DNA of 64,000 nt from Deltaproteobacteria bacterium (GCA_033763315.1 JANRKS010000002.1:384001-448000), one strand, 5' to 3'. Shown: positions 1 through 64,000, counted from the first letter of the stretch. Notes: generated by a model not told the origin, from the letters alone. Numbers and translations are program-made.

Positions 1-1286
1 AACATCAGCACCTCGGGCTTGGCCAGCAAAGCGCGCGCGATCAATACCTTCTGCTGATTTCCGCCCGACAGCTGCTTCACCGGCTGCGCAAGATCTGAGC
101 AGCGCAAGGTCAGGCGTTGCACCATCGCGGCACAGGCCGAAAGATCCGTCTTGGCCCAAGACATCCACGACAGCAGCGACCAAGGGAACGGCCGGAAGGG
201 TTTGGGCAAAAGCCCCAGCGTCATGTTGTCAGCCACGCCAGCGCTCAGCAACAGGCCCTGGCCTTTGCGATCTTCTGTTAGGTAGACGAGGCCGGCGTTG
301 GTTGTTTGTGTGGTGTTGCTCGCGGAAAGCTTCTGCGCGCCGGCCACGATTTTCCCCGTGCGACGCGGGTCGGCTCCGAAGATGGCGCGCAATGTTTCTG
401 TGCGTCCTGCGCCGATTTGACCCGCGAAACCGAAAATTTCGCCCTTGTACGCCGTGAACGCAACATCCGTTACCGCAGCCGTGGTTAACGCTTGCACCTG
501 TAAGCCGGCTTCGCGCGGAACGTCTGGGTTCACGCGCGCTGATAACGTGCCCAACGGCCGACCGATCATCAAGCGTATGGCCTCACGTGTGTCGAGCTCG
601 GCGGCTGGCCCCGTGTGCACAAGTTGCCCGTCGCGCAGCACAGACAAGCGATCACTGATGCGCTTGATCTCTTCGAGCCGGTGGGAAACATAAACCACGG
701 TGGTTCCTTCCCGCCGCAAGGCGCCGATGCGTTCGAATAACTTTTCAGTCTCGTGGGCGCTGAGCGACGCCGTGGGTTCGTCCAGCACCAACAACCGGCA
801 CGGCGTTGTTAAGGCTGAAGCGATCTCGATGGCTTGTTGTTGCCCCACACCCAGCGAGCCCGCAGGCTGTTCGGGATCCACATCTTGAAGGCCCACAGAC
901 GCAAGGAAGGGCCGTGCGCTTTTGGCCAAGGCTTTGGGCGACAGCAATCCCCAACGCTTGTGCGCACGCAGCGACGGCAAGAACACGTTTTCGGCCACGG
1001 ACAGCGTGCCGATGATGCTTAACTCCTGCTTGACCATGCGCAGCCCCAGCGCTTCCGCCGTGGCCTTCGAGGTGGGGGCGAAAGGCTGGCCTTGCAAAAA
1101 CAGTTGGCCAGCATCGGGCCGCACCACGCCGCACATGATCTTGCCCAGCGTGCTTTTGCCCGCGCCGTTTTCACCCAACAAGGCGTGCACTTCCCCTGCA
1201 CGCAGGCTTAGGTTCACGTCTTTCAATACCGGCGCGGCATACGCCTTGGCGATGTTCTCAAGCCGTAGTAGCGGTGTGTCACTCAT
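1..1286 (-). CDS. Sugar ABC transporter ATP-binding protein (RbsA/MglA-like), runs off the window start
   Basis: Not in the ORF track because it has no stop inside the window. Manual translation from ATG 1286 gives MSDTPLLRLENIAKAYAAPVLKDVNLSLRAGEVHALLGENGAGKST (Walker A), then LVLDEPTASL, and a second cassette LSGGNQQKVLIAR near the window start. Confidence 0.9.
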   Translation of the reverse strand, partial: MSDTPLLRLENIAKAYAAPVLKDVNLSLRAGEVHALLGENGAGKSTLGKIMCGVVRPDAGQLFLQGQPFAPTSKATAEALGLRMVKQELSIIGTLSVAENVFLPSLRAHKRWGLLSPKALAKSARPFLASVGLQDVDPEQPAGSLGVGQQQAIEIASALTTPCRLLVLDEPTASLSAHETEKLFERIGALRREGTTVVYVSHRLEEIKRISDRLSVLRDGQLVHTGPAAELDTREAIRLMIGRPLGTLSARVNPDVPREAGLQVQALTTAAVTDVAFTAYKGEIFGFAGQIGAGRTETLRAIFGADPRRTGKIVAGAQKLSASNTTQTTNAGLVYLTEDRKGQGLLLSAGVADNMTLGLLPKPFRPFPWSLLSWMSWAKTDLSACAAMVQRLTLRCSDLAQPVKQLSGGNQQKVLIARALLAKPEVLM

Positions 1287-2274
1287 GTGCGCTCGCTCCT
1301 GAAATCAAGGTTACGGGCGTCTCTTTGTCGGCCGGCGCTGCCTGTCCTTTGAGCATCAACAAAGCGTATTCGATGCCAAACACAGCCAGCTGATCACCGT
1401 GTTGATCCACCGTTGCGGCCACGTCGCCTCGTTTGACCAACGCCGACATCGCGCCAATGTTGTCAAAGCCTGCCACTTTGACGTCGTTGAGCCTGCCCGC
1501 CGCGCGCAAAGCCGATACGGCGCCCAAAGCCATCGTATCGTTTGCACAAAAGATGGCTTTGAGATCGGGATGGGCGGTGAGAAGGGCCGCGGTGATCTGG
1601 TTGGCTTTCGCCATATCCCAATTGCCGGCTTGGCTGCTCACCACCTGCAGCTTCGCGCTTGAAATTGCTTGGGCGAACCCCGCTTTGCGTTCGCGCGCGT
1701 TGGCAGCGGTGGGAATGCCTTCGATGATTGCCACCTTATCGCCTGCCTGCAGACTTTGTGTCACCACGCTTGCAGCAAGCGCCGCGCCCTTGAGGTTGCT
1801 TGGGCCCACGTAAGGCACGTGCATGTGCTTTTCCGCCAGCACGCCTTCATCGAGGCGGTTGTCTATGTTGACCACCACAACGCCGGCCGCCTGGGCCCGC
1901 TTGACCGCGCTGACCAGGGCCTTCGAATCCGCGGGCGCGAGCACCAAAGCATCCACACCTTGGGCGACCATCTGCCACACAAGATCGATCTGCTTGCCCA
2001 CGTCTTGCTCATCTTTGATGCCGTTGCTGATGAGCTCGTAGTCCTGGGCGTGGTGAAGCTGGTGTTCGCGCGCGCCAGCCTCCATGGTGCGGAAAAAATC
2101 GTTCGCCAGTGACTTCATCACCAGCGCCACGCGCGGGCGGGTGCGCTTGGGCGCCGCTTGGCAGCCAAGCAATGCGGTGAAGACCAAAGGCACAAACAAT
2201 AAGCGCCAGCAATCAGGTCTGTGTAATCGTTTACATTCCGAGGTAACGCCGTTGCGATGCATGGATGCCCTCAC
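1279..2274 (-). CDS. Sugar ABC transporter substrate-binding lipoprotein (RbsB-like)
   Basis: Lipobox LLGC; VALVMKSLANDFF, FCANDTMALGAV and VAGFDN are periplasmic-binding-protein type I motifs. The true start is probably downstream of 2274. Confidence 0.9.
   Translation of the reverse strand: MRASMHRNGVTSECKRLHRPDCWRLLFVPLVFTALLGCQAAPKRTRPRVALVMKSLANDFFRTMEAGAREHQLHHAQDYELISNGIKDEQDVGKQIDLVWQMVAQGVDALVLAPADSKALVSAVKRAQAAGVVVVNIDNRLDEGVLAEKHMHVPYVGPSNLKGAALAASVVTQSLQAGDKVAIIEGIPTAANARERKAGFAQAISSAKLQVVSSQAGNWDMAKANQITAALLTAHPDLKAIFCANDTMALGAVSALRAAGRLNDVKVAGFDNIGAMSALVKRGDVAATVDQHGDQLAVFGIEYALLMLKGQAAPADKETPVTLISGASAHE
2222..2235. promoter_or_regulatory. LacI-family operator (copy 2)
   Basis: TGTAATCGTTTACA, one mismatch from the perfect palindrome at 3387-3400, at the 5' end of the binding-protein gene. 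Confidence 0.75.
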
Positions 2275-2277
2275 GTG

Positions 2278-3378
2278 TCAGTTTTTCGGGCGCACAAGAT
2301 CGGTCGCGGCCGATTTGCCCGCGGCGATTGCGTTTTGCCCGGCGGGATCGCCTGCTTTGGCGCCGCAGGAAGCGCGCACCACAAGTTGCGTTTGCAGCCG
2401 CACACGTTCAAGCGCGCGATCAGGATCGCGCATGCGCTCCAACAACAATCTTGCCGCTGTGGCGCCTAGTTCGTAGGTGGGTTGTGACACGGCGGTCAAT
2501 GGTGGTGAAAGCGCGGCCGCCCACGGCATATCGTCGAAGCTCACCACCGCCACGTCTTCGGGAATGTGCAACCTTCGATCGTGTAACGCCCTTAACACGC
2601 CAAGCGCGATGAAGTCCGAAGCCGCAAAGATCGCTGTGGGCGGGTGGGGAAGCGACATCAGTTTGGTGGCCGCTTCGTAGCCGCCTTCTTGGCGAAACAC
2701 CACATGGTGGATGAGCGGCGCCTCATGCGGAAGCTTGGCTTCACGCAGAGCCAACGCATAACCCGCCAAACGTTCACGCGCCGTTGAGATCTTTTCTGGG
2801 CCGGTGACGATGCCGATTCGTGTGTGGCCGAGCGCGATTAGATGGCGAATCGCCGCGGCCGCGCCTTCTTCGTTCGCCACCGTCACGCTGTCACATTGCA
2901 AGTCCGCCACGAAGCGATCGATGGCCACAACCGGGATGCCGATCTCCAAGATCTCGGTGTAGGTTTTGGCCGCGTCGGCGCCCGGCACCACGATCAATCC
3001 ACCCACGCCTTCGGCACGCAGCAGGTCGAGGTATCCGCGCTCGCGTGCGGGGTTGTCGTCAGAGTTGCCCAGCAGCAACGTGTAATCGGTGGCTTGCAGC
3101 AGGTCTTCGATGCCGCGAATCACACCCGTGAAGAATGGGTTCTGAATGTTGGGGATCAGCACGCCCACGATGCGCGACTTTTGCGAGCGCAGGCTGCGGG
3201 CCACGCGGTTCGGGTGATACTTGAGCTGGCGAGCCACGGCCCTGACCCGCTCCGCCAGGTCGTCGCTCACCACGTTGACGCCGGAAAGCACGCGCGACAC
3301 AGTGGCCGTGGACACCTTGGCTTTGCGAGCCACGTCCCGTATAGTCACTTTCTGCGTCGCGTCGGGTTTGCGGGGCAT
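2278..3378 (-). CDS. LacI-family transcriptional regulator
   Basis: HTH VTIRDVARKAKVSTATVSRVL, hinge YHPNRVARSL, and PEDVAVVSFDD...LTAV. Start placed at ATG 3378 (MPRKP), 6 nt after a TACAAT -10 box. Confidence 0.95.
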   Translation of the reverse strand: MPRKPDATQKVTIRDVARKAKVSTATVSRVLSGVNVVSDDLAERVRAVARQLKYHPNRVARSLRSQKSRIVGVLIPNIQNPFFTGVIRGIEDLLQATDYTLLLGNSDDNPARERGYLDLLRAEGVGGLIVVPGADAAKTYTEILEIGIPVVAIDRFVADLQCDSVTVANEEGAAAAIRHLIALGHTRIGIVTGPEKISTARERLAGYALALREAKLPHEAPLIHHVVFRQEGGYEAATKLMSLPHPPTAIFAASDFIALGVLRALHDRRLHIPEDVAVVSFDDMPWAAALSPPLTAVSQPTYELGATAARLLLERMRDPDRALERVRLQTQLVVRASCGAKAGDPAGQNAIAAGKSAATDLVRPKN

Positions 3379-3386
3379 GAGAGCAT

Positions 3387-3400
3387 TGTAATCGATTACA
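3387..3400. promoter_or_regulatory. LacI-family operator (autoregulatory), overlapping the -10 box
   Basis: Perfect 14-bp palindrome TGTAATCGATTACA with central CG, immediately upstream of the lacI-type start. Confidence 0.8.
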
Positions 3401-3484
3401 GTGCGGTTTTCCACGCTCCGGTCTGTCTTTTTCATGCCCGCCCTGCTCTCTCGCCCACACGCGGCTTTCGACGCGCTGTTGCGG

Positions 3485-3500
3485 CGGCACGTGTTGTGCT
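3485..3500 (+). promoter_or_regulatory. Candidate sigma54 -24/-12 promoter for the Glt-like operon
   Basis: CGGCACGTGTTGTGCT has GG-N10-GC spacing and is close to the TGGCACG-N4-TTGCW consensus. Confidence 0.4.
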
Positions 3501-3627
3501 TTGATGGATCCGCCTTCGCGACGATTTCGCGGCGGATTCAAGGACTTACGTGGCCAAGCTGGACCTGCAAGACGCAACTAATGACGAGCGGCGTGACTCA
3601 AGTTACGCAACCAACGCGCCGAGTTAC

Positions 3628-5469
3628 ATGCGGATGCCGACCATGTCCCAGGGCAGCCCTCGGCGTCGGGGGAAAGCGAGCTTGTGCCTGTCGCTATTCT
3701 TGGCGATGAGCCTGGGTGCCAGCGTGGCCCGCGCGGCCCCTGTGGACGAGCCGCTGCCTTCGTATCTTGAGGCTTTGGAGAAAGCCGGCCGCCTGCCGGT
3801 GGAGACAGCGACGGCCGAGCGGTTGCGTGAGCAGGTGATCGAGGCCGAGGGCCTGCTGGCTCGTGGTGACGAGCGCGCGGCGACGGCCGTGTTGTTTGGT
3901 GTGGTTGAGGCGCCCCGCTTCGCTCCGCTGCGTGCGACGTTGACGTTCGCAAACGCTGAGTTCCTGTTGGGTCGGGCGCTGGCGCGTGGGCACGCTTATC
4001 AGGGGGCCACCCGCTACCTGCAGCGCGTGATGGCTCGGGGCGTGCGCGAGCCTTATTTTGTGCCCGCCTATCGCACGCTGGTGGATATGGCGCTGCAAAA
4101 TGGTCGCTTTGCTGAAACCTTGGCGGTGCTCGACGCCGCCGCGCCGGGCGCTTCCCTGCCCACTGACAGCGCCAACGAGCGCGCTTATCTCGCGGGCCGC
4201 GCGCATTGGGGGCAATGGCAAACCGCAGACGCGGCTTTCGCCATGGTGGGGGAGTCGTCTCGTCTTTACCCAGCGGCATTGTATTTTCGCGCGTTGATCG
4301 CGGTGGAGCGCGGTGACTATGCGCAGGCCAAAAATGCCTTTTGCAAAATCGCAGACCAAAAAGATCAAAGCAAAGTGACGTTCAACGTCGACGAACGCTT
4401 CTTTCGGCTCAAAGACATGGCGCGCGTGGCTTTGGGCCGCATCGCACACGAGCAGGGCAAGTATGACGAGGCTTACTACTATTACTTCTCAGTACCGGAA
4501 GAGTCCGAGCGTTTGAACGCGGCGCTGTTCGAGGCCTCGTGGTCCATGTCGCAACAGGGACAATTTGCGGCGGCGCGCGCGTTCGCCGACCAATTCGATC
4601 GTTTGTTTCCGGGCTCGCCCTTGCGGCCCGATGTGTCCTTGTTGCGCGCGAACCTCGCGGTTAAGACCTGCAACTTCGACGGCGCACGCGCTGAGGCCTC
4701 GGCATTGGTCGCGCGCTACCAGCCCGTGGCGGCGCTGGCCGCCAAGGTGCGGCAGGACGAAAGCGAACGCGAACGTTTGCTCAAGCGTGTGCTCGACGGC
4801 AATGATCGTCACAACCAAGACATTGAAGGCCAGTTGATCGAGGTCCTGAAACTGGATGACGAGTTCCGTGAACTCATCGGCATGTTGGCTGACCTCGAAG
4901 GCGATCTGTCCGAGGCACTGACGTCCGTGCGCACCTGGCGCGAATTGGGCGCCCTCACAAAGAAGAACAACAAGCAGCTGCCGGCACCCGCCTCGGTGGA
5001 GGCAGCCGCTGTGCTTGAGGATGCCAAACGCTTGATGGATGAGGCCAAGCGCGATCGTGCCTTTGTGAAGCCGCTGGCACAACTCATCCTTGATGCCACG
5101 GCCGCGGCTTATCCCACCGCCGACGCTGGTCCTTATGAACGTGAGGCCGCCCAGGCAAAAGAGCTGGCGGCCCAGCTGGCCGATCTGCGCGACGACACAT
5201 TGCAAACGTTGCGAACGATGGTGGTATCGGCGCTCGAAGAGGCGGACGATCGGCTGCGCGGCGTGCTGGCCAAAACCAAGCTCGTTCACATCGACGCTGT
5301 GGTGGGCAAAAAGAAGAAGCTTGAGATTCAAATTGGTGCGCTTGTGGAAGGCCGCATTCCGATCGAGCTGCTGCAGAAAATGCAGGCCGAAGGCACCATC
5401 GCCGATGACGAGATCTACTGGCCGTTCGAGGGCGAGCAGTGGGCGGACGAATACGAGAACTATCGATGA
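3628..5469 (+). CDS. Secreted TPR protein, GltC/NfsC-like
   Basis: Signal peptide ending ARA, TPR repeats, and a C-terminal EIYWPFEGEQWADE matching the GltC-type YWPFxGExWxDE motif. The ORF is open from 3550, so the start is uncertain. Confidence 0.75.
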   Translation: MRMPTMSQGSPRRRGKASLCLSLFLAMSLGASVARAAPVDEPLPSYLEALEKAGRLPVETATAERLREQVIEAEGLLARGDERAATAVLFGVVEAPRFAPLRATLTFANAEFLLGRALARGHAYQGATRYLQRVMARGVREPYFVPAYRTLVDMALQNGRFAETLAVLDAAAPGASLPTDSANERAYLAGRAHWGQWQTADAAFAMVGESSRLYPAALYFRALIAVERGDYAQAKNAFCKIADQKDQSKVTFNVDERFFRLKDMARVALGRIAHEQGKYDEAYYYYFSVPEESERLNAALFEASWSMSQQGQFAAARAFADQFDRLFPGSPLRPDVSLLRANLAVKTCNFDGARAEASALVARYQPVAALAAKVRQDESERERLLKRVLDGNDRHNQDIEGQLIEVLKLDDEFRELIGMLADLEGDLSEALTSVRTWRELGALTKKNNKQLPAPASVEAAAVLEDAKRLMDEAKRDRAFVKPLAQLILDATAAAYPTADAGPYEREAAQAKELAAQLADLRDDTLQTLRTMVVSALEEADDRLRGVLAKTKLVHIDAVVGKKKKLEIQIGALVEGRIPIELLQKMQAEGTIADDEIYWPFEGEQWADEYENYR

Positions 5470-8400
5470 AACGCCCGCTTTTCACCATGACTTTGGCCTT
5501 GGCGCTTTGCGCCCCAGGGGCTCACACGGTGCGCGCCGCACGCTCTGTGTCGCAGCCCGCGGAGCAAGCGGGCGCGGATGCCACCATCGCTGCGAAAGCC
5601 ACCAAGGCCCCGGCGCCTTTATCGCCCGAAGTGGAAGCGCTTATTAAGCAGAAGGAGAGCGAAGCGGCCACCGCACGCCGTGAGGGCATCGACCTGCTTG
5701 AAAGCTATCTGCGGGACGCGCGCGATCCCGACGAAACCGCGGAGGTGCTTTACAAGCTGGCCGAGTTGGCTTGGGAAGAAGCGCAAGCCCAGTATTTGGC
5801 GGCGATGGGGCGATACGAGGCCGCCGTGGAAGCGTGCCGTGCCGACCGTGACGTTTGCAAAAACGTACCTCGCCGCCGGCCACGGTTGGATCTCAGCCGC
5901 GCTCAAGGCACCTACGGTCGCTTGGTGCGGGAGTTTCCGAAGTTCCGAAAGATCGATACGGTTCTTTACCTCTACGCGTTTTCGCTGCGGGAACAAAACA
6001 AGAACGACGAAGCGATTGGGTACTTCCAAAAGATCTTGCGCGATTTTCCCGCGTCGCGGTTCCGCGCGGATTCTTGGATGGCGCTGGGCGAATATCGCTT
6101 TTACGAGCGGCAAGACTACAAAGGCGCGTTGGCGGCCTACAACAACGTCAATAAGTTTCCAGGTTCGCCGCTTTATGGGCTGAGCTTGTTCAAGGCGGCT
6201 TGGTGCCACTGGAAGTTGGGGCAATCTGATCTTGCCGCCGCGCGCTTCAAAGACGTGCTTGATCTAACGGAGTCTGCGAAGAACAAAGGTGAAAAGGCGC
6301 GCAAACAGGCCGCGGAGTTGCAGGACCAAGCGCTTGAATATTTGGTTGAGTTGTTCATTGAGGATGACACCAAGAGCGCGCAAGACGCTTTCAACTTCCT
6401 GGTGCAAATCGGCGGCAATGCGTATTCCGAACGCGTGCTGAAGCGCTTGGCCGACACCGTTTATGATCAAACGCGGTACGAGCGGGCTGCCGAGGCATAC
6501 CTATTCTTGTTGGGTTTGGCACCGTTGGGCAAAGATGCCCCGGATCACCAAATTCGCGTGGTGGAGTGTTTTCAGGCGTTGGGCAAAAACGATCGCGCCG
6601 CCGCCGAGATGCGCCGCCTGGCCACGCAATACGGGCCGAACTCGGAGTGGGCCAAAGCGAATGCCGATCATCCCAAGACGTTGGAACGCACCCGTGCTCG
6701 TGCAGAGGAGTTTGTGCGCACCCACGTCAAGCGGCTGCACGCGCTGGCGCAGCGGAACGAAAAGGAATCCAAGGTCGTGGACAAAGAGCTTTATGCCCAA
6801 GCGGCAGAAGGCTACGGCTTTTATCTGGAGCAATTTCCGGGCGCCAAAGACGCCGTGGAGCTGCGCTATTACCGCGCGGACATCCTTTTTTTCAAGCTGC
6901 AGCGCTACAAAGAAGCCGGCACCGATTATTTGAGCGTAGGCAAATCCAAACCAGTGGGGCCTCTGCACAAGGACGCCCTGCTGCAAGCCATGGGGTCGTT
7001 CGAGAAGTTGAGACCTCCGGCGCCAAAAACGCTGCAAGAGAAGCAAAAACGTAAAGTGACCGACGAAGATCGCAAGTTTGCCGAAGCGGCCGACGTTTAT
7101 GCCGAGATTCTGCCCGACGACAAAGACATCATTACGGTCATCTACAAGAACGGGCAGTTCTTCTATGACTACGGCGATTACGATGAAGCCACCAAGCGCT
7201 TTGGCCTCATTGTCGAGAAGTATCCCAATGATCCCAACGCGGGGGCGGCAGGGGATCGTCTGCTTGAATGCCTTGCGGAAGCGAAGGACTACAAAAACAT
7301 CGAGACTTGGGCGCGCCGCCTCAAACGCGCCAAAGCATTCGCTTCAAAGGACGACCAAAGGCGCTTGGATGGTTTGATCTTCGCGGCGCTTAACAAGCAA
7401 GCCGAAGAATTGGTGAAGGACAAGCCAGCGGAGGCGGCCGCGCTGTTTGAGCGGGTGGCGAAAGAATTGCCGGCACAGGAAGGTGCGGCGGTGGCGCTGT
7501 TCAATGCAGGCGCCGCCTACGAACAAGCGGGCCGCCCAGACGCGGCGGTGGGCGCGTATGAGGGTGTGGCCGAAAAGTTTCCGCAATCGCCGCGTGCGCC
7601 CGAGGCGTTGTTTGTTGCCGCCAAACTTGACGAAAGCATTGGCGACTATAGTGGCGCTGCAGGGTTGTATGAGCAGGTGGCCAAGCATTACCCGTCATGG
7701 AACAAGCATGCCGAGGCCACGCGCAACGCAGGTATCTTGCGGCAGACGTTGGGCCAATACGACAAAGCGGCAGCGCACTTTACGGCCTACGAGCAACAAC
7801 ATAAGGGCACCGCGGACGCCCACGACGTGGCCTTTGCCCGTGCAGCGATGTACGAGGACAAAAAGGATGCAAAGCAAGCGGTCAAAGCGTTCGGTGAATT
7901 CGCAACGGCTTACCCGAAAGACGAGCGTGTGGTCGAAGCGCTTGTGCGGCAGGGGCGTGGCCACATCGCTTTGAAGAACGAGAAGAAGGCGAAAGAGGCG
8001 CTTGACGAGGCCGTGGCTGTATTTAAGCGGCGCAAGCAACCCAAAGAGCAGGCGTTGTTTGCGGCGGAGGCGCGGTATCTCCATGGCGAGCTGCTGTTCA
8101 GGAACTATGAAGATGTGAAGATCGAGGGCGGGCCGCGGCAGTTGAGCAAAGCTTTGGAGCGCAAAGCGGCTTTGTTGGATGAGGCGAAAACCGTGTTCAT
8201 GGATGTGCTTTCCTATAAGGTGCCGGAGTGGGCGACGGCCGCGTTGCTGCGCATCGGGCAGGGCTATGGTTTGTTTGCCAAAGCCATTCGGAACACCAAG
8301 GTGCCCGCGTCGCTCAGCGCGGCGGAACAAGAGGTTTACCGCGAAGAGCTGGATAAGTTCGTGATCGTCATCGAAGACAAAGCTTTGGCCGCTTATCGTA

Positions 8401-8579
8401 CGGGCTACACCAAAGCGTTGGAGATTGGCGTCTACAACAGGCATACGCGCGCTTTGCGGCAGGCGTTGTCGGATCTAGATGGCACAGCCTTTCCGGCTGA
8501 GCCCGAAATCCGCTTGGGGCCACAGGTCAGTGAAACCACAGACGTGCCCGTGGTGATGCAGGAGATTCGACGTGATTAG
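5466..8579 (+). CDS. Large secreted TPR protein, GltD/AgmU-like
   Basis: Signal peptide, ~1040 aa of TPR repeats and a C-terminal EWATAALLRIG...IEDKALAAY...GVYN. ATGA overlap with the upstream gene. Confidence 0.8.
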   Translation: MKRPLFTMTLALALCAPGAHTVRAARSVSQPAEQAGADATIAAKATKAPAPLSPEVEALIKQKESEAATARREGIDLLESYLRDARDPDETAEVLYKLAELAWEEAQAQYLAAMGRYEAAVEACRADRDVCKNVPRRRPRLDLSRAQGTYGRLVREFPKFRKIDTVLYLYAFSLREQNKNDEAIGYFQKILRDFPASRFRADSWMALGEYRFYERQDYKGALAAYNNVNKFPGSPLYGLSLFKAAWCHWKLGQSDLAAARFKDVLDLTESAKNKGEKARKQAAELQDQALEYLVELFIEDDTKSAQDAFNFLVQIGGNAYSERVLKRLADTVYDQTRYERAAEAYLFLLGLAPLGKDAPDHQIRVVECFQALGKNDRAAAEMRRLATQYGPNSEWAKANADHPKTLERTRARAEEFVRTHVKRLHALAQRNEKESKVVDKELYAQAAEGYGFYLEQFPGAKDAVELRYYRADILFFKLQRYKEAGTDYLSVGKSKPVGPLHKDALLQAMGSFEKLRPPAPKTLQEKQKRKVTDEDRKFAEAADVYAEILPDDKDIITVIYKNGQFFYDYGDYDEATKRFGLIVEKYPNDPNAGAAGDRLLECLAEAKDYKNIETWARRLKRAKAFASKDDQRRLDGLIFAALNKQAEELVKDKPAEAAALFERVAKELPAQEGAAVALFNAGAAYEQAGRPDAAVGAYEGVAEKFPQSPRAPEALFVAAKLDESIGDYSGAAGLYEQVAKHYPSWNKHAEATRNAGILRQTLGQYDKAAAHFTAYEQQHKGTADAHDVAFARAAMYEDKKDAKQAVKAFGEFATAYPKDERVVEALVRQGRGHIALKNEKKAKEALDEAVAVFKRRKQPKEQALFAAEARYLHGELLFRNYEDVKIEGGPRQLSKALERKAALLDEAKTVFMDVLSYKVPEWATAALLRIGQGYGLFAKAIRNTKVPASLSAAEQEVYREELDKFVIVIEDKALAAYRTGYTKALEIGVYNRHTRALRQALSDLDGTAFPAEPEIRLGPQVSETTDVPVVMQEIRRD

Positions 8580-9678
8580 TCGCTTGCGAAAGAGCGTTTG
8601 TGTTGGCCTGCTGACCGCGTGGGTTGGCGCGTGCGGTGGCGGGCCACCCGTCAAGCCCGGTGGTGGCATCAAAGCCGCTGAAGTTCCGAACGCGGTGCCC
8701 GCCGCGCAATTGGCCTTCGAAGAGGGCATGCGGCAATTCGCCCTGGGGCCCAAGGGGTGGCCCGCGGCCAAAGAGTCGCTGGGCAAAGCCGTCAAGCAAG
8801 ACAAGAATCTGTACGAAGCCTGGCACAACATTGGCGTGATAGAGGGCAACCTTGGTGATTGGAGCGCCGCTGCGGAGGCGTTTGAAAGTGCCTTGGCGGT
8901 GCAACCGGCATCGCGGCCATCGTTGTTGGGGCTGGGACACGCGCTCGTCAAAACCGGCCGCGCGGACAAAGCACAGAAGGTCTACAAAGCTTGGCTGAAA
9001 GCCGACCCGACGGATCGGCAAGTGAGGTTTGCGTACGTGGCAGCGCTGCGCGACGGGGGCGAAGGGGCGCAAGCACTGGAAGAGGTGCGGGCGCTGTTGG
9101 CAAAAAACAGCCACGACGTCGAAGCCTTCAATGCGCTTGGCTTGGTTTACAAAAAGATGAAGCGTTGGGCGTTGGCCAACACGGCGTTTCGGCGCGCGCT
9201 GGAGCTTGATGCGAAGGCGGCTTATGTGTGGAACAACTTGGGGCTACTGGCGCTTGAGCAAGGCGACGACGTGGAAGCGTTTGCGGACTTTCGGAAGGCC
9301 ACAGAGATTGACAGTGGCTTCGTGGTGTCGCTGTTGAACCAGGCGGTGGTGTATTTGGACAGCGGCGCCTACGACAAAGCGTTATCGGCGCTCGAGCAAG
9401 CGGCCAAATCAAAGCCCGACAATCCCGACATACATGTAGCGATGGGTGTGGCCTTGCGGGGCCTCAAGCGGTTCGACGATGCCGTGACATCTTATAATCG
9501 CGCACTGGACCTACATCCAGACTACCCTCCGGCGCTCTATAATTTGGGCGTCCTTTACATGGACCACAAGGAAGACCCACCCAAAGCGAAAACGGCGTTG
9601 GTTCAGTTTGCCAAAGTGGCGCCTGCAAAAGACCCCAAACGTGAAGACGTGAAGATGCGTTTAAGGATGCTCAAGTGA
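8572..9678 (+). CDS. TPR lipoprotein, GltE/AglT-like
   Basis: Lipobox VGAC, tandem TPRs (WNNLG, LYNLGVLY) and position directly after the GltD-like gene. Confidence 0.75.
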   Translation: MISRLRKSVCVGLLTAWVGACGGGPPVKPGGGIKAAEVPNAVPAAQLAFEEGMRQFALGPKGWPAAKESLGKAVKQDKNLYEAWHNIGVIEGNLGDWSAAAEAFESALAVQPASRPSLLGLGHALVKTGRADKAQKVYKAWLKADPTDRQVRFAYVAALRDGGEGAQALEEVRALLAKNSHDVEAFNALGLVYKKMKRWALANTAFRRALELDAKAAYVWNNLGLLALEQGDDVEAFADFRKATEIDSGFVVSLLNQAVVYLDSGAYDKALSALEQAAKSKPDNPDIHVAMGVALRGLKRFDDAVTSYNRALDLHPDYPPALYNLGVLYMDHKEDPPKAKTALVQFAKVAPAKDPKREDVKMRLRMLK

Positions 9679-10025
9679 AGGCGGCAATCATCTGTTTCGT
9701 GTTGGTCGTGGGCCTGTTGTCAGCGGGCCACGGCGCCGTTGCGGCAGACAAAGCCAACAAGAGCGCGCCTGGCGCTGCCAAGGCAGACGCCAAACGAGCG
9801 GAGCCTCAGGCAGCGGGTGCCGACGATGGTGGCGAGACGACGAAGGTGGAGGGCAAGAAGGCCAAGGTCTTGACCTTTGGTGCGATGGACGTCGAAGGCA
9901 AGATGCGTACGCCGCAGTTGTTGTTCTTCGTAGGCCGCGTGAAGGCTGAACTTGATTCAACCTCGCAACTCAAACGTTCGTTCATCAAAGAGTTGAAGGC
10001 AACGTCGAAGGAGAAAGGCCTTTGA
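9675..10025 (+). CDS. Small secreted protein, GltF/CglF-like
   Basis: Signal peptide; LTFGAMDVEGKMRTPQ...KRSFIKEL resembles the GltF F..(D)..(V/I)EG...P...R.F..EL pattern; lies between the gltE- and gltG-like genes. Confidence 0.7.
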   Translation: MKAAIICFVLVVGLLSAGHGAVAADKANKSAPGAAKADAKRAEPQAAGADDGGETTKVEGKKAKVLTFGAMDVEGKMRTPQLLFFVGRVKAELDSTSQLKRSFIKELKATSKEKGL

Positions 10026-11392
10026 GTGTGGTGACGACGCAGTTGCAGGTTGTGTGTAGCTGGCAACGCCGCTTGCTGGGCTACCACTTGCTTGGCCCTA
10101 AGGGCAGCTTCTCGGCGGGGCCGTCAAAACGCGCGCAGCTCAAGTGCCCTCAGTTTATCGGCGCGCGCAAACGTCTGGTGATCGTGCGTCCGGGCCGCAA
10201 TGGTTACAGGCTGCGTTTGGCCCCGGGCATGACCGGCTACGTGGAACAGCCGGGCGAAGGGCGCCAAGACATCACTCAGCTTCTGGCGCAGCCGATCAAG
10301 GGCAAGTCGCCCTTGCGAACCGTTCCGTTTGCCGTGGGCGCGGCCGCCGTGATCCAGATCGACGGCGCCGCTGGTTTGAAGCTGCAGCTGTCGTTCGTTG
10401 AGCCACCGCCAGCGGTGGGCAAGCGCACCTCAGATGATCGTTTGCCGTTTTACCGCCGCGTTTTGCTCGCGACGTCCGTTTCGCTGGCCGTGCTCGTGGC
10501 CGCGCTCGTGATATGGGGACCACGCACGGATCAAGACGAGAACATCACACAAGAGCGGTTCGCCAAGCTTGTGGAGCCCGAACTACAAAAGCCCGAAACG
10601 AAACAGGCGCGCGACGACGTAAAGAAGCACGGCGAAAAGAAGAAGCGCGACAAAGAAGCGGCCGAATCAAAACGCGCGAAGGACAAAGAGGGCAAGCTTG
10701 GCCGTCAAGATGCCAAAGGCGAAACGGTGATGCCTAAAGGCAATAAAGACGTTTTGCGCGAGAAGGTGTCGCAGGTGGGCGTGTTGTCTCTTTTGGGCAA
10801 AGCGAAGGCGGGCGGCTCTGGTTTGGGCAAGCTGTTGGCGGAAGCGAACCCCACCGACATGGAACAAGCGGTGACGGGCCTCACCGGCGGCCAGGTGGCC
10901 GTGGGCAAGGGTTCCGGCGGGTTGGGTGCCGCGGGCACTGGTTTGGGGGGAGGCGGCACGGGCTTTGGCCACATTCAAGGCTCGGGCGGGCTGGATGTGG
11001 GGGCCGGACGTGGGCACGGACGCAAAGGTCCGGGGCTTGGCACGGGCAAAGAAAAGACTGTGTCGGTTGGATTAAGCACAGGCGATCCAGACGCTGATGG
11101 TGGCCTCACCAAGGAGCAGATCAGCCGCGTTGTGTCTGCACACAAGGCAGCGTTGAAGTATTGCTATGAAAAAGAACTGCAGCGTAAGCCCAGCCTTGAA
11201 GGCAAGGTTGAGCTTTACTGGATGATTCGTGCCACCGGCGAAGTTGAACGCGTGAAGATCGCCACCTCGACGATGGGTGACGCCGAAGTTGAAGCCTGCA
11301 TGCAACGGCAGGTGAAGAATTGGCAGTTCCCCAAAGCGACGGCGCCCACCATCGTGCAACGTTACCCGTTTTTGTTTAAGGGAGGCGCGTGA
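10022..11392 (+). CDS. GltG/PglI-like bitopic protein with an AgmX/PglI (TonB-C-like) C-terminal domain
   Basis: One TM helix, a Lys/Glu-rich then Gly-rich linker, and C-terminal LKYCYEKELQRKPSLEGKV...WQFP...YPFLF. Confidence 0.85.
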   Translation: MSVVTTQLQVVCSWQRRLLGYHLLGPKGSFSAGPSKRAQLKCPQFIGARKRLVIVRPGRNGYRLRLAPGMTGYVEQPGEGRQDITQLLAQPIKGKSPLRTVPFAVGAAAVIQIDGAAGLKLQLSFVEPPPAVGKRTSDDRLPFYRRVLLATSVSLAVLVAALVIWGPRTDQDENITQERFAKLVEPELQKPETKQARDDVKKHGEKKKRDKEAAESKRAKDKEGKLGRQDAKGETVMPKGNKDVLREKVSQVGVLSLLGKAKAGGSGLGKLLAEANPTDMEQAVTGLTGGQVAVGKGSGGLGAAGTGLGGGGTGFGHIQGSGGLDVGAGRGHGRKGPGLGTGKEKTVSVGLSTGDPDADGGLTKEQISRVVSAHKAALKYCYEKELQRKPSLEGKVELYWMIRATGEVERVKIATSTMGDAEVEACMQRQVKNWQFPKATAPTIVQRYPFLFKGGA

Positions 11393-12387
11393 TGAAACCT
11401 ACCACCAAGTTGGCGTTGTTCACCCTGGCGTTGGGATGCACGTCGAATTCGCCAAAATATTTTGCGCCGCCCAAGCCGCTTGAAACCACCGACATGATGG
11501 CGTCGGCCACGGCCACGATCGAGTTGCCGTTCCGCCAGCCCACCGAGAACGAGCGCAAGCTCTTGCAGGAGGAAGGCAAAAAGCTGGGCTTCGGCGTGCC
11601 TTACTTGCAACGCGAAGACGTAGACGTTTCTGTGCAATACACGATCACCAATCTTTCGGATCAGCCTGGCGAAGCGAAGGTCACCATCAATGGCGCCGAC
11701 GAATTCACGGCCTATGATCTAGCGGCCATTCAGATGTATGTGGGCACCTTGATGTTGCCCCCAGATGCCGATCCGCCGACGTTGTTGTCGCTTTACGAGA
11801 CCACGAAAGTCGTTGTCCCCGCCAAAGGTAAGATCACCGGCAACATTCGCGAGGATGACATTTTGGAAGTCGATCGCGATCTGGATGCGATGGGGCGCTT
11901 TAAAGCGCCTTACCTTACGGTGCTGCTGAACGATTCCACGGCCAATCCGATGGGCATGGAGATGGTGCCGAAGAACGTGAAGTTGCCGCAGCTGTGGAAA
12001 ATAATCGTGACGTTTACGGCATCCACAAAGATGCGGCTCGACTTTTTGGTGCGTGTCCGCGATCAAAAGAACCTATTGGCCGAGGGTGACGAACCGCTTT
12101 TCAAGCCGAGCCCTAAAGCGTTCATGCCCACCATCGCGGGCGCGGTGCCAATCATGCCCGACATGATGAACATGGGTGGTGCACCAGGCATGGGTGGCGC
12201 ACCCGGCATGGGCGGCATGAACGCGGGCGGCTCGCCAGGCACGGGAGGCATGAACATGGGGGGGGCGCCCGGCACGGGCGGCAGCAAAGGTACGGGCGGA
12301 GCCCCTGGTACCGGCGGCATGTCCAACATGGGTGGTATGCCCAACACAGGTGGGGCCATGGCTTCGATGGATGCAGGCGTTGATTGA
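11389..12387 (+). CDS. Lipoprotein with a Gly/Met-rich repetitive C-terminal tail
   Basis: Lipobox ALGC; tail of GGAPGMGG/GGAPGTGG repeats ending MDAGVD. Confidence 0.8.
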   Translation: MMKPTTKLALFTLALGCTSNSPKYFAPPKPLETTDMMASATATIELPFRQPTENERKLLQEEGKKLGFGVPYLQREDVDVSVQYTITNLSDQPGEAKVTINGADEFTAYDLAAIQMYVGTLMLPPDADPPTLLSLYETTKVVVPAKGKITGNIREDDILEVDRDLDAMGRFKAPYLTVLLNDSTANPMGMEMVPKNVKLPQLWKIIVTFTASTKMRLDFLVRVRDQKNLLAEGDEPLFKPSPKAFMPTIAGAVPIMPDMMNMGGAPGMGGAPGMGGMNAGGSPGTGGMNMGGAPGTGGSKGTGGAPGTGGMSNMGGMPNTGGAMASMDAGVD

Positions 12388-12420
12388 TAAATCTGCGGCC
12401 AATGCGGTTACACTGAGCGC

Positions 12421-13044
12421 GTGCGGTTGCCTATGGCTTTGAACTTCGCCTCGCGCGGTTGCGCTGCGGCCCTCCTGGTGTTGTTGTGTGTGCCGCCCGT
12501 GCACGCGCAGATCACGGAAGAGCCCGTGGCGCCTTTGCCAGATCCAAAAAAGTTTGCACACGGCGTGTTCGTGGATGCGGGCCTGGGTGCGTTCGTACTT
12601 TTAGGCAAGGCAGACGCGGTGGGCAGTGGCCCCGCGATCAGTGGCAGGGTCGGGTATGATTTGTTTCGGTTGCTGGCGGTGCAATTGCACGTGGCGGGCT
12701 CCACGCACCGCACGGATTTCGGTGCCGCTCCGCAATCGGGGCAGTTGCTGCAGGTCTACCAAACCACCGCTGAACTCAAGCTGACCGTTCCGATTCGCCA
12801 AGTGTCTGTGTACGCGTTCGGTGGCGCCGGCTTTGCGTTTTTCTCGACAAATATCTTGGGCACCACAGGGCTCACAACCAAAGACAAAACGAGCAGCCTC
12901 GTTTACGGCGGTGGGTTGGGTTTGGACTATCATCTGTTGTCGCGGCATTTCAGCTTTGGTCTAGAAGCCAGCTTCGCGAAAATTCAAGAGGTTCAGACCA
13001 CGGGGGGCATTCTTTCCACCGCGTACGTTCGCTACGCGTTCTGA
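12421..13044 (+). CDS. Outer-membrane beta-barrel protein, CglE/GltH-like
   Basis: Signal peptide (VHA), alternating beta-strands, GGLGLDYHLLSRHFSFGLE and terminal RYAF. Confidence 0.7.
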   Translation: MRLPMALNFASRGCAAALLVLLCVPPVHAQITEEPVAPLPDPKKFAHGVFVDAGLGAFVLLGKADAVGSGPAISGRVGYDLFRLLAVQLHVAGSTHRTDFGAAPQSGQLLQVYQTTAELKLTVPIRQVSVYAFGGAGFAFFSTNILGTTGLTTKDKTSSLVYGGGLGLDYHLLSRHFSFGLEASFAKIQEVQTTGGILSTAYVRYAF

Positions 13045-13104
13045 TTTGTAACCGTTGCCGTTGGCAGGCATCCAGATAGGACGCGTGCTAGCTACACGAA
13101 GCTT

Positions 13105-14061
13105 ATGGCCACGACCGTTCCCTTCATTGTTCTCACGGGCTTTCTTGGCGCCGGGAAAACCACATTGCTGAACCGCATTTTGGCGGCCCAGCATCAACGC
13201 CGTGTGGCGGTGATCGTCAATGAGCTTGGGCGCATCGACATTGACGGCAAGCTGCTCAAGAGCCGCTCGGGTGATGTGGTTGAGTTGGTGGGCGGCTGCG
13301 TGTGCCACGAGCTCACGACCCAGGAAGAGCTGTGGGGCGGCCTCGCGGAGGTTGTCAACCGGTCGCAGCCAGAAGTGATCGTGCTTGAGACCACGGGCAT
13401 CGCCGAGCCGCGGCCGATTGTGGAAGGTCTCGAGGCGTTGCCCGCGGACGATCGCTTGGTGCACCCGGCCGGCGTTGTCACGGTGGTTGATGCCACGGCG
13501 GGTTTGGCGCAGTTAGAGCGCTACACCGAGGCGCGCGAACAGGCCCACGATGCCGACCGCATTCTCATCTCCAAGCTTGATGTGGCCCACAACGCCGAGA
13601 TTGCTCTTCTGCATGAGCGCTTGATTGCTTTGAACGACGAAGCCGAGCGCGCGAGCTTTCCGCACACCAACGAAGGCACAGCTGAGCTTGTGCCGTGGTT
13701 GTTGACCGCAGGTGTGCCCCGCATTTTGCGCCACAAGCACCCGCACACGCATCACCACCACAGCCGCCAGTTGGCGGCGGCCAGTTATGTGGACGACGCC
13801 CCTTTGCTGCGGGAGCCGCTGATGGCGCTGCTGCAAAAGTGGGGGCCGGGTTTGGTGCGTGTGAAAGGTTTCGTGAACATTCACGGCGAAGATCGGCGCG
13901 GTTTCCTTGAACGTGCAGGCACGCACACGGGCCTGCGTTTTGACAGCGCTTGGCCCGCTGGCGTGCGCCGCAACGAACTTGTGTTCATAGGCGAAGACTT
14001 AGATCCCGCCGCCGTTCGCCGCCAACTGTGGGCGTGCCGCGCTGTGGGTCATGATTCATGA
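13105..14061 (+). CDS. CobW/COG0523 family GTPase (metallochaperone)
   Basis: LTGFLGAGKTT, VIVNELG, GCVCH, ETTGIAEP, SKLD, a His-rich stretch HKHPHTHHHH and CobW_C RVKG...LVFIG. Confidence 0.92.
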   Translation: MATTVPFIVLTGFLGAGKTTLLNRILAAQHQRRVAVIVNELGRIDIDGKLLKSRSGDVVELVGGCVCHELTTQEELWGGLAEVVNRSQPEVIVLETTGIAEPRPIVEGLEALPADDRLVHPAGVVTVVDATAGLAQLERYTEAREQAHDADRILISKLDVAHNAEIALLHERLIALNDEAERASFPHTNEGTAELVPWLLTAGVPRILRHKHPHTHHHHSRQLAAASYVDDAPLLREPLMALLQKWGPGLVRVKGFVNIHGEDRRGFLERAGTHTGLRFDSAWPAGVRRNELVFIGEDLDPAAVRRQLWACRAVGHDS

Positions 14062-15008
14062 ACGACGAACCTGTCGCGCCCGCGCAAGAGTCGCCGTTGC
14101 CTGTGGTTCGCCACAGCACGATGCGCGGGGCGATCGAAGCTTGGTCTTTGGTGCTTTCCTCGCAAGGCATCAGCCACCACATCGTTGAACGCGCGGTGGT
14201 GGAGGAAGGCAGCGCGCCCTTGCGCTTTACCCAACAGTATTTGTTGGTGGTGCAGCCTCAGCATTTGCGGCGCGCCGCCGTGGCCTTGGCTCGCACCGAT
14301 GCGGAAGACGCCGAACGCGCGCGCACACCTGACGCCCCGCCGCCCGATCGCGGCCTCTCAATGGGCCCGATTGTGGTGTGCATCGCTTTGGCTGCGTTTT
14401 TCTTGATCAGTGGCCCGCGCGTCGGCAGCTCGCACTGGTTTGCCACGGGCAGCTCAGACGCCACGGCGATCTTGAAAGGTGCCTGGTACCGTGCGGCCAC
14501 GGGATTGACCCTGCACGCGGACGCGATGCACCTGCTTGGCAACATCGCAGCGATGTTGATCTTCTTGGGCGCCGCCTCACGCTGGCTGGGTGGTGGCGTG
14601 GCATTCACACTTACGTTGCTCGCGGGCTTCCTGGGCAACCTCGCCACAGCGGCTTTTTATGGGGGGCACCACAACTCGGTGGGTGCTTCAACGGCCACGT
14701 TTGCTGCTTTGGGGATTCTTGGCGGGCTGCAGGCCCGGCACCGCGTGAAGTTTGGTTGGTGGCATCGCAGCAACCGCATCGGACGCATGTGGCGAGCCGT
14801 GGCAGCGTGTTTGGCTTTGTTCGCAATGCTGGGCGTGGGAGGCCCCGAAGTGGATATGTTGGCCCACGCCACGGGCCTGGCTTGGGGGCTGGTGTTGGGT
14901 TTGGCCGCCGCGTTCCTGCCCCCGTTCAAAACGTGGGGCAACGTGGTTTGGGGTGCGGCCGGCGCCGTCTTTGTGGTGTTTTGCTGGGCGCGCGCGATGT
15001 TCGGTTGA
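14058..15008 (+). CDS. Rhomboid family intramembrane serine protease
   Basis: WYR, LHADAMHLLGN, catalytic GAS and DMLAH; multiple TM helices. Confidence 0.9.
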   Translation: MNDEPVAPAQESPLPVVRHSTMRGAIEAWSLVLSSQGISHHIVERAVVEEGSAPLRFTQQYLLVVQPQHLRRAAVALARTDAEDAERARTPDAPPPDRGLSMGPIVVCIALAAFFLISGPRVGSSHWFATGSSDATAILKGAWYRAATGLTLHADAMHLLGNIAAMLIFLGAASRWLGGGVAFTLTLLAGFLGNLATAAFYGGHHNSVGASTATFAALGILGGLQARHRVKFGWWHRSNRIGRMWRAVAACLALFAMLGVGGPEVDMLAHATGLAWGLVLGLAAAFLPPFKTWGNVVWGAAGAVFVVFCWARAMFG

Positions 15009-15048
15009 GGCTTCGCGGTTGAGGCTCCGCGGTTGAGGCTCCGGTTGA
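15002..15048 (+). repeat. Short tandem repeat, ~14-bp unit CGGTTGAGGCTYCG, ~3.4 copies
   Basis: cggttgaggcttcg-cggttgaggctccg-cggttgaggctc-cggttga, starting in the last codons of the rhomboid gene. Confidence 0.85.
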
Positions 15049-15158
15049 TTGATTCGAAGGGAGTTGCGCGTCTCGGGTGGCGCCACTTTACGCGGCGAAA
15101 AAACATCTGTGCGGCAGACCCACAAAGGGCGACGTTTGCGCGTACAATAGCTGCGGGC

Positions 15159-15584
15159 ATGAGACGCCTCCTTTTCATCGCGCTCACTGCGTTCGTGGCT
15201 AACTGTGGAACGGTTGATCTGGGGCCGACTCCTGCGGACATCAACACGTGCCGGCCAAGCCAACAGTTCTTCTACCAGCGCGTGTGGCCCGAATTGATCG
15301 ATAAGGACTACGGCGGCAAGAAGTGTGGCGACGCCCGTTGCCACGATGCCAGCAGCGGTCGTGAAATGATCGTGGTCACGCCCACATCAATGGCCACGTT
15401 GCCCCTGCCAGAAGATTGGATGCGCGTTTACAGATCGGTCACGGGGCAATTGCAATGCACCAGCATCGCTGAATCGCCGTTGCTCGCGCGTCCCGACGGC
15501 CGCCAGACCCATGGTGGTGGCAAGTTGTTCGAGCCTGGCGGCCCTCAAACCACGCTGTTGCGTATGTGGGCGGAGGCCAAATGA
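15159..15584 (+). CDS. Small lipoprotein with an atypical CX4CH putative c-heme motif
   Basis: Lipobox VANC; FYQRVWP...CGDARCH...SPLLARP...THGGG. Confidence 0.7.
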   Translation: MRRLLFIALTAFVANCGTVDLGPTPADINTCRPSQQFFYQRVWPELIDKDYGGKKCGDARCHDASSGREMIVVTPTSMATLPLPEDWMRVYRSVTGQLQCTSIAESPLLARPDGRQTHGGGKLFEPGGPQTTLLRMWAEAK

Positions 15585-16417
15585 AGCGGATGTTGGCCCG
15601 CCACCTGATCTACGTTGCCGCCGCGATGGGGCTGTTGCAAAGCCACGCGCGTGCGGAGGGCGACGTGCAGGCGGCGGCATCGGCCGACGCGCCGTGGGGC
15701 ATCGTTCGCGTGATCGCCGAGGTGGCTGAGGTAAAAACGGGCCCAGGGTTTTCTTACCGTACGGTTTATGTGGCCCCGCGCGGTGAAACACTGACGGCGG
15801 TGGAACGTGCGAACCGTGATTATTGGTACCGCGTGAAACTTCCCGACGGCACCTTCGGTTGGGTGCTGGGTGATCAAGTTCTGGCGTTGAACGTGGATCC
15901 CTCGGCCAATGAACCGCCTGGGTTTTTCGCGCGCGTCGGCAATGCCATTTTTTCCCCACCGGCGTTGTTGGTTGGCGACGTGGGCCTGTCGTTTTCGGCC
16001 GGCGTGTTGGGCGGCGAGGGAATGGTGATGTTCCGCCCGTCGGTGCTCCTGGCGCCGCACTTGGCGCTTGAGGGCTTCGTGGGCGAAACCGTCGGCGAAC
16101 AACTGGACGTGCTCTACTACGGAATGGCTGCCAATTTGTTTGTGTGGCCAAGCTCCCCCGTGACACCGTTTTTCAGCTTGGGTGGTGGCGGCACGTGGGG
16201 GCGCACAACGCTTGATCAGTTTGCCGTGCAATCGCAGGCGGAGTCGGTGCGCGCACGGCAGGGGCAGCTTTCATTGGCGCAGGTGGGCGGCGGCTTGTTG
16301 ATTTCGTTCAAGAAGCGGATCACCTTGCGTTTTGATTTTCGCGACCACTTGGTGTTCGATCCCAACAAAACGCAAGAGCTCAAGGAGTACTCAGGTGGCT
16401 TGGCGATCTTTTTCTAA
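15581..16417 (+). CDS. SH3-domain plus outer-membrane beta-barrel protein
   Basis: Signal peptide; VKTGPGFSY...WYRVKLPDGTFGWV (bacterial SH3) followed by barrel strands ending IFF. Confidence 0.75.
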   Translation: MKRMLARHLIYVAAAMGLLQSHARAEGDVQAAASADAPWGIVRVIAEVAEVKTGPGFSYRTVYVAPRGETLTAVERANRDYWYRVKLPDGTFGWVLGDQVLALNVDPSANEPPGFFARVGNAIFSPPALLVGDVGLSFSAGVLGGEGMVMFRPSVLLAPHLALEGFVGETVGEQLDVLYYGMAANLFVWPSSPVTPFFSLGGGGTWGRTTLDQFAVQSQAESVRARQGQLSLAQVGGGLLISFKKRITLRFDFRDHLVFDPNKTQELKEYSGGLAIFF

Positions 16418-16646
16418 GCGTGCCCTGGCTGCCGCCACGTTTGTGTTGATCGGCGCATTGGCGTCTGCGTGTGGCAGCAACCGCGCGTGGCTTGTGAAGC
16501 CACATCAACGCGAATACCTGGCCGATCGAATCATGCGCCCCGATAGCAACGCTTTGGAATCATCGGCGGATCAACATGTGTTGAACACGCGCGAGGGCGC
16601 CATTGGCGGCGGTGGCACCGTGGGTGGAGGCTGCGGATGCAACTGA
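16395..16646 (+). CDS. DUF4266 family lipoprotein
   Basis: VKPHQREYLA...REGAIGG...GGGCGCN signature. GTG 16395 follows an AAGGAG RBS. Confidence 0.85.
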   Translation: MAWRSFSKRALAAATFVLIGALASACGSNRAWLVKPHQREYLADRIMRPDSNALESSADQHVLNTREGAIGGGGTVGGGCGCN

Positions 16647-17845
16647 CGCTTCCGTTTTCGCGCATGCTTGTGTGCGCGGCCATCCTGTTGCCCGCCCCGA
16701 TGTTGTTTGCCGATGTTCAAGGCGCGTCGCGGTTCACGATGTTCCGTGAGCCCGGGGAGAAGAACGCTGGTATCACAGTGCTGCACCCGCAAGCCGACGT
16801 CAGCGCAGAGGCGGGCGGTGCCTCCGTGGGCGCTGGCTATGAAGTGGATATGGTGAGCGGGGCCACGCCGCGGGTTTTTGGCGGTGTAGACGCAGTCACT
16901 TCCGCGACACGCTTCTCTGACTTGCGGCAGGCGGCGCGCGCAAACGTGGGTTGGAACGTCGCCGATGTGGGCTTATCAGCCGGCTATTCTTACGGTTGGG
17001 AGAGTGACTATATTTCCCACACGTTGCAGGTGGGCGCGCGCGGCGATTTCCTCGAGAAAAATTTCACGCTTGGCCTCTTCTACACACGCAACATTGATTC
17101 GGTGTGTGATGCCAATAACGCTTTGGCGCAAGGCATTTTGGATCGCAAGTCTCTCGTTTCTTCCGACAAGTGTTTTCAATCGGGCCAAACCGAAACGGTG
17201 AAGCGTGCGGTCGACATCCACACGTTCGAGCCCACTTTATCGTGGACGGCCACACCCAAATTGCTGCTGCAGTTTGGCGGCACGCTGCAGTTGTTGGATG
17301 GCTTTCAATCGAACCCGTACCGGCGCGTGTTGGTGGGCAGCCAAGGCAGAACGCCGCAAGAGCACGTGCCTGACAAGCGGCAACGCTACGCTTTGTTTGC
17401 GCGCGCCAATTACGCTGTGCCTGCGTTGCGTGCCGCCGTGTCGTTGCACGGCCGTGCTTACCGCGATTCGTGGGATGTGTTGGCGGCCACGGCCGACGCC
17501 TGGTTTACAACTTACGTGATGGACGCCCTGTTGTTCGGCGTACACGGCCGCTACCACCAACAAACTGGCGCGGTGTTTTACCGCAGCTCGCCGGATTACG
17601 AAACGTTGGGGCCGGCCGGATCTTATTGGACGGGCGATCGCGAACTGGCGCCGCTTGGCACGATCACTTCAGGCTTGAAGATCACCTACCTGCGCACTCG
17701 TCGGCAAAAGCCAGACGCGTGGTTAGATGAGTTGGAGTTGAACGTGAAGTTCGACGGCATGTTCTACAACGTGGAACGGTTCGGCCCGAACTCTGATCGC
17801 AAGATGGCGCTCATCACCCAGGTGGGCGTGAGCGCGCGGTTCTAA
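16637..17845 (+). CDS. DUF3570 family outer-membrane protein
   Basis: VDAVTSAT, ESDYIS, GFQSNPYRRV, EHVPDKR, YRDSWD, TGDREL; directly follows DUF4266, the usual pairing. Confidence 0.85.
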   Translation: MQLTLPFSRMLVCAAILLPAPMLFADVQGASRFTMFREPGEKNAGITVLHPQADVSAEAGGASVGAGYEVDMVSGATPRVFGGVDAVTSATRFSDLRQAARANVGWNVADVGLSAGYSYGWESDYISHTLQVGARGDFLEKNFTLGLFYTRNIDSVCDANNALAQGILDRKSLVSSDKCFQSGQTETVKRAVDIHTFEPTLSWTATPKLLLQFGGTLQLLDGFQSNPYRRVLVGSQGRTPQEHVPDKRQRYALFARANYAVPALRAAVSLHGRAYRDSWDVLAATADAWFTTYVMDALLFGVHGRYHQQTGAVFYRSSPDYETLGPAGSYWTGDRELAPLGTITSGLKITYLRTRRQKPDAWLDELELNVKFDGMFYNVERFGPNSDRKMALITQVGVSARF

Positions 17846-18345
17846 AGCGCTGTATCCGTGCCTGCGTCGGTGGTGGCGCCGCGGCTGAGCGAGCCCGCCA
17901 CGTTGCCCATGCACGTGAAGGCGATGTTGCCCAACGAGCCGTTGGCCGTGCCATCCAGGTTCATGTTCGCGTTGTTGCCCGCGGCGCTAAACGTGCCCGA
18001 AGCGACGTTGAGCGTGGCCGTGATGCCCTGAAGCGATACCGCGCAGCTTTGACCCGACAAGGGTGTGGCTGTCGAAGCGTCCTTAACGTTGAAGCGCAAG
18101 GTGCAACCGGTAAGGGCTGGATCTGTAAACGTCATCGCCAGATCGGCTCCCGTGCCCGCGACCACATTGACGACGCCGGTTAGCCCTCCTTCTAGGTCAC
18201 CAAATCCCGCGCAGGCCACTTTGACCTTCGCCTGCCCCACATTCCACATGCCCAAAAACGGTGTGAGGTCGTTGGTCTTCTTATCGTCGCTGCCACAAGC
18301 CACGACCGAACCAGCCATCAGTAAGCTTAGAACCAGGTGCTTCAT
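17842..18345 (-). CDS. Hypothetical lipoprotein
   Basis: MKHLVLSLLMAGSVVAC lipobox, beta-rich, four further Cys; lies just downstream of uvrC. Confidence 0.75.
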   Translation of the reverse strand: MKHLVLSLLMAGSVVACGSDDKKTNDLTPFLGMWNVGQAKVKVACAGFGDLEGGLTGVVNVVAGTGADLAMTFTDPALTGCTLRFNVKDASTATPLSGQSCAVSLQGITATLNVASGTFSAAGNNANMNLDGTANGSLGNIAFTCMGNVAGSLSRGATTDAGTDTAL

Positions 18346-18367
18346 TGTGTTCCCCATGGGCATGAGT

Positions 18368-20560
18368 TTATCCCTCCGTGTCGGCGTCGTCGAACGGGTT
18401 CGCCACCTCCACCACGTCGGCCAAGCTATTCTCTTCGGCATCGTCCGCGGCCAACACTTCCTCCAAGGCCACATCAGCCTCTTCCAAATCTTCGGGAGCT
18501 TCATCGCCAAGGTTGGCCAGGTGGGTGTCGGCCGGCAACGGCTGACGGGCAAAATGATCCAGCACCGCTTGTGCCGCCGCACGCGACATGCCGGGCACTG
18601 TGGCCAAGGCTTCCAGATCGGCTTCGCGGATTTTTCGTAAGCTGCCAAAGTGCCGAAGCAACGCGCGTTGCCGGGTGGGGCCGATGCCAGCGATGTCGCC
18701 CAAGCTGGAACGCAAGGTGCGCCGTTTGCGTTGCGCCCGGTGAAACGTGATCGCGAAACGATGCGATTCATCGCGCAGCTGTTGCAACACGAACATCTCG
18801 GCGCTGTTGGGCCGAATGGGGATCGGATCTTTGGCGTGCGGCAAAAATACGCGATCCGGCCGCCTCACATCGTCTGTGGCCTCGGTGCTGACGCTCGCGC
18901 GCCCACGCCGCGCGCGTGGGGCCGTGTTGCCCGAACCAGCGGCGGCCTCTTCGCTGCGGCCTTTGGCGAGGCCAACGATCGGCAAGCCCACGCCGATGGT
19001 TGTATCGATGCCCACATCACGCGCGGCCGCCAACGCCATTCCCAATTGCCCTTTGCCACCATCCACCACGAGGAGGTTGGGCAATTGCCATGGGCTTTGC
19101 TCTTCGTTGGCTGCGGCGGCCTCGCGCGCGCGGCGGAACCGCCGCGAGAGCACCTCATACATGGACGCGAAATCATCGTTGCCTGCGCCCGCAGCGGCAT
19201 GCTTGATCTTGAACGTGCGGTAACGAGATTTGTCGGGTCGCCCATCCACAAACACCACCATTGATGCCACGGTGTCTGTGCCCTGCACGTGTGAGATGTC
19301 GTAGCACTCGATCACGCGTGGCAAGGTGGGCAGCCTCAAACGCGCCTGCAGCATCGCCAGCGTTTCTTCAGCGTCCTTCTGCGCGTTGCGACGGCTGGCA
19401 AAACAAGCGGCCGCGTTCTTGCGTGCCAGTTCAACCAACGACGCTTTGGGCCCGCGCTGAGGCGCAAGGATCGCCACGCGACGGCTAGGTCCCCCCTTGC
19501 TGCGCAACTCCGAAAGCCACTCACCTTTAAGTTCGGCGTCCTCGATCATGAACGGCAGCAAGATCTCGTTGGGCGGCGCAGGGTTGCGGTCGTAATACAG
19601 CCCCAAAAAGGTGGAGAGCAATTCACCGTCGGGAAATTCTTGGCCACCAAATGAGAAATTCCGCGTGCCCAACATTTGCCCGTTGCGGATCGATATCACT
19701 GCAATTTCGAGCGCCAAGCCTTCGCGGTGAAATCCAAACACATCTTGATCTGCGAAATCGCCCGACACCACTTGCTGCGATTGCAGCGTGGATTCGAGCG
19801 CCCGAATTTGATCTCGTACCATCGCCGCCGTTTCGAAGGCCAGCGCGCCGGCCGCTTGTTTCATGCGGCCTTTAAGGCGGTCCATCAGCTCATCGTTCTT
19901 GCCGTCGAGAAACAGGCGCACGTCGCGCACTTGTTCGCCGTATTCGTCGCGCGGCACTTCCAGAACACATGGCGCGGGGCAACGTTTGATCTGGTATTGC
20001 AAGCACGGGCGGCGGCGGGTTTGCAACACGTGATCTGTGCACGTGCGCAATTGAAAGTGCCGGTTCACCACGCGCAAGGCCTCCCGGCATGATGAAGCTG
20101 AGTGGTAGGGGCCGAAGTAATACGCGCCGTCGTTGCGAAGTTGGCGGACCACTTCCAGTTTCGGCCACGCCGCCGCAGGATCCAAGCGCAGCACCAAGTA
20201 GTTCTTGTCGTCGCGCAGGTTCACGTTAAAGCGTGGCCTGTGCTTCTTGATCAGCGTGTTCTCTAAAAGCAGCGCCTCTTTTTCATTGCTAGTGATGACC
20301 GTCTCGATGTCACCCACGATGTGCGCCAACAGCGGCACGAAATCGCGTATGTCACCCGTGTTTGGCTGAAAATACTGGCGCACGCGGTTGCGCAAGTTTC
20401 CGGCCTTGCCGATGTAGAGGGTCTTGCCGTAGCGATCCTTCATGATGTACACGCCCGGGTCTGTGGGCAGGCGCGCCAGGATCTCGTCCAAGCTGCGCGC
20501 CTCTAATGGGGCGGCGCCGTCGGCAAGCGTGGGATAGGGTGGTGGAGCGGGAAGAGACAT
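18368..20560 (-). CDS. uvrC: Excinuclease ABC subunit C
   Basis: GIY-YIG (PGVYIM...YIGKA), RPCLQYQIKRCPAPC, IECYDISH, VVDGGKGQL, RDESHRFA, HhH; acidic C-terminal tail. Confidence 0.97.
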   Translation of the reverse strand: MSLPAPPPYPTLADGAAPLEARSLDEILARLPTDPGVYIMKDRYGKTLYIGKAGNLRNRVRQYFQPNTGDIRDFVPLLAHIVGDIETVITSNEKEALLLENTLIKKHRPRFNVNLRDDKNYLVLRLDPAAAWPKLEVVRQLRNDGAYYFGPYHSASSCREALRVVNRHFQLRTCTDHVLQTRRRPCLQYQIKRCPAPCVLEVPRDEYGEQVRDVRLFLDGKNDELMDRLKGRMKQAAGALAFETAAMVRDQIRALESTLQSQQVVSGDFADQDVFGFHREGLALEIAVISIRNGQMLGTRNFSFGGQEFPDGELLSTFLGLYYDRNPAPPNEILLPFMIEDAELKGEWLSELRSKGGPSRRVAILAPQRGPKASLVELARKNAAACFASRRNAQKDAEETLAMLQARLRLPTLPRVIECYDISHVQGTDTVASMVVFVDGRPDKSRYRTFKIKHAAAGAGNDDFASMYEVLSRRFRRAREAAAANEEQSPWQLPNLLVVDGGKGQLGMALAAARDVGIDTTIGVGLPIVGLAKGRSEEAAAGSGNTAPRARRGRASVSTEATDDVRRPDRVFLPHAKDPIPIRPNSAEMFVLQQLRDESHRFAITFHRAQRKRRTLRSSLGDIAGIGPTRQRALLRHFGSLRKIREADLEALATVPGMSRAAAQAVLDHFARQPLPADTHLANLGDEAPEDLEEADVALEEVLAADDAEENSLADVVEVANPFDDADTEG

Positions 20561-20628
20561 GGCAATCGCCGCGAGGGGCGGTTGCCGGTAGGTATAGTAA
20601 ACCGTGGGCCTTCGCGCCCTTGCCCACG

Positions 20629-22137
20629 TCAACCCATGGAGATGATGGGCGCGGGATCAGACGCTTTCTCGAAAACCGAAGCGAGCTGGAACCCCGAGTA
20701 CCCCGGGTCCATGAACGGATCGCCATAGCCGTAGCCCACGCGGCCGAATTTTTCCCACTCGGCCTTCGGCACACCCATGGCTTGCAACGCGGTGGCCAGC
20801 CACTGCCGGTGCAGCAGCCCCAAGCGCTGTTGTTGAAAACCGCCGAACAGCTTCATCTTCTTGGTGCCGCGGTAGTCCACGAAAAGCCCCGTTTTGAAGT
20901 ACCCCGAAGCGGAGCCGGCCATCATCACGCAGCCATCTTGCGCGGCGTGCGTTTCCCATCCCGCCTCCTGTGTCCATTGCACCATGGCGTCGTCAAGCAA
21001 CGTGCGTCCGGGTGCCAGCGTGACAGCGTCCAGCTTCTTTACGAGATCCAAGAACACAAACTCGAAGATCGCCTGATGCACGCTGACCACGGTTTGTTGC
21101 GGTCCATCACCGCCCGCTTGGTGCGCAATGCTTTGATGATAGCCGCCACCGAATGTGTTGAAGCTGTCGCTGGGCACGCCGATCGTCACCACGCGCGTGG
21201 TGCCACACGCCAAGGCCGCCACGATCACGTCGTTGAGCAAGGGGTAAAGGGTCTTTCCACCCTCACCGCCAGGGCTCAGGTTGGCGGTGTCGCCTTTGAG
21301 CGTGGTGCCACCGCACACGCGCGGAGGTGGTGCGGTCAATTGGCGCTCAAGCTCAGCTAAGTGCGTGACGTGCGCGTCCAGGCGCGCCTTGTCTTCGGCT
21401 GAGAGCCGGCGGTTCGATTGCTTCAAGGTGCGGTAGTTTTCGATCACGCGATCAATGATCGGTTTTCGCGCGGGTGCCCCCGGCGTGCTGGGTGGCGCGC
21501 CTGCCACCAGCTTATCGAACAGCGACTTCGCTGAACCATCCAAGCCCACGCGGTTCACGGCGCCTGAGCCCAACGTGGGGTTGGCCCACGCGAACGAGCA
21601 GGGCATTTGAAAACCGCCACGGCCTGTGACGACGGAACGCATCTTGATGCCGCTCGTATCTTTATAGAACGACGGCGACCAAGCCATCACTTGATCGATC
21701 GACGCCATTTGCTTGAGGCCCCCTGGCCCCTGATCATTGACGGCGAAGTTTCCCAGCTGGCCGCTGTGGTGCCCGCTGTAATAGGGATAATCGATGCCGC
21801 GGATGACGTTCAGCTTGGCGGCCAATTGTGCGGTGAGGCCCGCCCCCCTCATCACCCGCGAAAGTTGACCGTTGTTCACGCCCGGAGCCAGATCGCCGTA
21901 CTTGACCGTGTAGCCGGGGAAGATTTCTTTGCTTTGGGTCAGGAGCGTTTCATTGGGGTACATGTTCTCGGGCTTGCAGGCGCCGTGCACGCTGCAAATG
22001 GCCGCGAACACAGGCTGCCGGCCCAGCTCTGCCGCCAAAGACGGACGCTCCACCAGTGAGGGCAAGAACGGCAACCCGAGGGTGAATCCTCCCGTGCCTC
22101 GCAACACTTGACGCCGCGTCGTGACGAACTTCTTCAT
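20629..22137 (-). CDS. DUF1552 domain protein (Tat signal)
   Basis: TRRQVLRGTGG..LGLPFLPSL, SIDQ, DKARLDAH, ALACGTTRV, TLLD; GGAGGT RBS. Confidence 0.85.
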   Translation of the reverse strand: MKKFVTTRRQVLRGTGGFTLGLPFLPSLVERPSLAAELGRQPVFAAICSVHGACKPENMYPNETLLTQSKEIFPGYTVKYGDLAPGVNNGQLSRVMRGAGLTAQLAAKLNVIRGIDYPYYSGHHSGQLGNFAVNDQGPGGLKQMASIDQVMAWSPSFYKDTSGIKMRSVVTGRGGFQMPCSFAWANPTLGSGAVNRVGLDGSAKSLFDKLVAGAPPSTPGAPARKPIIDRVIENYRTLKQSNRRLSAEDKARLDAHVTHLAELERQLTAPPPRVCGGTTLKGDTANLSPGGEGGKTLYPLLNDVIVAALACGTTRVVTIGVPSDSFNTFGGGYHQSIAHQAGGDGPQQTVVSVHQAIFEFVFLDLVKKLDAVTLAPGRTLLDDAMVQWTQEAGWETHAAQDGCVMMAGSASGYFKTGLFVDYRGTKKMKLFGGFQQQRLGLLHRQWLATALQAMGVPKAEWEKFGRVGYGYGDPFMDPGYSGFQLASVFEKASDPAPIISMG

Positions 22138-22334
22138 AAGACCTCCAGAACCGCAAAGGAGAGCCAACTGGCGCAAACGCCGCGTTCTAACGCGGCATCA
22201 GTAGGCGTAATTTACCTCAGATAAGGCCCATAAGTACTAGGAGATTAGTTCTATGTAGTGGTGTTTTCAGGAGAAGGGCGGATCTGGTAGGGCTTGCGGC
22301 GTGGCTTCTCGTCCTCCATACAGCCTGCCACTCG

Positions 22335-23300
22335 ATGCCCCAGCCCTTGCCGCACACCGTTGGGGCGCCCACGACCCAGGAAGCGTTTCGCTCCGCCAGC
22401 CTGCGCCTCGTGTTGGCGTCGGTGTTCTTCGGCATCATGGCCGTGGGCACGAAATGGCTTTCAATGCGTTTGCCCGGGCCCCAGATCGCCGCCATGCGGA
22501 TGGCTTTCGGCACCCTGGTGTTCGCGCTGCTCGCCGCACGCACCCGGGCTCTGCTGCGCACGTCCCGGCCGCAGTGGCTCGCGGCGCGGGGGCTATTTGG
22601 CGGGCTGGCCGTACTTATCTACTTCGTTTCCATCGCGAAGGTGGGGGTGGGGCTGGCCACGGTCATCCATTACAGCGCGCCTGTGTGGGCGGCCTTGCTG
22701 GGGCGCATCGTCTTGAAAGAGCGTATGTCCCTCGCCACGGCGTTCGCGTTGACTTTGGCGCTCGCGGGGGTGGGGCTCGTGATGGGACCAACCCTGGGCG
22801 AGGCATGGCGGGTGGGCGCGGCTGGGCGCGTGCAGCCGGTTTGGTATCTGCTGTCTCTCGCTTCGGCGTTTGTTTCGGCGGCGGCGCTGGTGTCTGTGCG
22901 CGCGGCCAGGCGTGCCTCAGCGCTCGGGCCACCGGATCATGAGTGGACCTTGTTTGGCAGCTTCTCGCTGTTCGGGTTGCTGGCCGCGTTGCCCTTTGCC
23001 GTTGCGCCCTTGGGCACGTGGGTGTGGCCTTCGGGGCTGGCTTGGCTCGTGGCCGTCGGCGTCGCCGCCGTGAGCGTGTTGGCACAAGTGATCATGACCC
23101 GCGCCTTGGCTCACGTGCCCGCATCGGCCCCGGGCGTGGCGAATCAGCTGTCGGTGGTTATTGCCACCACGGGGGGGGTGCTGTGGTTCAACGAACACAT
23201 CACAGCCTTGACCCTGGTGGGGGCCACGATGATCGTGGCCGGGGTGCTGGCAAGCTTACGGGGCCGGCCACCTGTGCCGGTCGCTGCCAAGGCAGGCTGA
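22335..23300 (+). CDS. DMT/EamA family transporter
   Basis: ~10 TM helices in two EamA repeats (YSAPVW...LKER; LWFNEH). Confidence 0.9.
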   Translation: MPQPLPHTVGAPTTQEAFRSASLRLVLASVFFGIMAVGTKWLSMRLPGPQIAAMRMAFGTLVFALLAARTRALLRTSRPQWLAARGLFGGLAVLIYFVSIAKVGVGLATVIHYSAPVWAALLGRIVLKERMSLATAFALTLALAGVGLVMGPTLGEAWRVGAAGRVQPVWYLLSLASAFVSAAALVSVRAARRASALGPPDHEWTLFGSFSLFGLLAALPFAVAPLGTWVWPSGLAWLVAVGVAAVSVLAQVIMTRALAHVPASAPGVANQLSVVIATTGGVLWFNEHITALTLVGATMIVAGVLASLRGRPPVPVAAKAG

Positions 23301-23313
23301 AAAGCCGGTTGTA

Positions 23314-23844
23314 TCAGGGCGCTTGCTTTTCCAGTTTCACGCTGATCTTCGCCGGCTTGTTGGCCGTCACCTTCACCGCGCGCTCTACAAAGCCTGGGGC
23401 AACCACGACGATGTCATGCGTTTGGTTTGCTTTGGGCAGCATAACCGGGTTGCTGTTGGCCGGTTGTCCGTCAACGAACACACGCGCGTCGCGCGGCGAT
23501 AATTCCATATCGATCAACACGCTTTCGCCCTGTTGAACGCCTCGCCATTGGGTGGGCTTCGCGGTCGCTCGTTCGAACGCGCGTGCGGCCTCACGATCAA
23601 GGCGCAAGTTCATCAATCCCTTAATGCCCTTGGTGAACAGCAGGAACAGGCAACCCGCGCCCACAAACGCAAAGAACCAAATGATCAGCGGCGTGTTCAT
23701 GGGACGGCGGTATTTGGTTGCCGCACGTCGGTGGCGTTTACGCACGTCCTCCGTCGCCAAAGTGCCACCCGGCTCCGGCCGCGGCTGGACCTCGGGCGGT
23801 GGCGCGGGCGGGCCTTCAGGCGGCAAAAAAGGATCCCGGGTCAT
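23314..23844 (-). CDS. Membrane-anchored PEGA-like domain protein
   Basis: One TM helix, then LSPRDARVFVDG...HDIVVVAPGF. Confidence 0.65.
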   Translation of the reverse strand: MTRDPFLPPEGPPAPPPEVQPRPEPGGTLATEDVRKRHRRAATKYRRPMNTPLIIWFFAFVGAGCLFLLFTKGIKGLMNLRLDREAARAFERATAKPTQWRGVQQGESVLIDMELSPRDARVFVDGQPANSNPVMLPKANQTHDIVVVAPGFVERAVKVTANKPAKISVKLEKQAP

Positions 23845-24431
23845 GGGCGAACGCGTTTGATTTCCGGTTCGAGATCTTGCAAGAACCGCTCAAGCTCCGG
23901 CTTCGACGCTTCGCCATAAAGGGCCCCCACCAGCGCACCCGTTCGGTTGTAAGCGAACAACGCGGGTATCGAGCCCTCCCATTGCGGATCCAACCCGGCC
24001 ACGAACGCATCAACGTCTTCGAACCGCGCGATCGCACGCGTCAAAGCGCCGCGCGCGCGGCCATCGATCACACGGCCCACCAAAGCGGCGTTTCTCCGTG
24101 TGGGTTCGTCCATGGCCACTGAAAGAAGCTCCATGTCCCTGCTTGGCAACGACTCAGCCAAATCGGCCATTGTTGGCAATTCTTGAATGCATGGGGGGCA
24201 CCATGACGCCCACATATGAAGCAGCACGAGGCTGCGTGGTGAAGAGCGAATGCGCGCGCGGATCTCCGGCAGCGTGACGAACAGGGCTGGCCCAGCTCCG
24301 CGCAGGGGATCAGGGGCTTGTGTGGGAGCGGGCTTGACCGCGGGCTTACTTTTGCGCGGCTCTGCGTTGGCGTGGGCTCCGCAACTCATCAATAGCCATG
24401 CGAGCGGTGCCAGGAGCAACAGCCGGTTCAT
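23841..24431 (-). CDS. TlpA-family thiol:disulfide oxidoreductase lipoprotein
   Basis: Lipobox LMSC; HMWASWCPPCIQELP; WEGSIPA. Confidence 0.9.
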   Translation of the reverse strand: MNRLLLLAPLAWLLMSCGAHANAEPRKSKPAVKPAPTQAPDPLRGAGPALFVTLPEIRARIRSSPRSLVLLHMWASWCPPCIQELPTMADLAESLPSRDMELLSVAMDEPTRRNAALVGRVIDGRARGALTRAIARFEDVDAFVAGLDPQWEGSIPALFAYNRTGALVGALYGEASKPELERFLQDLEPEIKRVRP

Positions 24432-25582
24432 CGTTCCTCGTGCAACAGGTGGTGGGCTTGCGGCAGGATCTGCATGATCCGGTCAACGTGGGGTGATCCG
24501 GCCAGGGCGCTGCGCAGTTTGCGTTCGTCATAACCGATGGCTTTGTAGCCCGGAAACCAGGGATCGTTTTGGCTAAGCATGTTGTAGCGCGAGCGCGCGT
24601 ACGGAAGCAGATCCCAGGCTTTAATGAGGCCCCACAACCACAACGTTTTGCGCACGTTCACGCCCTCCGGCAGCCGTTCCCATTCGGGCACGCCCTGTAA
24701 GTACGACGCCGCAAAATCGTCGCCCAACGTTTCATTCCAGCGCGTCTGCAATCGACTGGCGGCTGCCTTCACAGCGTCATCATGCGGCGGCAGATTCGCC
24801 AAGGCCGCGACGTGCGCGTCGAAATCCGAAGGCCGCGCGGCGCCCACGGACAACGTGTGCACGGCAGGGTTGGACAAGCAAAACAGGTCGTTGAATTGCA
24901 GCGGTGACAACGGCGCACACGCGTCCAGCCACAGAGGCCGTGGGGTGTGCAGGTGCCCGCCCTTGTCCGTGGGGCTGATGATGAACACACCCATGTCGCG
25001 TGCCGTGGCGGCGGCGATGGCGGGCGCGTTCTCTTGGAAAATGAAATACCAATGAAGGTTCACATAGTCGAAGCGATTGGTTTCGATCGTTTCGAGGATC
25101 ACGTCCAAAGACGCGTGCGTCGAGAAGCCAATATGCTTGAGCCGACCCGCGGCGCGAAAGCGTTCAGCCACCTCCAAGCAGCCACCGTCGCGCATCATCC
25201 AATTGAACACCTCGCGGTTGTTCACACCGTGAAACGCAAATAGATCAAGCGAGCTGACCTGCAGGCGCTCGAACGTTTGTTCAAGGTTCGCCTCGAACTG
25301 TTTTGGATCTGCCGTCGGCGCCACCTTGCTTTGCAAGATGAAACGATTGCGTGGGTAAGCGCGCAGGGCTTTGCCCAATTGCGCTTCGCTCGTGCCATAA
25401 CCGCGTGCCGTTTCCACGTGGTTGATGCCTAAGGCGAAAGCGTGTGCCAACACCGCGTCCAAATTGCTTTGGCTGGCGGCAGACACAGGCTTGTCAGCCG
25501 ACCATGATTGCTGAAAACGCATGCCCCCGCACGAAAATACGGGGATCTGCAATTCGGTTCGACCAAAGCGGCGGTAAAGCAT
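24428..25582 (-). CDS. Aldo/keto reductase (COG1453-like)
   Basis: YRRFGRTEL, FSCGGMRF, GINHVETARGYGTSE, HIGFSTH. Confidence 0.9.
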   Translation of the reverse strand: MLYRRFGRTELQIPVFSCGGMRFQQSWSADKPVSAASQSNLDAVLAHAFALGINHVETARGYGTSEAQLGKALRAYPRNRFILQSKVAPTADPKQFEANLEQTFERLQVSSLDLFAFHGVNNREVFNWMMRDGGCLEVAERFRAAGRLKHIGFSTHASLDVILETIETNRFDYVNLHWYFIFQENAPAIAAATARDMGVFIISPTDKGGHLHTPRPLWLDACAPLSPLQFNDLFCLSNPAVHTLSVGAARPSDFDAHVAALANLPPHDDAVKAAASRLQTRWNETLGDDFAASYLQGVPEWERLPEGVNVRKTLWLWGLIKAWDLLPYARSRYNMLSQNDPWFPGYKAIGYDERKLRSALAGSPHVDRIMQILPQAHHLLHEER

Positions 25583-25614
25583 GGACAAGCCGCCGCAGGG
25601 CCCGCGGCGCGCGC

Positions 25615-27330
25615 TCAGTATACGCGATTGTTGTGAAGCTCGGTTGTTCCCCCGGCTGGGTCAACCAACAGTTTGGCGCGGCTGGCGTCGCTGTCGAGCA
25701 ACGCCATACGCCCGGCGACGTTCTTCGGTGAAACGAACACGTCGGTGCCCGCGGCCGCCACGCTGTTGCGTATCACCACTTCTTTGCTGTTGGCCACGGC
25801 GATGGCCGCGCCCGTGGCGTGCGCCTGCTTGCCCGTGAAACCTTGCACCGTCACGTCCTCGCAGGCCTCCAGGGCCAGCGCCGACGTGAAGTATTCCGGC
25901 AGATCGTTGTCCCACGTCACCTTCAGGTTCGTCACCGAAAGCCCTTTGACACGTTCGCAGTGCAGGGCAGGGATGTCGTGCTTGAAGATGGCCGTGGCTT
26001 TGTCGCGCGTGGCCCGCAAATCGAAGTTGCCACCATACGTCGACTGCAGCGGCCCCTTGCGGATGTGCAGCTTGATGTCGGAAAACATCACGTCCTCAAT
26101 CACACTGTCGGGCGTGCCGTAAATCAACATACCCGCTTCGCCGATCGCGCTAATGTTGTGAAACCGCACATTCCGGATGGTGCCCGGCGTTTGCGCTTCT
26201 GGATCCCACAGCAAGGCCGACACGTGAATGGGTTCTGCCTTACCCCACCAACGACCCGTGAAATGTTGCGATTCGATGATGATGTTCGAAAACGAAATGT
26301 CTTCCACGTCGTCTTTGCTGCGCACGAATACGGAAACCCCACGATGCGACGAGCGGATCAGAAGATTGTCGAACGTGCAGTTCTTGATCGAGCCGCCGTT
26401 GTAGCCCACGCGAATGCCCGTGGACTTGCAAGTAAGCGTGCAAGTGGACACGGCCACGTTGTGGCTGCCGAAGATGGCGATGCAATCGTCACCCGTTTCG
26501 ATGTTGCAGCCCACGATGCGCACTTGCCGGCAACGCGAAAGATCGATGCCGTCGTCGTTCGGAATGCGAAGCGTGTGGTCGCGCGTATTGATGTCCACGC
26601 CCTGGATCAAAACATCCGTGCACTCTTCCAGATGCGTTGTCCACGTGGGTGAATTGGCAATGCCGATGCCGGCGATCAAAACATTGCGACACTTGCGAAA
26701 GCGCACCAAGTTTCCGGGGCGATCATTGGTGCGCGCAAAGGGGCCATCCGGGAAGCCCTCGGGGCCAGGCTTCATAAAGCTTTCGCCCTGGCGTGTGGCT
26801 TTGGGATCGTGATCTTTGCCGGGATAGGAAAGATCGTCTTTGACGAACACGCGGCCATTGCCGTCGATCACACCACGGCCAATGATGGCAACGTAATCGC
26901 CACCCTCACACGTCACCAAGCCGGCGCGGCTCGACTCGTGACCGCTGGCCCCGGCGGCTTCCAAAGGGTAATGCTCAAGCGTGGCGCTGCCCAGCAACTT
27001 GCTGCCGGCGTCTAAATGCAACGTGGTGCGGCTGCCAATGCGGATGGGGCGGATCATATAAGTTCCGGCGGCCACGAACACAGTGCCGCCGCCGCGGCTG
27101 GCACACACATCTAATGCCCTCTGCACGCTTTGCGTGTCGTCGGTCTTGCCGTCGCCCACGGCGCCAAAGGCGCGCACCTCGAAGAACGCCCCCCCCGCGG
27201 GAGCGTGCGCGCAGCCCGTCGGTATGGCAGCGAACGCCGCCGCTGCACACACGAATTGGCGGCGCGAGGCAGCCACTTGTTCTTTGATTTTCGTTCGTCG
27301 CGCGAGCAAGGCCGAAAGGTGAGCGTTCAT
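25615..27330 (-). CDS. Glycoside hydrolase family 28 (polygalacturonase-like), Tat signal
   Basis: SRRQF Tat motif; FGAVGDGKTDDT, PNDDGID, TGDDCIAI; beta-helix pattern. Confidence 0.88.
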   Translation of the reverse strand: MNAHLSALLARRTKIKEQVAASRRQFVCAAAAFAAIPTGCAHAPAGGAFFEVRAFGAVGDGKTDDTQSVQRALDVCASRGGGTVFVAAGTYMIRPIRIGSRTTLHLDAGSKLLGSATLEHYPLEAAGASGHESSRAGLVTCEGGDYVAIIGRGVIDGNGRVFVKDDLSYPGKDHDPKATRQGESFMKPGPEGFPDGPFARTNDRPGNLVRFRKCRNVLIAGIGIANSPTWTTHLEECTDVLIQGVDINTRDHTLRIPNDDGIDLSRCRQVRIVGCNIETGDDCIAIFGSHNVAVSTCTLTCKSTGIRVGYNGGSIKNCTFDNLLIRSSHRGVSVFVRSKDDVEDISFSNIIIESQHFTGRWWGKAEPIHVSALLWDPEAQTPGTIRNVRFHNISAIGEAGMLIYGTPDSVIEDVMFSDIKLHIRKGPLQSTYGGNFDLRATRDKATAIFKHDIPALHCERVKGLSVTNLKVTWDNDLPEYFTSALALEACEDVTVQGFTGKQAHATGAAIAVANSKEVVIRNSVAAAGTDVFVSPKNVAGRMALLDSDASRAKLLVDPAGGTTELHNNRVY

Positions 27331-27437
27331 GGCCGGCACATTACGCGCGCCACAGAAAATTCGTCAACGTTCCAACGATCTAGTTCAAGCGGCTTTATGC
27401 GGATTTTTCCCCGGCGACCGTGATCTGGCGCCCACCA

Positions 27438-28919
27438 TCACACGGCCAAGCCGGCAAACACCCGTCCCTCGCGGGCGCCCACCTGCACCGGCAGCCCGTG
27501 TGCGTGCAGTTCATGAGACGACACAAGTTGCGCCTGCAAGCTGAACGGGTCTGTGAAACGCAACTTCAGGGGGCAATCTTCCGTGGTCTCAATCTGCAGG
27601 CGCCCGTGCGCCGTTCGATCACTTTGGTTGAGCACGATGAAACACGGCACGCCCGAGAGCCACCAGGCCCACGCCACCAAACCCGTGTGACTGGTGTCGG
27701 TGCTGTTGAGCGGCGCCTGAACTTCGATCATCGTGAAGTGGCCGCGCTGCAGGCTGGGGGAAGCCCCCAAAGCCACGAGGCGACGGTGAAAATCGCGCAG
27801 ATTCTCGTCAGGCACTTCCGCGGGCTGGCGCACGAGCTGCACGGGCACGCGCAGACGGCGGCCTTCGAATTGACCCTCGTGAAACATCCGGATGCCGGGC
27901 AAGGTGGCCGACGCGATCGCGGCGCCCCGCAACTTGTGCCCCGCGAACGCTGCAGCCGCGCGAGGTTCGTCGTGGTTTTCCACGAAGCGCAGGCCGTGCC
28001 GCAAAAACGCGCCTTGCCCGCGCAGATGCGCGCGCAGACTTTCCGCATCGCCGTGCAACAAACGGTCGTACAATGTCTTGTCGTAAACATAATCAAACCC
28101 AAGGTCCACAAGCCGGCCCTCGGTGCCCCAATAGGCTTCGGCGATGAACAGAAAATTGGGAAATCGCTCTTTGACGCGTTTGATGGCGACGTACCAAAAT
28201 TCCTCGGCGGGCGGGCTTTGGCCATTCAAGTGGTGCTTCCACGTGCTGGCGAACACGTCGTTGAGCAGCAGCATGGCCATATCGCAACGAACGCCATCGG
28301 CCACGGCCGCGATGCCCAGCAACAGGTCGATGAGCGCCTGGCGCATGCCGGGGTGAAACACATTGACCTGAACTGTGTCGGCCCACGCTGCGAAATAGGG
28401 ATCTTTGCCGTGCGCCAACACGTCGCCTTTGCCGGTGCGAAAGTGGCTGGTGGGATCGTTTTTCAGCTGTTCTGCGGTGCCCGCGATGAAGCGCTCGGGA
28501 TGTGAAAGCGTCCAGGCGTGATCCATGGCTAGGTGGTTGGGGACGAAGTCCAAGATCAACGCCCGTCCCATGGCGCCCAGCTGCGCGCCGAAATCCGCCA
28601 AAGCGTGAGGCGGTCCCAGCGCGGGGTCGAGCGTGTATGCGCCCACGGCGTAAGGAGAGCCGGCCACATCGTCGCGCGTCCAGCCCGGCAGCACGCGATC
28701 GAATTCCTGCTTGAGGGGCTGGCTGGCAAGCGCTTGGGCGCGCGACCCCGCCGTGCGTGTCCAGGCACCCATGAGCCAAACGGTGTCAAAACCGGAAACG
28801 GCTTCTTTCACCAAGTGGTCGGGAAGGTTCGCCAACGTGAGGGGGCGGCCGTGACGGTTGGCCATACGACGCAACCAAAGGTGGGCATTAAGCTCAAGCA
28901 GCAGCGGGTGCCGGCGCAT
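27438..28919 (-). CDS. Alpha-amylase family (GH13) glycosidase
   Basis: LDFVPNH, DGVRCDMA, IAEAYW, FVENHDE conserved regions. Confidence 0.92.
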   Translation of the reverse strand: MRRHPLLLELNAHLWLRRMANRHGRPLTLANLPDHLVKEAVSGFDTVWLMGAWTRTAGSRAQALASQPLKQEFDRVLPGWTRDDVAGSPYAVGAYTLDPALGPPHALADFGAQLGAMGRALILDFVPNHLAMDHAWTLSHPERFIAGTAEQLKNDPTSHFRTGKGDVLAHGKDPYFAAWADTVQVNVFHPGMRQALIDLLLGIAAVADGVRCDMAMLLLNDVFASTWKHHLNGQSPPAEEFWYVAIKRVKERFPNFLFIAEAYWGTEGRLVDLGFDYVYDKTLYDRLLHGDAESLRAHLRGQGAFLRHGLRFVENHDEPRAAAAFAGHKLRGAAIASATLPGIRMFHEGQFEGRRLRVPVQLVRQPAEVPDENLRDFHRRLVALGASPSLQRGHFTMIEVQAPLNSTDTSHTGLVAWAWWLSGVPCFIVLNQSDRTAHGRLQIETTEDCPLKLRFTDPFSLQAQLVSSHELHAHGLPVQVGAREGRVFAGLAV

Positions 28920-28991
28920 TAGTGGCAGCACTCTAGCGCGTGCGGGCCCATTCGCCCAGCGTGAGGCGTGTGGCTGTGGAGTCACCGCGGG

Positions 28992-29969
28992 TTACGAGCA
29001 GCCGATGCGCTTGCTGCCGACGGCGACGTCGTCATACCAAGCGCGGCCCATTTGGCCGCTGAAATTCTGACCACCGATTTTCAGGAATTTATACGCAGGT
29101 GACCAGCCCGTGCGACCCTGCTTCCAGTCGCTCACGTTCATCGTGGCCTGTTCTTTGTCGTCGATCCACAGGTGAAACTGATGGTTCTTGCCATCAAAGT
29201 GAGCTTCGATGCAGTACCAGCGGCCCGCTTCGAGCACCACGCCGCCGGTGTCGCGCGGGATGTCGACGTCACCGTTCGAGAATTGCGTTTTCTCTCCGCC
29301 GCCGCTGCCCTTGTTGCCTGGGATCAAATTAACGTCGACGATGCCGTGGCTGGCCCCCAAGCGTAGCTCTTCGCCGGCGTCCGTTTCAGATTCAGCCCCT
29401 TCGATGAAATCCACGTGCCCGCCCATATCTTTGGTGGACTTTTCAAGCCGCATAAACACGCGCACAAAGAAGCTGTTGTCCACGGGAGGGAAGCCCATGG
29501 CGGCGATTAGATGTGACCCATAGCTTGCCGCCGTGACCGTTACGCTGTGGGGCGGGCTGTGGCTCTGGGTGGAAACGATCTTGTTGCGATCGTTTTGCCA
29601 CGCGGGTTGAGGCACCCAGAACGGCGCCGCGGGTTCGCTGTTGGCGGCCGCCTTGTCGAAATTGTCGCAGAACAACACACCTTGGCCCGTGCAGCCGCTC
29701 CCGCTGCCAGCGCCGCCCGCGTTGCTACCTCCCGTGCCCATACCGCCGGCGTTTGCGCCGCCCGTGTGGCTGTTGCCCCCGCTGGAGCCACCGTTGGCGT
29801 TGCCCGCGTTGCCGCCTTGGCCGCCACTGGCGACAGAGCCCGCGCCGCCACCACTGCCTCCTGAATAAGCGCCGCCATCTGACTTGGACGGGGGAGATGT
29901 GCCCGAGGCACAGGCGGCGGAGATAAGTATAAGAAGGCTGACGGTGGTGGGGCGCGTGACAAGCCGCAA
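28992..29969 (-). CDS. Lipoprotein with Gly-rich linker and Cip1-like/polysaccharide-lyase-like jelly-roll domain
   Basis: Lipobox SAAC; FCDNFD, FFVRVF, RWYCIE, WYDDVAVGSKRIGC. Confidence 0.65.
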   Translation of the reverse strand: MRLVTRPTTVSLLILISAACASGTSPPSKSDGGAYSGGSGGGAGSVASGGQGGNAGNANGGSSGGNSHTGGANAGGMGTGGSNAGGAGSGSGCTGQGVLFCDNFDKAAANSEPAAPFWVPQPAWQNDRNKIVSTQSHSPPHSVTVTAASYGSHLIAAMGFPPVDNSFFVRVFMRLEKSTKDMGGHVDFIEGAESETDAGEELRLGASHGIVDVNLIPGNKGSGGGEKTQFSNGDVDIPRDTGGVVLEAGRWYCIEAHFDGKNHQFHLWIDDKEQATMNVSDWKQGRTGWSPAYKFLKIGGQNFSGQMGRAWYDDVAVGSKRIGCS

Positions 29970-30079
29970 AGAGAAACCTCACCTTTACAACCCCAAGCCG
30001 CCCCAAGTTGAGAAATCGCGGCGCCGATCAATCGGGGGGCGTTGTTGGCGTGCCGAACCAATGGTCGTACACTCGCCGT

Positions 30080-31621
30080 ATGGTTCCCCAAGGAAGCGAC
30101 AGCTGCGCAATCGTGATCTTCGGTGCGTCTGGCGATCTCACAAAGCGAAAGCTGGTGCCCGCCCTGTTCGAGCTTTACTGCCAAGGCCATCTGCCGCACG
30201 GCTTCGCTGTGTTGGGCGTGGGCCGCACGGCGTATACCGATCAACAGTTTCAGCAAGCGCAGCGCGAGGCTCTGGTCACGTTCGCCAAACACGTGGGCAC
30301 CGATACCCAGCGCGACGCCTTCGTGGCCAAGCTGCACTACGAAAGCATCGACACCAGCCGCCGCGAGGAATACGCGCGCATTCGCACCCGCCTGTCGGGG
30401 CTGGACGAAACGGCCGGCACGGGCGGCAACTACTTGTTTTATTTGTCCACGCCGCCCGCCCTGGCCGTGCCGATCGTTTCGGGCCTGGGCGCTGAACACC
30501 TGCAGATCCCCTCACACCAAGGCTGCTGGCGCCGCCTCATCGTCGAAAAACCGTTTGGCACCGACCTGTCCTCCGCAACCGCTTTGAACGCGATGCTGCA
30601 GGCTGTGTTCAAGGAAGATCAAATCTTCCGCATCGATCACTATCTTGGCAAAGAGACGGTGCAAAACCTTCTCGTGTTTCGGTTTGCCAACGGCATCTTT
30701 GAGCCGCTGTGGAATCGCAACTATGTTGATTACGTCGAGGTCACCGCGGCCGAGAACATCGGCGTTGAAGATCGCGGTGGTTACTACGAGGGCAGCGGCG
30801 CCATGCGAGACATGGTGCAGAACCACCTGCTGCAAGTTGTGGGCATGATGGCCATGGAAGCGCCGTCGTCGTTCGACGCGCGCGCTGTGCGCAACGAAAC
30901 GCTCAAAGTGTTTCAGTCACTGCGGCCCATCACACCCGAAGAAGTTCATCTGCACACGATTCGTGGGCAATACACAGAGTCCAAGATCCGAGGCACGGCT
31001 GTGCCCGGGTACCGGCAGGAGAAGGGCGTGGATCCGGAATCACGCACAGAAACCTACGCCGCTGTGAGGTTCTATATCGACAACTGGCGGTGGGGCGGGG
31101 TTCCCTTCATCTTGCGCTCAGGTAAGCGGTTGCCCACCCGTGTTTCGGAGGTCGTGGTGCACTTTAAGCCCACGCCTCACCGCATCTTCGGCTCGATGAA
31201 CAGCGACGGAGGTTCCACGGCCAACTCGCTCATCATTCGCATTCAGCCCGACGAGGGCGTGGTGTTGAAGTTCGGCCTTAAGCGGCCGGGCTCAGGTTTC
31301 GAGGCGCGCAGCGTGGCAATGGACTTTCACTATTCCGACCTTTCGGACGTGCGGTTGCCTGAGGCTTACGAACGTTTGCTCCTGGACTGCATCCACGGCG
31401 ACGCCACGCTGTTCACGCGCGGTGACGCCGTGGAAGCGTGCTGGCAATTCGTGGATCCGATTCTGGAGGGGTGGAAGAACAACCCCGAATCCAAGGTTTA
31501 TGGCTACCCCGCGGGAACGTGGGGCCCGCCCGAAGCCGATAGGTTGCTGGGCGCTGACGGGCGCGCGTGGCGTCAACCGTGCAAGACCCTTTCAGAAAAC
31601 ACTGATTACTGCGAACTTTAA
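30080..31621 (+). CDS. zwf: Glucose-6-phosphate 1-dehydrogenase
   Basis: IFGASGDL, EKPFG, RIDHYLGKE, RDMVQNH, RWGGVPF. Confidence 0.98.
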   Translation: MVPQGSDSCAIVIFGASGDLTKRKLVPALFELYCQGHLPHGFAVLGVGRTAYTDQQFQQAQREALVTFAKHVGTDTQRDAFVAKLHYESIDTSRREEYARIRTRLSGLDETAGTGGNYLFYLSTPPALAVPIVSGLGAEHLQIPSHQGCWRRLIVEKPFGTDLSSATALNAMLQAVFKEDQIFRIDHYLGKETVQNLLVFRFANGIFEPLWNRNYVDYVEVTAAENIGVEDRGGYYEGSGAMRDMVQNHLLQVVGMMAMEAPSSFDARAVRNETLKVFQSLRPITPEEVHLHTIRGQYTESKIRGTAVPGYRQEKGVDPESRTETYAAVRFYIDNWRWGGVPFILRSGKRLPTRVSEVVVHFKPTPHRIFGSMNSDGGSTANSLIIRIQPDEGVVLKFGLKRPGSGFEARSVAMDFHYSDLSDVRLPEAYERLLLDCIHGDATLFTRGDAVEACWQFVDPILEGWKNNPESKVYGYPAGTWGPPEADRLLGADGRAWRQPCKTLSENTDYCEL

Positions 31622-31731
31622 GGTGTGCTTGGGCGCACCATTGGCGCGCCGCGCGTTTTACGGCTGATTTACTATGTGCCTTTCACGCCTGTGGCAGCAT
31701 CTTATAGGTACGTTTCTTTCAAGGAGATCAC

Positions 31732-31962
31732 ATGAAGACCCTCAATGTTCTGGGATTGGCGGCGGCGCTTTTGGTGGGCCCGTCGTTGTTTGTTGGCGCT
31801 GCTCAGGCCTGTGACGGCAAGGCTAAAAAGTCCTTGTCTTCTGAAACCGCCTGCGATGGCAAAGGCAAGAAGTCGTTCTCCGACTCCGTGTCCTGCGATG
31901 GCAAAGGCAAGAAGTCTCTCTCTGACGAGCTTAGCTGCGACGGCAAAGTGAAAAAGAGCTGA
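31732..31962 (+). CDS. Small secreted peptide made of four CDGKxKKS repeats
   Basis: AAGGAG RBS, signal peptide ending AQA, four cores on a 14-aa (42-bp) period, downstream terminator. Confidence 0.85.
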   Translation: MKTLNVLGLAAALLVGPSLFVGAAQACDGKAKKSLSSETACDGKGKKSFSDSVSCDGKGKKSLSDELSCDGKVKKS

Positions 31963-31995
31963 CCTCGTAGCTTGCGCTTCGTTGTTTGCTGATGG

Positions 31996-32028
31996 GGGCT
32001 GTGCTTCGTTGCGCGGCCCTTTTCTTTT
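31996..32028 (+). terminator. Intrinsic terminator
   Basis: GGGCTGTGC-ttcgtt-GCGCGGCCC stem (with GU pairs) followed by TTTTCTTTT. Confidence 0.7.
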
Positions 32029-32061
32029 GGGCATCGTGAGCCCATGCAGTAGCGTTGGTGG

Positions 32062-32271
32062 ATGAATCGATCTTCGGAGGCTCAACGCTGCCCGCTTTGT
32101 GAGCAAGCCAACGCGTGTGCGGTGGCCGCGGGGCGCGAGCCAGGGTCGTGTTGGTGCATGAGCGCGATGGCCGCACCGGGCGTCAAAGAGCGATTGGCTG
32201 CGACACCCGATCGGTGTGCCTGCCAACGCTGCTTCACCTCCGTGGCGCCAAGCGAGGTAGAGGCTACCTAA
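32062..32271 (+). CDS. Cysteine-rich CWC family protein
   Basis: CPLCEQANAC...CWC...CACQRC. Confidence 0.85.
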   Translation: MNRSSEAQRCPLCEQANACAVAAGREPGSCWCMSAMAAPGVKERLAATPDRCACQRCFTSVAPSEVEAT

Positions 32272-32749
32272 TTGGGCCGATGCCGAAATCGAGGCCGCTT
32301 TGGTCTCGGCGCACCTGTATAAGGCGCGCGTTGCCGGGATCGCTAAACGGCAACACAGTGCTGCCGTCATAATAGCCGCCCAGATCGCCTGAGCCGATTG
32401 TGCCGTCGCCATTGAGATCCACGCCCACAAAAAAACTGAACGCGTCGCCTGAGGCCAGCTGCTTTACCCGCCAAGACACACTACTGGTGTCGGCCGGTGC
32501 GGGCGCTTGGACCACTTCGTCAAAGACGCCGAGCGCGGAGGGGCGACCCACGGTGATGCCCAAGAACGCCTGTGCCCCCTTGGGTATCACAGTGGCGCTG
32601 CGCACGGTGCCCGTGACGGTGAGATAGCCCATGCGGTTTGGATCGCGGGGCGCCAGCGTCAAAGCCAGTTCGTCTGAAGTGGCGCCGCCTCCACAGGTGG
32701 CGGTGAACGTGGCGAACAACAGCAGGCAGCGCAAAACAGCCGTGGGCAT
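32264..32749 (-). CDS. Hypothetical lipoprotein with an EF-hand-like DxNxDG loop
   Basis: MPTAVLRCLLLFATFTATC signal; DLNGDGTIGSGD. The extension to 33160 is a shadow of the GH6 gene. Confidence 0.65.
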   Translation of the reverse strand: MPTAVLRCLLLFATFTATCGGGATSDELALTLAPRDPNRMGYLTVTGTVRSATVIPKGAQAFLGITVGRPSALGVFDEVVQAPAPADTSSVSWRVKQLASGDAFSFFVGVDLNGDGTIGSGDLGGYYDGSTVLPFSDPGNARLIQVRRDQSGLDFGIGPIR

Positions 32750-32828
32750 GATCACGCAGTTTACAACCTGCGTTGCGTTGTGGCGGTCCGTGTTTCCCGA
32801 TTCGGTGTGGCCTGCCGTTGATACGTTG

Positions 32829-33872
32829 ATGCAAATCCGCTCGCCCTCAAAACGTTTGTTGTGGATGGCCGCTTGCGCTCTGGTCGCAGCCCCCGGATGC
32901 CTTGGCAAGAAGACCGGCGCGGCCCCGGGGGTGCAATTGGTGCCCGACGACAACGCAAAGGCACCCACCGACAATCCCTTTGTCGGCGCCAAATATTGGA
33001 TCGATCCCGACAACGTCCCGAAAGGGTTGGCCCGGCGCTGGCGCAGCGATCGACCCGATGATGCGGCCTTGATGGACAAGCTGGCGGCGCAACCGTCGGC
33101 GATGTGGGTGGGGGATTGGGTGCCCGAAGTGGAGGGCTGGGTGATGCGCCAAACGCGCAAGCACGCCCGGGGCGGTTTCTTGCCGGTGTTCGTAGCCTAT
33201 AACATCCCCAAGCGCGACTGCGGCCAGTATTCCAAAGGCGGCGCGGACGCTGCCCCCGCTTATAAGGATTGGATTGCCAAGTTCGCGCGCGGCATCGGCA
33301 ATCGCAAAGCCGTGGTGATTCTTGAGCCCGACGCTTTGCCGCTGATGGACAAGTGTTTGGACGCCAACGACCAAAAGGAACGCTTGGCCTTGATCAGGTG
33401 GGCTGTGGGTGTGTTCGCTGGCCTCGGCAACACGTATGTGTATCTGGATGCGGGACACTCCGATTGGGTGCCTGCAGATGAAATGGCCAAGCGCCTGATG
33501 CAAGCGGGTGTGGATCACGCCACCGGATTCGCGTTGAACGTTTCTAACTACAAGAGCAACGAAGATCTCATAGCGTTTGGCTCCAAAATTTCAGGTGCCA
33601 CAGGCGGCAAGCCTTTCATCATCGATACCAGCCGCAATGGCAACGGCCCACCCGAAGCCACGGGCGACACCGAAGCCTCGTGGTGCAACCCGCGCGGCCG
33701 CGCGATCGGGTCGTCCCCCACAACGGAAACGGGCAACCCGTTGGTGCACGCGTTCTTCTGGATCAAAAAGCCGGGCGAATCAGACGGCGAGTGCAATGGT
33801 GGGCCCAAGGCCGGCCAGTGGTGGACGGAGATCGCACTTGAACTGGCGAAAGGCCCTGCGGCCAAGCCGTAA
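32829..33872 (+). CDS. Glycoside hydrolase family 6 (cellulase) lipoprotein
   Basis: YNIPKRDC, ILEPDAL, YLDAGHSDW, NVSNY, IDTSRNG, WCNP, KPGESDG; lipobox APGC. Confidence 0.93.
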   Translation: MQIRSPSKRLLWMAACALVAAPGCLGKKTGAAPGVQLVPDDNAKAPTDNPFVGAKYWIDPDNVPKGLARRWRSDRPDDAALMDKLAAQPSAMWVGDWVPEVEGWVMRQTRKHARGGFLPVFVAYNIPKRDCGQYSKGGADAAPAYKDWIAKFARGIGNRKAVVILEPDALPLMDKCLDANDQKERLALIRWAVGVFAGLGNTYVYLDAGHSDWVPADEMAKRLMQAGVDHATGFALNVSNYKSNEDLIAFGSKISGATGGKPFIIDTSRNGNGPPEATGDTEASWCNPRGRAIGSSPTTETGNPLVHAFFWIKKPGESDGECNGGPKAGQWWTEIALELAKGPAAKP

Positions 33873-33922
33873 AGCGCCTTGCGACGGGGGCGGGCGACGC
33901 GCTTGCTATACTGCGCCGCCTC

Positions 33923-34939
33923 GTGAGTGTTTTGCAGAGCCTTGGCTGGGGCCCGTTCTTTCAGTCGCAGATCAAAGTGCCGTTGCCGACGGGCGCGGAA
34001 GTGGCGCGCGTTGTGGAAGAGCAGAAGCGATATCATTTCGTTGCCACCGAACGCGGAGCGCTGTTGGCGCGCATCAATGGCAAACTTCGCCACGGCGCCG
34101 GTAGCCGCGCGCATTTACCATCCGTGGGCGATTTCGTGATCGTGCAGCCGCGCCACGAGGATGGCACCGCCACCATCACGCAGGTGTTGGAGCGGCGCTC
34201 AAAGTTGTCACGCAAAGAGCCTGGCACCGAAGACGAACAAGTCCTGTGCGCGAACGTTGACGTGGCGTTTGTGGTGCAAGGCCTCGATGGTGAGCCGAAC
34301 CTGCGCCGCCTCGAACGTTTCTTGGCCACCGCGGCGCGCGGCAACGTGAAAGCCGTGGTGGTTCTGACAAAAGCGGATTTGCGCACGCCGGATGATGTGC
34401 GTGCGCTTGTGGGTCAAGTGCAAGCGCTGGCGCCTTGCACCCCGGTGTTGGCGGTCAACGCACCGAATGCCGTGGGCCTGGACGACGTACGCACGCACTT
34501 GGGGCCGGGTGTGAGCGCCGTGGTGGTGGGGCCTTCAGGCGCGGGAAAATCAACGCTCTTGAACCATCTGGCTGGTCAGGATCTGCGCGCCGTTTCGCAA
34601 GTGAGGCAATGGGACAACAAGGGCCGGCACACCACCACCGCGCGCACTCTGTTCACGTTGGCCGATGGCACGCTGTTGATCGACACGCCGGGCATTCGCG
34701 AGATTGAACCTTGGGATGCCGCCCCGGGCTTGGACGAGGTGTTCGATGACATCAAACGCCTGTCAGCCGATTGCCGCTTCCGTGATTGCACACATCAAAA
34801 GGAACCTGGTTGCGTGGTGCGGGCCGCGGTAGATGCCGGTTCGCTGCCCCGCGATCGATACGAAGCGTTTATTAAGCTGCAAACCGAAGCGCGTTTGCAG
34901 CGCGAAAAACAATCGCCGTGGCTTAAGCCGCGCCGTTAA
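33923..34939 (+). CDS. rsgA: Ribosome small subunit-dependent GTPase A
   Basis: TKAD, GPSGAGKST, GRHTTT, DTPG, CRFRDCTHQKEPGC. Confidence 0.95.
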   Translation: MSVLQSLGWGPFFQSQIKVPLPTGAEVARVVEEQKRYHFVATERGALLARINGKLRHGAGSRAHLPSVGDFVIVQPRHEDGTATITQVLERRSKLSRKEPGTEDEQVLCANVDVAFVVQGLDGEPNLRRLERFLATAARGNVKAVVVLTKADLRTPDDVRALVGQVQALAPCTPVLAVNAPNAVGLDDVRTHLGPGVSAVVVGPSGAGKSTLLNHLAGQDLRAVSQVRQWDNKGRHTTTARTLFTLADGTLLIDTPGIREIEPWDAAPGLDEVFDDIKRLSADCRFRDCTHQKEPGCVVRAAVDAGSLPRDRYEAFIKLQTEARLQREKQSPWLKPRR

Positions 34940-36642
34940 AGCTTTCGGCCCGCGGTGGCGCGGTTGCCCCGAAACAAGCCGTCGTTGTCGCGATCCAAGA
35001 ATAAGGGGCTCGTGACCGCAAAGGCTGGCAATCCAGGCTCTTGCCCCGCTCGTGGTGGGCACTTGGGCGAGCCGTACTGAATGATTGCGTTGTATTCGCC
35101 GACGATCAACGGCGGCAACGGCAATTGGCTGTCAGTTTCAACGGTGACGAATGCATCTTCGTCGCCCAGGGCCAGCGACTCGTCAATTCTGAAATCGACG
35201 GCGCCACCGTTGCGAGGAATGGTCCACGTCTTTGCCACCGTTCCATTGACCAGCAGCCTCACAGTGTCCACGGTCACCCAGTTGGCGCCTTGCACACGAA
35301 TTGCAAGCGGCAGGGTTTGCGGCGCGTTCATCATGAAGTCACCTTCGACGAAAGCGCCGCTGCGAAGTGTGACGAGCGGCGCGTTCGAAGCGCTGGTGTG
35401 TCTGGCGCGGATCGCTTGGACCAAGAGTCCTGCGGAGAACCGCTTCAAGTTGTCGTCGCCCACGTTGATCCATGTGCGGGGATAGCCGGGCACCATCGCG
35501 GCTGTGTAATGTGAATCAGATCCGCCCACGGCCGCGGAGGTGAAGTTATATGATGCCAAGGCCAACCACGTCTCGGTGGCGTCGCGCATGCGCGTGCCAC
35601 ACGATTGCCAGCCGTTCAGCAATTCCGTGGCGTCGAAGTCTTGCGGACACGGTGGCGGTGCGGAAAAGTCGCGCTTGGCCCACGCACCACAGAAGCCTTC
35701 ATCGAAATACGCCTGCCACCCGAGGCGCGGGTGGTTAAGAACAACAATGGGTCGCCCCGGAATCGTGCGTAAATCCTGAAAGAACTGCGGCAGCGGCCAC
35801 GGGCGAACCACGGGCGCGCCCTTGCCCGGCTTCGCGGCGTCACGGACGATCGGAAAGAGTCCCCAGTGGGAATTCGTGCCTGATTTTTCTTCGCCGATCA
35901 CCGTCACCAAGGGCGCGGTGCCTTTCGGCCACAGCGACGCGACCACGGCGCCCAGGTCCGCGAGGGTGTCGTGATTGGCCCCGACTATGACGTCCAGTCC
36001 ATTCACCGCCGCCACCTTGAGTTGGCTGCCGCCCGTGGTGAATGCGTCAGGAGAATCAGGCGCCGCGTGCGTGTGCACGTCAGCGGACAGATATCCGGCA
36101 GAGTCGACGGTCCGCTTGAGCTCAACATCGAAGGCCACGTCGCCGCCTGCCGAAAGATCGGCTTGCAGCTCAACGGCGTCGTATTCCACGCCGCGCGAAA
36201 CTGTAATTTTGTAAAGCCCTGGCACGACTTGCGAGACGGTTTTCGCTGTGCCATTGACGTCCCGGTGTTCCCAAGGTTTGCCGGCGATGAATGTGCCTTC
36301 ACCTTTCCAAAGGGCCAGGCCGTGGCGAAAAGCGAACATGGCCTCGCCGCCCTTGCCTAGCTCAACCGCTGAGGCGCCTTGTGACCAGCCCGGCAGATCT
36401 GCAAAGTTGCCGAACGTCACGGGTTCTCCCGTGGCCGTGTGAAAGTTCACCAACGCTGGTATCAACTGCTTGGTGTCCGCGTCCCGCACGGTCAGTCGCA
36501 ACCGGCTTTGCGTCTTGTCCGCCGCATGCACGGTGGCGTCGCCCGAACATGACCCCTGCAAGCACGCCAATGCGGATACCCACAGCAGCGCCGCTGGGGC
36601 GAACACAAGCAAGGTCGCGAACACGGTTTGACGTTGTGTCAT
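34936..36642 (-). CDS. Exported PHP-fold metallohydrolase (CehA/McbA-like)
   Basis: SRGVEY, ADVHTH, ANHD, NHPR, ELLNG, GGSDSH, GYPRT; N-terminal signal. Confidence 0.8.
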   Translation of the reverse strand: MTQRQTVFATLLVFAPAALLWVSALACLQGSCSGDATVHAADKTQSRLRLTVRDADTKQLIPALVNFHTATGEPVTFGNFADLPGWSQGASAVELGKGGEAMFAFRHGLALWKGEGTFIAGKPWEHRDVNGTAKTVSQVVPGLYKITVSRGVEYDAVELQADLSAGGDVAFDVELKRTVDSAGYLSADVHTHAAPDSPDAFTTGGSQLKVAAVNGLDVIVGANHDTLADLGAVVASLWPKGTAPLVTVIGEEKSGTNSHWGLFPIVRDAAKPGKGAPVVRPWPLPQFFQDLRTIPGRPIVVLNHPRLGWQAYFDEGFCGAWAKRDFSAPPPCPQDFDATELLNGWQSCGTRMRDATETWLALASYNFTSAAVGGSDSHYTAAMVPGYPRTWINVGDDNLKRFSAGLLVQAIRARHTSASNAPLVTLRSGAFVEGDFMMNAPQTLPLAIRVQGANWVTVDTVRLLVNGTVAKTWTIPRNGGAVDFRIDESLALGDEDAFVTVETDSQLPLPPLIVGEYNAIIQYGSPKCPPRAGQEPGLPAFAVTSPLFLDRDNDGLFRGNRATAGRKL

Positions 36643-36798
36643 GAGGGGCCGAGGGGGCGCTTACAGGACCGACCCGCATGTTTTAGCAGAAGGCAAGGGC
36701 TGCCTGTTAACGTTGCGGTGACGTTTGCGTCCCTTTGCCCGAAACCTCACCGCGCTGGCGCGATGGATTCCAGCAAAAACCAAGGCTTACAGGGCGCC

Positions 36799-39768
36799 TC
36801 ACCGAAGCGTTTTGGGCTCGAGATCTCGTGAAAGGGACACCGAAGCGCCCGTCAGTGCGTCCACACTTACCGCCACGTCCAACTCTTTGCCACTGATCGA
36901 GCCGTGACAACCACCGCACACAGCGTTGAAAAGCTTCCGAGGCACACCGGGCGTGATCACTTCGCCGGGGCTCACTTGATGCTCCTCCGTCATCGTGAAC
37001 ACAGGTTTGCCCGCGCCATCCACCAACTCAAGAATCACGGCTTTGCCAACCGGCAACGTCACCTTCAGGGACCCATCTGTTTCAAGCGGGGCCGTACCCA
37101 AAGGCTTGCGCACTGAGTATACCTTTTCGGTGCCGCTCAGTTGCGCCGGATCGGTCACCGCGGTTGTGGGCGCTGTGACTTCGTACACGCGAAGCGCTTT
37201 GCCTTTGTCCATCGCGGCCACGTTTCTGCCGCGCCGCAAGTTAGAGCCCAGCAACGTCGCCAACATCGGCAGGTCGGGCAAGTGCATCACAGCGGCGGGG
37301 GCCTTGGGATCGAAGTGCCCACCGAAGACCAGTTGCGGAACGTTGTTGAACAGCTGCCGGCTCGCACGTTTATACCCAAGCGCAGCTTCAACCAAGGATT
37401 CCGCGCCGCCTGGCACCAAGGTTCGCTGCGCGTTCGTTGTGGGATCCACCAGAACCAAATCATACCGGGGCACATCGGCCGCGGGATCAGCGACGTTGGA
37501 TGCATAGCTCACCAAGATCTCGCCATTGGTCGTGGGGTAAGGCGAGCGGTATACGCCCTTGGTGCCAGCGCGCCCCGTGACAGCCGGGTTCACGAACGTC
37601 AAAGCCCGCAGGAATTGAGGCTCGCCGCGCCCTTCTTCGAAGGGACCCACCGAGCGGTTGAACAAGCCCAGCGCACCACCTGCGCCTTTGGCGGTTAAGT
37701 CGGACAACACCACCAAGAAGTTCCGGTCCAAGTCTTCGCGAATCTCGGTGGCCTGTGCGTATCCCACCGACGGTCGCATCTTTCCGAAGGTATCGTCCGA
37801 TTCTTTCCGTTGAGCGATGAGCGGGTGATAATCGCTGAGATCCCAATTGATGCGGCGGCCTGACACTTGATAAAAATCAGGCGTGGCCTTCTCTGCCGTG
37901 AACGACAGTTGACCGTTGGCCATGAAGGCCGGTGAAAGCTCCGAGTTTGTCAGGAACGTCATACGCTCAGGGGCTGCGAAATTCAGATCCGCGCCCACGC
38001 GGTAAAGATCCGCGTTTGGCAAAAAGCGCTTGAGCGTCAACGTGCCTGCGCGGGTGGACGAAAACACAATGGCACCGTTGGGCGCAAATACAGGATCGAA
38101 GTTGTGAACGCGCACGTCGCCAACCTTGCGGCCGGCGTCATTGGTCAAGCGCGTGCATGCGTTGGTGGCGAGATCCAGCATCCACAGATCCAAACCGACG
38201 TTCGCCCCGGGGCGCGCGGCGAACACCAATTTGCTGCCATCGAAGCTGAACTCAGGGCCACGCACGTCGAGCCCGGCGCCTGCCGTGAGCCCCACGCAGC
38301 CAGCAAGAGCGCTGCGCACGTTGTCCACCTTCTCAATGCGGCCCGCAGCGTCCATCGTGGCGTCGGCCAACTTGAGATCGGCGCCGCCGGCAAAAGTATC
38401 AAACTCAAGCAAACCGTCGGCGCTGGGTGGGCGAGAGACGAACGCCAGTGGCAAGCTGCTGCCAGTGGTAAAGGCCGACACATCTGCCTTGTGGGCTTCG
38501 CGTTCCAGTGTGTGCCACTGCACCAACGTACAAAAGGCCGTGGCGGTTTCGGCGTTGAACGGCGAAGGGCAGGGCTTGGTGACATCTTCGTTCGGGCTCT
38601 CGAACAGAGAGCCGCCGCGATGAGCGATGCCGCCGTTGGAGGGGAAGATGTTCTTACGCACCAACCGAGACATCCGCACGTCCGGTGAATCGAGCGACAC
38701 AAACTCACGTAGGGCCGTCTCGTAGTTGCGTCGGATGGCAAACGTCGACATAAAGCCAAGCGCACCAGGCCGCAACCGGAAGTCATTAAACCCGTTGGGG
38801 CTGTGACACGCTTCAAGCGAGCAGCCGCGCCGAATCAGAACCGGCATCACGTTGTCGCCAAAGAAGGCTTCAGCGGGAGTGCGCGCCGCCAGCTCCACGG
38901 GGGCTTTTTGCACGAGGTCCGCAAAGGCGCGTAGCTTCTTCCAGGTGTCATCGCCCGTTGAAGAGAAGAAAGCGCCACCTGTGTGGTTCACGCCGCCGCC
39001 TTTGGGGTCAAGCGGGCGCAGCAAAAGTTCGCTTTGTTCCACGGCACGCCCCGCGGGGGCCACGAAGCTAGAAATGCGCAAGAAGTTGAAGTCCTTCTGC
39101 TCGTCGGTGTCGCCACAAGTGACGTAAAAGTCGGATTGGGGCGAGCCATGGCACGTGCTGTATGAGCATGAGGCGCGCACAAACGGCTGCACATCTGTTG
39201 CGTAGGCCTTGTAGCTCGCGCTGTTGCGATCCACCATGGGCCGTGTTTCGTCGGCCGGCACAGTGCTGTTGCAACCTCCCGACCCCTGGCGCCGATCTCT
39301 GTTTTCGGGCAAACCGGTTCGCGAAGCGCCGTTCGACAACCACCGCTTAAGCAGCTCGAAGGCATCCGAATTGCGCGTGAGCGGTTTGCCACCGGCGTGC
39401 CTAATCTCGCTGGTGAACGTTTTGCCACCAAACGGAATGAACGTGGTTTCCTCGGGGATCGCTTTGAGCAGCATCAAGGGCTCAGGGTACGAGCCGTACG
39501 TGCGCAGCACATCGGGACGTTGGCGCACCGCCTCGAACGATGACAAGTCTAAGTTGCCAAGCGCCGTGCCGGTGGCCGGGTCAATCTTGTGGCACGGGGA
39601 TGTGTTGCCCACGCAGAACGAATTGAACACCGGTTGAATCTGGGTGTCGTAGAACCGGTTTTCCGGAACGGCCGCGCGTTCGCAGGCGCCAAGCGGAAGC
39701 AGGGCCGCGAACGTCAGCCACCGCACATGAGAAGCAAAACGCCGAACTTGGAAGGGCACGTCGCTCAT
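36799..39768 (-). CDS. Lipoprotein with three atypical c-heme modules, a TolB-like propeller and an HzsA-like domain with CxxCH
   Basis: Lipobox LGAC; CVGNTSPCH, CSYSTCH, CSLEACH, each followed by HxGG; FSFDGSKLVFAAR; LETDGSL...CGGCH. Confidence 0.8.
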   Translation of the reverse strand: MSDVPFQVRRFASHVRWLTFAALLPLGACERAAVPENRFYDTQIQPVFNSFCVGNTSPCHKIDPATGTALGNLDLSSFEAVRQRPDVLRTYGSYPEPLMLLKAIPEETTFIPFGGKTFTSEIRHAGGKPLTRNSDAFELLKRWLSNGASRTGLPENRDRRQGSGGCNSTVPADETRPMVDRNSASYKAYATDVQPFVRASCSYSTCHGSPQSDFYVTCGDTDEQKDFNFLRISSFVAPAGRAVEQSELLLRPLDPKGGGVNHTGGAFFSSTGDDTWKKLRAFADLVQKAPVELAARTPAEAFFGDNVMPVLIRRGCSLEACHSPNGFNDFRLRPGALGFMSTFAIRRNYETALREFVSLDSPDVRMSRLVRKNIFPSNGGIAHRGGSLFESPNEDVTKPCPSPFNAETATAFCTLVQWHTLEREAHKADVSAFTTGSSLPLAFVSRPPSADGLLEFDTFAGGADLKLADATMDAAGRIEKVDNVRSALAGCVGLTAGAGLDVRGPEFSFDGSKLVFAARPGANVGLDLWMLDLATNACTRLTNDAGRKVGDVRVHNFDPVFAPNGAIVFSSTRAGTLTLKRFLPNADLYRVGADLNFAAPERMTFLTNSELSPAFMANGQLSFTAEKATPDFYQVSGRRINWDLSDYHPLIAQRKESDDTFGKMRPSVGYAQATEIREDLDRNFLVVLSDLTAKGAGGALGLFNRSVGPFEEGRGEPQFLRALTFVNPAVTGRAGTKGVYRSPYPTTNGEILVSYASNVADPAADVPRYDLVLVDPTTNAQRTLVPGGAESLVEAALGYKRASRQLFNNVPQLVFGGHFDPKAPAAVMHLPDLPMLATLLGSNLRRGRNVAAMDKGKALRVYEVTAPTTAVTDPAQLSGTEKVYSVRKPLGTAPLETDGSLKVTLPVGKAVILELVDGAGKPVFTMTEEHQVSPGEVITPGVPRKLFNAVCGGCHGSISGKELDVAVSVDALTGASVSLSRDLEPKTLR

Positions 39769-39784
39769 TGTAATCGGAGGTTTC

Positions 39785-39813
39785 GCCCCTCGCCCGCAGA
39801 AGTCGCGAGGGGC
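39785..39813. repeat. Intergenic 9-bp perfect inverted repeat
   Basis: GCCCCTCGC...GCGAGGGGC between the HEAT gene and the multiheme gene; no clear U-tract on the coding strand. Confidence 0.6.
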
Positions 39814-39850
39814 TGTGGGCGTATGTACTCAAACGCGAGGTTCGCGGTCG

Positions 39851-40726
39851 CTACGGTGCCAGCTTCGCCAGCGCAGCGGTGGCCAACGAGCGCACGAACG
39901 GATTCGTGTCCTGGCTGGCCGCGCGCTCAAGCGCAGGGCCTGCAATCGAAGCCGAAGCGTGAATCTCGCCCAGCGCCCAGGCGGCCTTCTTGCGAACCAG
40001 ATCACTCGGATCATTTCCAACCAAGTGGCTCAGTTGTTCAGCGGCGTCGCGGGCAGAAGGTGACGCTTGCGCCGCCGAACGCGTGGCGGCCACCGAGTAG
40101 ATCGCCTCAACGCGCACCTTTTCGTCGCTGTCTGTAAGCAAACCAACGGCGAGCGTTGGATCATTGTAGCCCCGCAGCTTGCGCAAGCTTTCCGCCGCCG
40201 CGGCTCGCACCGCAGGTTCACGCGCCTTCATGGCGTCGCCCAGCGCCGACAATCCTTCCATGTCGCCAATCTCCCCCAAAGCGTGGGCCATTGCCGCACG
40301 CGCTTCATCGTTGAAGATGGGGTTGTTCAAAGCTGCGCCCAGGGGCTTGATGCTTTTGTAGGCACGCATTTCACCCAAAACATCGGCGGCGTTGCGCGCG
40401 AGCTTCGAATCGGGCTGAGACAGACGTTGCAACATTTGCAGTGACATTTCCGAACGCAGGCCGCGCCGTGACAGCCACCACGCCGCCACCTTACGCACGC
40501 GCGTGTCTTCATGGTCCACCAATGGCAGCACCATTTGCACGCATGCATGGCACACCAAAGTTTCCGATCGCTCAAGCTCTGCCTCGATGGATTCAACCGA
40601 GCCTGAACCTATCGCCCGCTGGATCGCACCGGGGCTTGAACCGCGGCCAGCGAAAGCCGGTTCTGCGCACAAACCCAACAGCAACGCAGAGGCAACGAAA
40701 GACGTCTTCATGGTCGTAAACTTCAT
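39851..40726 (-). CDS. Secreted HEAT-repeat protein with a CxxC motif
   Basis: Signal peptide ending AFA; VCHACV; repeats VRKVAAWWL, AAHALGEIG-like, VRKKAAWALGEI. Confidence 0.85.
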   Translation of the reverse strand: MKFTTMKTSFVASALLLGLCAEPAFAGRGSSPGAIQRAIGSGSVESIEAELERSETLVCHACVQMVLPLVDHEDTRVRKVAAWWLSRRGLRSEMSLQMLQRLSQPDSKLARNAADVLGEMRAYKSIKPLGAALNNPIFNDEARAAMAHALGEIGDMEGLSALGDAMKAREPAVRAAAAESLRKLRGYNDPTLAVGLLTDSDEKVRVEAIYSVAATRSAAQASPSARDAAEQLSHLVGNDPSDLVRKKAAWALGEIHASASIAGPALERAASQDTNPFVRSLATAALAKLAP

Positions 40727-40728
40727 GG

Positions 40729-42912
40729 CTAGTAATCTCCCCTCTTGTTCTCACGGAAGAAGAACTGCCCGCCCATGTCGATGTTGAGGATCAGGCGGTA
40801 GTATTCGTCGGGCGTTAGCTCTTTGCCCCCGACGTCGGCAGGGTGAGACGCGCCTGGGAATGCGCGCACGGCCGCGTTCACGTCAGGAAAACGCTGCGGT
40901 GGGTTCAACTTCTTAATGATGTTGGAGCTGCGAGCTTCACCCGGTTTCATGTGTTCTTTGTAGTCGCCCACAATCTGAACAACGTTTTCACCGAGCTCCA
41001 TGCCGAGACCTACGACTGAAATGTAGGAGGCCGGGAAGCCTGTGCCAGCCGAGCGCTCGCCCACCACGATGGCCACCTTTTGCCCACGCAGATCAAAGGT
41101 AACCGTTTGTTGGGTGCCCAAGGTTTTGTCGATGATGGTGTATGTGCTGTTGCCTGGCTTGCTGGCGTCGCCGTCGTGGCACGAAACGCACTTGGCGTCG
41201 AAGATGGGTTGTATGGCCAGATCCCAAGGCACGCCGCGAATCTTGTCGTAGCTGAAGTCCATCGATTCGCGTTGTGGCCGTGGCACATCCAAATCCACGG
41301 GGCCGCGTTGCACAGCTTCGATAGTGCCGGGCTTGATCTCGGTGGTCTTCGAGCGGCTCTCGTGGCAACCACCGCAGAAGCGCTGCTCGCCGGGGCGGCC
41401 GCTGATCCACACGTCTTCGCCAGCCACCGCCAAGCCAAACTTATCAACCAACTGTTGATGCAACGGCACGTTGGCAGGAACTTTGGCGGCGAACGAACCA
41501 TCGGCCAAGACGGGAACCTCGCCGTAACGAGATTGACCATCGAACTCGGTCAGGCCGAACATGTTCGGGAAACCTTCTTCGGACGAGAAGCCTTCCATCA
41601 GGCGCACCTTCACCACGCTGCCGGGCTCAATTTTCGTCACTGAGGATTCGTATACGTTCAAAGCGCCCAGGATGAAGCTCTTCTCGTTCTGCGCCACCGG
41701 GCTTTGTGCGGGTGGTGGCTCAACGCGAGGCTTGATGGGGCGCGCGGCCACGTCCCAATAGGCAGGGTCATCCCACACAGGGAAACGTTTTCCGGTTTTG
41801 CCGTCCAATACGTAGATGCCGAAATCGGCCTTGGTTTTGGCTTCCTCCAAGATCTCTGATTGCACGGGGCCATCTGCCCACGACACAAGAAATTTCAGGT
41901 CCGCCGCGGGGCCAATGGGCTCGGCGTCGTAAAAGCGACCGATGCCTTTTTCAGAGCGCTCTTTGTCACCAGGCACAAGCGGCGTGAGATCGGTAACCTT
42001 GGATGAAGCCTCGTCGTCATTCAGATCGACCAGCAAAACCTTGCCGGCTTGCAACGTTCGGTCGCGCGAGGTGCCGATGGCCACGAGCCGCGACGCCTTC
42101 TTTCCGGCCGCCGTCATGTAGCTGGTCACGAAGCGCGCTTTGAGGTAGCTGTTGGTGACGCCCTTGCCTTCACCACCGAATGCCTCGCGCATGCCCGTCA
42201 TATCGGTGTTCATCACGCGCAAGTGACCGTCGTTGATGCCACCCAGATGTCGCCATTCGGTGAACACGACGTTGCCATCTTCAAGCAAGGCGGGCGCCAC
42301 GCGGTGAGACACGTTACGCGGCCCAAGCACTTCGTTCGTGCCGTCCATGTTGATGACGCCCACCTGTGATGTGGTGGCGCGTTCATATTCGTCGCGGAAC
42401 TGCTGGGAGCCCTCTTCAACCACCTTGCTGGTGGTAAAAAGGATCTTTTGTCCCGGCACAAAGATCGGATACACGTAGTGGTCGGGGCCATCTGTGATCT
42501 GCCGTGGGTTGCTGCCATCCACGTTGATTAAAAACAACTGATAGTTGCCTTCGTTCGCGAGGCGAGCCGAGAACACGATCGTTTTGGCATCGAACGAAAG
42601 GTCCCAAGCCATCACATCTGCGTCCTTGAACATAGGGGCGGCGGTTAGGTTCACCAGCTTGCCGTCAGCCGAAGGCGGCGAGAGCTTGACGAGGCGGCCG
42701 CCGGGTTTGTAGTCGGTGTAGTCGAAGACGTTGCCCGTCCCGCTGCGCGCTGTTCGCTGCAGGAAAACGATTGAATCAACGTCCGTCGGCAGGCCTACCG
42801 CTCCCCCTGTGGCGCCGTCGCTGCTCGATGAGCGGCAGCCGCTCAGGCTTGCCAAGCCACCACCAAGCGCCCAGAGGCTGCCAATCACCCATGCTGCTTT
42901 GCGCATCATCAT
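40729..42912 (-). CDS. HzsA (hydrazine synthase alpha)-related lipoprotein with two CxxCH motifs
   Basis: Lipobox LSGC; LSFDAKTIVFSAR propeller; GEVPVLADGSFAAKVPANVP...RPGEQRFCGGCHE; IQPIFDAKCVSCH. Confidence 0.85.
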   Translation of the reverse strand: MMMRKAAWVIGSLWALGGGLASLSGCRSSSSDGATGGAVGLPTDVDSIVFLQRTARSGTGNVFDYTDYKPGGRLVKLSPPSADGKLVNLTAAPMFKDADVMAWDLSFDAKTIVFSARLANEGNYQLFLINVDGSNPRQITDGPDHYVYPIFVPGQKILFTTSKVVEEGSQQFRDEYERATTSQVGVINMDGTNEVLGPRNVSHRVAPALLEDGNVVFTEWRHLGGINDGHLRVMNTDMTGMREAFGGEGKGVTNSYLKARFVTSYMTAAGKKASRLVAIGTSRDRTLQAGKVLLVDLNDDEASSKVTDLTPLVPGDKERSEKGIGRFYDAEPIGPAADLKFLVSWADGPVQSEILEEAKTKADFGIYVLDGKTGKRFPVWDDPAYWDVAARPIKPRVEPPPAQSPVAQNEKSFILGALNVYESSVTKIEPGSVVKVRLMEGFSSEEGFPNMFGLTEFDGQSRYGEVPVLADGSFAAKVPANVPLHQQLVDKFGLAVAGEDVWISGRPGEQRFCGGCHESRSKTTEIKPGTIEAVQRGPVDLDVPRPQRESMDFSYDKIRGVPWDLAIQPIFDAKCVSCHDGDASKPGNSTYTIIDKTLGTQQTVTFDLRGQKVAIVVGERSAGTGFPASYISVVGLGMELGENVVQIVGDYKEHMKPGEARSSNIIKKLNPPQRFPDVNAAVRAFPGASHPADVGGKELTPDEYYRLILNIDMGGQFFFRENKRGDY

Positions 42913-43183
42913 GCCAGGGGCTTCTGCAAGAAGGCGACCAACTCCAACAGCCAGAGACAACGAGGCCTGATTCGCCGCGAATGTGCGAAAACCCCGGAAA
43001 ATAGACGGGGTCCTTTGCGGGAGCCGGCGGCGCGTATCCTACCTTCCTTACCCTTCCCGACGGCCGGAGTTGCGTCACTTGCCGCCAGTGACGCTGCGGC
43101 TGGTGAATCATGAGCGCGGCGTTGACCAGTGCACGAAGCCTGGCGCGGTTGGGGTGAACCCGTGGCAAACTAGGCTCTCGACG

Positions 43184-44629
43184 TTGTCTACACCGCCAGA
43201 TCCCCACACCCCGCAGAAGTTAGGTCGTTACCAGCTGCTTGAACGCATCGCTGTGGGCGGCATGGCGGAAGTGTACAAGGCGGTGGCGCTGGGGCTGTCG
43301 GGCTTCGAAAAAACCGTGGTCGTCAAACGCCTGTTGCCCCAGCACCAGCGCGATCAAGAGCTGCTCACCATGTTTGTGGATGAAGCTCGTTTGCTCGGGC
43401 GTTTGCGACATCCCAACATCGCTGAGGTCTATGATATCGACCACGAAGGCAACGAGTACTTCTTTGCCCTCGAATACGTGGATGGCGTTGAGCTGCGCGA
43501 TCTTCTCAACGACACGCCGGGCATCCCGCTTTCAGATGAAGAAGCCGTGTGGATCACCTGCGAACTTGCAAAGGCGCTCGCCTACGCACACGGCTTGCTT
43601 GATGACGAGGGCCAACCGCTTGGCATTGTCCATCGCGACATCTCCCCCTCCAACGTGCTTATCGGCCAAACGGGTGCGGTCAAGTTGGTGGATTTCGGCG
43701 TGGCCAAATGGCGATCGCAGCGAAGCGAAACGCGACACGGCGTGCTCAAGGGCAAAGTCAGCTACATGTCGCCGGAGCAGTGTCGGGGCGAGCCGCTTGA
43801 TTCGCGCAGTGACGTGTTTGCTTTGGGCGTGTTGCTATACGAGATGACGGTGGGCAGCCGGCCGTTCGCGCGCACTTCAGATTTCGAAACGCTCAAGGCC
43901 ATCGCCGAGGGCCATTTCATCAAGCCTTCGGTCAAACGTCCCGGCTATCCAGCGCCCCTTGAGCGGTTGTGCGTGGCGATGATGGAGCTTGATCGCTCGC
44001 AGCGGCCCACTGACATGCGGGAAGTCGTTGCTGCTCTGCAGGACTACGCGGCCAGCGCGGGCATCGCGTTGGGGCCGCAAACACTCGCCGCACGTGCCGC
44101 CAAAGCGGTGACTCTTAGAGAGCCTCGAACACCAACGGGAGAAAGCCACGAAGAGCCGCATTTCGCTCAGGCCATTCGATTCCCCGTTGACCGCACGGCC
44201 ACCGCGGTGGCCACGGTTGAATCGTTGGTGACCGCCGTGACGCCGATGCCCGAATCTACGTCAGCGGTTGCCCCCCATAGCCGCCGTAGGCTCAAGCTTT
44301 CCGTCGGTGTGGGCGCCGTGGCAGCGGGCGCGGCGCTCATCTTGTTTTGGCTGCGGCCCGTGACCCCTATGCAGACCGAAACCGCGACCGCGACCCGGAG
44401 CGCACCGGTGGAGGTGCCTCAACCCGCCCCCGTGGTGAAAGCCGCAGAGCCCGTGGCCATGGATCCACCGGCGGCCGTGATTCAGCGCAAACGCTCCACT
44501 GTGATCAAGGATGTGAACACGCGCCCCCGACAGAATCAACCTTCGCAAGAGTCGTCGCCCCGAGCGGCTTCTTCAGGCCTGACAGGATCGGCGGCTGTGT
44601 GGGATCCAGATTCGCCTGTCCCGCCTTAG
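43184..44629 (+). CDS. Hanks-type Ser/Thr protein kinase, membrane anchored
   Basis: GGMAEVY, VVKR, HRDISPSN, DFG, YMSPEQ, SDVFALG, then a TM helix and Pro-rich tail. Start uncertain. Confidence 0.95.
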   Translation: MSTPPDPHTPQKLGRYQLLERIAVGGMAEVYKAVALGLSGFEKTVVVKRLLPQHQRDQELLTMFVDEARLLGRLRHPNIAEVYDIDHEGNEYFFALEYVDGVELRDLLNDTPGIPLSDEEAVWITCELAKALAYAHGLLDDEGQPLGIVHRDISPSNVLIGQTGAVKLVDFGVAKWRSQRSETRHGVLKGKVSYMSPEQCRGEPLDSRSDVFALGVLLYEMTVGSRPFARTSDFETLKAIAEGHFIKPSVKRPGYPAPLERLCVAMMELDRSQRPTDMREVVAALQDYAASAGIALGPQTLAARAAKAVTLREPRTPTGESHEEPHFAQAIRFPVDRTATAVATVESLVTAVTPMPESTSAVAPHSRRRLKLSVGVGAVAAGAALILFWLRPVTPMQTETATATRSAPVEVPQPAPVVKAAEPVAMDPPAAVIQRKRSTVIKDVNTRPRQNQPSQESSPRAASSGLTGSAAVWDPDSPVPP

Positions 44630-44676
44630 GCATTCATGGTGGCGCTGGCTGATGCGTGCGTGCGCACGGTTCTGTT

Positions 44677-45414
44677 ATGATGCGGGTCTTGTTTTTGATT
44701 CAGGTCCACAATCGGCTCTTTTGGTGTGCGAGTCTGTGTTGTGTGGCGCTGCTGGTCGCGCAGCCGCGCGCTGACGCGCAAGCTGCCGAGCCTGCCATCC
44801 CCCTGAACAAAGCGAAGGAGCTTTACGACGCCGGCCTGGCCGACTTCAAAGCGCAAAAGTACGACACGGCGGTGTCGCTGCTGTCGCAAAGTTTTGCTTT
44901 GGATCCACAAGCGCAGACGCTGTTTGCGTGGGCGCAGTCTGAGCGTTTGCGTTTTCATTGCGACGAAGCGGCGCGGTTGTTCGATCAGTTCATCGCAATG
45001 AACCCACCTGCTCGTCAAGTGGCCGCTGCAGAGCTTGCGAAGCGAAGGTGCACGCCTGCGCCTGCTGTGGTGTCGACGCCGACGGTAGCCGTTCCCCCTC
45101 CACCCGCTGTCATTGTGCGCGCGCCATTGTGGTATCGAGACGCGTGGGGTGGGGCGTTGTGCGGTTTGGGTGCGGCCACCACCGCGGCTGGGCTTGCATT
45201 GGTGGTCAACGCGCATGCCCTGGCGGGGCAAGCCGAAGGCGCCGAAACGTTGGGCCAATCACAATCCGATCGACGGGTCGCCGAGCAACGATGGGCGTGG
45301 GGCATTGGCATGACGCTCGTGGGTGCAGCGCTGTTCGCGGGCGGTGTCGCTCGCTATGTGTGGGTGTCTAAAGCAGACGATCGCATGACCGTGTCCACAG
45401 GGGGAAACTTCTAG
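44677..45414 (+). CDS. TPR protein with C-terminal membrane segments
   Basis: Signal peptide, TPR (LFAWAQSER), Pro linker, PLWYRD followed by two hydrophobic segments. Confidence 0.75.
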   Translation: MMRVLFLIQVHNRLFWCASLCCVALLVAQPRADAQAAEPAIPLNKAKELYDAGLADFKAQKYDTAVSLLSQSFALDPQAQTLFAWAQSERLRFHCDEAARLFDQFIAMNPPARQVAAAELAKRRCTPAPAVVSTPTVAVPPPPAVIVRAPLWYRDAWGGALCGLGAATTAAGLALVVNAHALAGQAEGAETLGQSQSDRRVAEQRWAWGIGMTLVGAALFAGGVARYVWVSKADDRMTVSTGGNF

Positions 45415-47729
45415 TGCCCACGCGCGCTCTGCTTGCGTTGGCGATAATGATCGTGTGCTCGAGCTGCTTGGCCAAGGCACGTTACCGTTGCCAGGCGTCG
45501 GCGGATTGTCAGGTCGCTGAACGTGCTGGCTTTTGCGAACCCAACGGTGTGTGCAGCTTTGAGGACGCCACCTGCAACGTCACCACGGGACGTCGCTACG
45601 CTGCCACAGACGAAGGCTCGGGCGTGGCTGGTTCATGTGTACCTGTGTTCTGCGAGGCCGATCGCGTGGTTCAAATCGCCACGGGCCGCGAACACAACTG
45701 TGTGCTTCGCCAAAGCGGTCAACTTGAATGCTGGGGTCAAAACGCGCGCGGCGCCTTAGGCGATGGCACCACCACACGGCGCTCGTCGCCTGTGTCGGTG
45801 GTGGGGTTGCAATCGATCGTGGCCGTGGGCGCGGGCGAGCACCACACTTGTGCCGTACGCGCGGCGGGTGACGTGGTCTGCTGGGGCGCAAACGATCACG
45901 GCCAGCTTGGCGACACCACACTCACCGATAGAACCACGCCGGCGCCCGTCGTTGGCTTGCCGGCCGCGCGCTTCGTTGTGGCCGGTGCAGCCTCGACGTG
46001 CGCCCTCGCTGAAGATCGCACGGTCTATTGTTGGGGCGACAACAGCGAAGGCCAGGTGGGCGTCGCCGCCGATCAACAGACCGTGCGCGGGCCACGACAG
46101 GTTCTTGGCCTAACGAACGTGTCACAGCTGGCGTTGCATGCCACGCATGCCTGTGCGCTCACCTTGGAGGGAACCGTGTTTTGCTGGGGCGCCAACCCGT
46201 TTGGGCAATTGGGTGATGGATCGTCGGGGCGCCGATCAGGTGTTGTGCAAGTGCGCGGGTTGGCCAACGCCAAAGCCGTTGTGGTGGCCAACCTGCATTC
46301 ATGCGCGTTAACCACCGATGCGGATGAAAGCGTTGTGTGTTGGGGTGCCAATGGCGCGGGTCAACTGGGCGATGGCACCACGACGTCGCGCGCGGTGCCG
46401 GGGCGCGTGCAACGTTTATCCGGCGTGACGGCCTTTGCTGCTGGTGGCGCGCACACGTGTGCACGCACCCGGGAAGGTGCAGTGTTCTGTTGGGGCTCGA
46501 ACTCAACGGGTCAACTGGGCGATGGCACGCTGGGCCCCTCAAGCTCTCCGATCCGGGCGCAAGCGCTGTTCAATGCGGTAACGGTGTCCGCGGGTGATGG
46601 TCATTCGTGTGCGGTTCGCGACGACGGCACCGTGTGGTGTTGGGGGGATGACCGGCAAGGGCAGTTGGGATTTGGTCGACCGATTTTCAAAGTCACGCCG
46701 GTTGCATTGCCTGCCTTGTCCAAGGTCGTGAAGATGGCGGCGGGCGCGGTTCACACTTGCGCGTTGGATGGAGAAGGCAAAGTGTTTTGTTGGGGCGCAG
46801 GCGCCCTCGGGCGCTTGGGCGATGGTCAAGCCGCCGATTCGTCTTCACCCGTGAATGTGGCGCTCCCCGCCGCCGCCATCGATCTGCAAGTGGGCAGCGA
46901 CACCGCGTGCGCGCGGCTGCGTGGCGGTGGTTGGTGGTGTTGGGGGCGCGGCACAGAAGGGCAATTCGCTGAGCCGCAGCGTTTGGATCGATGGAAACCA
47001 GTGCAAACCTTGTTTGCCGATCCGCCCGTGCTGGCCTTGGGTCGAGCGCACGTTTGCTCTGCGTTGCTCAGCGGCCAAACCTGGTGCTGGGGAGCCAACG
47101 CAGCCATGCAAGCGGGCGCGCCGTCGGGTGCCGTGGTACTGCCCACTTCGCTCGACATGAGCGTCCGCTTGCGGGCAATCGCAGCGGGTGATGCCCACAC
47201 GTGTGGCCTCGATGACGGCGGCGCGGTGTGGTGTTGGGGGCAGGCTGTGGCCGTGCCCGCGTTGGTGCCACTGCCGATGGTAGCGTTGCAACTTGTGGCC
47301 GGTGCCGAACACACATGCGCCCGTTTGATGGATGAAACGGTGTGGTGTTGGGGGCGTGGCCAAGAGGGCCAATTGGGCACGGGTGTGCCTGAGTCTAGGG
47401 CGATTCCGGCGCAGGTATCCAACGTGAAGGCGGCTTTGCTTGCCGCGGGTCGCTACCACACATGCGCGTCGGCACGCGACGGAACCTTGCAATGTTGGGG
47501 GCTCAACAGCAGTGGTCAACTGGGCGACGGCAGCACGCGGACGGCGTTCGTCCCCACCAGCAAGCTCGACCTGCAAGTGGTGCAGCTGACGGCCGGCGGC
47601 GCTCACACGTGCGCGCAAAGCCGCGATGGCGTGGTTCGCTGTTGGGGCGATGATTCTCAGGGTCAGTTGGGCGCGGGAACGGAACTGAACCGTGCGCTGC
47701 CGGTGCCTGTCAGCTTGCTGTGCCGCTGA
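45414..47729 (+). CDS. RCC1-repeat lipoprotein (14 repeats)
   Basis: Fourteen CWG-containing repeats (HTCA...CWGxNxxGQLG) after a Cys-rich N-terminus. Confidence 0.92.
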   Translation: MPTRALLALAIMIVCSSCLAKARYRCQASADCQVAERAGFCEPNGVCSFEDATCNVTTGRRYAATDEGSGVAGSCVPVFCEADRVVQIATGREHNCVLRQSGQLECWGQNARGALGDGTTTRRSSPVSVVGLQSIVAVGAGEHHTCAVRAAGDVVCWGANDHGQLGDTTLTDRTTPAPVVGLPAARFVVAGAASTCALAEDRTVYCWGDNSEGQVGVAADQQTVRGPRQVLGLTNVSQLALHATHACALTLEGTVFCWGANPFGQLGDGSSGRRSGVVQVRGLANAKAVVVANLHSCALTTDADESVVCWGANGAGQLGDGTTTSRAVPGRVQRLSGVTAFAAGGAHTCARTREGAVFCWGSNSTGQLGDGTLGPSSSPIRAQALFNAVTVSAGDGHSCAVRDDGTVWCWGDDRQGQLGFGRPIFKVTPVALPALSKVVKMAAGAVHTCALDGEGKVFCWGAGALGRLGDGQAADSSSPVNVALPAAAIDLQVGSDTACARLRGGGWWCWGRGTEGQFAEPQRLDRWKPVQTLFADPPVLALGRAHVCSALLSGQTWCWGANAAMQAGAPSGAVVLPTSLDMSVRLRAIAAGDAHTCGLDDGGAVWCWGQAVAVPALVPLPMVALQLVAGAEHTCARLMDETVWCWGRGQEGQLGTGVPESRAIPAQVSNVKAALLAAGRYHTCASARDGTLQCWGLNSSGQLGDGSTRTAFVPTSKLDLQVVQLTAGGAHTCAQSRDGVVRCWGDDSQGQLGAGTELNRALPVPVSLLCR

Positions 47730-47749
47730 CGTGGTTTGTGGTCGCTGCC

Positions 47750-48010
47750 CTATTTGCACACAACGGAATCAGGCTCAACACGCGGGCACTTCACCGCTTG
47801 GCTTACGCCCGACGTTAACAAAGAGCAGGCGCTGCTTTGGGCCTCCGTGGCGGCCTCCCGTTTTTCTTCAGCACGGGCGCTGGCACACTTTTGTCGCCCT
47901 TCGAAGGTCACGCACACACGACACTCGATCCCCGTTTTCGTCGTGAGGTCGACGATCAGCAAAGTGGCCAAGACCAAGAAAATGATGACCGGTATCCACG
48001 CGCGCTTCAT
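47750..48010 (-). CDS. Small membrane-anchored six-Cys protein
   Basis: N-terminal TM helix; CRVC...C...C...C...C. Confidence 0.7.
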   Translation of the reverse strand: MKRAWIPVIIFLVLATLLIVDLTTKTGIECRVCVTFEGRQKCASARAEEKREAATEAQSSACSLLTSGVSQAVKCPRVEPDSVVCK

Positions 48011-48078
48011 GTTAGATGGTCAACATACCATCATCCTTGCGGCTGTTGTGTTGGGGCTCAACTGGGTATGATGGCGCG

Positions 48079-49488
48079 ATGGCCCCCTCCGAACGCACGC
48101 TGACCGCCCAGCTGGACTCCGCCGCTGCCGCCAATTTGGCCGACATTCCGTTGTTGCTGTTGGCAGGGCGTGCCGGGGCCGGCCGGATCGAAGCGAACGA
48201 GCGTTTGTTGGTGCTGGGCAAGGTGTTGGACGTTGGCCGTCGTCCTTCAGGTGCGGCCCAGGTGATGCCGGGCGCGCTGCTGTTGGATGATCCTCTCGCG
48301 TCGTCTCGCCATGCCCGGTTTGAACGGCGCGATGACGGCTGGGTCCTGTTCGATCAAGGCAGCAAGAACGGTTTGTTCGTGGGCGGTGAACGCTTGTTGA
48401 GCGCTCGTCAATTGCAAGACGGCGATGTGATCACGGTGGGCTCGCATCTGTTCGTGTTTCGCCTCGCCACGCAAGAGCAGCTCGTGGCCATTCGCAAGGA
48501 TCTCTCATCACCGCTTGCGCCCGTGCCCACAACGTCGCCGCGTTTGGCGCTGCAGAACGACAAGCTTCGCCGGCTGGCCAACTCGGACGCGGAAGTCCTC
48601 CTGGTTGGTGAAACAGGCGTCGGCAAAGAGATCTACGCACGCGCCTTGCACGATGCCTCTGGCCGCAAGGGCCGGTTCGTGGCGCTCAACTGCGCAGCCA
48701 TCCCTCGCGAGCTCGTGGAGAGCGAACTGTTCGGCTACCGCGCCGGTGCGCATTCCACCGCCTCAGCCGGCAAACCGGGCTTGGTGGAAGAAGCGGACGG
48801 CGGCACGTTATTTCTCGATGAAATCGGCGAGATGACCCGAGATGCGCAGACCAAAGTGCTGCGCTTCTTGCAGGATCGTGAGTTAACGCCGCTTGGCTCG
48901 ACGCGGCCTCGTCGCATCGATGTGCGCGTGGTCGCGGCCACCAACCGCAATGTCATGCCGGGGTCAAGCGACGGTTTGCGTGACGATTTGCTGGGACGCT
49001 TGGGCGCAGCCCCGTTGTGGTTGCCGCCGCTACGCGATCGACGCGAAGACATTGGCCCCTTGGCCGCGTTCTTCTTGGCCCGCGAAACTGCCAAGCGTGG
49101 CAGTGGCCCTGCGGGTTTCGATGCAGGGGCGCTCTCATCGCTGGTGATGGCGGCCTTTCCACTCAACGTGAGGCAGCTTGAAAAGACGGTGGGCGCCGCC
49201 GTCGCGTTGGCTGATCCCCGCGATCTCATCGGTGTGCGACATCTGCCCGAGACGTTAAACGCGCACCTTCCCGTGGCGGCGCCCATCACGCCCTTGGCGC
49301 TGCGTGTGCCTGAGACGCGTTCGGGCCGCAAGGCGCCGGAGCCGGCACCCTTGCGCGAGGACGTGGAGCGGCTGCTAGGGCTGCACAAGGGGAACGTGGC
49401 TGAAGTGGCGCGTGCGCTTGGGCGGCAACGTGCGGCGGTGTGGCGCTGGATCAAACAATTCGGCTTAAATCCCGAAAGCTTTCGCTAG
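48079..49488 (+). CDS. FHA-domain sigma54-type enhancer-binding protein
   Basis: FHA (GR, SSRHA, GSKNG), GETGVGKE, ESELFG, GTLFLDEIG, AATNR, C-terminal HTH; the GAFTGA loop reads GAHSTA. Confidence 0.92.
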   Translation: MAPSERTLTAQLDSAAAANLADIPLLLLAGRAGAGRIEANERLLVLGKVLDVGRRPSGAAQVMPGALLLDDPLASSRHARFERRDDGWVLFDQGSKNGLFVGGERLLSARQLQDGDVITVGSHLFVFRLATQEQLVAIRKDLSSPLAPVPTTSPRLALQNDKLRRLANSDAEVLLVGETGVGKEIYARALHDASGRKGRFVALNCAAIPRELVESELFGYRAGAHSTASAGKPGLVEEADGGTLFLDEIGEMTRDAQTKVLRFLQDRELTPLGSTRPRRIDVRVVAATNRNVMPGSSDGLRDDLLGRLGAAPLWLPPLRDRREDIGPLAAFFLARETAKRGSGPAGFDAGALSSLVMAAFPLNVRQLEKTVGAAVALADPRDLIGVRHLPETLNAHLPVAAPITPLALRVPETRSGRKAPEPAPLREDVERLLGLHKGNVAEVARALGRQRAAVWRWIKQFGLNPESFR

Positions 49489-49593
49489 GGACTCGGAACA
49501 AGGTCGTTAACTGTGCTCAACCTGGGCCCGCATCCCGCCGATGCCAACCCCAATTCATGAACCGCGCACTTGCACTTGGCGTGTGGCAACACG

Positions 49594-50691
49594 ATGGGTT
49601 TTTTCGGACGTAGCGACACCCGCATTCCGCCTGAGCCCGAACCCCAGGTGCTGAGCCCGTCCGATATGGGGCTCGACACCCTGGCGGCCGTTGTACGCAT
49701 TTTAGGTGAGTACCCGTTTGACCAAGAAAAGATGACGGGGGCGGCTTTTTCTCGATTGGCCGAGCAGTGGGCCCGTCACGTCACCACGGGCACGCCCTCA
49801 CCCAACGGAGGCGGTGCCAGCACGGCCTTGTCTGAAGCCCGCCGCGACTGGACGGGTGTGCGCAACTTCGTCACTGAGTATTGCAGCGGGGCCACTTCGC
49901 ACACGCGTACCGTGCTCGGCGATTTGCGCCAGGTGATCTGGGTGTTCATCCAGAACCTCAGCCATCAAATGCGTTCTGAGGAAGCGGCCGACGGCAAAGT
50001 CAAAGTTCAGCTTGAGCGCCTGGAGAAACTCGCCGTGGCGTCAGAACCTTCCACGTTGAAGAAGGAAGTGTTGTCCACGGTGATCGAACTTGGGCGCGTG
50101 ATGGACGAGCGCCGGCAAGCGCAAAGGCAGCGCGTGAACGAACTCGGCAACCAAGTCAAGGTGCTGGGCCAAGAGCTGGACGTCACGCGAAGGCAAAGCG
50201 AAGTGGATGCCCTCACGCAGCTTTACAACCGCCGGGCCTTTGACGAATACCTGGAGCGCACTTTGGAACTGCAGCGTGTTTTCAATCAAGACGCCTGCTT
50301 GATGTTCATTGATGTCGACAATTTCAAAACCATCAACGACACCCATGGACACCCCGTGGGCGACGAGGTGTTGCGTAAAGTGGCGGACGCTGTCACACGC
50401 TTGTTTATCCGCAAAAGCGATTTCGTCGCGCGCTTCGGTGGCGACGAAATCGCCGTGGTCTTGCGGGAAACCAGTGCCAAGGAGGCCAAAGGCCTTGCAA
50501 TACGCTTGCTGAATTTGCTGCGTGCGCTGGAAATCGAACGCGACGGTGTTCTCGTGAAGGTTCGCGCCTCCGTCGGTGGCGCCAGCGCTATGATCGGCGA
50601 CACTTGCTCAACATGGATGGAGCGCACTGATCGGGCGTTGTACGAGGCGAAGCGCGCGGGGCGGGATCAAGCGGTGGTGGCCGGTGCCTAA
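49594..50691 (+). CDS. Diguanylate cyclase (GGDEF domain)
   Basis: DALTQLYNRR, DVDNFKTIND..GH..GD, RKSD I-site, ARFGGDEI. Confidence 0.92.
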   Translation: MGFFGRSDTRIPPEPEPQVLSPSDMGLDTLAAVVRILGEYPFDQEKMTGAAFSRLAEQWARHVTTGTPSPNGGGASTALSEARRDWTGVRNFVTEYCSGATSHTRTVLGDLRQVIWVFIQNLSHQMRSEEAADGKVKVQLERLEKLAVASEPSTLKKEVLSTVIELGRVMDERRQAQRQRVNELGNQVKVLGQELDVTRRQSEVDALTQLYNRRAFDEYLERTLELQRVFNQDACLMFIDVDNFKTINDTHGHPVGDEVLRKVADAVTRLFIRKSDFVARFGGDEIAVVLRETSAKEAKGLAIRLLNLLRALEIERDGVLVKVRASVGGASAMIGDTCSTWMERTDRALYEAKRAGRDQAVVAGA

Positions 50692-51524
50692 CCGCGACGA
50701 GCGGTGTCTATCGCAAGCTCCGTCAAGGGCACCAGCGTCTCACGTACATAACGCCCATTGTTGATGGTGGCTGCGTCCGGCTTGGTCTCGGCCAGTTCGC
50801 ATTCGTCTTCAACCATGATCCAGCCCGCGTACTGCGTATCGCGCAGGTGTTTGACGATGCCCGAAAAATCGATGACGCCGCTTCCCATCGGGGCCCATCG
50901 TTTGTCGGCAAACATGTCTTTGAAATGCACATGGTTTATCCGCGAGCGGTACTGCTTCACAATGTGCAGCGGGTCCATTCCACCGCGGGCGATGTGCCCC
51001 GAATCTGGCGCGTACCCGATGAGATCTTGCCTTAGCCCTTGCAGCAAGATTTCGTAATCTTCGGCGGTTCGAAACACGGAACCGGCGGGCGAGTTCGGAT
51101 GATACGTGCAGGGGATGCCCTGGTCGGTGGCCCTTTGCGCCACGGCGTTCACACAGGCAATCAAGTTCTTTTGCCGTTCACGCAGGTTTTCGCGATCGGG
51201 GCCGGGCATCTGGCAAAGCACAAACATCGTGCCCGGAAAGTGTTTCAGGAAGTTGATGTAATGGTCTGCATGCGTGCGTTCGCTTTCGGCTTCCTTGGTG
51301 CCCAACCAATCTTCAACCAGACAGATGGCCCCAAGGTCTATGCCTGCGGCCGCCACGGCGTCCTTGGCAAGCAGAGGATCGGCCAAATCGCCGAGCATCA
51401 CGACCTCGGGTTCAAGACCTGCAAATCCAGCTTGCTTTCCGATAGACAAGATATGCGGAATGCGGCCTTTGTAGGCATCCCCGGACATGAGCCACGTATA
51501 GGTTTGGCAACCAAATCGAATCAT
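50688..51524 (-). CDS. Sugar phosphate isomerase/epimerase (TIM barrel, IolE-like)
   Basis: YHPNS, PDSGHIARGG, HVHFKD, GSGVIDF, WIMVEDE. Confidence 0.85.
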   Translation of the reverse strand: MIRFGCQTYTWLMSGDAYKGRIPHILSIGKQAGFAGLEPEVVMLGDLADPLLAKDAVAAAGIDLGAICLVEDWLGTKEAESERTHADHYINFLKHFPGTMFVLCQMPGPDRENLRERQKNLIACVNAVAQRATDQGIPCTYHPNSPAGSVFRTAEDYEILLQGLRQDLIGYAPDSGHIARGGMDPLHIVKQYRSRINHVHFKDMFADKRWAPMGSGVIDFSGIVKHLRDTQYAGWIMVEDECELAETKPDAATINNGRYVRETLVPLTELAIDTARRG

Positions 51525-51525
51525 T

Positions 51526-52326
51526 TCAGTTCTCCAATAACCATTGCGTCGTCGCTTGGTTGAACTCTTCCAACGCTTCCCAATGGTGTACGTGGCCACC
51601 ACCAGCAAAGAGTCTCAATTCGCTGCTCGCGATCCGCTCGTGCAGGTATTCGGAAAAGCGCATGGGCGTGAAAATATCGTGCGTACCAACGGTTAAGAGG
51701 GTTGGCACATCGATCTTGTGGACCTCGTTTGTTGTGTCGTGTTCGATGCACGCCACGCATTGTGCCTCGAATGCCGCGAGCGGCATCCACGCATCGTCGC
51801 TGGCCGCCGCACGTTGCGCTTGCACAAGCTCGGCGAGGTTGGCTTGCATGTACGCCGGGGTCCAGATCCACAATTGAAGCAACTGCACAAAATCTTCGGG
51901 CTTCAGAGCCGCGCGGGCTTTGGCGAAATGCTGGAAAATCGCGCGGGCGTATTCATCACACTTCGCCCAGGTGCATACCAACACCAAACTGCGCACCACA
52001 TCTGGATGCCGCAGCGCCAACCGTTGTGCGATCGCGCCGCCCATGGAAATGCCCGCGACGCGCACCTTGCCTAACCCCAGAGCCTTGATAAGGCCGGCAT
52101 AGTCATCCGCCATTTGCGCAGTCGTGTACGGACCCTTGGGTTTGTCGCTTTGCCCTGTGCCACGGTTATCAACTAGAAAACAGCGAAACCGCTTTGCATA
52201 AGCTTGTGCGTGCAGATCCCAAACCTGACCATCGGCGCCCAGTCCCATAATCAAAACCAATGGATCGCCCGTGCCGCGTTCTTCGTAGGCCAAGCGGATA
52301 CCGTTGCTTTGCACGAACCTCATCAT
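51526..52326 (-). CDS. Alpha/beta hydrolase (PcaD-like)
   Basis: LIMGLG, DNRGTGQS, GISMGG nucleophile, HDIFTP, GGHVH. Confidence 0.9.
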   Translation of the reverse strand: MMRFVQSNGIRLAYEERGTGDPLVLIMGLGADGQVWDLHAQAYAKRFRCFLVDNRGTGQSDKPKGPYTTAQMADDYAGLIKALGLGKVRVAGISMGGAIAQRLALRHPDVVRSLVLVCTWAKCDEYARAIFQHFAKARAALKPEDFVQLLQLWIWTPAYMQANLAELVQAQRAAASDDAWMPLAAFEAQCVACIEHDTTNEVHKIDVPTLLTVGTHDIFTPMRFSEYLHERIASSELRLFAGGGHVHHWEALEEFNQATTQWLLEN

Positions 52327-53240
52327 GAGATTTGTATTCCTTGCGCGAGCGCGCGTACGTAGGACACAGCGCTAAGCGCGTCCCTTTGGGTTGTAGGACA
52401 GAAGCAGAAATCAAGACACCACCATTGCAGGTTCTGCAACGCGGGATGGAGCGCCTGCAGCACCTCAGGGAAATCAATGTGCCCTTGGCCAAACGGCGTG
52501 TGTGTTGAGGTTTCGTTCTCGTGCAACGAGCCGTCGGAGTCCATGAGGTGCACATGTCCAATGTGTGGCGCAAGCATTTGCGCGTACTGCGCTAACCCGC
52601 CCGCGAGGACCTCCGGCTTGCCTGTGTGGCGTGCCCCAACCACCGCCCCCATGTAACTGTGGCTGGTGTCGAACAGAATCTTGAACGCAGGGTGCTCCAC
52701 TTGCCGCACCAGCCGCAGCACTTCGGAAGGCTTGTTCAACCAGAACCCGGGCTCATACTCCCACACCACCGTGACATCTCCCTGGGCGCACAGGGCTGCG
52801 GCCTTGCGCCACGTGGTGACCAACTGTTCAAAGCGGCGTTCGTATTGCACCGGATCAAGCGCCACAGGAGGCGACACGGTATCGACGCGCAAGATCTTAA
52901 TGTCGAGGTCGGCCATGAAGTCGAGGCACGACTGCACGACAGCAATATAGGAGTCAGGAGATGCGACAGCCGGGGGGACCGCATGAAAGTCTGGCGCGTA
53001 TCCGGAAATCCCTAGGCCGAGGTCATCCAAGTACCGTTTGAGACCCATCCGTTTGGCCCGCGACTCATAGTCCGCCGGGTGAGGGTGGGGGCGAAAGCCG
53101 TTGATCTCAACACCATCATATCCGGCGTCGGCGGTGTACTTGCAGAATGCCTCGAAGGACCACGGGTTGTTGGCGAAGGGACCAAACGAAAAGGCCCAAC
53201 TTCCCAGCGAGATCCTTGGTTTGAGCGCTTGCCGGCTCAT
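52323..53240 (-). CDS. Sugar phosphate isomerase/epimerase (TIM barrel)
   Basis: GYDGVE, WEYEPG, LFDTSH, HVHLMDSD, GQGHIDF. Confidence 0.85.
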   Translation of the reverse strand: MSRQALKPRISLGSWAFSFGPFANNPWSFEAFCKYTADAGYDGVEINGFRPHPHPADYESRAKRMGLKRYLDDLGLGISGYAPDFHAVPPAVASPDSYIAVVQSCLDFMADLDIKILRVDTVSPPVALDPVQYERRFEQLVTTWRKAAALCAQGDVTVVWEYEPGFWLNKPSEVLRLVRQVEHPAFKILFDTSHSYMGAVVGARHTGKPEVLAGGLAQYAQMLAPHIGHVHLMDSDGSLHENETSTHTPFGQGHIDFPEVLQALHPALQNLQWWCLDFCFCPTTQRDALSAVSYVRALAQGIQIS

Positions 53241-53348
53241 AGCTGATCTGAGGTCACCTTTTGCCACCGTGTCGTCACAGACTCGTCGCCTAACTTACGC
53301 GCAACGCGCCCCAAACGCAGATTAGGGTCACGCCGTCTTGGAGGACTC

Positions 53349-55466
53349 ATGATTCAACGCTTATTTCTATTCCGTACATTGGCCACCGCTATAGTGCTTT
53401 CTTCCTGTTTTGCAGCCTGTGGAGAACAAGAGGAGAAGATCGGGGGCGACTTGGCCTTCGAACTCACAGCGGGCCCGGATGTGCGCTTGGGCACTGTTAA
53501 CTATGCGGTGTCCGGCAATGGATTCATGAAGAATGGCACCATCGACGCTTCGGCAAGCAGCCAGATCTCCGGCCGCATCGGTGGCATTCCTTCGGGTCAG
53601 GGCTTCGCTTTGTTGCTCACGGCGACGGCGGCCAACGACCCCGGCATCAAGTGCGAGGGCAAGGCCAACTTCAACATCGCCGCTGGCGCTGTCACGCAGG
53701 TGTTTGTGAACGTGCAGTGCCGCTTGCCGGCAAAAACTGGCACCGTCGTGATCAACGGCAAGGTCAATGTTTGTCCCATCATCGATGCTGTTGATGTCCT
53801 GCCAGCCGAAAGTCTTGTGGGCGGTTCGGTGTTCTTGAAGGTGCAAGCGCACGATACCGATTCAAGCCACGCGGCCGTGGCCTACGCGTGGACGAGTACC
53901 GTGGGCGCCGTGACGGGCGCCACGCTCGCTTCGGCGTCCACCTTGTGCAGCACCGCTGGCAGCGGCACCGTAACGGTGACGGTCACGGATGGTGATTGCA
54001 GCGACACTGTGGCTGTGCCGGTGTTATGCACGCCCCTTCCCAACGCCACCGATGCCGCCGTGCCCACAGACGCACCAGCTGCGGCCCCAGCCGTGGTGAA
54101 GGTGAACGAAGTGGAATCCAATGCGGGCGTTCCGGGTGATTGGGTTGAGCTCTACAATGCCGGCTCCACCGCGGCCGATCTGTCATCGTGGGTCTTCAAA
54201 GACAACGACGACACGCACGTGTACACCATCCCCAGCGGAACCACTCTGGCGCCGGGCGCGTTCTTGGTTATCGACGAATCAAGCCTTGGCTTTGGCTTGG
54301 GCGGCGGCGATTCAGCACGCGTGTTCGACAACACCGGGACTTTGGTTGATAGCTACACATGGACGGCACACGCCGCCATCACCTACGCACGTTGCCCCGA
54401 TGGATTCGGCGCCTTCGCTTCGAGCGCCGCCTCCACGAAGGGCAGCGCCAACAATTGCGGCGTTGTGGTTGTGCCTGACGCGGCCGCGCCCGACGCTTCG
54501 GCACCGGATGCAGGCGTCGCCACGTTGCCCTGGCCGGGCCCCGACAATGTGGTGACGGTGGACGAGCTCAACCAGTTTGGGGACAACTTGAGCGGCCTGC
54601 ACTACGAGGACGCCACCGCCACCAGCCCAACGGTGTTGTGGGGCGTTTTAAACAGCCCCTCGTTGCTCTATCGTTTGCTGTGGAACGGCTCCACGTGGGC
54701 TTCGGATCCAAGCAACGGTTGGATGGCCGGGAAGACCCTGCGCTATCCCTCGGGCACGGGCAACCCCGATAGCGAGGGCATCACGCGCGCTGAAGCGGGC
54801 TCAACCGCGATGTATATCAGCACCGAGCGTAACAACGACGCGAGCTCAGTCAGCCGCCTGAGCATCCTGCGCGTTGACACCTCCGCTGCGGGCCTGGAGC
54901 TTGTGGCCACGAACGAATGGAACATCAATGCGGATCTGCCCGTGGTGGGCGCCAACTTGGGGCTTGAAGCCATTACGTGGATCCCCGATACGTACCTCGT
55001 GGCCAATGGCCTGCGTGATCAGAACACCAACTTGCCCTACAACCCCGGCAACTACGCGAACCACGGCACGGGCTTGTTCTTTGTGGGTGTTGAAGGCACA
55101 GGCATGATTTACGCCTACGCCCTGGATCACAGCGGCAGCAACTATAAACGCATCGCCTCTTTCTCAAGCGGCCAAGCCGCTGTGATGGACCTGGCGTTTG
55201 ATCGAGCGACAGGTGCGTTGTGGTCAGATTGCGACAACACGTGCGGCAACACGAACACCATCTTGGGCCTTGTTGGCGGCGACTTCGTTGTGCGTAAGAA
55301 ACTGCTGCGCCCCACGACGCTGCCGGACTCGAACAACGAAGGCATCACCTTCGCTCCCGAATCCGCATGCGTGGGTGGCACCAAACCATTCTTCTGGTCC
55401 GATGATTCACACTTCGCGGGCCACGCCTTGCGCCAAGGCTTCGTGAACTGCGGCCCACTGTTCTAG
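53349..55466 (+). CDS. Lipoprotein with Ig-like, lamin-tail and C-terminal beta-propeller domains
   Basis: Lipobox FAAC; VNEVES...DWVELYN...DLSSW (lamin tail); NLSGL, DSEGIT, GLEAIT, NNEGIT propeller blades. Confidence 0.8.
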   Translation: MIQRLFLFRTLATAIVLSSCFAACGEQEEKIGGDLAFELTAGPDVRLGTVNYAVSGNGFMKNGTIDASASSQISGRIGGIPSGQGFALLLTATAANDPGIKCEGKANFNIAAGAVTQVFVNVQCRLPAKTGTVVINGKVNVCPIIDAVDVLPAESLVGGSVFLKVQAHDTDSSHAAVAYAWTSTVGAVTGATLASASTLCSTAGSGTVTVTVTDGDCSDTVAVPVLCTPLPNATDAAVPTDAPAAAPAVVKVNEVESNAGVPGDWVELYNAGSTAADLSSWVFKDNDDTHVYTIPSGTTLAPGAFLVIDESSLGFGLGGGDSARVFDNTGTLVDSYTWTAHAAITYARCPDGFGAFASSAASTKGSANNCGVVVVPDAAAPDASAPDAGVATLPWPGPDNVVTVDELNQFGDNLSGLHYEDATATSPTVLWGVLNSPSLLYRLLWNGSTWASDPSNGWMAGKTLRYPSGTGNPDSEGITRAEAGSTAMYISTERNNDASSVSRLSILRVDTSAAGLELVATNEWNINADLPVVGANLGLEAITWIPDTYLVANGLRDQNTNLPYNPGNYANHGTGLFFVGVEGTGMIYAYALDHSGSNYKRIASFSSGQAAVMDLAFDRATGALWSDCDNTCGNTNTILGLVGGDFVVRKKLLRPTTLPDSNNEGITFAPESACVGGTKPFFWSDDSHFAGHALRQGFVNCGPLF

Positions 55467-56272
55467 GGTGTCTTCGATGCCACGGTCTCGCGGCGTGCAG
55501 GTGCGTCTGCGCGGACGGGCCACGGCACTTCCACCGTCTCGTCCAAACTAAGCCGCCCTTCGCCCATGTTCATAAGTTTCACTGACACCAAGAGATCGGC
55601 GAATTTCCAGGTAAACGTGCGCGCTTGGTAAAGCGGCAAGGGCAAGGTGATCGCACCTGCGGGCCGACTGGCCGGATCGCCGTAAAGGGAGGTCATGGCT
55701 TGCTTGGCTGCCTCGAACTCGGCAAGCGCTAAACCATCGTCGATGCCATGGAAGCTGCGCGCGTACGAAACGTGCCGCAGCGGGTGTTGGGGGCTATCAA
55801 AAACGAACAACAACCGTCCGCGCGATCGCGCGCGCCTGCGGTCCGTTAGAACATCTGCAGGCACATCACTGCACGAAAGGCGCACCTGAGGGTTCCGCTC
55901 CTTCGGGCTGCGCCGGTAAAGCATGGAAGCGCCCGTCACAGAGTCCAAGCCCTTGGCCTTGGCAGTTTCGACTTCCTGCCGTTTTGCCTCACGCGCTTGC
56001 TGCATCAGCGCCCGTATCGAGGTGTCGGGGCAATCTAGCTGCTTTGCCGCCAGCGTGGCCTTCAAGGTGTCTGCCTTTAGCAGACCAACATCAAATCCCA
56101 GCCCCCGCGACACCGGCGCACGGGCGCCGGCGGCGGGTTCCGAGAAAGCTGGCAATTCATCCACCAGCTTCATCATGCCGGCCATGCGGTATCGGTAATA
56201 GCCATAGGAAGCGGCGGTGAGCACAACCATTGTTGCGCCCACGCCCACCAACGCTTTTTGCCAACGCCGCAT
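55463..56272 (-). CDS. Hypothetical membrane-anchored protein
   Basis: N-terminal TM helix; 269-aa ORF starting 15 bp after the globin gene. Confidence 0.65.
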   Translation of the reverse strand: MRRWQKALVGVGATMVVLTAASYGYYRYRMAGMMKLVDELPAFSEPAAGARAPVSRGLGFDVGLLKADTLKATLAAKQLDCPDTSIRALMQQAREAKRQEVETAKAKGLDSVTGASMLYRRSPKERNPQVRLSCSDVPADVLTDRRRARSRGRLLFVFDSPQHPLRHVSYARSFHGIDDGLALAEFEAAKQAMTSLYGDPASRPAGAITLPLPLYQARTFTWKFADLLVSVKLMNMGEGRLSLDETVEVPWPVRADAPARRETVASKTP

Positions 56273-56287
56273 AGTCGTCCTCGTTCC

Positions 56288-57988
56288 TTATTGTGCCAAA
56301 GCGAACGATCGCAACACCACAGCGCCGCCCAGATCAGCGACCTTGGTTGCCGCGCCCGTGGCGAGGTTCACTGTGTACAAGGCCGACACGCCGCCCACGT
56401 TCAACACAGCGTAGCCGACGTTCATCGGCGGACGAATGTCGAAGCCAGCGTTTGCCGAAGTGTCTACACCCAGCGGACCCACGTCTGCCACGACACCACC
56501 GTTGGGCGAGGGCATACCATCGACGCCGCCGATGCGAACCAACTTGTCGCTGGCGGAATCGATCCCAAACAACGTTGTCACTGTGGCACCGTCGCGGCTG
56601 TTTGTGTAGGCCACTGCCACCACGTTGCCTGCGGGGGAAAGCGCCGTGTCCGTTGCCGCTACGGTTCCCATATCGGGGTGAAGGCGCAGGCTTTGTTCTT
56701 CATCGCTTGTAAGGCGGATGCGATCCACCGTGGGGTTAAAGTCAAAGCCGAACGCTGTGCCTACCAATGCGGGTGTCAAAGGCGTCGTGCCCACCATCGT
56801 CAACGCGCCCGTCGCCGCGTTCACTTCATAAAGCCGGCTGGTGCTGCCGAGCACGTAAAGCTTGCCACCCTTGGGGCGTGTGGTGATGGCCAGCGCGGTT
56901 TCGCCTGAGGCCAACCCGGTGAGTGCCAGCGGGGTGCTGACGGTGCCTGGCGTGGTGACATCAAATTTCACCAGCTTGCTATCGGTGGTTAAGCCATACG
57001 CCAAACCGGCACAACCTGGGCCCGCCACAATGTCGGAGCACAAGGGCGCCAAAGCGCCAAGAATGGCGTTGACGTCGGCGGCGGCCACCGTAGGAAAGTC
57101 GGTGGCAAACGTTGTTTGCAGATCTTCCACCAGAGCGCCGAAGTCGCTGATCAGCAGGCCACGCGCGCCCGCGCCACCCGCGGCAGGATTCGTTAAACCT
57201 TTGTGTGAGGACAGCATGTCGCGGCAGACGGCCGTCTTCGACACGCCCGGTTCACCGTCCACTTCTTTGCCGTACTTCACCGGACCATCGATGCTCGACA
57301 CTTGCCGAACCAAGCAGGTCTTGAGGCGAGGAATCATGGTGGTTCCGAAGAACCCATTGATGCGCACATCCGCGGCCACGCGGCCGACGAAGGCATCAAT
57401 CACTGCGGCCACGGCGGGTTTGCGGCCAACACGCTGGTACACGGTTTTGTTGTTGGTGGGGTCTTCAACGATGTCGGCCTTCATCGGCAACAAGGCGCCG
57501 GCGATGGTGCCGATGTCGGCTGTGCTCACCCCGGCGGCGGTGGCGGCGGCCACAAAATGCCCCACCAGATCGTCGAAGTCGACTTGCGAGATGCCCAAGC
57601 CCTTGTGAGAGTCTTTCATGTTGCGGCAACCGGGAGCTGGGTATTGTTCCGGGCCTCCCGTGGCGTTGCCCAATTGCAGATCCAGGCAGCGGATCACGTT
57701 GCCGCCGTCAACCGTTGAGTTCAAGAAGTAGCCGTTGATCTTCGGATCCTTGAGAACGCGGTTCACAACGAAGTCAGTCACCACGGTGTTGATGCCAGTC
57801 GCTCCCCCCAAGCGTTGGTACAAGGAGGTGGTTGCGTCGCCGCTGCCCGCGTCTGTGTTTGCGGCGGTGTCAGCACCTGGGGCATCGACGCTTGCGTCTA
57901 TGACCACGTTGTCGTCATCATCGTCGCAGCCGCCCAACACGCCGAAGCTCGCCGCAACACCTAGGGCCATCAAGTTCTTCCAGTTCAT
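56288..57988 (-). CDS. Lipoprotein with two group I truncated hemoglobin domains and a DUF4394 propeller
   Basis: Lipobox LGGC; SLYQRLGG...MKDSHKGL and TVYQRVG...MLSSHKGL; FDFNPTVDRIR, AYTNS, GPLGVD (DUF4394). Confidence 0.82.
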   Translation of the reverse strand: MNWKNLMALGVAASFGVLGGCDDDDDNVVIDASVDAPGADTAANTDAGSGDATTSLYQRLGGATGINTVVTDFVVNRVLKDPKINGYFLNSTVDGGNVIRCLDLQLGNATGGPEQYPAPGCRNMKDSHKGLGISQVDFDDLVGHFVAAATAAGVSTADIGTIAGALLPMKADIVEDPTNNKTVYQRVGRKPAVAAVIDAFVGRVAADVRINGFFGTTMIPRLKTCLVRQVSSIDGPVKYGKEVDGEPGVSKTAVCRDMLSSHKGLTNPAAGGAGARGLLISDFGALVEDLQTTFATDFPTVAAADVNAILGALAPLCSDIVAGPGCAGLAYGLTTDSKLVKFDVTTPGTVSTPLALTGLASGETALAITTRPKGGKLYVLGSTSRLYEVNAATGALTMVGTTPLTPALVGTAFGFDFNPTVDRIRLTSDEEQSLRLHPDMGTVAATDTALSPAGNVVAVAYTNSRDGATVTTLFGIDSASDKLVRIGGVDGMPSPNGGVVADVGPLGVDTSANAGFDIRPPMNVGYAVLNVGGVSALYTVNLATGAATKVADLGGAVVLRSFALAQ

Positions 57989-58309
57989 ATACCCACCTCT
58001 GTTTTTCGTTAATCGCCACCTGAGGGGGTGGCGTAGCGGTGTACGCCCGTCGGTGGTTAATGGATCTTCCTGAAGTGCTCTTTTTGTAATGTACCGACAT
58101 CACAGGTGCAGCCCTCCCGTCCCGCCAATCACCGAGCAGCCCTAAAACGCCGCTGTCCTAGCCGCCGCTCTGCAACGTTCGCGCCGTCCAGTCCTGGCGG
58201 GCCATTTTGGTGGAAACGTATTGATTGGCCCGGCGCTGCCGCCGTGGCTGTCAGCAATGCAACCCGGGCTGTGTTACGCAGGGACCTCACTAGCGTTTAA
58301 GGCGGGTGG

Positions 58310-58346
58310 CCTGGGTAACGTTAAGGCAGTGCCTTACGCACTCAGG
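58310..58346. repeat. Long hairpin directly after the ankyrin stop codon (terminator/stabiliser-like)
   Basis: CCTGGGT...TAAGGCA-g-TGCCTTA...ACTCAGG. Confidence 0.5.
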
Positions 58347-58347
58347 T

Positions 58348-59514
58348 TTACGAAGGCAAAACGGATTTCATTTTCTTGAAATCCGGATGCTTTTTCGCCG
58401 CGCTTGTCGCCAAAACTTTCTTCACGTTCGGCATAAAGTCGCAGGCCACGCCTTTGTGCAGTGCCGCAAGCATCAACGTTCCCCATTCAGGATGCGCCAA
58501 AGCGTGCTTCGTCGACAAGATTTCGCCAACAAGATCAGTGGTCACGAAAGCGCCGTCACCCCAAGCGTCGAACATCCCCGCGTCTCCATCGGCACCGAAC
58601 TTCAACGCTTTTCCAAGCTCCCTTTTCGTCGCGGCTCGATAGGTCTCTGAGAGGTCCAAGAGTTCAAGCACAAGTGTTGGCCAGTCCTTGTGTTGGACCG
58701 CAAACTCCGAAGACAGTGTCGCGCGAGCCAGTTTCTCGAGCGTCTCGCGTTTCTTGTAGACCGGGCCAAAATGTTTGCGGACCTTCTTTTCCCAATTCTT
58801 CTGCGCAACGCTTTCTTCGGAGCCGAGCTGCGCAAAGGGATCTTGCGCAAGCGCAGCGCCGGCACCAGCTTGGCCCGTGCGTTCCGCGAACTCAGCCAGC
58901 AGTTTGGTCTCTTGAGGATTGAATTGGCCTTGGGCTTGTTGGCAAAAGATCTTCACCGTCTTCTTGAAGATCGAGAGGTTGCTGCGCACGTCTTTGTCGG
59001 GTTTCTGCCGGAAGAACTCCGCACAGTGAACGGCGCCCTCTAAGCAGCGGGAAAGGATCGTCGCTTTCGTGCGTTTGGGCCATTCGAATCCTGCGGCCAC
59101 GAGAAGAGGTACAGCATCGGGACAGCTGCGTGCGGCGATCCACAGCGGGCCGTCCCCGTGCATGACTTCGGAACGTCCGGCGCCGGCGTCCAACAACACC
59201 CGAACGATGTCAGCCCGCCCAGGCTTAAAAAGCGCGTGAATCAGAGGCCCCCAATACCAACGTTCATTTTGTGCGGCGAGGTTGACGGCACCGCAATCAA
59301 TGAGGATCTTGGCCATCTCTGCGTCATTGGCGCTCACCACTGCGTTCCAACCGATGGGATAACCAGAGTCGGTTTGTAAGCAGGCGGCCACCGCCTCTGG
59401 GTTTTGCAGCAAAGAGCGCAGCCCCACACGGTCCTTCTTCGCAATGTGTGCGAGCACTTTTCGCCTCAAGCCAAAGTCGACGACGCCGGGCCGCTGCGGA
59501 TGTTTCTTGTTCAC
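58348..59514 (-). CDS. Ankyrin-repeat-containing protein
   Basis: EMAKILIDCGAVN, GPLIHA...DIVRVLLDAGA, GPLWIAA...LLVAAG; C-terminal half unassigned. Confidence 0.75.
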   Translation of the reverse strand: MNKKHPQRPGVVDFGLRRKVLAHIAKKDRVGLRSLLQNPEAVAACLQTDSGYPIGWNAVVSANDAEMAKILIDCGAVNLAAQNERWYWGPLIHALFKPGRADIVRVLLDAGAGRSEVMHGDGPLWIAARSCPDAVPLLVAAGFEWPKRTKATILSRCLEGAVHCAEFFRQKPDKDVRSNLSIFKKTVKIFCQQAQGQFNPQETKLLAEFAERTGQAGAGAALAQDPFAQLGSEESVAQKNWEKKVRKHFGPVYKKRETLEKLARATLSSEFAVQHKDWPTLVLELLDLSETYRAATKRELGKALKFGADGDAGMFDAWGDGAFVTTDLVGEILSTKHALAHPEWGTLMLAALHKGVACDFMPNVKKVLATSAAKKHPDFKKMKSVLPS

Positions 59515-59841
59515 GTGCTTGTGTTGTCGCTGTTTGGGTAAGGGGGCGTAAGACGCCCCTACGCAGGGGGCCGCACAACGGTAACACCGCCTAGGTGCCG
59601 GCAGAACCGAAAACGGCTGCGGTTCCTGATGGCTGGATGGACCGGAACCAGCGCGGGAGCGGACGCTAGTTCAGGGGAATAACGGCTCAGTTGCCCGTCC
59701 TCAAAGGGAAGAACCAGTCTGAATTTTGTAAGTACTTGTGGGCGATGTGGGCTCTGCCAAACCTCTCGCAAGAGCGCTGTCGTCCGCGTAATCTAGTTCG
59801 GTTCACTTAACCTGGCTCTTGATTCAAGGAGTTCAACGAGA

Positions 59842-60489
59842 ATGTCACGTTTGCCTTACTCACATCTTTGTGTCGTTTCAGTGGCTTTGATGCTATCCGC
59901 TTGTGGCGGCGACGACGACAGCAAAACTGGCGATGCGGCTGTGACTGCTGATGCCGCTGAATCCGAAACCGGAGGCATCGGTCGTGGACGTGGGGGCGGG
60001 GGATTGGAAGAAGGGGACGGGGGCGTGTTGACGGCCGACGCCACACCAGATGTTCTCGCGGACACCGCCATGGCCAAAGACACGATGTCGATGCCTGATA
60101 CCGCGCCGGCTTGCGTGAAAGCCACCTGTGACGAGATCAATAGCCGATATCAGAATGCTGTTACGGCTGCACAAGGTTGCCGAAGCGCCGCCACTGGCCA
60201 ATGCGGGATCAGTGTCCCGAGCGGACTTTCGTGCGGTTGCAACGTCTGGGTCAACACCGACACGGCCCTAAAGCCAATTGTTAAAGAGTGGGAGGACGCG
60301 AACTGTGGGAAGTGCAGAGGAGTCTGCCCGCTGGTTCTCTGCAGGGCCTTAACCCAAGGTGTCTGCCAGAAGAACGCAACGACCACTGCCGCTTCGATCA
60401 TAGATCCAGTCATCATCAATCCGCCGATCATTATCATCCCGAACGACGGAACTTGCGTGAACAAGTCCGTGGTGATTCAGCCCATCTAG
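59842..60489 (+). CDS. Cys-rich lipoprotein
   Basis: Lipobox LSAC, DAG-type linker and a disulfide-rich C-terminal domain. Confidence 0.75.
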   Translation: MSRLPYSHLCVVSVALMLSACGGDDDSKTGDAAVTADAAESETGGIGRGRGGGGLEEGDGGVLTADATPDVLADTAMAKDTMSMPDTAPACVKATCDEINSRYQNAVTAAQGCRSAATGQCGISVPSGLSCGCNVWVNTDTALKPIVKEWEDANCGKCRGVCPLVLCRALTQGVCQKNATTTAASIIDPVIINPPIIIIPNDGTCVNKSVVIQPI

Positions 60490-60494
60490 CTTTG

Positions 60495-61466
60495 ATGCGG
60501 CCCTCCTCTGACGAGCGGCAACGCCGCGAGCAACAGCTCCTTGAGCGAATCAAGGAGCTGGATCTCGCGCACCGCAATCGTCTCAGCGCCACCGGCGCGG
60601 GGCAAACGTTGTCGCTGCGCTATCTACGCCGGGCGCTCGCGCAGTTTGTGTCACGCCCCGCCGCGCCCACGATGGAGGACCTTGATACCCCAGAGGCCTC
60701 CGCCATGATGGTGAGTCCCGTTGGCCACGCCACCGTGCACATCGTCAGCGCCAAAGCCCGCATCCTCACCGATCCGTGGCTTTCGCAATTTCTCTACGGC
60801 CTTCGCCGTTCCACCGCGCCCGCGATCACGCCGACCGATCTCGCCCGTGTGACGTGCATCTTGATCTCGCATGGCCACCGCGATCATCTGCACCCGCCTT
60901 CGCTGCAGCGTTTGCCTAAAGACGCGGTAGTCATCGCGCCACCGGGCTTCGCCCGCGATCTTTCACGTCTTGGCTTTCCGCAGGTCGTTGAACTTGGCGC
61001 CGATGAATCATGCCAGCACGGTGACGTCACCATCACCGCCGTGCCCGCCCGCCACGAAGGTGGCAATGGCAAACAATCAAGCGCCAACGGCTACATCATT
61101 CAAGCGCCCGAGGTCGCTGTGTTCTTCGCGGGCGATACCGGCTACTTCTCAGGCTTTTCCGACATCGGGCGCCGCTTTCGCCCCGACCTCGCTTTGCTGC
61201 CCATCAGCGGCTACTCACCGCTGCCCCTGCGGGCCACGCATATGTCCCCGCTCGACGCCGCGTACGCCCTCGAGGATCTGGACGCCAAGGTGCTTGTGCC
61301 CATTTCCTACGGCATTGTCCCGCTTGGCTACGAACCGCTTGACGAGCCCCCACGGTGGTTGCGGGCCGCTTGTGAATCCCGCGGCTTGCTCGACCGCCTG
61401 GCGATGCTCGGCCCCGGCGAGCGCCTCACCGTTCGTCGGACGCCTGCGGCGAGCGTGGTGGCGTAA
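60495..61466 (+). CDS. MBL-fold metallohydrolase (UlaG/NAPE-PLD-like)
   Basis: GHATV, TDPW, ISHGHRDHL, PARH, FAGDTGY, LLPI, HMSP. Confidence 0.88.
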   Translation: MRPSSDERQRREQQLLERIKELDLAHRNRLSATGAGQTLSLRYLRRALAQFVSRPAAPTMEDLDTPEASAMMVSPVGHATVHIVSAKARILTDPWLSQFLYGLRRSTAPAITPTDLARVTCILISHGHRDHLHPPSLQRLPKDAVVIAPPGFARDLSRLGFPQVVELGADESCQHGDVTITAVPARHEGGNGKQSSANGYIIQAPEVAVFFAGDTGYFSGFSDIGRRFRPDLALLPISGYSPLPLRATHMSPLDAAYALEDLDAKVLVPISYGIVPLGYEPLDEPPRWLRAACESRGLLDRLAMLGPGERLTVRRTPAASVVA

Positions 61467-61575
61467 GCCGCCCCGGTGACGCCCCGCCTCGTGCCAGCCT
61501 GCTTGAATTGACCTGCTCGTCGCCTTTACGCGGCTTCCCTGGTCCGATAGAGTCCGCCGGCTTCCCCCAATTATC

Positions 61576-63981
61576 ATGAGCTTGCAGGCCATCATCGACC
61601 GCCTTCGTCGTGTCCCAACCGTCTTTTGGGCCACGTTATTCGCGATACTTCTCGTCCTGCCCGGTTTGGGCAGCTTTGGATTTTGGGACCCGTGGGAATT
61701 GTCGCTGGCTGAACGCGCCCGCGAGATCTCGGAAAGTGGAGCGCTTGGCGATGTGACGTTGGCCGGCCGGTACGCCGCGCGGCCGCCCTTCGATTTGGCG
61801 ATCAACGCGCTGGGCATGAAGCTGTTTGGCGCCAGTGAATGGGGCGGGCGTTTGCTGCAAGGGTTGGTCGCCGTTGGCGCCCTGTTGGCTGTTTATTGGG
61901 CGGGCCTGGGCCTGTTGCGCCGCCGGGGCGCGCTGCTTTCGGTGCTGGTGCTCGGCACGATGCCCTTGTTTTTTCTGCAAGCGCGGCAGCTCACCTCAGA
62001 TATGGGGCTCACCTTCGCGCTGGCGCTTTCTTTCGGTGGTCTTGGCCGTTATGCCTGGCCCGCGGCAGGGCAGCGTCGCTGGTCCGACCTTCTGGTGGGA
62101 GCGATCGGCTTGGTGGTTGGCGCTCTGGCCGGCGGAGCGCTGCTCGGCGTGGCTTTGCCGTGTTTGTCACTCCTGGGTGTGTTTTTGGCGGCCGGGTCAC
62201 TTGTGCCGGCCGATCCCTCCGTGGCTTCGTCCAGTGAAACGGGCGCCTTGTTCACCGCGCCCGGTGTGGGTCGCGATGTGCCTGCGGGCGTCAGCCTCGG
62301 CCGCAGCTTGTTTGTTCAGGGCGCCCGGGGACGCCTTCCGCTGGCTTTGCTGATTCTGGTGGGCGTCGCCGCGATGGTGATGGCCTTGGGTGGCGGCAAT
62401 GTTGTGGGGCAATACAGCCCTTGGTTAGGCGGCGCCCCGCGCGGAGGCACGCCACCGCAGCTGTTTGATTACTTCGTCAAGCAAATCGGCTTTGGCACGT
62501 TTCCGTGGAGCGCCTTGGCTGTCTTCGCGTTGGGGCGCGCGCTGGTGCGTGGCCTTTCGTCCGAAGGCGAAGGTGGTGCCGATGCGCGGGCGCGTGAGGC
62601 GTTTGTGGATTCGTATTGGCTCGTCTGCACCGGCTTCGCGTTTGCGATCTCCACTGTGTTTGTGCTGATGGTGGGCGACGCGCGGTTTGCGGCGTTGGCA
62701 CCGATTGCGTGGGCCTTGGGTGGCTTCCTTGATGAAGCGCTTGAGGCAGAGCGCCCGCAACCCGTCTTGGGCTTATTGGCCGCCACCGGAACCATGATCT
62801 TGGCGCGGGATTTCAAGCTTGTGCCCGAGGATCTGTTTTCAGTGCATCTGCTCGAGACGCTGAAGTGGCCGCCCACCTTGAAGGTCGGCATGGCGCCACT
62901 CGTCGCTGGCCTCGTTGTTGCGGGAGGCACGTATTTGGGCCTCGCTTTGCGAAACCGCAGCTTGGCAGGGTGGGTGCCTGCAAGTTCGTTGGACGCAGCG
63001 AATACGCAAACGACCGTCGCAAAACTCTACGCGCGCGTCTCGTTGTGGGTCGTCAGCGCCAGCCGCTACGGCATCCATGTGGCCATCGCGGGCGCGCTGC
63101 TGTTTGCGTTCGGCGTTTCACATGTTTTGGTGCCCCACCTATCCAAACATTACTCCTTTAAACCCGTATTCGAATCGCTGTTGCGCTTCTCAAAGCCCGG
63201 CGATCCCTTTGGTCGCTACCGCGTGCAAGGCCACGGCATTCAGTTTTATACGGCCCGCCAAATGACGGACATTCCGTCGCAAGACAAGCTCATCGAATTC
63301 TTTCAGCGCAATCCCCGCGCTTTTTGCTTGGTGGCGAACGACGATTTGGCCGCGCTTGACGCCGCATTCAAAGTGGCCGGTGTTTCGTACTTCGTGCTTG
63401 ATGCGTCTTCGAGCCGCTTCTTGTTGTTATCGAATGTCCTTGATGGGCAAACGGATCAGAACCCGCTCAAGCGCAACGTGTGGGTGGCCCCTTCGCCGCC
63501 CGTGCCCGTATCGGAGCCCGGCTCGGCCAACGTGACCTACAAGTGGCCTGACGAGCGGCCTCCCTGGTCGTGGCCCGTAAAGCTAAACACGGTCTTCCAG
63601 GACGCGGTTGAGCTGATAGGCGCCGACTTTCCATCCTCGTTGCGCCGCCCGGGAAAAATCGGTCTCACGCTTTACTTTCGCGTTATCAAACGCCCCGCGC
63701 CCGGGTTTAAGATGTTTGTACACGTGGACATCCCGGGGCACCCACGCCTCATCGGTGACCACGAACCCTTGCAAGGCGCTTTCCCCACCTCGTACTGGTT
63801 GCCAGGCGAATACATCCGCGACTTCACAGAAATCGATGTGCCTCTCATGACAACGATGGCAGGAACGTACACGGCGTATGTCGGCTTCTGGCCGGGTGGC
63901 GAATCGCAACGTTGGCGGATCACGTCCGGTCCCAATGATGGTGCCGACCGCGCCTTGCTCGGTACCATCCAGATCCGTTGA
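61576..63981 (+). CDS. GT-C glycosyltransferase (ArnT/PMT family) with a C-terminal periplasmic domain
   Basis: GFWDPWE..AERARE, RPP, FGASEWGGR, ARQLTSDM, many TM helices; C-terminal FVH...DH.P..G.FPTSYWLPGEYIRD. Confidence 0.8.
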   Translation: MSLQAIIDRLRRVPTVFWATLFAILLVLPGLGSFGFWDPWELSLAERAREISESGALGDVTLAGRYAARPPFDLAINALGMKLFGASEWGGRLLQGLVAVGALLAVYWAGLGLLRRRGALLSVLVLGTMPLFFLQARQLTSDMGLTFALALSFGGLGRYAWPAAGQRRWSDLLVGAIGLVVGALAGGALLGVALPCLSLLGVFLAAGSLVPADPSVASSSETGALFTAPGVGRDVPAGVSLGRSLFVQGARGRLPLALLILVGVAAMVMALGGGNVVGQYSPWLGGAPRGGTPPQLFDYFVKQIGFGTFPWSALAVFALGRALVRGLSSEGEGGADARAREAFVDSYWLVCTGFAFAISTVFVLMVGDARFAALAPIAWALGGFLDEALEAERPQPVLGLLAATGTMILARDFKLVPEDLFSVHLLETLKWPPTLKVGMAPLVAGLVVAGGTYLGLALRNRSLAGWVPASSLDAANTQTTVAKLYARVSLWVVSASRYGIHVAIAGALLFAFGVSHVLVPHLSKHYSFKPVFESLLRFSKPGDPFGRYRVQGHGIQFYTARQMTDIPSQDKLIEFFQRNPRAFCLVANDDLAALDAAFKVAGVSYFVLDASSSRFLLLSNVLDGQTDQNPLKRNVWVAPSPPVPVSEPGSANVTYKWPDERPPWSWPVKLNTVFQDAVELIGADFPSSLRRPGKIGLTLYFRVIKRPAPGFKMFVHVDIPGHPRLIGDHEPLQGAFPTSYWLPGEYIRDFTEIDVPLMTTMAGTYTAYVGFWPGGESQRWRITSGPNDGADRALLGTIQIR

Positions 63982-64000
63982 ACCGCTGCCCACCGTAGGT

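Follow-up and report, generated by a model that had tools for sequence, protein, structure and literature searches.

Three adjacent genes in the 64-kb stretch of DNA analyzed here (the window) probably encode a three-part periplasmic haem-protein redox module, confined to a single class of Myxococcota, for which six haems are predicted. Two of the products, P1 and P3, are by sequence comparison diverged paralogs of each other and both relatives of HzsA, the alpha subunit of hydrazine synthase, and the third is an exported HEAT-repeat protein. All six Cys...Cys-His motifs are conserved across the orthologs of P1 and P3, and the original prediction of up to six haem motifs is thus upheld at the level of predicted sites.

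Organization of the locus

The locus comprises four genes, all on the minus strand. The P1 gene (40729-42912) starts at an ATG and encodes a 727-aa lipoprotein that is a full-length HzsA homolog with two CxxCH motifs; the HEAT protein (39851-40726) is 291 aa long, with a signal peptide and PBS-type HEAT repeats; and P3 (36799-39768) is a 989-aa lipoprotein with one CX6CH, two CX4CH and one CxxCH motif. The fourth gene (34936-36642) encodes an exported 568-aa metallohydrolase of the CehA/McbA family (PHP-type; NCBIfam NF038032). These coordinates coincide with those originally predicted, as do the common strand and the intergenic gaps of 2, 82 and 156 bp. The predicted character of the three products was likewise recovered, with P1 as a propeller/HZS_alpha lipoprotein carrying two CxxCH motifs, the HEAT protein with its signal peptide, and P3 as a paralogous lipoprotein with one CxxCH and three non-canonical motifs.

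A Ser/Thr kinase, a TPR protein and an RCC1-repeat protein, identified with Pfam, are encoded on the plus strand (42983-47729), divergently from the triad. A scan of positions 34700-43300 returned no promoter-like sites, and the five terminator-like sites in the same interval, against 12.1 expected, were uninformative. PADLOC reported nothing relevant at the locus, giving weak generic HEAT matches only. Among the sequencing runs, three DNA runs shared 0.07-0.12 of the sampled words, and no RNA run was among those listed.

P1 and its relationship to HzsA

The N-terminus of P1 (MMMRK...LSGC|R) contains a lipobox, and at least 90% of 36 sequences keep its Cys26. From there the chain runs through a TolB-like propeller of six blades and the HZS_alpha middle domain to a cytochrome domain at the C-terminus. 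P1 scored 54.6 bits on HZS_alpha (Pfam PF18582), well above the gathering threshold of 26.6, and matched chain A of the hydrazine synthase structure (PDB 5c2v_A) at E 1.1e-10 by sequence and 4.8e-19 with a profile. This chain was also the top Foldseek match of the AF2 model of P1 (pLDDT 80.5), with E 2.8e-28 and TM 0.62/0.59 over 840 columns at ~18% identity, and P1 displays the full fold of 5C2V chain A, including the propeller, the middle domain and the C-terminal haem domain.

P1 and HzsA of 'Ca. Kuenenia stuttgartiensis' (PDB 5C2V/5C2W, chain A) share the same order of propeller, HZS_alpha CxxCH (alpha-I) and C-terminal CxxCH (alpha-II). Both CxxCH motifs of P1 align with the two HzsA haem sites: CGGCH (41362-41376, minus strand), in the HZS_alpha middle domain, corresponds to the alpha-I-type site, and CVSCH (41176-41190, minus strand), in the C-terminal cytochrome domain, to the alpha-II-type site. 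In HzsA, haem alpha-I has Tyr591 as a ligand, four residues after the His of CxxCH, with Ser590 adjacent (PMC12758564); this numbering was mapped from that source with an assumed offset of 27 residues. Neither protein has a Tyr at the ligand position, which is occupied by Ser521 in P1 (variable in the P1 family consensus) and by Ser959 in P3, and in the profile alignment CSGCHYGSY of HzsA lies opposite CGGCHEDRA of the P1 family. Haem alpha-II of HzsA is bis-His ligated, with His772 on the distal side; the region around this residue aligned weakly to P1, at 2.6 bits, with the near-invariant H690 five columns off.

P3 and its N-terminal modules

P3 has the lipobox LGAC|E. Translation revealed the motifs CVGNTSPCH (CX6CH), CSYSTCH and CSLEACH (both CX4CH), and CGGCH. 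The first three belong to N-terminal helical cytochrome-like modules, with the CX6CH of module 1 at 39589-39615 and the CX4CH motifs of modules 2 and 3 at 39148-39168 and 38803-38823, respectively, and CGGCH (36904-36918) marks the end of the HZS_alpha middle domain; all four are on the minus strand. Each module contains a conserved His in H-x-G-G downstream of its motif (H124, H262 and H383). A six-bladed propeller (residues ~430-805) and the HZS_alpha middle domain come next, and there is no C-terminal cytochrome domain. P3 and HzsA therefore have the propeller, the middle domain and the alpha-I CxxCH in common, but P3 has N-terminal CXnCH modules where HzsA has its C-terminal haem domain.

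An HMM search had been proposed as a check on these assignments. P1 passed the HZS_alpha cut-off, and P3 was borderline, with 26.3 bits by hmmscan (just under the cut-off of 26.6) and 30.4 bits, above it, in a six-frame search of the genome; P3 also scored 21.6 bits on PD40 (Pfam). Direct comparison of P1 with P3 by hhalign gave 99.5% (E 1.4e-22, 449 columns), and the P3 profile matched 5c2v_A at E 1.5e-12. The AF2 model of P3 had a pLDDT of 88.9 and a pTM of 0.88, with the X6 loop of CX6CH at pLDDT <50. Foldseek aligned this model with 5c2v_A over 625 columns (E 4.8e-22, TMt 0.49), in the propeller and middle domain only, and in a wide VIA search with the whole model the matches were filled by propellers (residues 430-805).

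Modules 2 and 3 resembled each other at 98.1% by hhalign. A Pfam scan of the N-terminal modules identified no cytochrome family at E <= 1 in any of 24 members, and a 24-sequence profile of the modules, searched against PDB sequences, gave one chance match only, at E 0.99. ESM Atlas provided leads only, in the form of 'cytochrome c domain' clusters with scores of 0.89 and TM <0.5. The Cys, Cys and His residues of both CX4CH motifs and of CxxCH, as well as H262 and H383, are invariant in an alignment of 41 P3 sequences reaching down to 25% identity. Among orthologs at 42-65% identity, the motif pattern 2,2 recurs in 55 of the 57 of P1 and the pattern 6,4,4,2 in 69 of the 71 of P3, indicating that the motifs are not there by chance. 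Of the two unusual spacings, CX4CH is among the haem c motifs listed in PMC11492766 and CX6CH is not. The genome contains cytochrome c maturation genes (three Cytochrom_C_asm matches). Conserved CXnCH motifs, export signals and maturation genes, the combination taken here to mark c-type cytochromes, are thus all present, and haem binding itself is predicted.

The HEAT protein

The protein encoded between P1 and P3 matched HEAT_2 in Pfam at E 1.5e-26. Its N-terminus is hydrophobic and forms a signal peptide ending in AFA|G, with A26 and G27 nearly invariant in 40 orthologs. The gene starts 2 bp past the stop codon of P1, and GGGGAG is found upstream of its ATG. A Cys pair (CHAC, 40541-40552, minus strand) is mostly conserved, appearing among 65 orthologs as CxxC in 57 and CxxxC in 4; it is absent in the other 4, so that it cannot represent essential chemistry. 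W83 and W84 (WW) are invariant. The repeat type is shared with PBS-lyase-type HEAT proteins (CpcE/CpcF, NblB, YibA and deoxyhypusine hydroxylase). Unlike these relatives, however, the HEAT protein is exported, its gene lies between those of two haem-motif lipoproteins, and it has the CxxC pair and the invariant WW; its scores fall far short of every equivalog cut-off. Of three longer homologs, two (P0271 and P0272) connect HEAT repeats with HzsA-like proteins: they are fusions in which N-terminal HEAT repeats precede a carbohydrate-binding module, the propeller and HZS_alpha, and they have canonical CxxCH only. A search of the literature for c-type cytochromes accompanied by exported HEAT proteins found nothing related.

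Distribution and gene order

The order P1-HEAT-P3 is kept in 13 of 13 relatives' loci and in 59 of 60 wider genome-contig loci, the latter being those in which the sequence extends 3300 nt or more upstream of P3. The check on gene order suggested with the original prediction thus came out in favor of a conserved unit. All triad loci are from Polyangia-type Myxococcota, with records assigned to Polyangia, Kofleriaceae, Haliangium and Nannocystaceae. The kinase/TPR/RCC1 set is present in 10 of the 13 relatives' loci, and is syntenic with the triad only in closer Polyangia relatives; in the wider set, an opposite-strand kinase lies directly upstream of P1 in 29 of 80 loci. Kinases near distant loci were considered as orthologs of the kinase in the window and rejected, as the kinase domain alone matches, at 30-39% identity.

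Distant P3-like proteins in other classes of Myxococcota (loci L108-L116), 28-33% identical to P3, are single chains in all ten cases. They share with P3 the two N-terminal CX4CH modules, the propeller and the HZS_alpha CxxCH. Unlike P3, they keep a C-terminal CX2-4CH, and nine of the ten are without the CX6CH module. No HEAT or P1 neighbor was found for any of these ten. Given this single-chain architecture elsewhere in the phylum, the triad seems to have arisen from it by duplication and division. An unannotated cytochrome-like domain of the P3 type is common in Myxococcota.

Comparison with hydrazine synthase and published homologs

P1 and P3 differ from HzsA in being lipoproteins, and two alpha-type paralogs are found here in place of alpha and beta-gamma. 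Scores on the hydrazine_alpha equivalog model (NCBIfam NF052339, cut-off 800 bits) were 87.7 bits for P1 and 11.1 bits for P3, and those on the TolB equivalog (TIGR02800, cut-off 343 bits) were 20.5 and 25.4 bits, respectively; the propeller fold is all that the two proteins have in common with TolB. Pfam analysis of the 48 ORFs of the 64-kb window showed no HzsB/HzsC-like genes, as had been claimed beforehand, and the seven CCP_MauG matches in the genome all lie on contigs other than that of the window. No respiratory or nitrogen-cycle genes were found in the window.

Homologs of HzsA outside anammox bacteria have already been published by Hagglund et al. (2025; PMC12758564), and the family is already named in Pfam, so that the initial description of the locus as an undescribed system was overstated. 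These authors define clades I-IV, comprising Planctomycetota, Desulfobacterota and others. Their homologs have a canonical haem alpha-I pocket from which the HzsA residues Tyr and Ser are missing; the main text gives no function for them, in agreement with the earlier statement that HzsA relatives outside anammox bacteria have no assigned function. Myxococcota/Polyangia proteins appear in the supplementary hit tables, and the terms 'Myxococc', 'Polyangi' and 'HEAT' do not occur in the main text. In the published clusters, the gene for the alpha homolog lies beside one in which beta and gamma homologs are fused, and an FG-GAP/CRTAC1 gene is often present as well; in contrast, the alpha partner here is a HEAT protein together with a second alpha-type paralog, which places the triad outside that cluster definition. 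The alpha-HEAT-alpha' triad and its CX6CH/CX4CH modules are not described in the main text of PMC12758564.

Proposed mechanism and alternative explanations

In the reading that we favor, P1 and P3 are lipoproteins anchored to the membrane and paralogs that have diverged from the alpha subunit of hydrazine synthase, and both retain a CxxCH at the place of its catalytic haem alpha-I. P1 would contribute an additional C-terminal electron-transfer haem of the alpha-II type, and P3 may have lost the C-terminal haem domain; it carries three N-terminal cytochrome-like modules instead. A small, soluble redox substrate, other than ammonium plus hydroxylamine, may bind at the two alpha-I-type haems, and the remaining four haems could form an electron relay. 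The soluble HEAT protein, presumably translationally coupled to P1, may serve the P1-P3 pair as an adaptor or assembly subunit, holding the two proteins or maturing them. More tentatively, the triad might define a novel class of periplasmic haem enzyme, in which a duplicated and divided HzsA-type catalytic pair with a HEAT holder replaces alpha/beta-gamma and P3 represents an uncatalogued cytochrome c domain family that includes a CX6CH haem site.

The HEAT protein could instead be not a subunit but a dedicated maturation factor, a helper resembling a lyase or a chaperone, which presents the unusual motifs of P3, CX4CH and CX6CH, to the machinery that attaches haem. The location of its gene between those of the two haem proteins, the Cys pair (CxxC or CxxxC) in 61 of the 65 orthologs and the resemblance of its profile to the bilin lyases CpcE/CpcF (PDB 5n3u_A, E 1.3e-14; 5n3u_B, 2e-11) are consistent with such a role. 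However, the profile matches any PBS-type HEAT protein, and designed alphaRep proteins and deoxyhypusine hydroxylase outscore 5n3u. The weak matches to NblB and CpcE (37 and 32 bits; NCBIfam phycobilin lyase/NblB models NF058502 and NF045915) fall far under the cut-offs of 300-330 bits. Together with the 4 orthologs that are devoid of the Cys pair, the ten distant CX4CH-module proteins without a HEAT neighbor, and the fusions that carry canonical CxxCH alone, this makes a maturation factor unlikely. We give even less credence to the idea that P1 and P3 are structural or binding TolB-like envelope lipoproteins, in which the Cys-His motifs serve metal binding or disulfides and no redox catalysis takes place. 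Residues 432-801 of P3 do superimpose on TolB (VIA; Z 27.3, rmsd 3.1 over 266 residues), both proteins are lipoproteins, and the triad operon lacks genes for an electron donor, a quinol dehydrogenase or an acceptor that would serve as an electron-transfer partner; this lack, together with that of respiratory and nitrogen-cycle genes in the window, also counts against the favored reading. Nevertheless, HzsA ranks above TolB for both models with far larger coverage, every Cys...Cys-His triplet is kept with fixed spacing across the class, and the CxxCH sites align to both haem sites of HzsA, all of which argues against a purely structural role.

The gene downstream of P3 was included in the original prediction as an exported PHP hydrolase. 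The hydrolase scored 95.4 bits on NF038032 (CehA_McbA_metalo; cut-off 80) over profile positions 1-314 of 315, and the Pfam PHP models did not match it. The PHP label follows the description of the CehA/McbA family. The hydrolase is indeed encoded on the P3 strand after a gap of 156 bp and carries an export signal, and it is also present in locus L015 of the same genus, as would be expected if it worked with the haem proteins in a four-gene operon. Its membership of the unit fails, however, since L015 is the only one of the 13 relatives' loci in which it follows P3, and it does so in none of the 80 wider genome-contig loci. A four-gene operon is accordingly very improbable, and the hydrolase is an unrelated neighbor outside the conserved unit. 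We consider it scarcely credible that a cryptic hydrazine synthase, or a nitrogen enzyme of the anammox type, is encoded by the triad. The HzsA fold and both haem sites are indeed common to P1, but the score of P1 lies far below the equivalog cut-off, a beta-gamma partner and nitrogen-cycle genes are missing from the window, and P1 has Ser at the position of the Tyr ligand; the assignment of the triad as a hydrazine synthase was rejected on the grounds of cut-off, partner and ligand.

Implications

Hydrazine synthase was long believed to be without relatives; the fold of its alpha subunit is now seen to be widespread, and we know of no relative with a known function. The redox module proposed here offers a compact test case across one bacterial class, in which two alpha-type paralogs are accompanied by a small partner and beta-gamma is lacking. 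The locus also allows haem binding by CX4CH, and by the apparently unreported CX6CH, to be tested in an unannotated cytochrome-like domain. Should these motifs prove to bind haem, surveys that count multihaem cytochromes by motif would undercount such proteins.

Organization and conservation of the locus

The locus encodes two HzsA-like lipoproteins, P1 and P3 (HzsA being the hydrazine synthase alpha subunit, PDB 5c2v_A), with a helical-repeat (HEAT) protein between them. ORF listing and translation placed P1 at 40729-42912 (ATG start, 727 aa), the HEAT protein at 39851-40726 (291 aa) and P3 at 36799-39768 (989 aa), followed by a hydrolase at 34936-36642 (568 aa). All four genes lie on the minus strand, with gaps of 2, 82 and 156 bp in turn, bearing out the arrangement and motifs of the original prediction. 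P1 and P3 each carry an N-terminal lipoprotein signal (…LSGC/R and …LGAC/E), and the HEAT protein a signal peptide ending AFA/G; the corresponding residues are kept in orthologs (C26 and C29 in the P1- and P3-family alignments, A26/G27 in the HEAT-ortholog alignment). Translation showed CGGCH and CVSCH in P1, and CVGNTSPCH, CSYSTCH, CSLEACH and CGGCH in P3, that is, one CxxCH and the three non-canonical motifs predicted earlier (CX6CH, CX4CH and CX4CH). Cytochrome c maturation genes are present in the genome.

Of 18 genomes from the same family, 14 gave a strong P1 match, as did 3 of 12 from the other families of the class. The order P1-HEAT-P3 was kept in 13/13 fetched relatives' loci, including L026, which is cut by its contig end. 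The P1 gene of L024 is spread over several frames, and since this record is a 3.3-Mb contig, sequencing errors in that gene are possible. We then scanned one genome per species, which gave 499 tblastn-confirmed P3 relatives, and used the best 80 loci of these, labelled as Polyangia, Myxococcales, Kofleriaceae, Haliangium and Nannocystaceae MAGs. Sixty of these loci extend 3300 nt or more upstream of P3, and in all but L105 (59 of 60) P1 and HEAT lie there on the same strand, so that the predicted three-gene order proved to be conserved. The pattern CX6CH, CX4CH, CX4CH, CxxCH was seen in 69 of 71 P3 orthologs, and two CxxCH motifs in 55 of 57 P1 orthologs.

Plus-strand genes divergent from P1 (42983-47729) encode a Ser/Thr kinase, a protein with TPR repeats and one of 771 aa with RCC1 repeats. 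This set recurs in 10/13 relatives' loci, and in 29 of the 80 best loci of the wider scan, all closer relatives, the kinase gene is the immediate upstream neighbour of P1, on the other strand. Downstream of P3, and in its orientation, a conserved exported ORF of ∼300 aa is present in L078 (10023-10928), L089 (10099-10941), L093 (10178-11143) and L098 (9993-11069), from Kofleriaceae, Nannocystaceae, Nannocystineae and uncultured delta proteobacterium MAGs; it matched no Pfam family, contains no CxxCH and has no counterpart in the window. Elsewhere, the window encodes a 566-aa protein with a bacterial-like globin domain and DUF4394 (56288-57988, minus) and a 515-aa HXXSHH (DUF1552) protein (20629-22176, minus), a family known from planctomycete-type exported proteins. 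Close upstream, at 25615-33872, are glycan-degrading genes (GH28, polysaccharide-lyase-like and GH6), with a glucose-6-phosphate dehydrogenase gene among them. A co-directional run at 3550-13044 (plus) comprises, besides genes for large TPR proteins, one for an outer-membrane beta-barrel protein and three ORFs with no family assignment.

P1 and P3 are relatives of HzsA

Pfam HZS_alpha matched P1 at 54.6 bits and P3 at 26.3 bits, just short of the 26.6-bit cut-off (30.4 bits in a six-frame genome search); these were the only matches in the 7.6-Mb genome, and P3 also matched PD40. P1 aligned to 5c2v_A with an E of 1.1e-10, or 4.8e-19 using a profile of 36 homologs, and the aligned pieces were collinear through the propeller, the middle domain and the CxxCH motifs of the two HzsA haem sites, alpha-I and alpha-II. 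HzsA was also the top Foldseek match of the AlphaFold model of P1 (pLDDT 80.5, pTM 0.77), with E 2.8e-28, TM 0.62/0.59 and 18% identity over 840 columns; TolB came next (∼5e-10), covering the propeller alone. The P3 profile matched 5c2v_A at 1.5e-12, and its model (pLDDT 88.9, pTM 0.88) matched HzsA at 4.8e-22 over 625 columns, with the propeller (residues 432-801) aligning to TolB at Z 27.3. Comparison of the two family alignments (hhalign 99.5%, E 1.4e-22, 449 columns from the propeller through CxxCH) identifies P3 as a distant paralog of P1, in line with the predicted paralogy.

The P3 chain ends ∼35 residues past its CxxCH and therefore lacks the C-terminal haem domain, where P1 has one; P3 has instead three N-terminal, mostly helical modules. 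In the predicted model, a helix in each module leads into the Cys-Xn-Cys-His motif, and a conserved His in H-x-G-G lies ∼60 residues downstream. These residues (H124, H262 and H383) are invariant in closer alignments, H262 and H383 also in a 41-sequence alignment. Modules 2 and 3 are clearly homologous (98.1%, E 9e-14). Module 1 shows a weak relationship to both (69-78%), and further weak ones to the P1 C-terminal cytochrome domain (85% over 18 columns) and to the part of HzsA around the alpha-II motif. The modules matched no Pfam family and, by sequence search, no solved structure. The haem motifs listed in PMC11492766 include CX4CH, not CX6CH.

The HEAT protein

The predicted HEAT character of the middle gene product was upheld by a Pfam HEAT_2 match of 1.5e-26. 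Its closest solved sequences were designed alphaRep, then deoxyhypusine hydroxylase (1.6e-22), CpcE (1.3e-14) and YibA; all NCBIfam equivalog cut-offs were missed widely, and by these comparisons its HEAT repeats are of the generic PBS type. A Cys pair is present in most of 65 orthologs (CxxC in 57, CxxxC in 4, absent in 4). Among three longer homologs of P1 that were found, two are natural HEAT fusions: the metagenome proteins P0271 and P0272 combine HEAT repeats at the N-terminus with a CBM6/35 or F5/8-type-C module, a PD40 propeller and an HZS_alpha domain that contains one CxxCH. These fusions and the fixed gene order, with a 2-bp gap to P1 and GGGGAG preceding the HEAT ATG, tie the HEAT protein to the haem proteins.

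Origin of the two paralogs

P3 matches at E ≤ 1e-20 were found in 34 of 201 genomes of the phylum, and full-length ones in the same class only; in other classes matches begin near residue 185-245, at 28-33% identity. Nine other-class loci (L108-L116) yielded ten P3-like proteins. In each of them one polypeptide combines two CX4CH motifs with a propeller and a CxxCH, and a further, C-terminal CX2-4CH follows ∼67 residues on. CX6CH was present in one of the ten, and none of the nine loci had a HEAT or P1 neighbour. L114 carries two copies, ∼9 kb apart on opposite strands. The simplest reading is that P1 and P3 would have arisen in the Polyangia lineage by duplication of a single-chain ancestor, P1 presumably retaining the alpha-I and alpha-II sites and P3 the alpha-I site together with the N-terminal modules.

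Discussion

Hundreds of distant HzsA homologs have been reported outside anammox bacteria (Hagglund et al. 2025, PMC12758564). In the four clades described there, the alpha homolog adjoins a gene for fused beta and gamma homologs, and an FG-GAP gene is often present as well; Tyr and Ser are missing, and no function was assigned. The family is thus already known, and the undescribed system of the original prediction narrows to three features of which we found no description there: the alpha-HEAT-alpha' triad, which stands in place of the fused beta-gamma neighbour, the split of haem domains between two paralogs, and the CX4CH/CX6CH modules. The terms 'Myxococc', 'Polyangi' and 'HEAT' are absent from the main text of that paper; Myxococcota/Polyangia proteins are present in its supplementary hit tables.

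Kinship with HzsA might suggest a true hydrazine synthase. However, the NCBIfam equivalog model gave 87.7 bits where 800 are required, and at the Tyr-ligand position of HzsA (His+4) P1 and P3 both have Ser, the position being variable across the P1 family. As predicted, no beta- or gamma-like gene was found in the 64-kb window, and the genome's 7 CCP_MauG matches are all on other contigs. Nitrogen-cycle or respiratory genes are likewise absent from the window, where the rest are glycan-degrading, repair and regulatory genes. The co-directional hydrolase, predicted as a PHP metallohydrolase and assigned here to the CehA/McbA family (95.4 bits, cut-off 80), might make this a four-gene operon, but it follows P3 in only 1/13 fetched loci, the same-genus one, and in 0/80 of the wider loci (best 80 of 499), and its membership of the conserved order was not borne out.

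The observations of the original prediction were thus confirmed, and its interpretation only partly supported. Less probably, the HEAT protein could act as a maturation factor, or the proteins could have a non-redox role in the envelope. Going beyond what was shown, namely homology, paralogy, export signals, conserved motifs and gene order, and the maturation genes, we lean towards a redox complex, in which P1 and P3 would carry six covalent haems and assemble with the HEAT protein; the two alpha-I-type haems would be the catalytic sites, the remaining four would relay electrons, and the substrate would be some small molecule.
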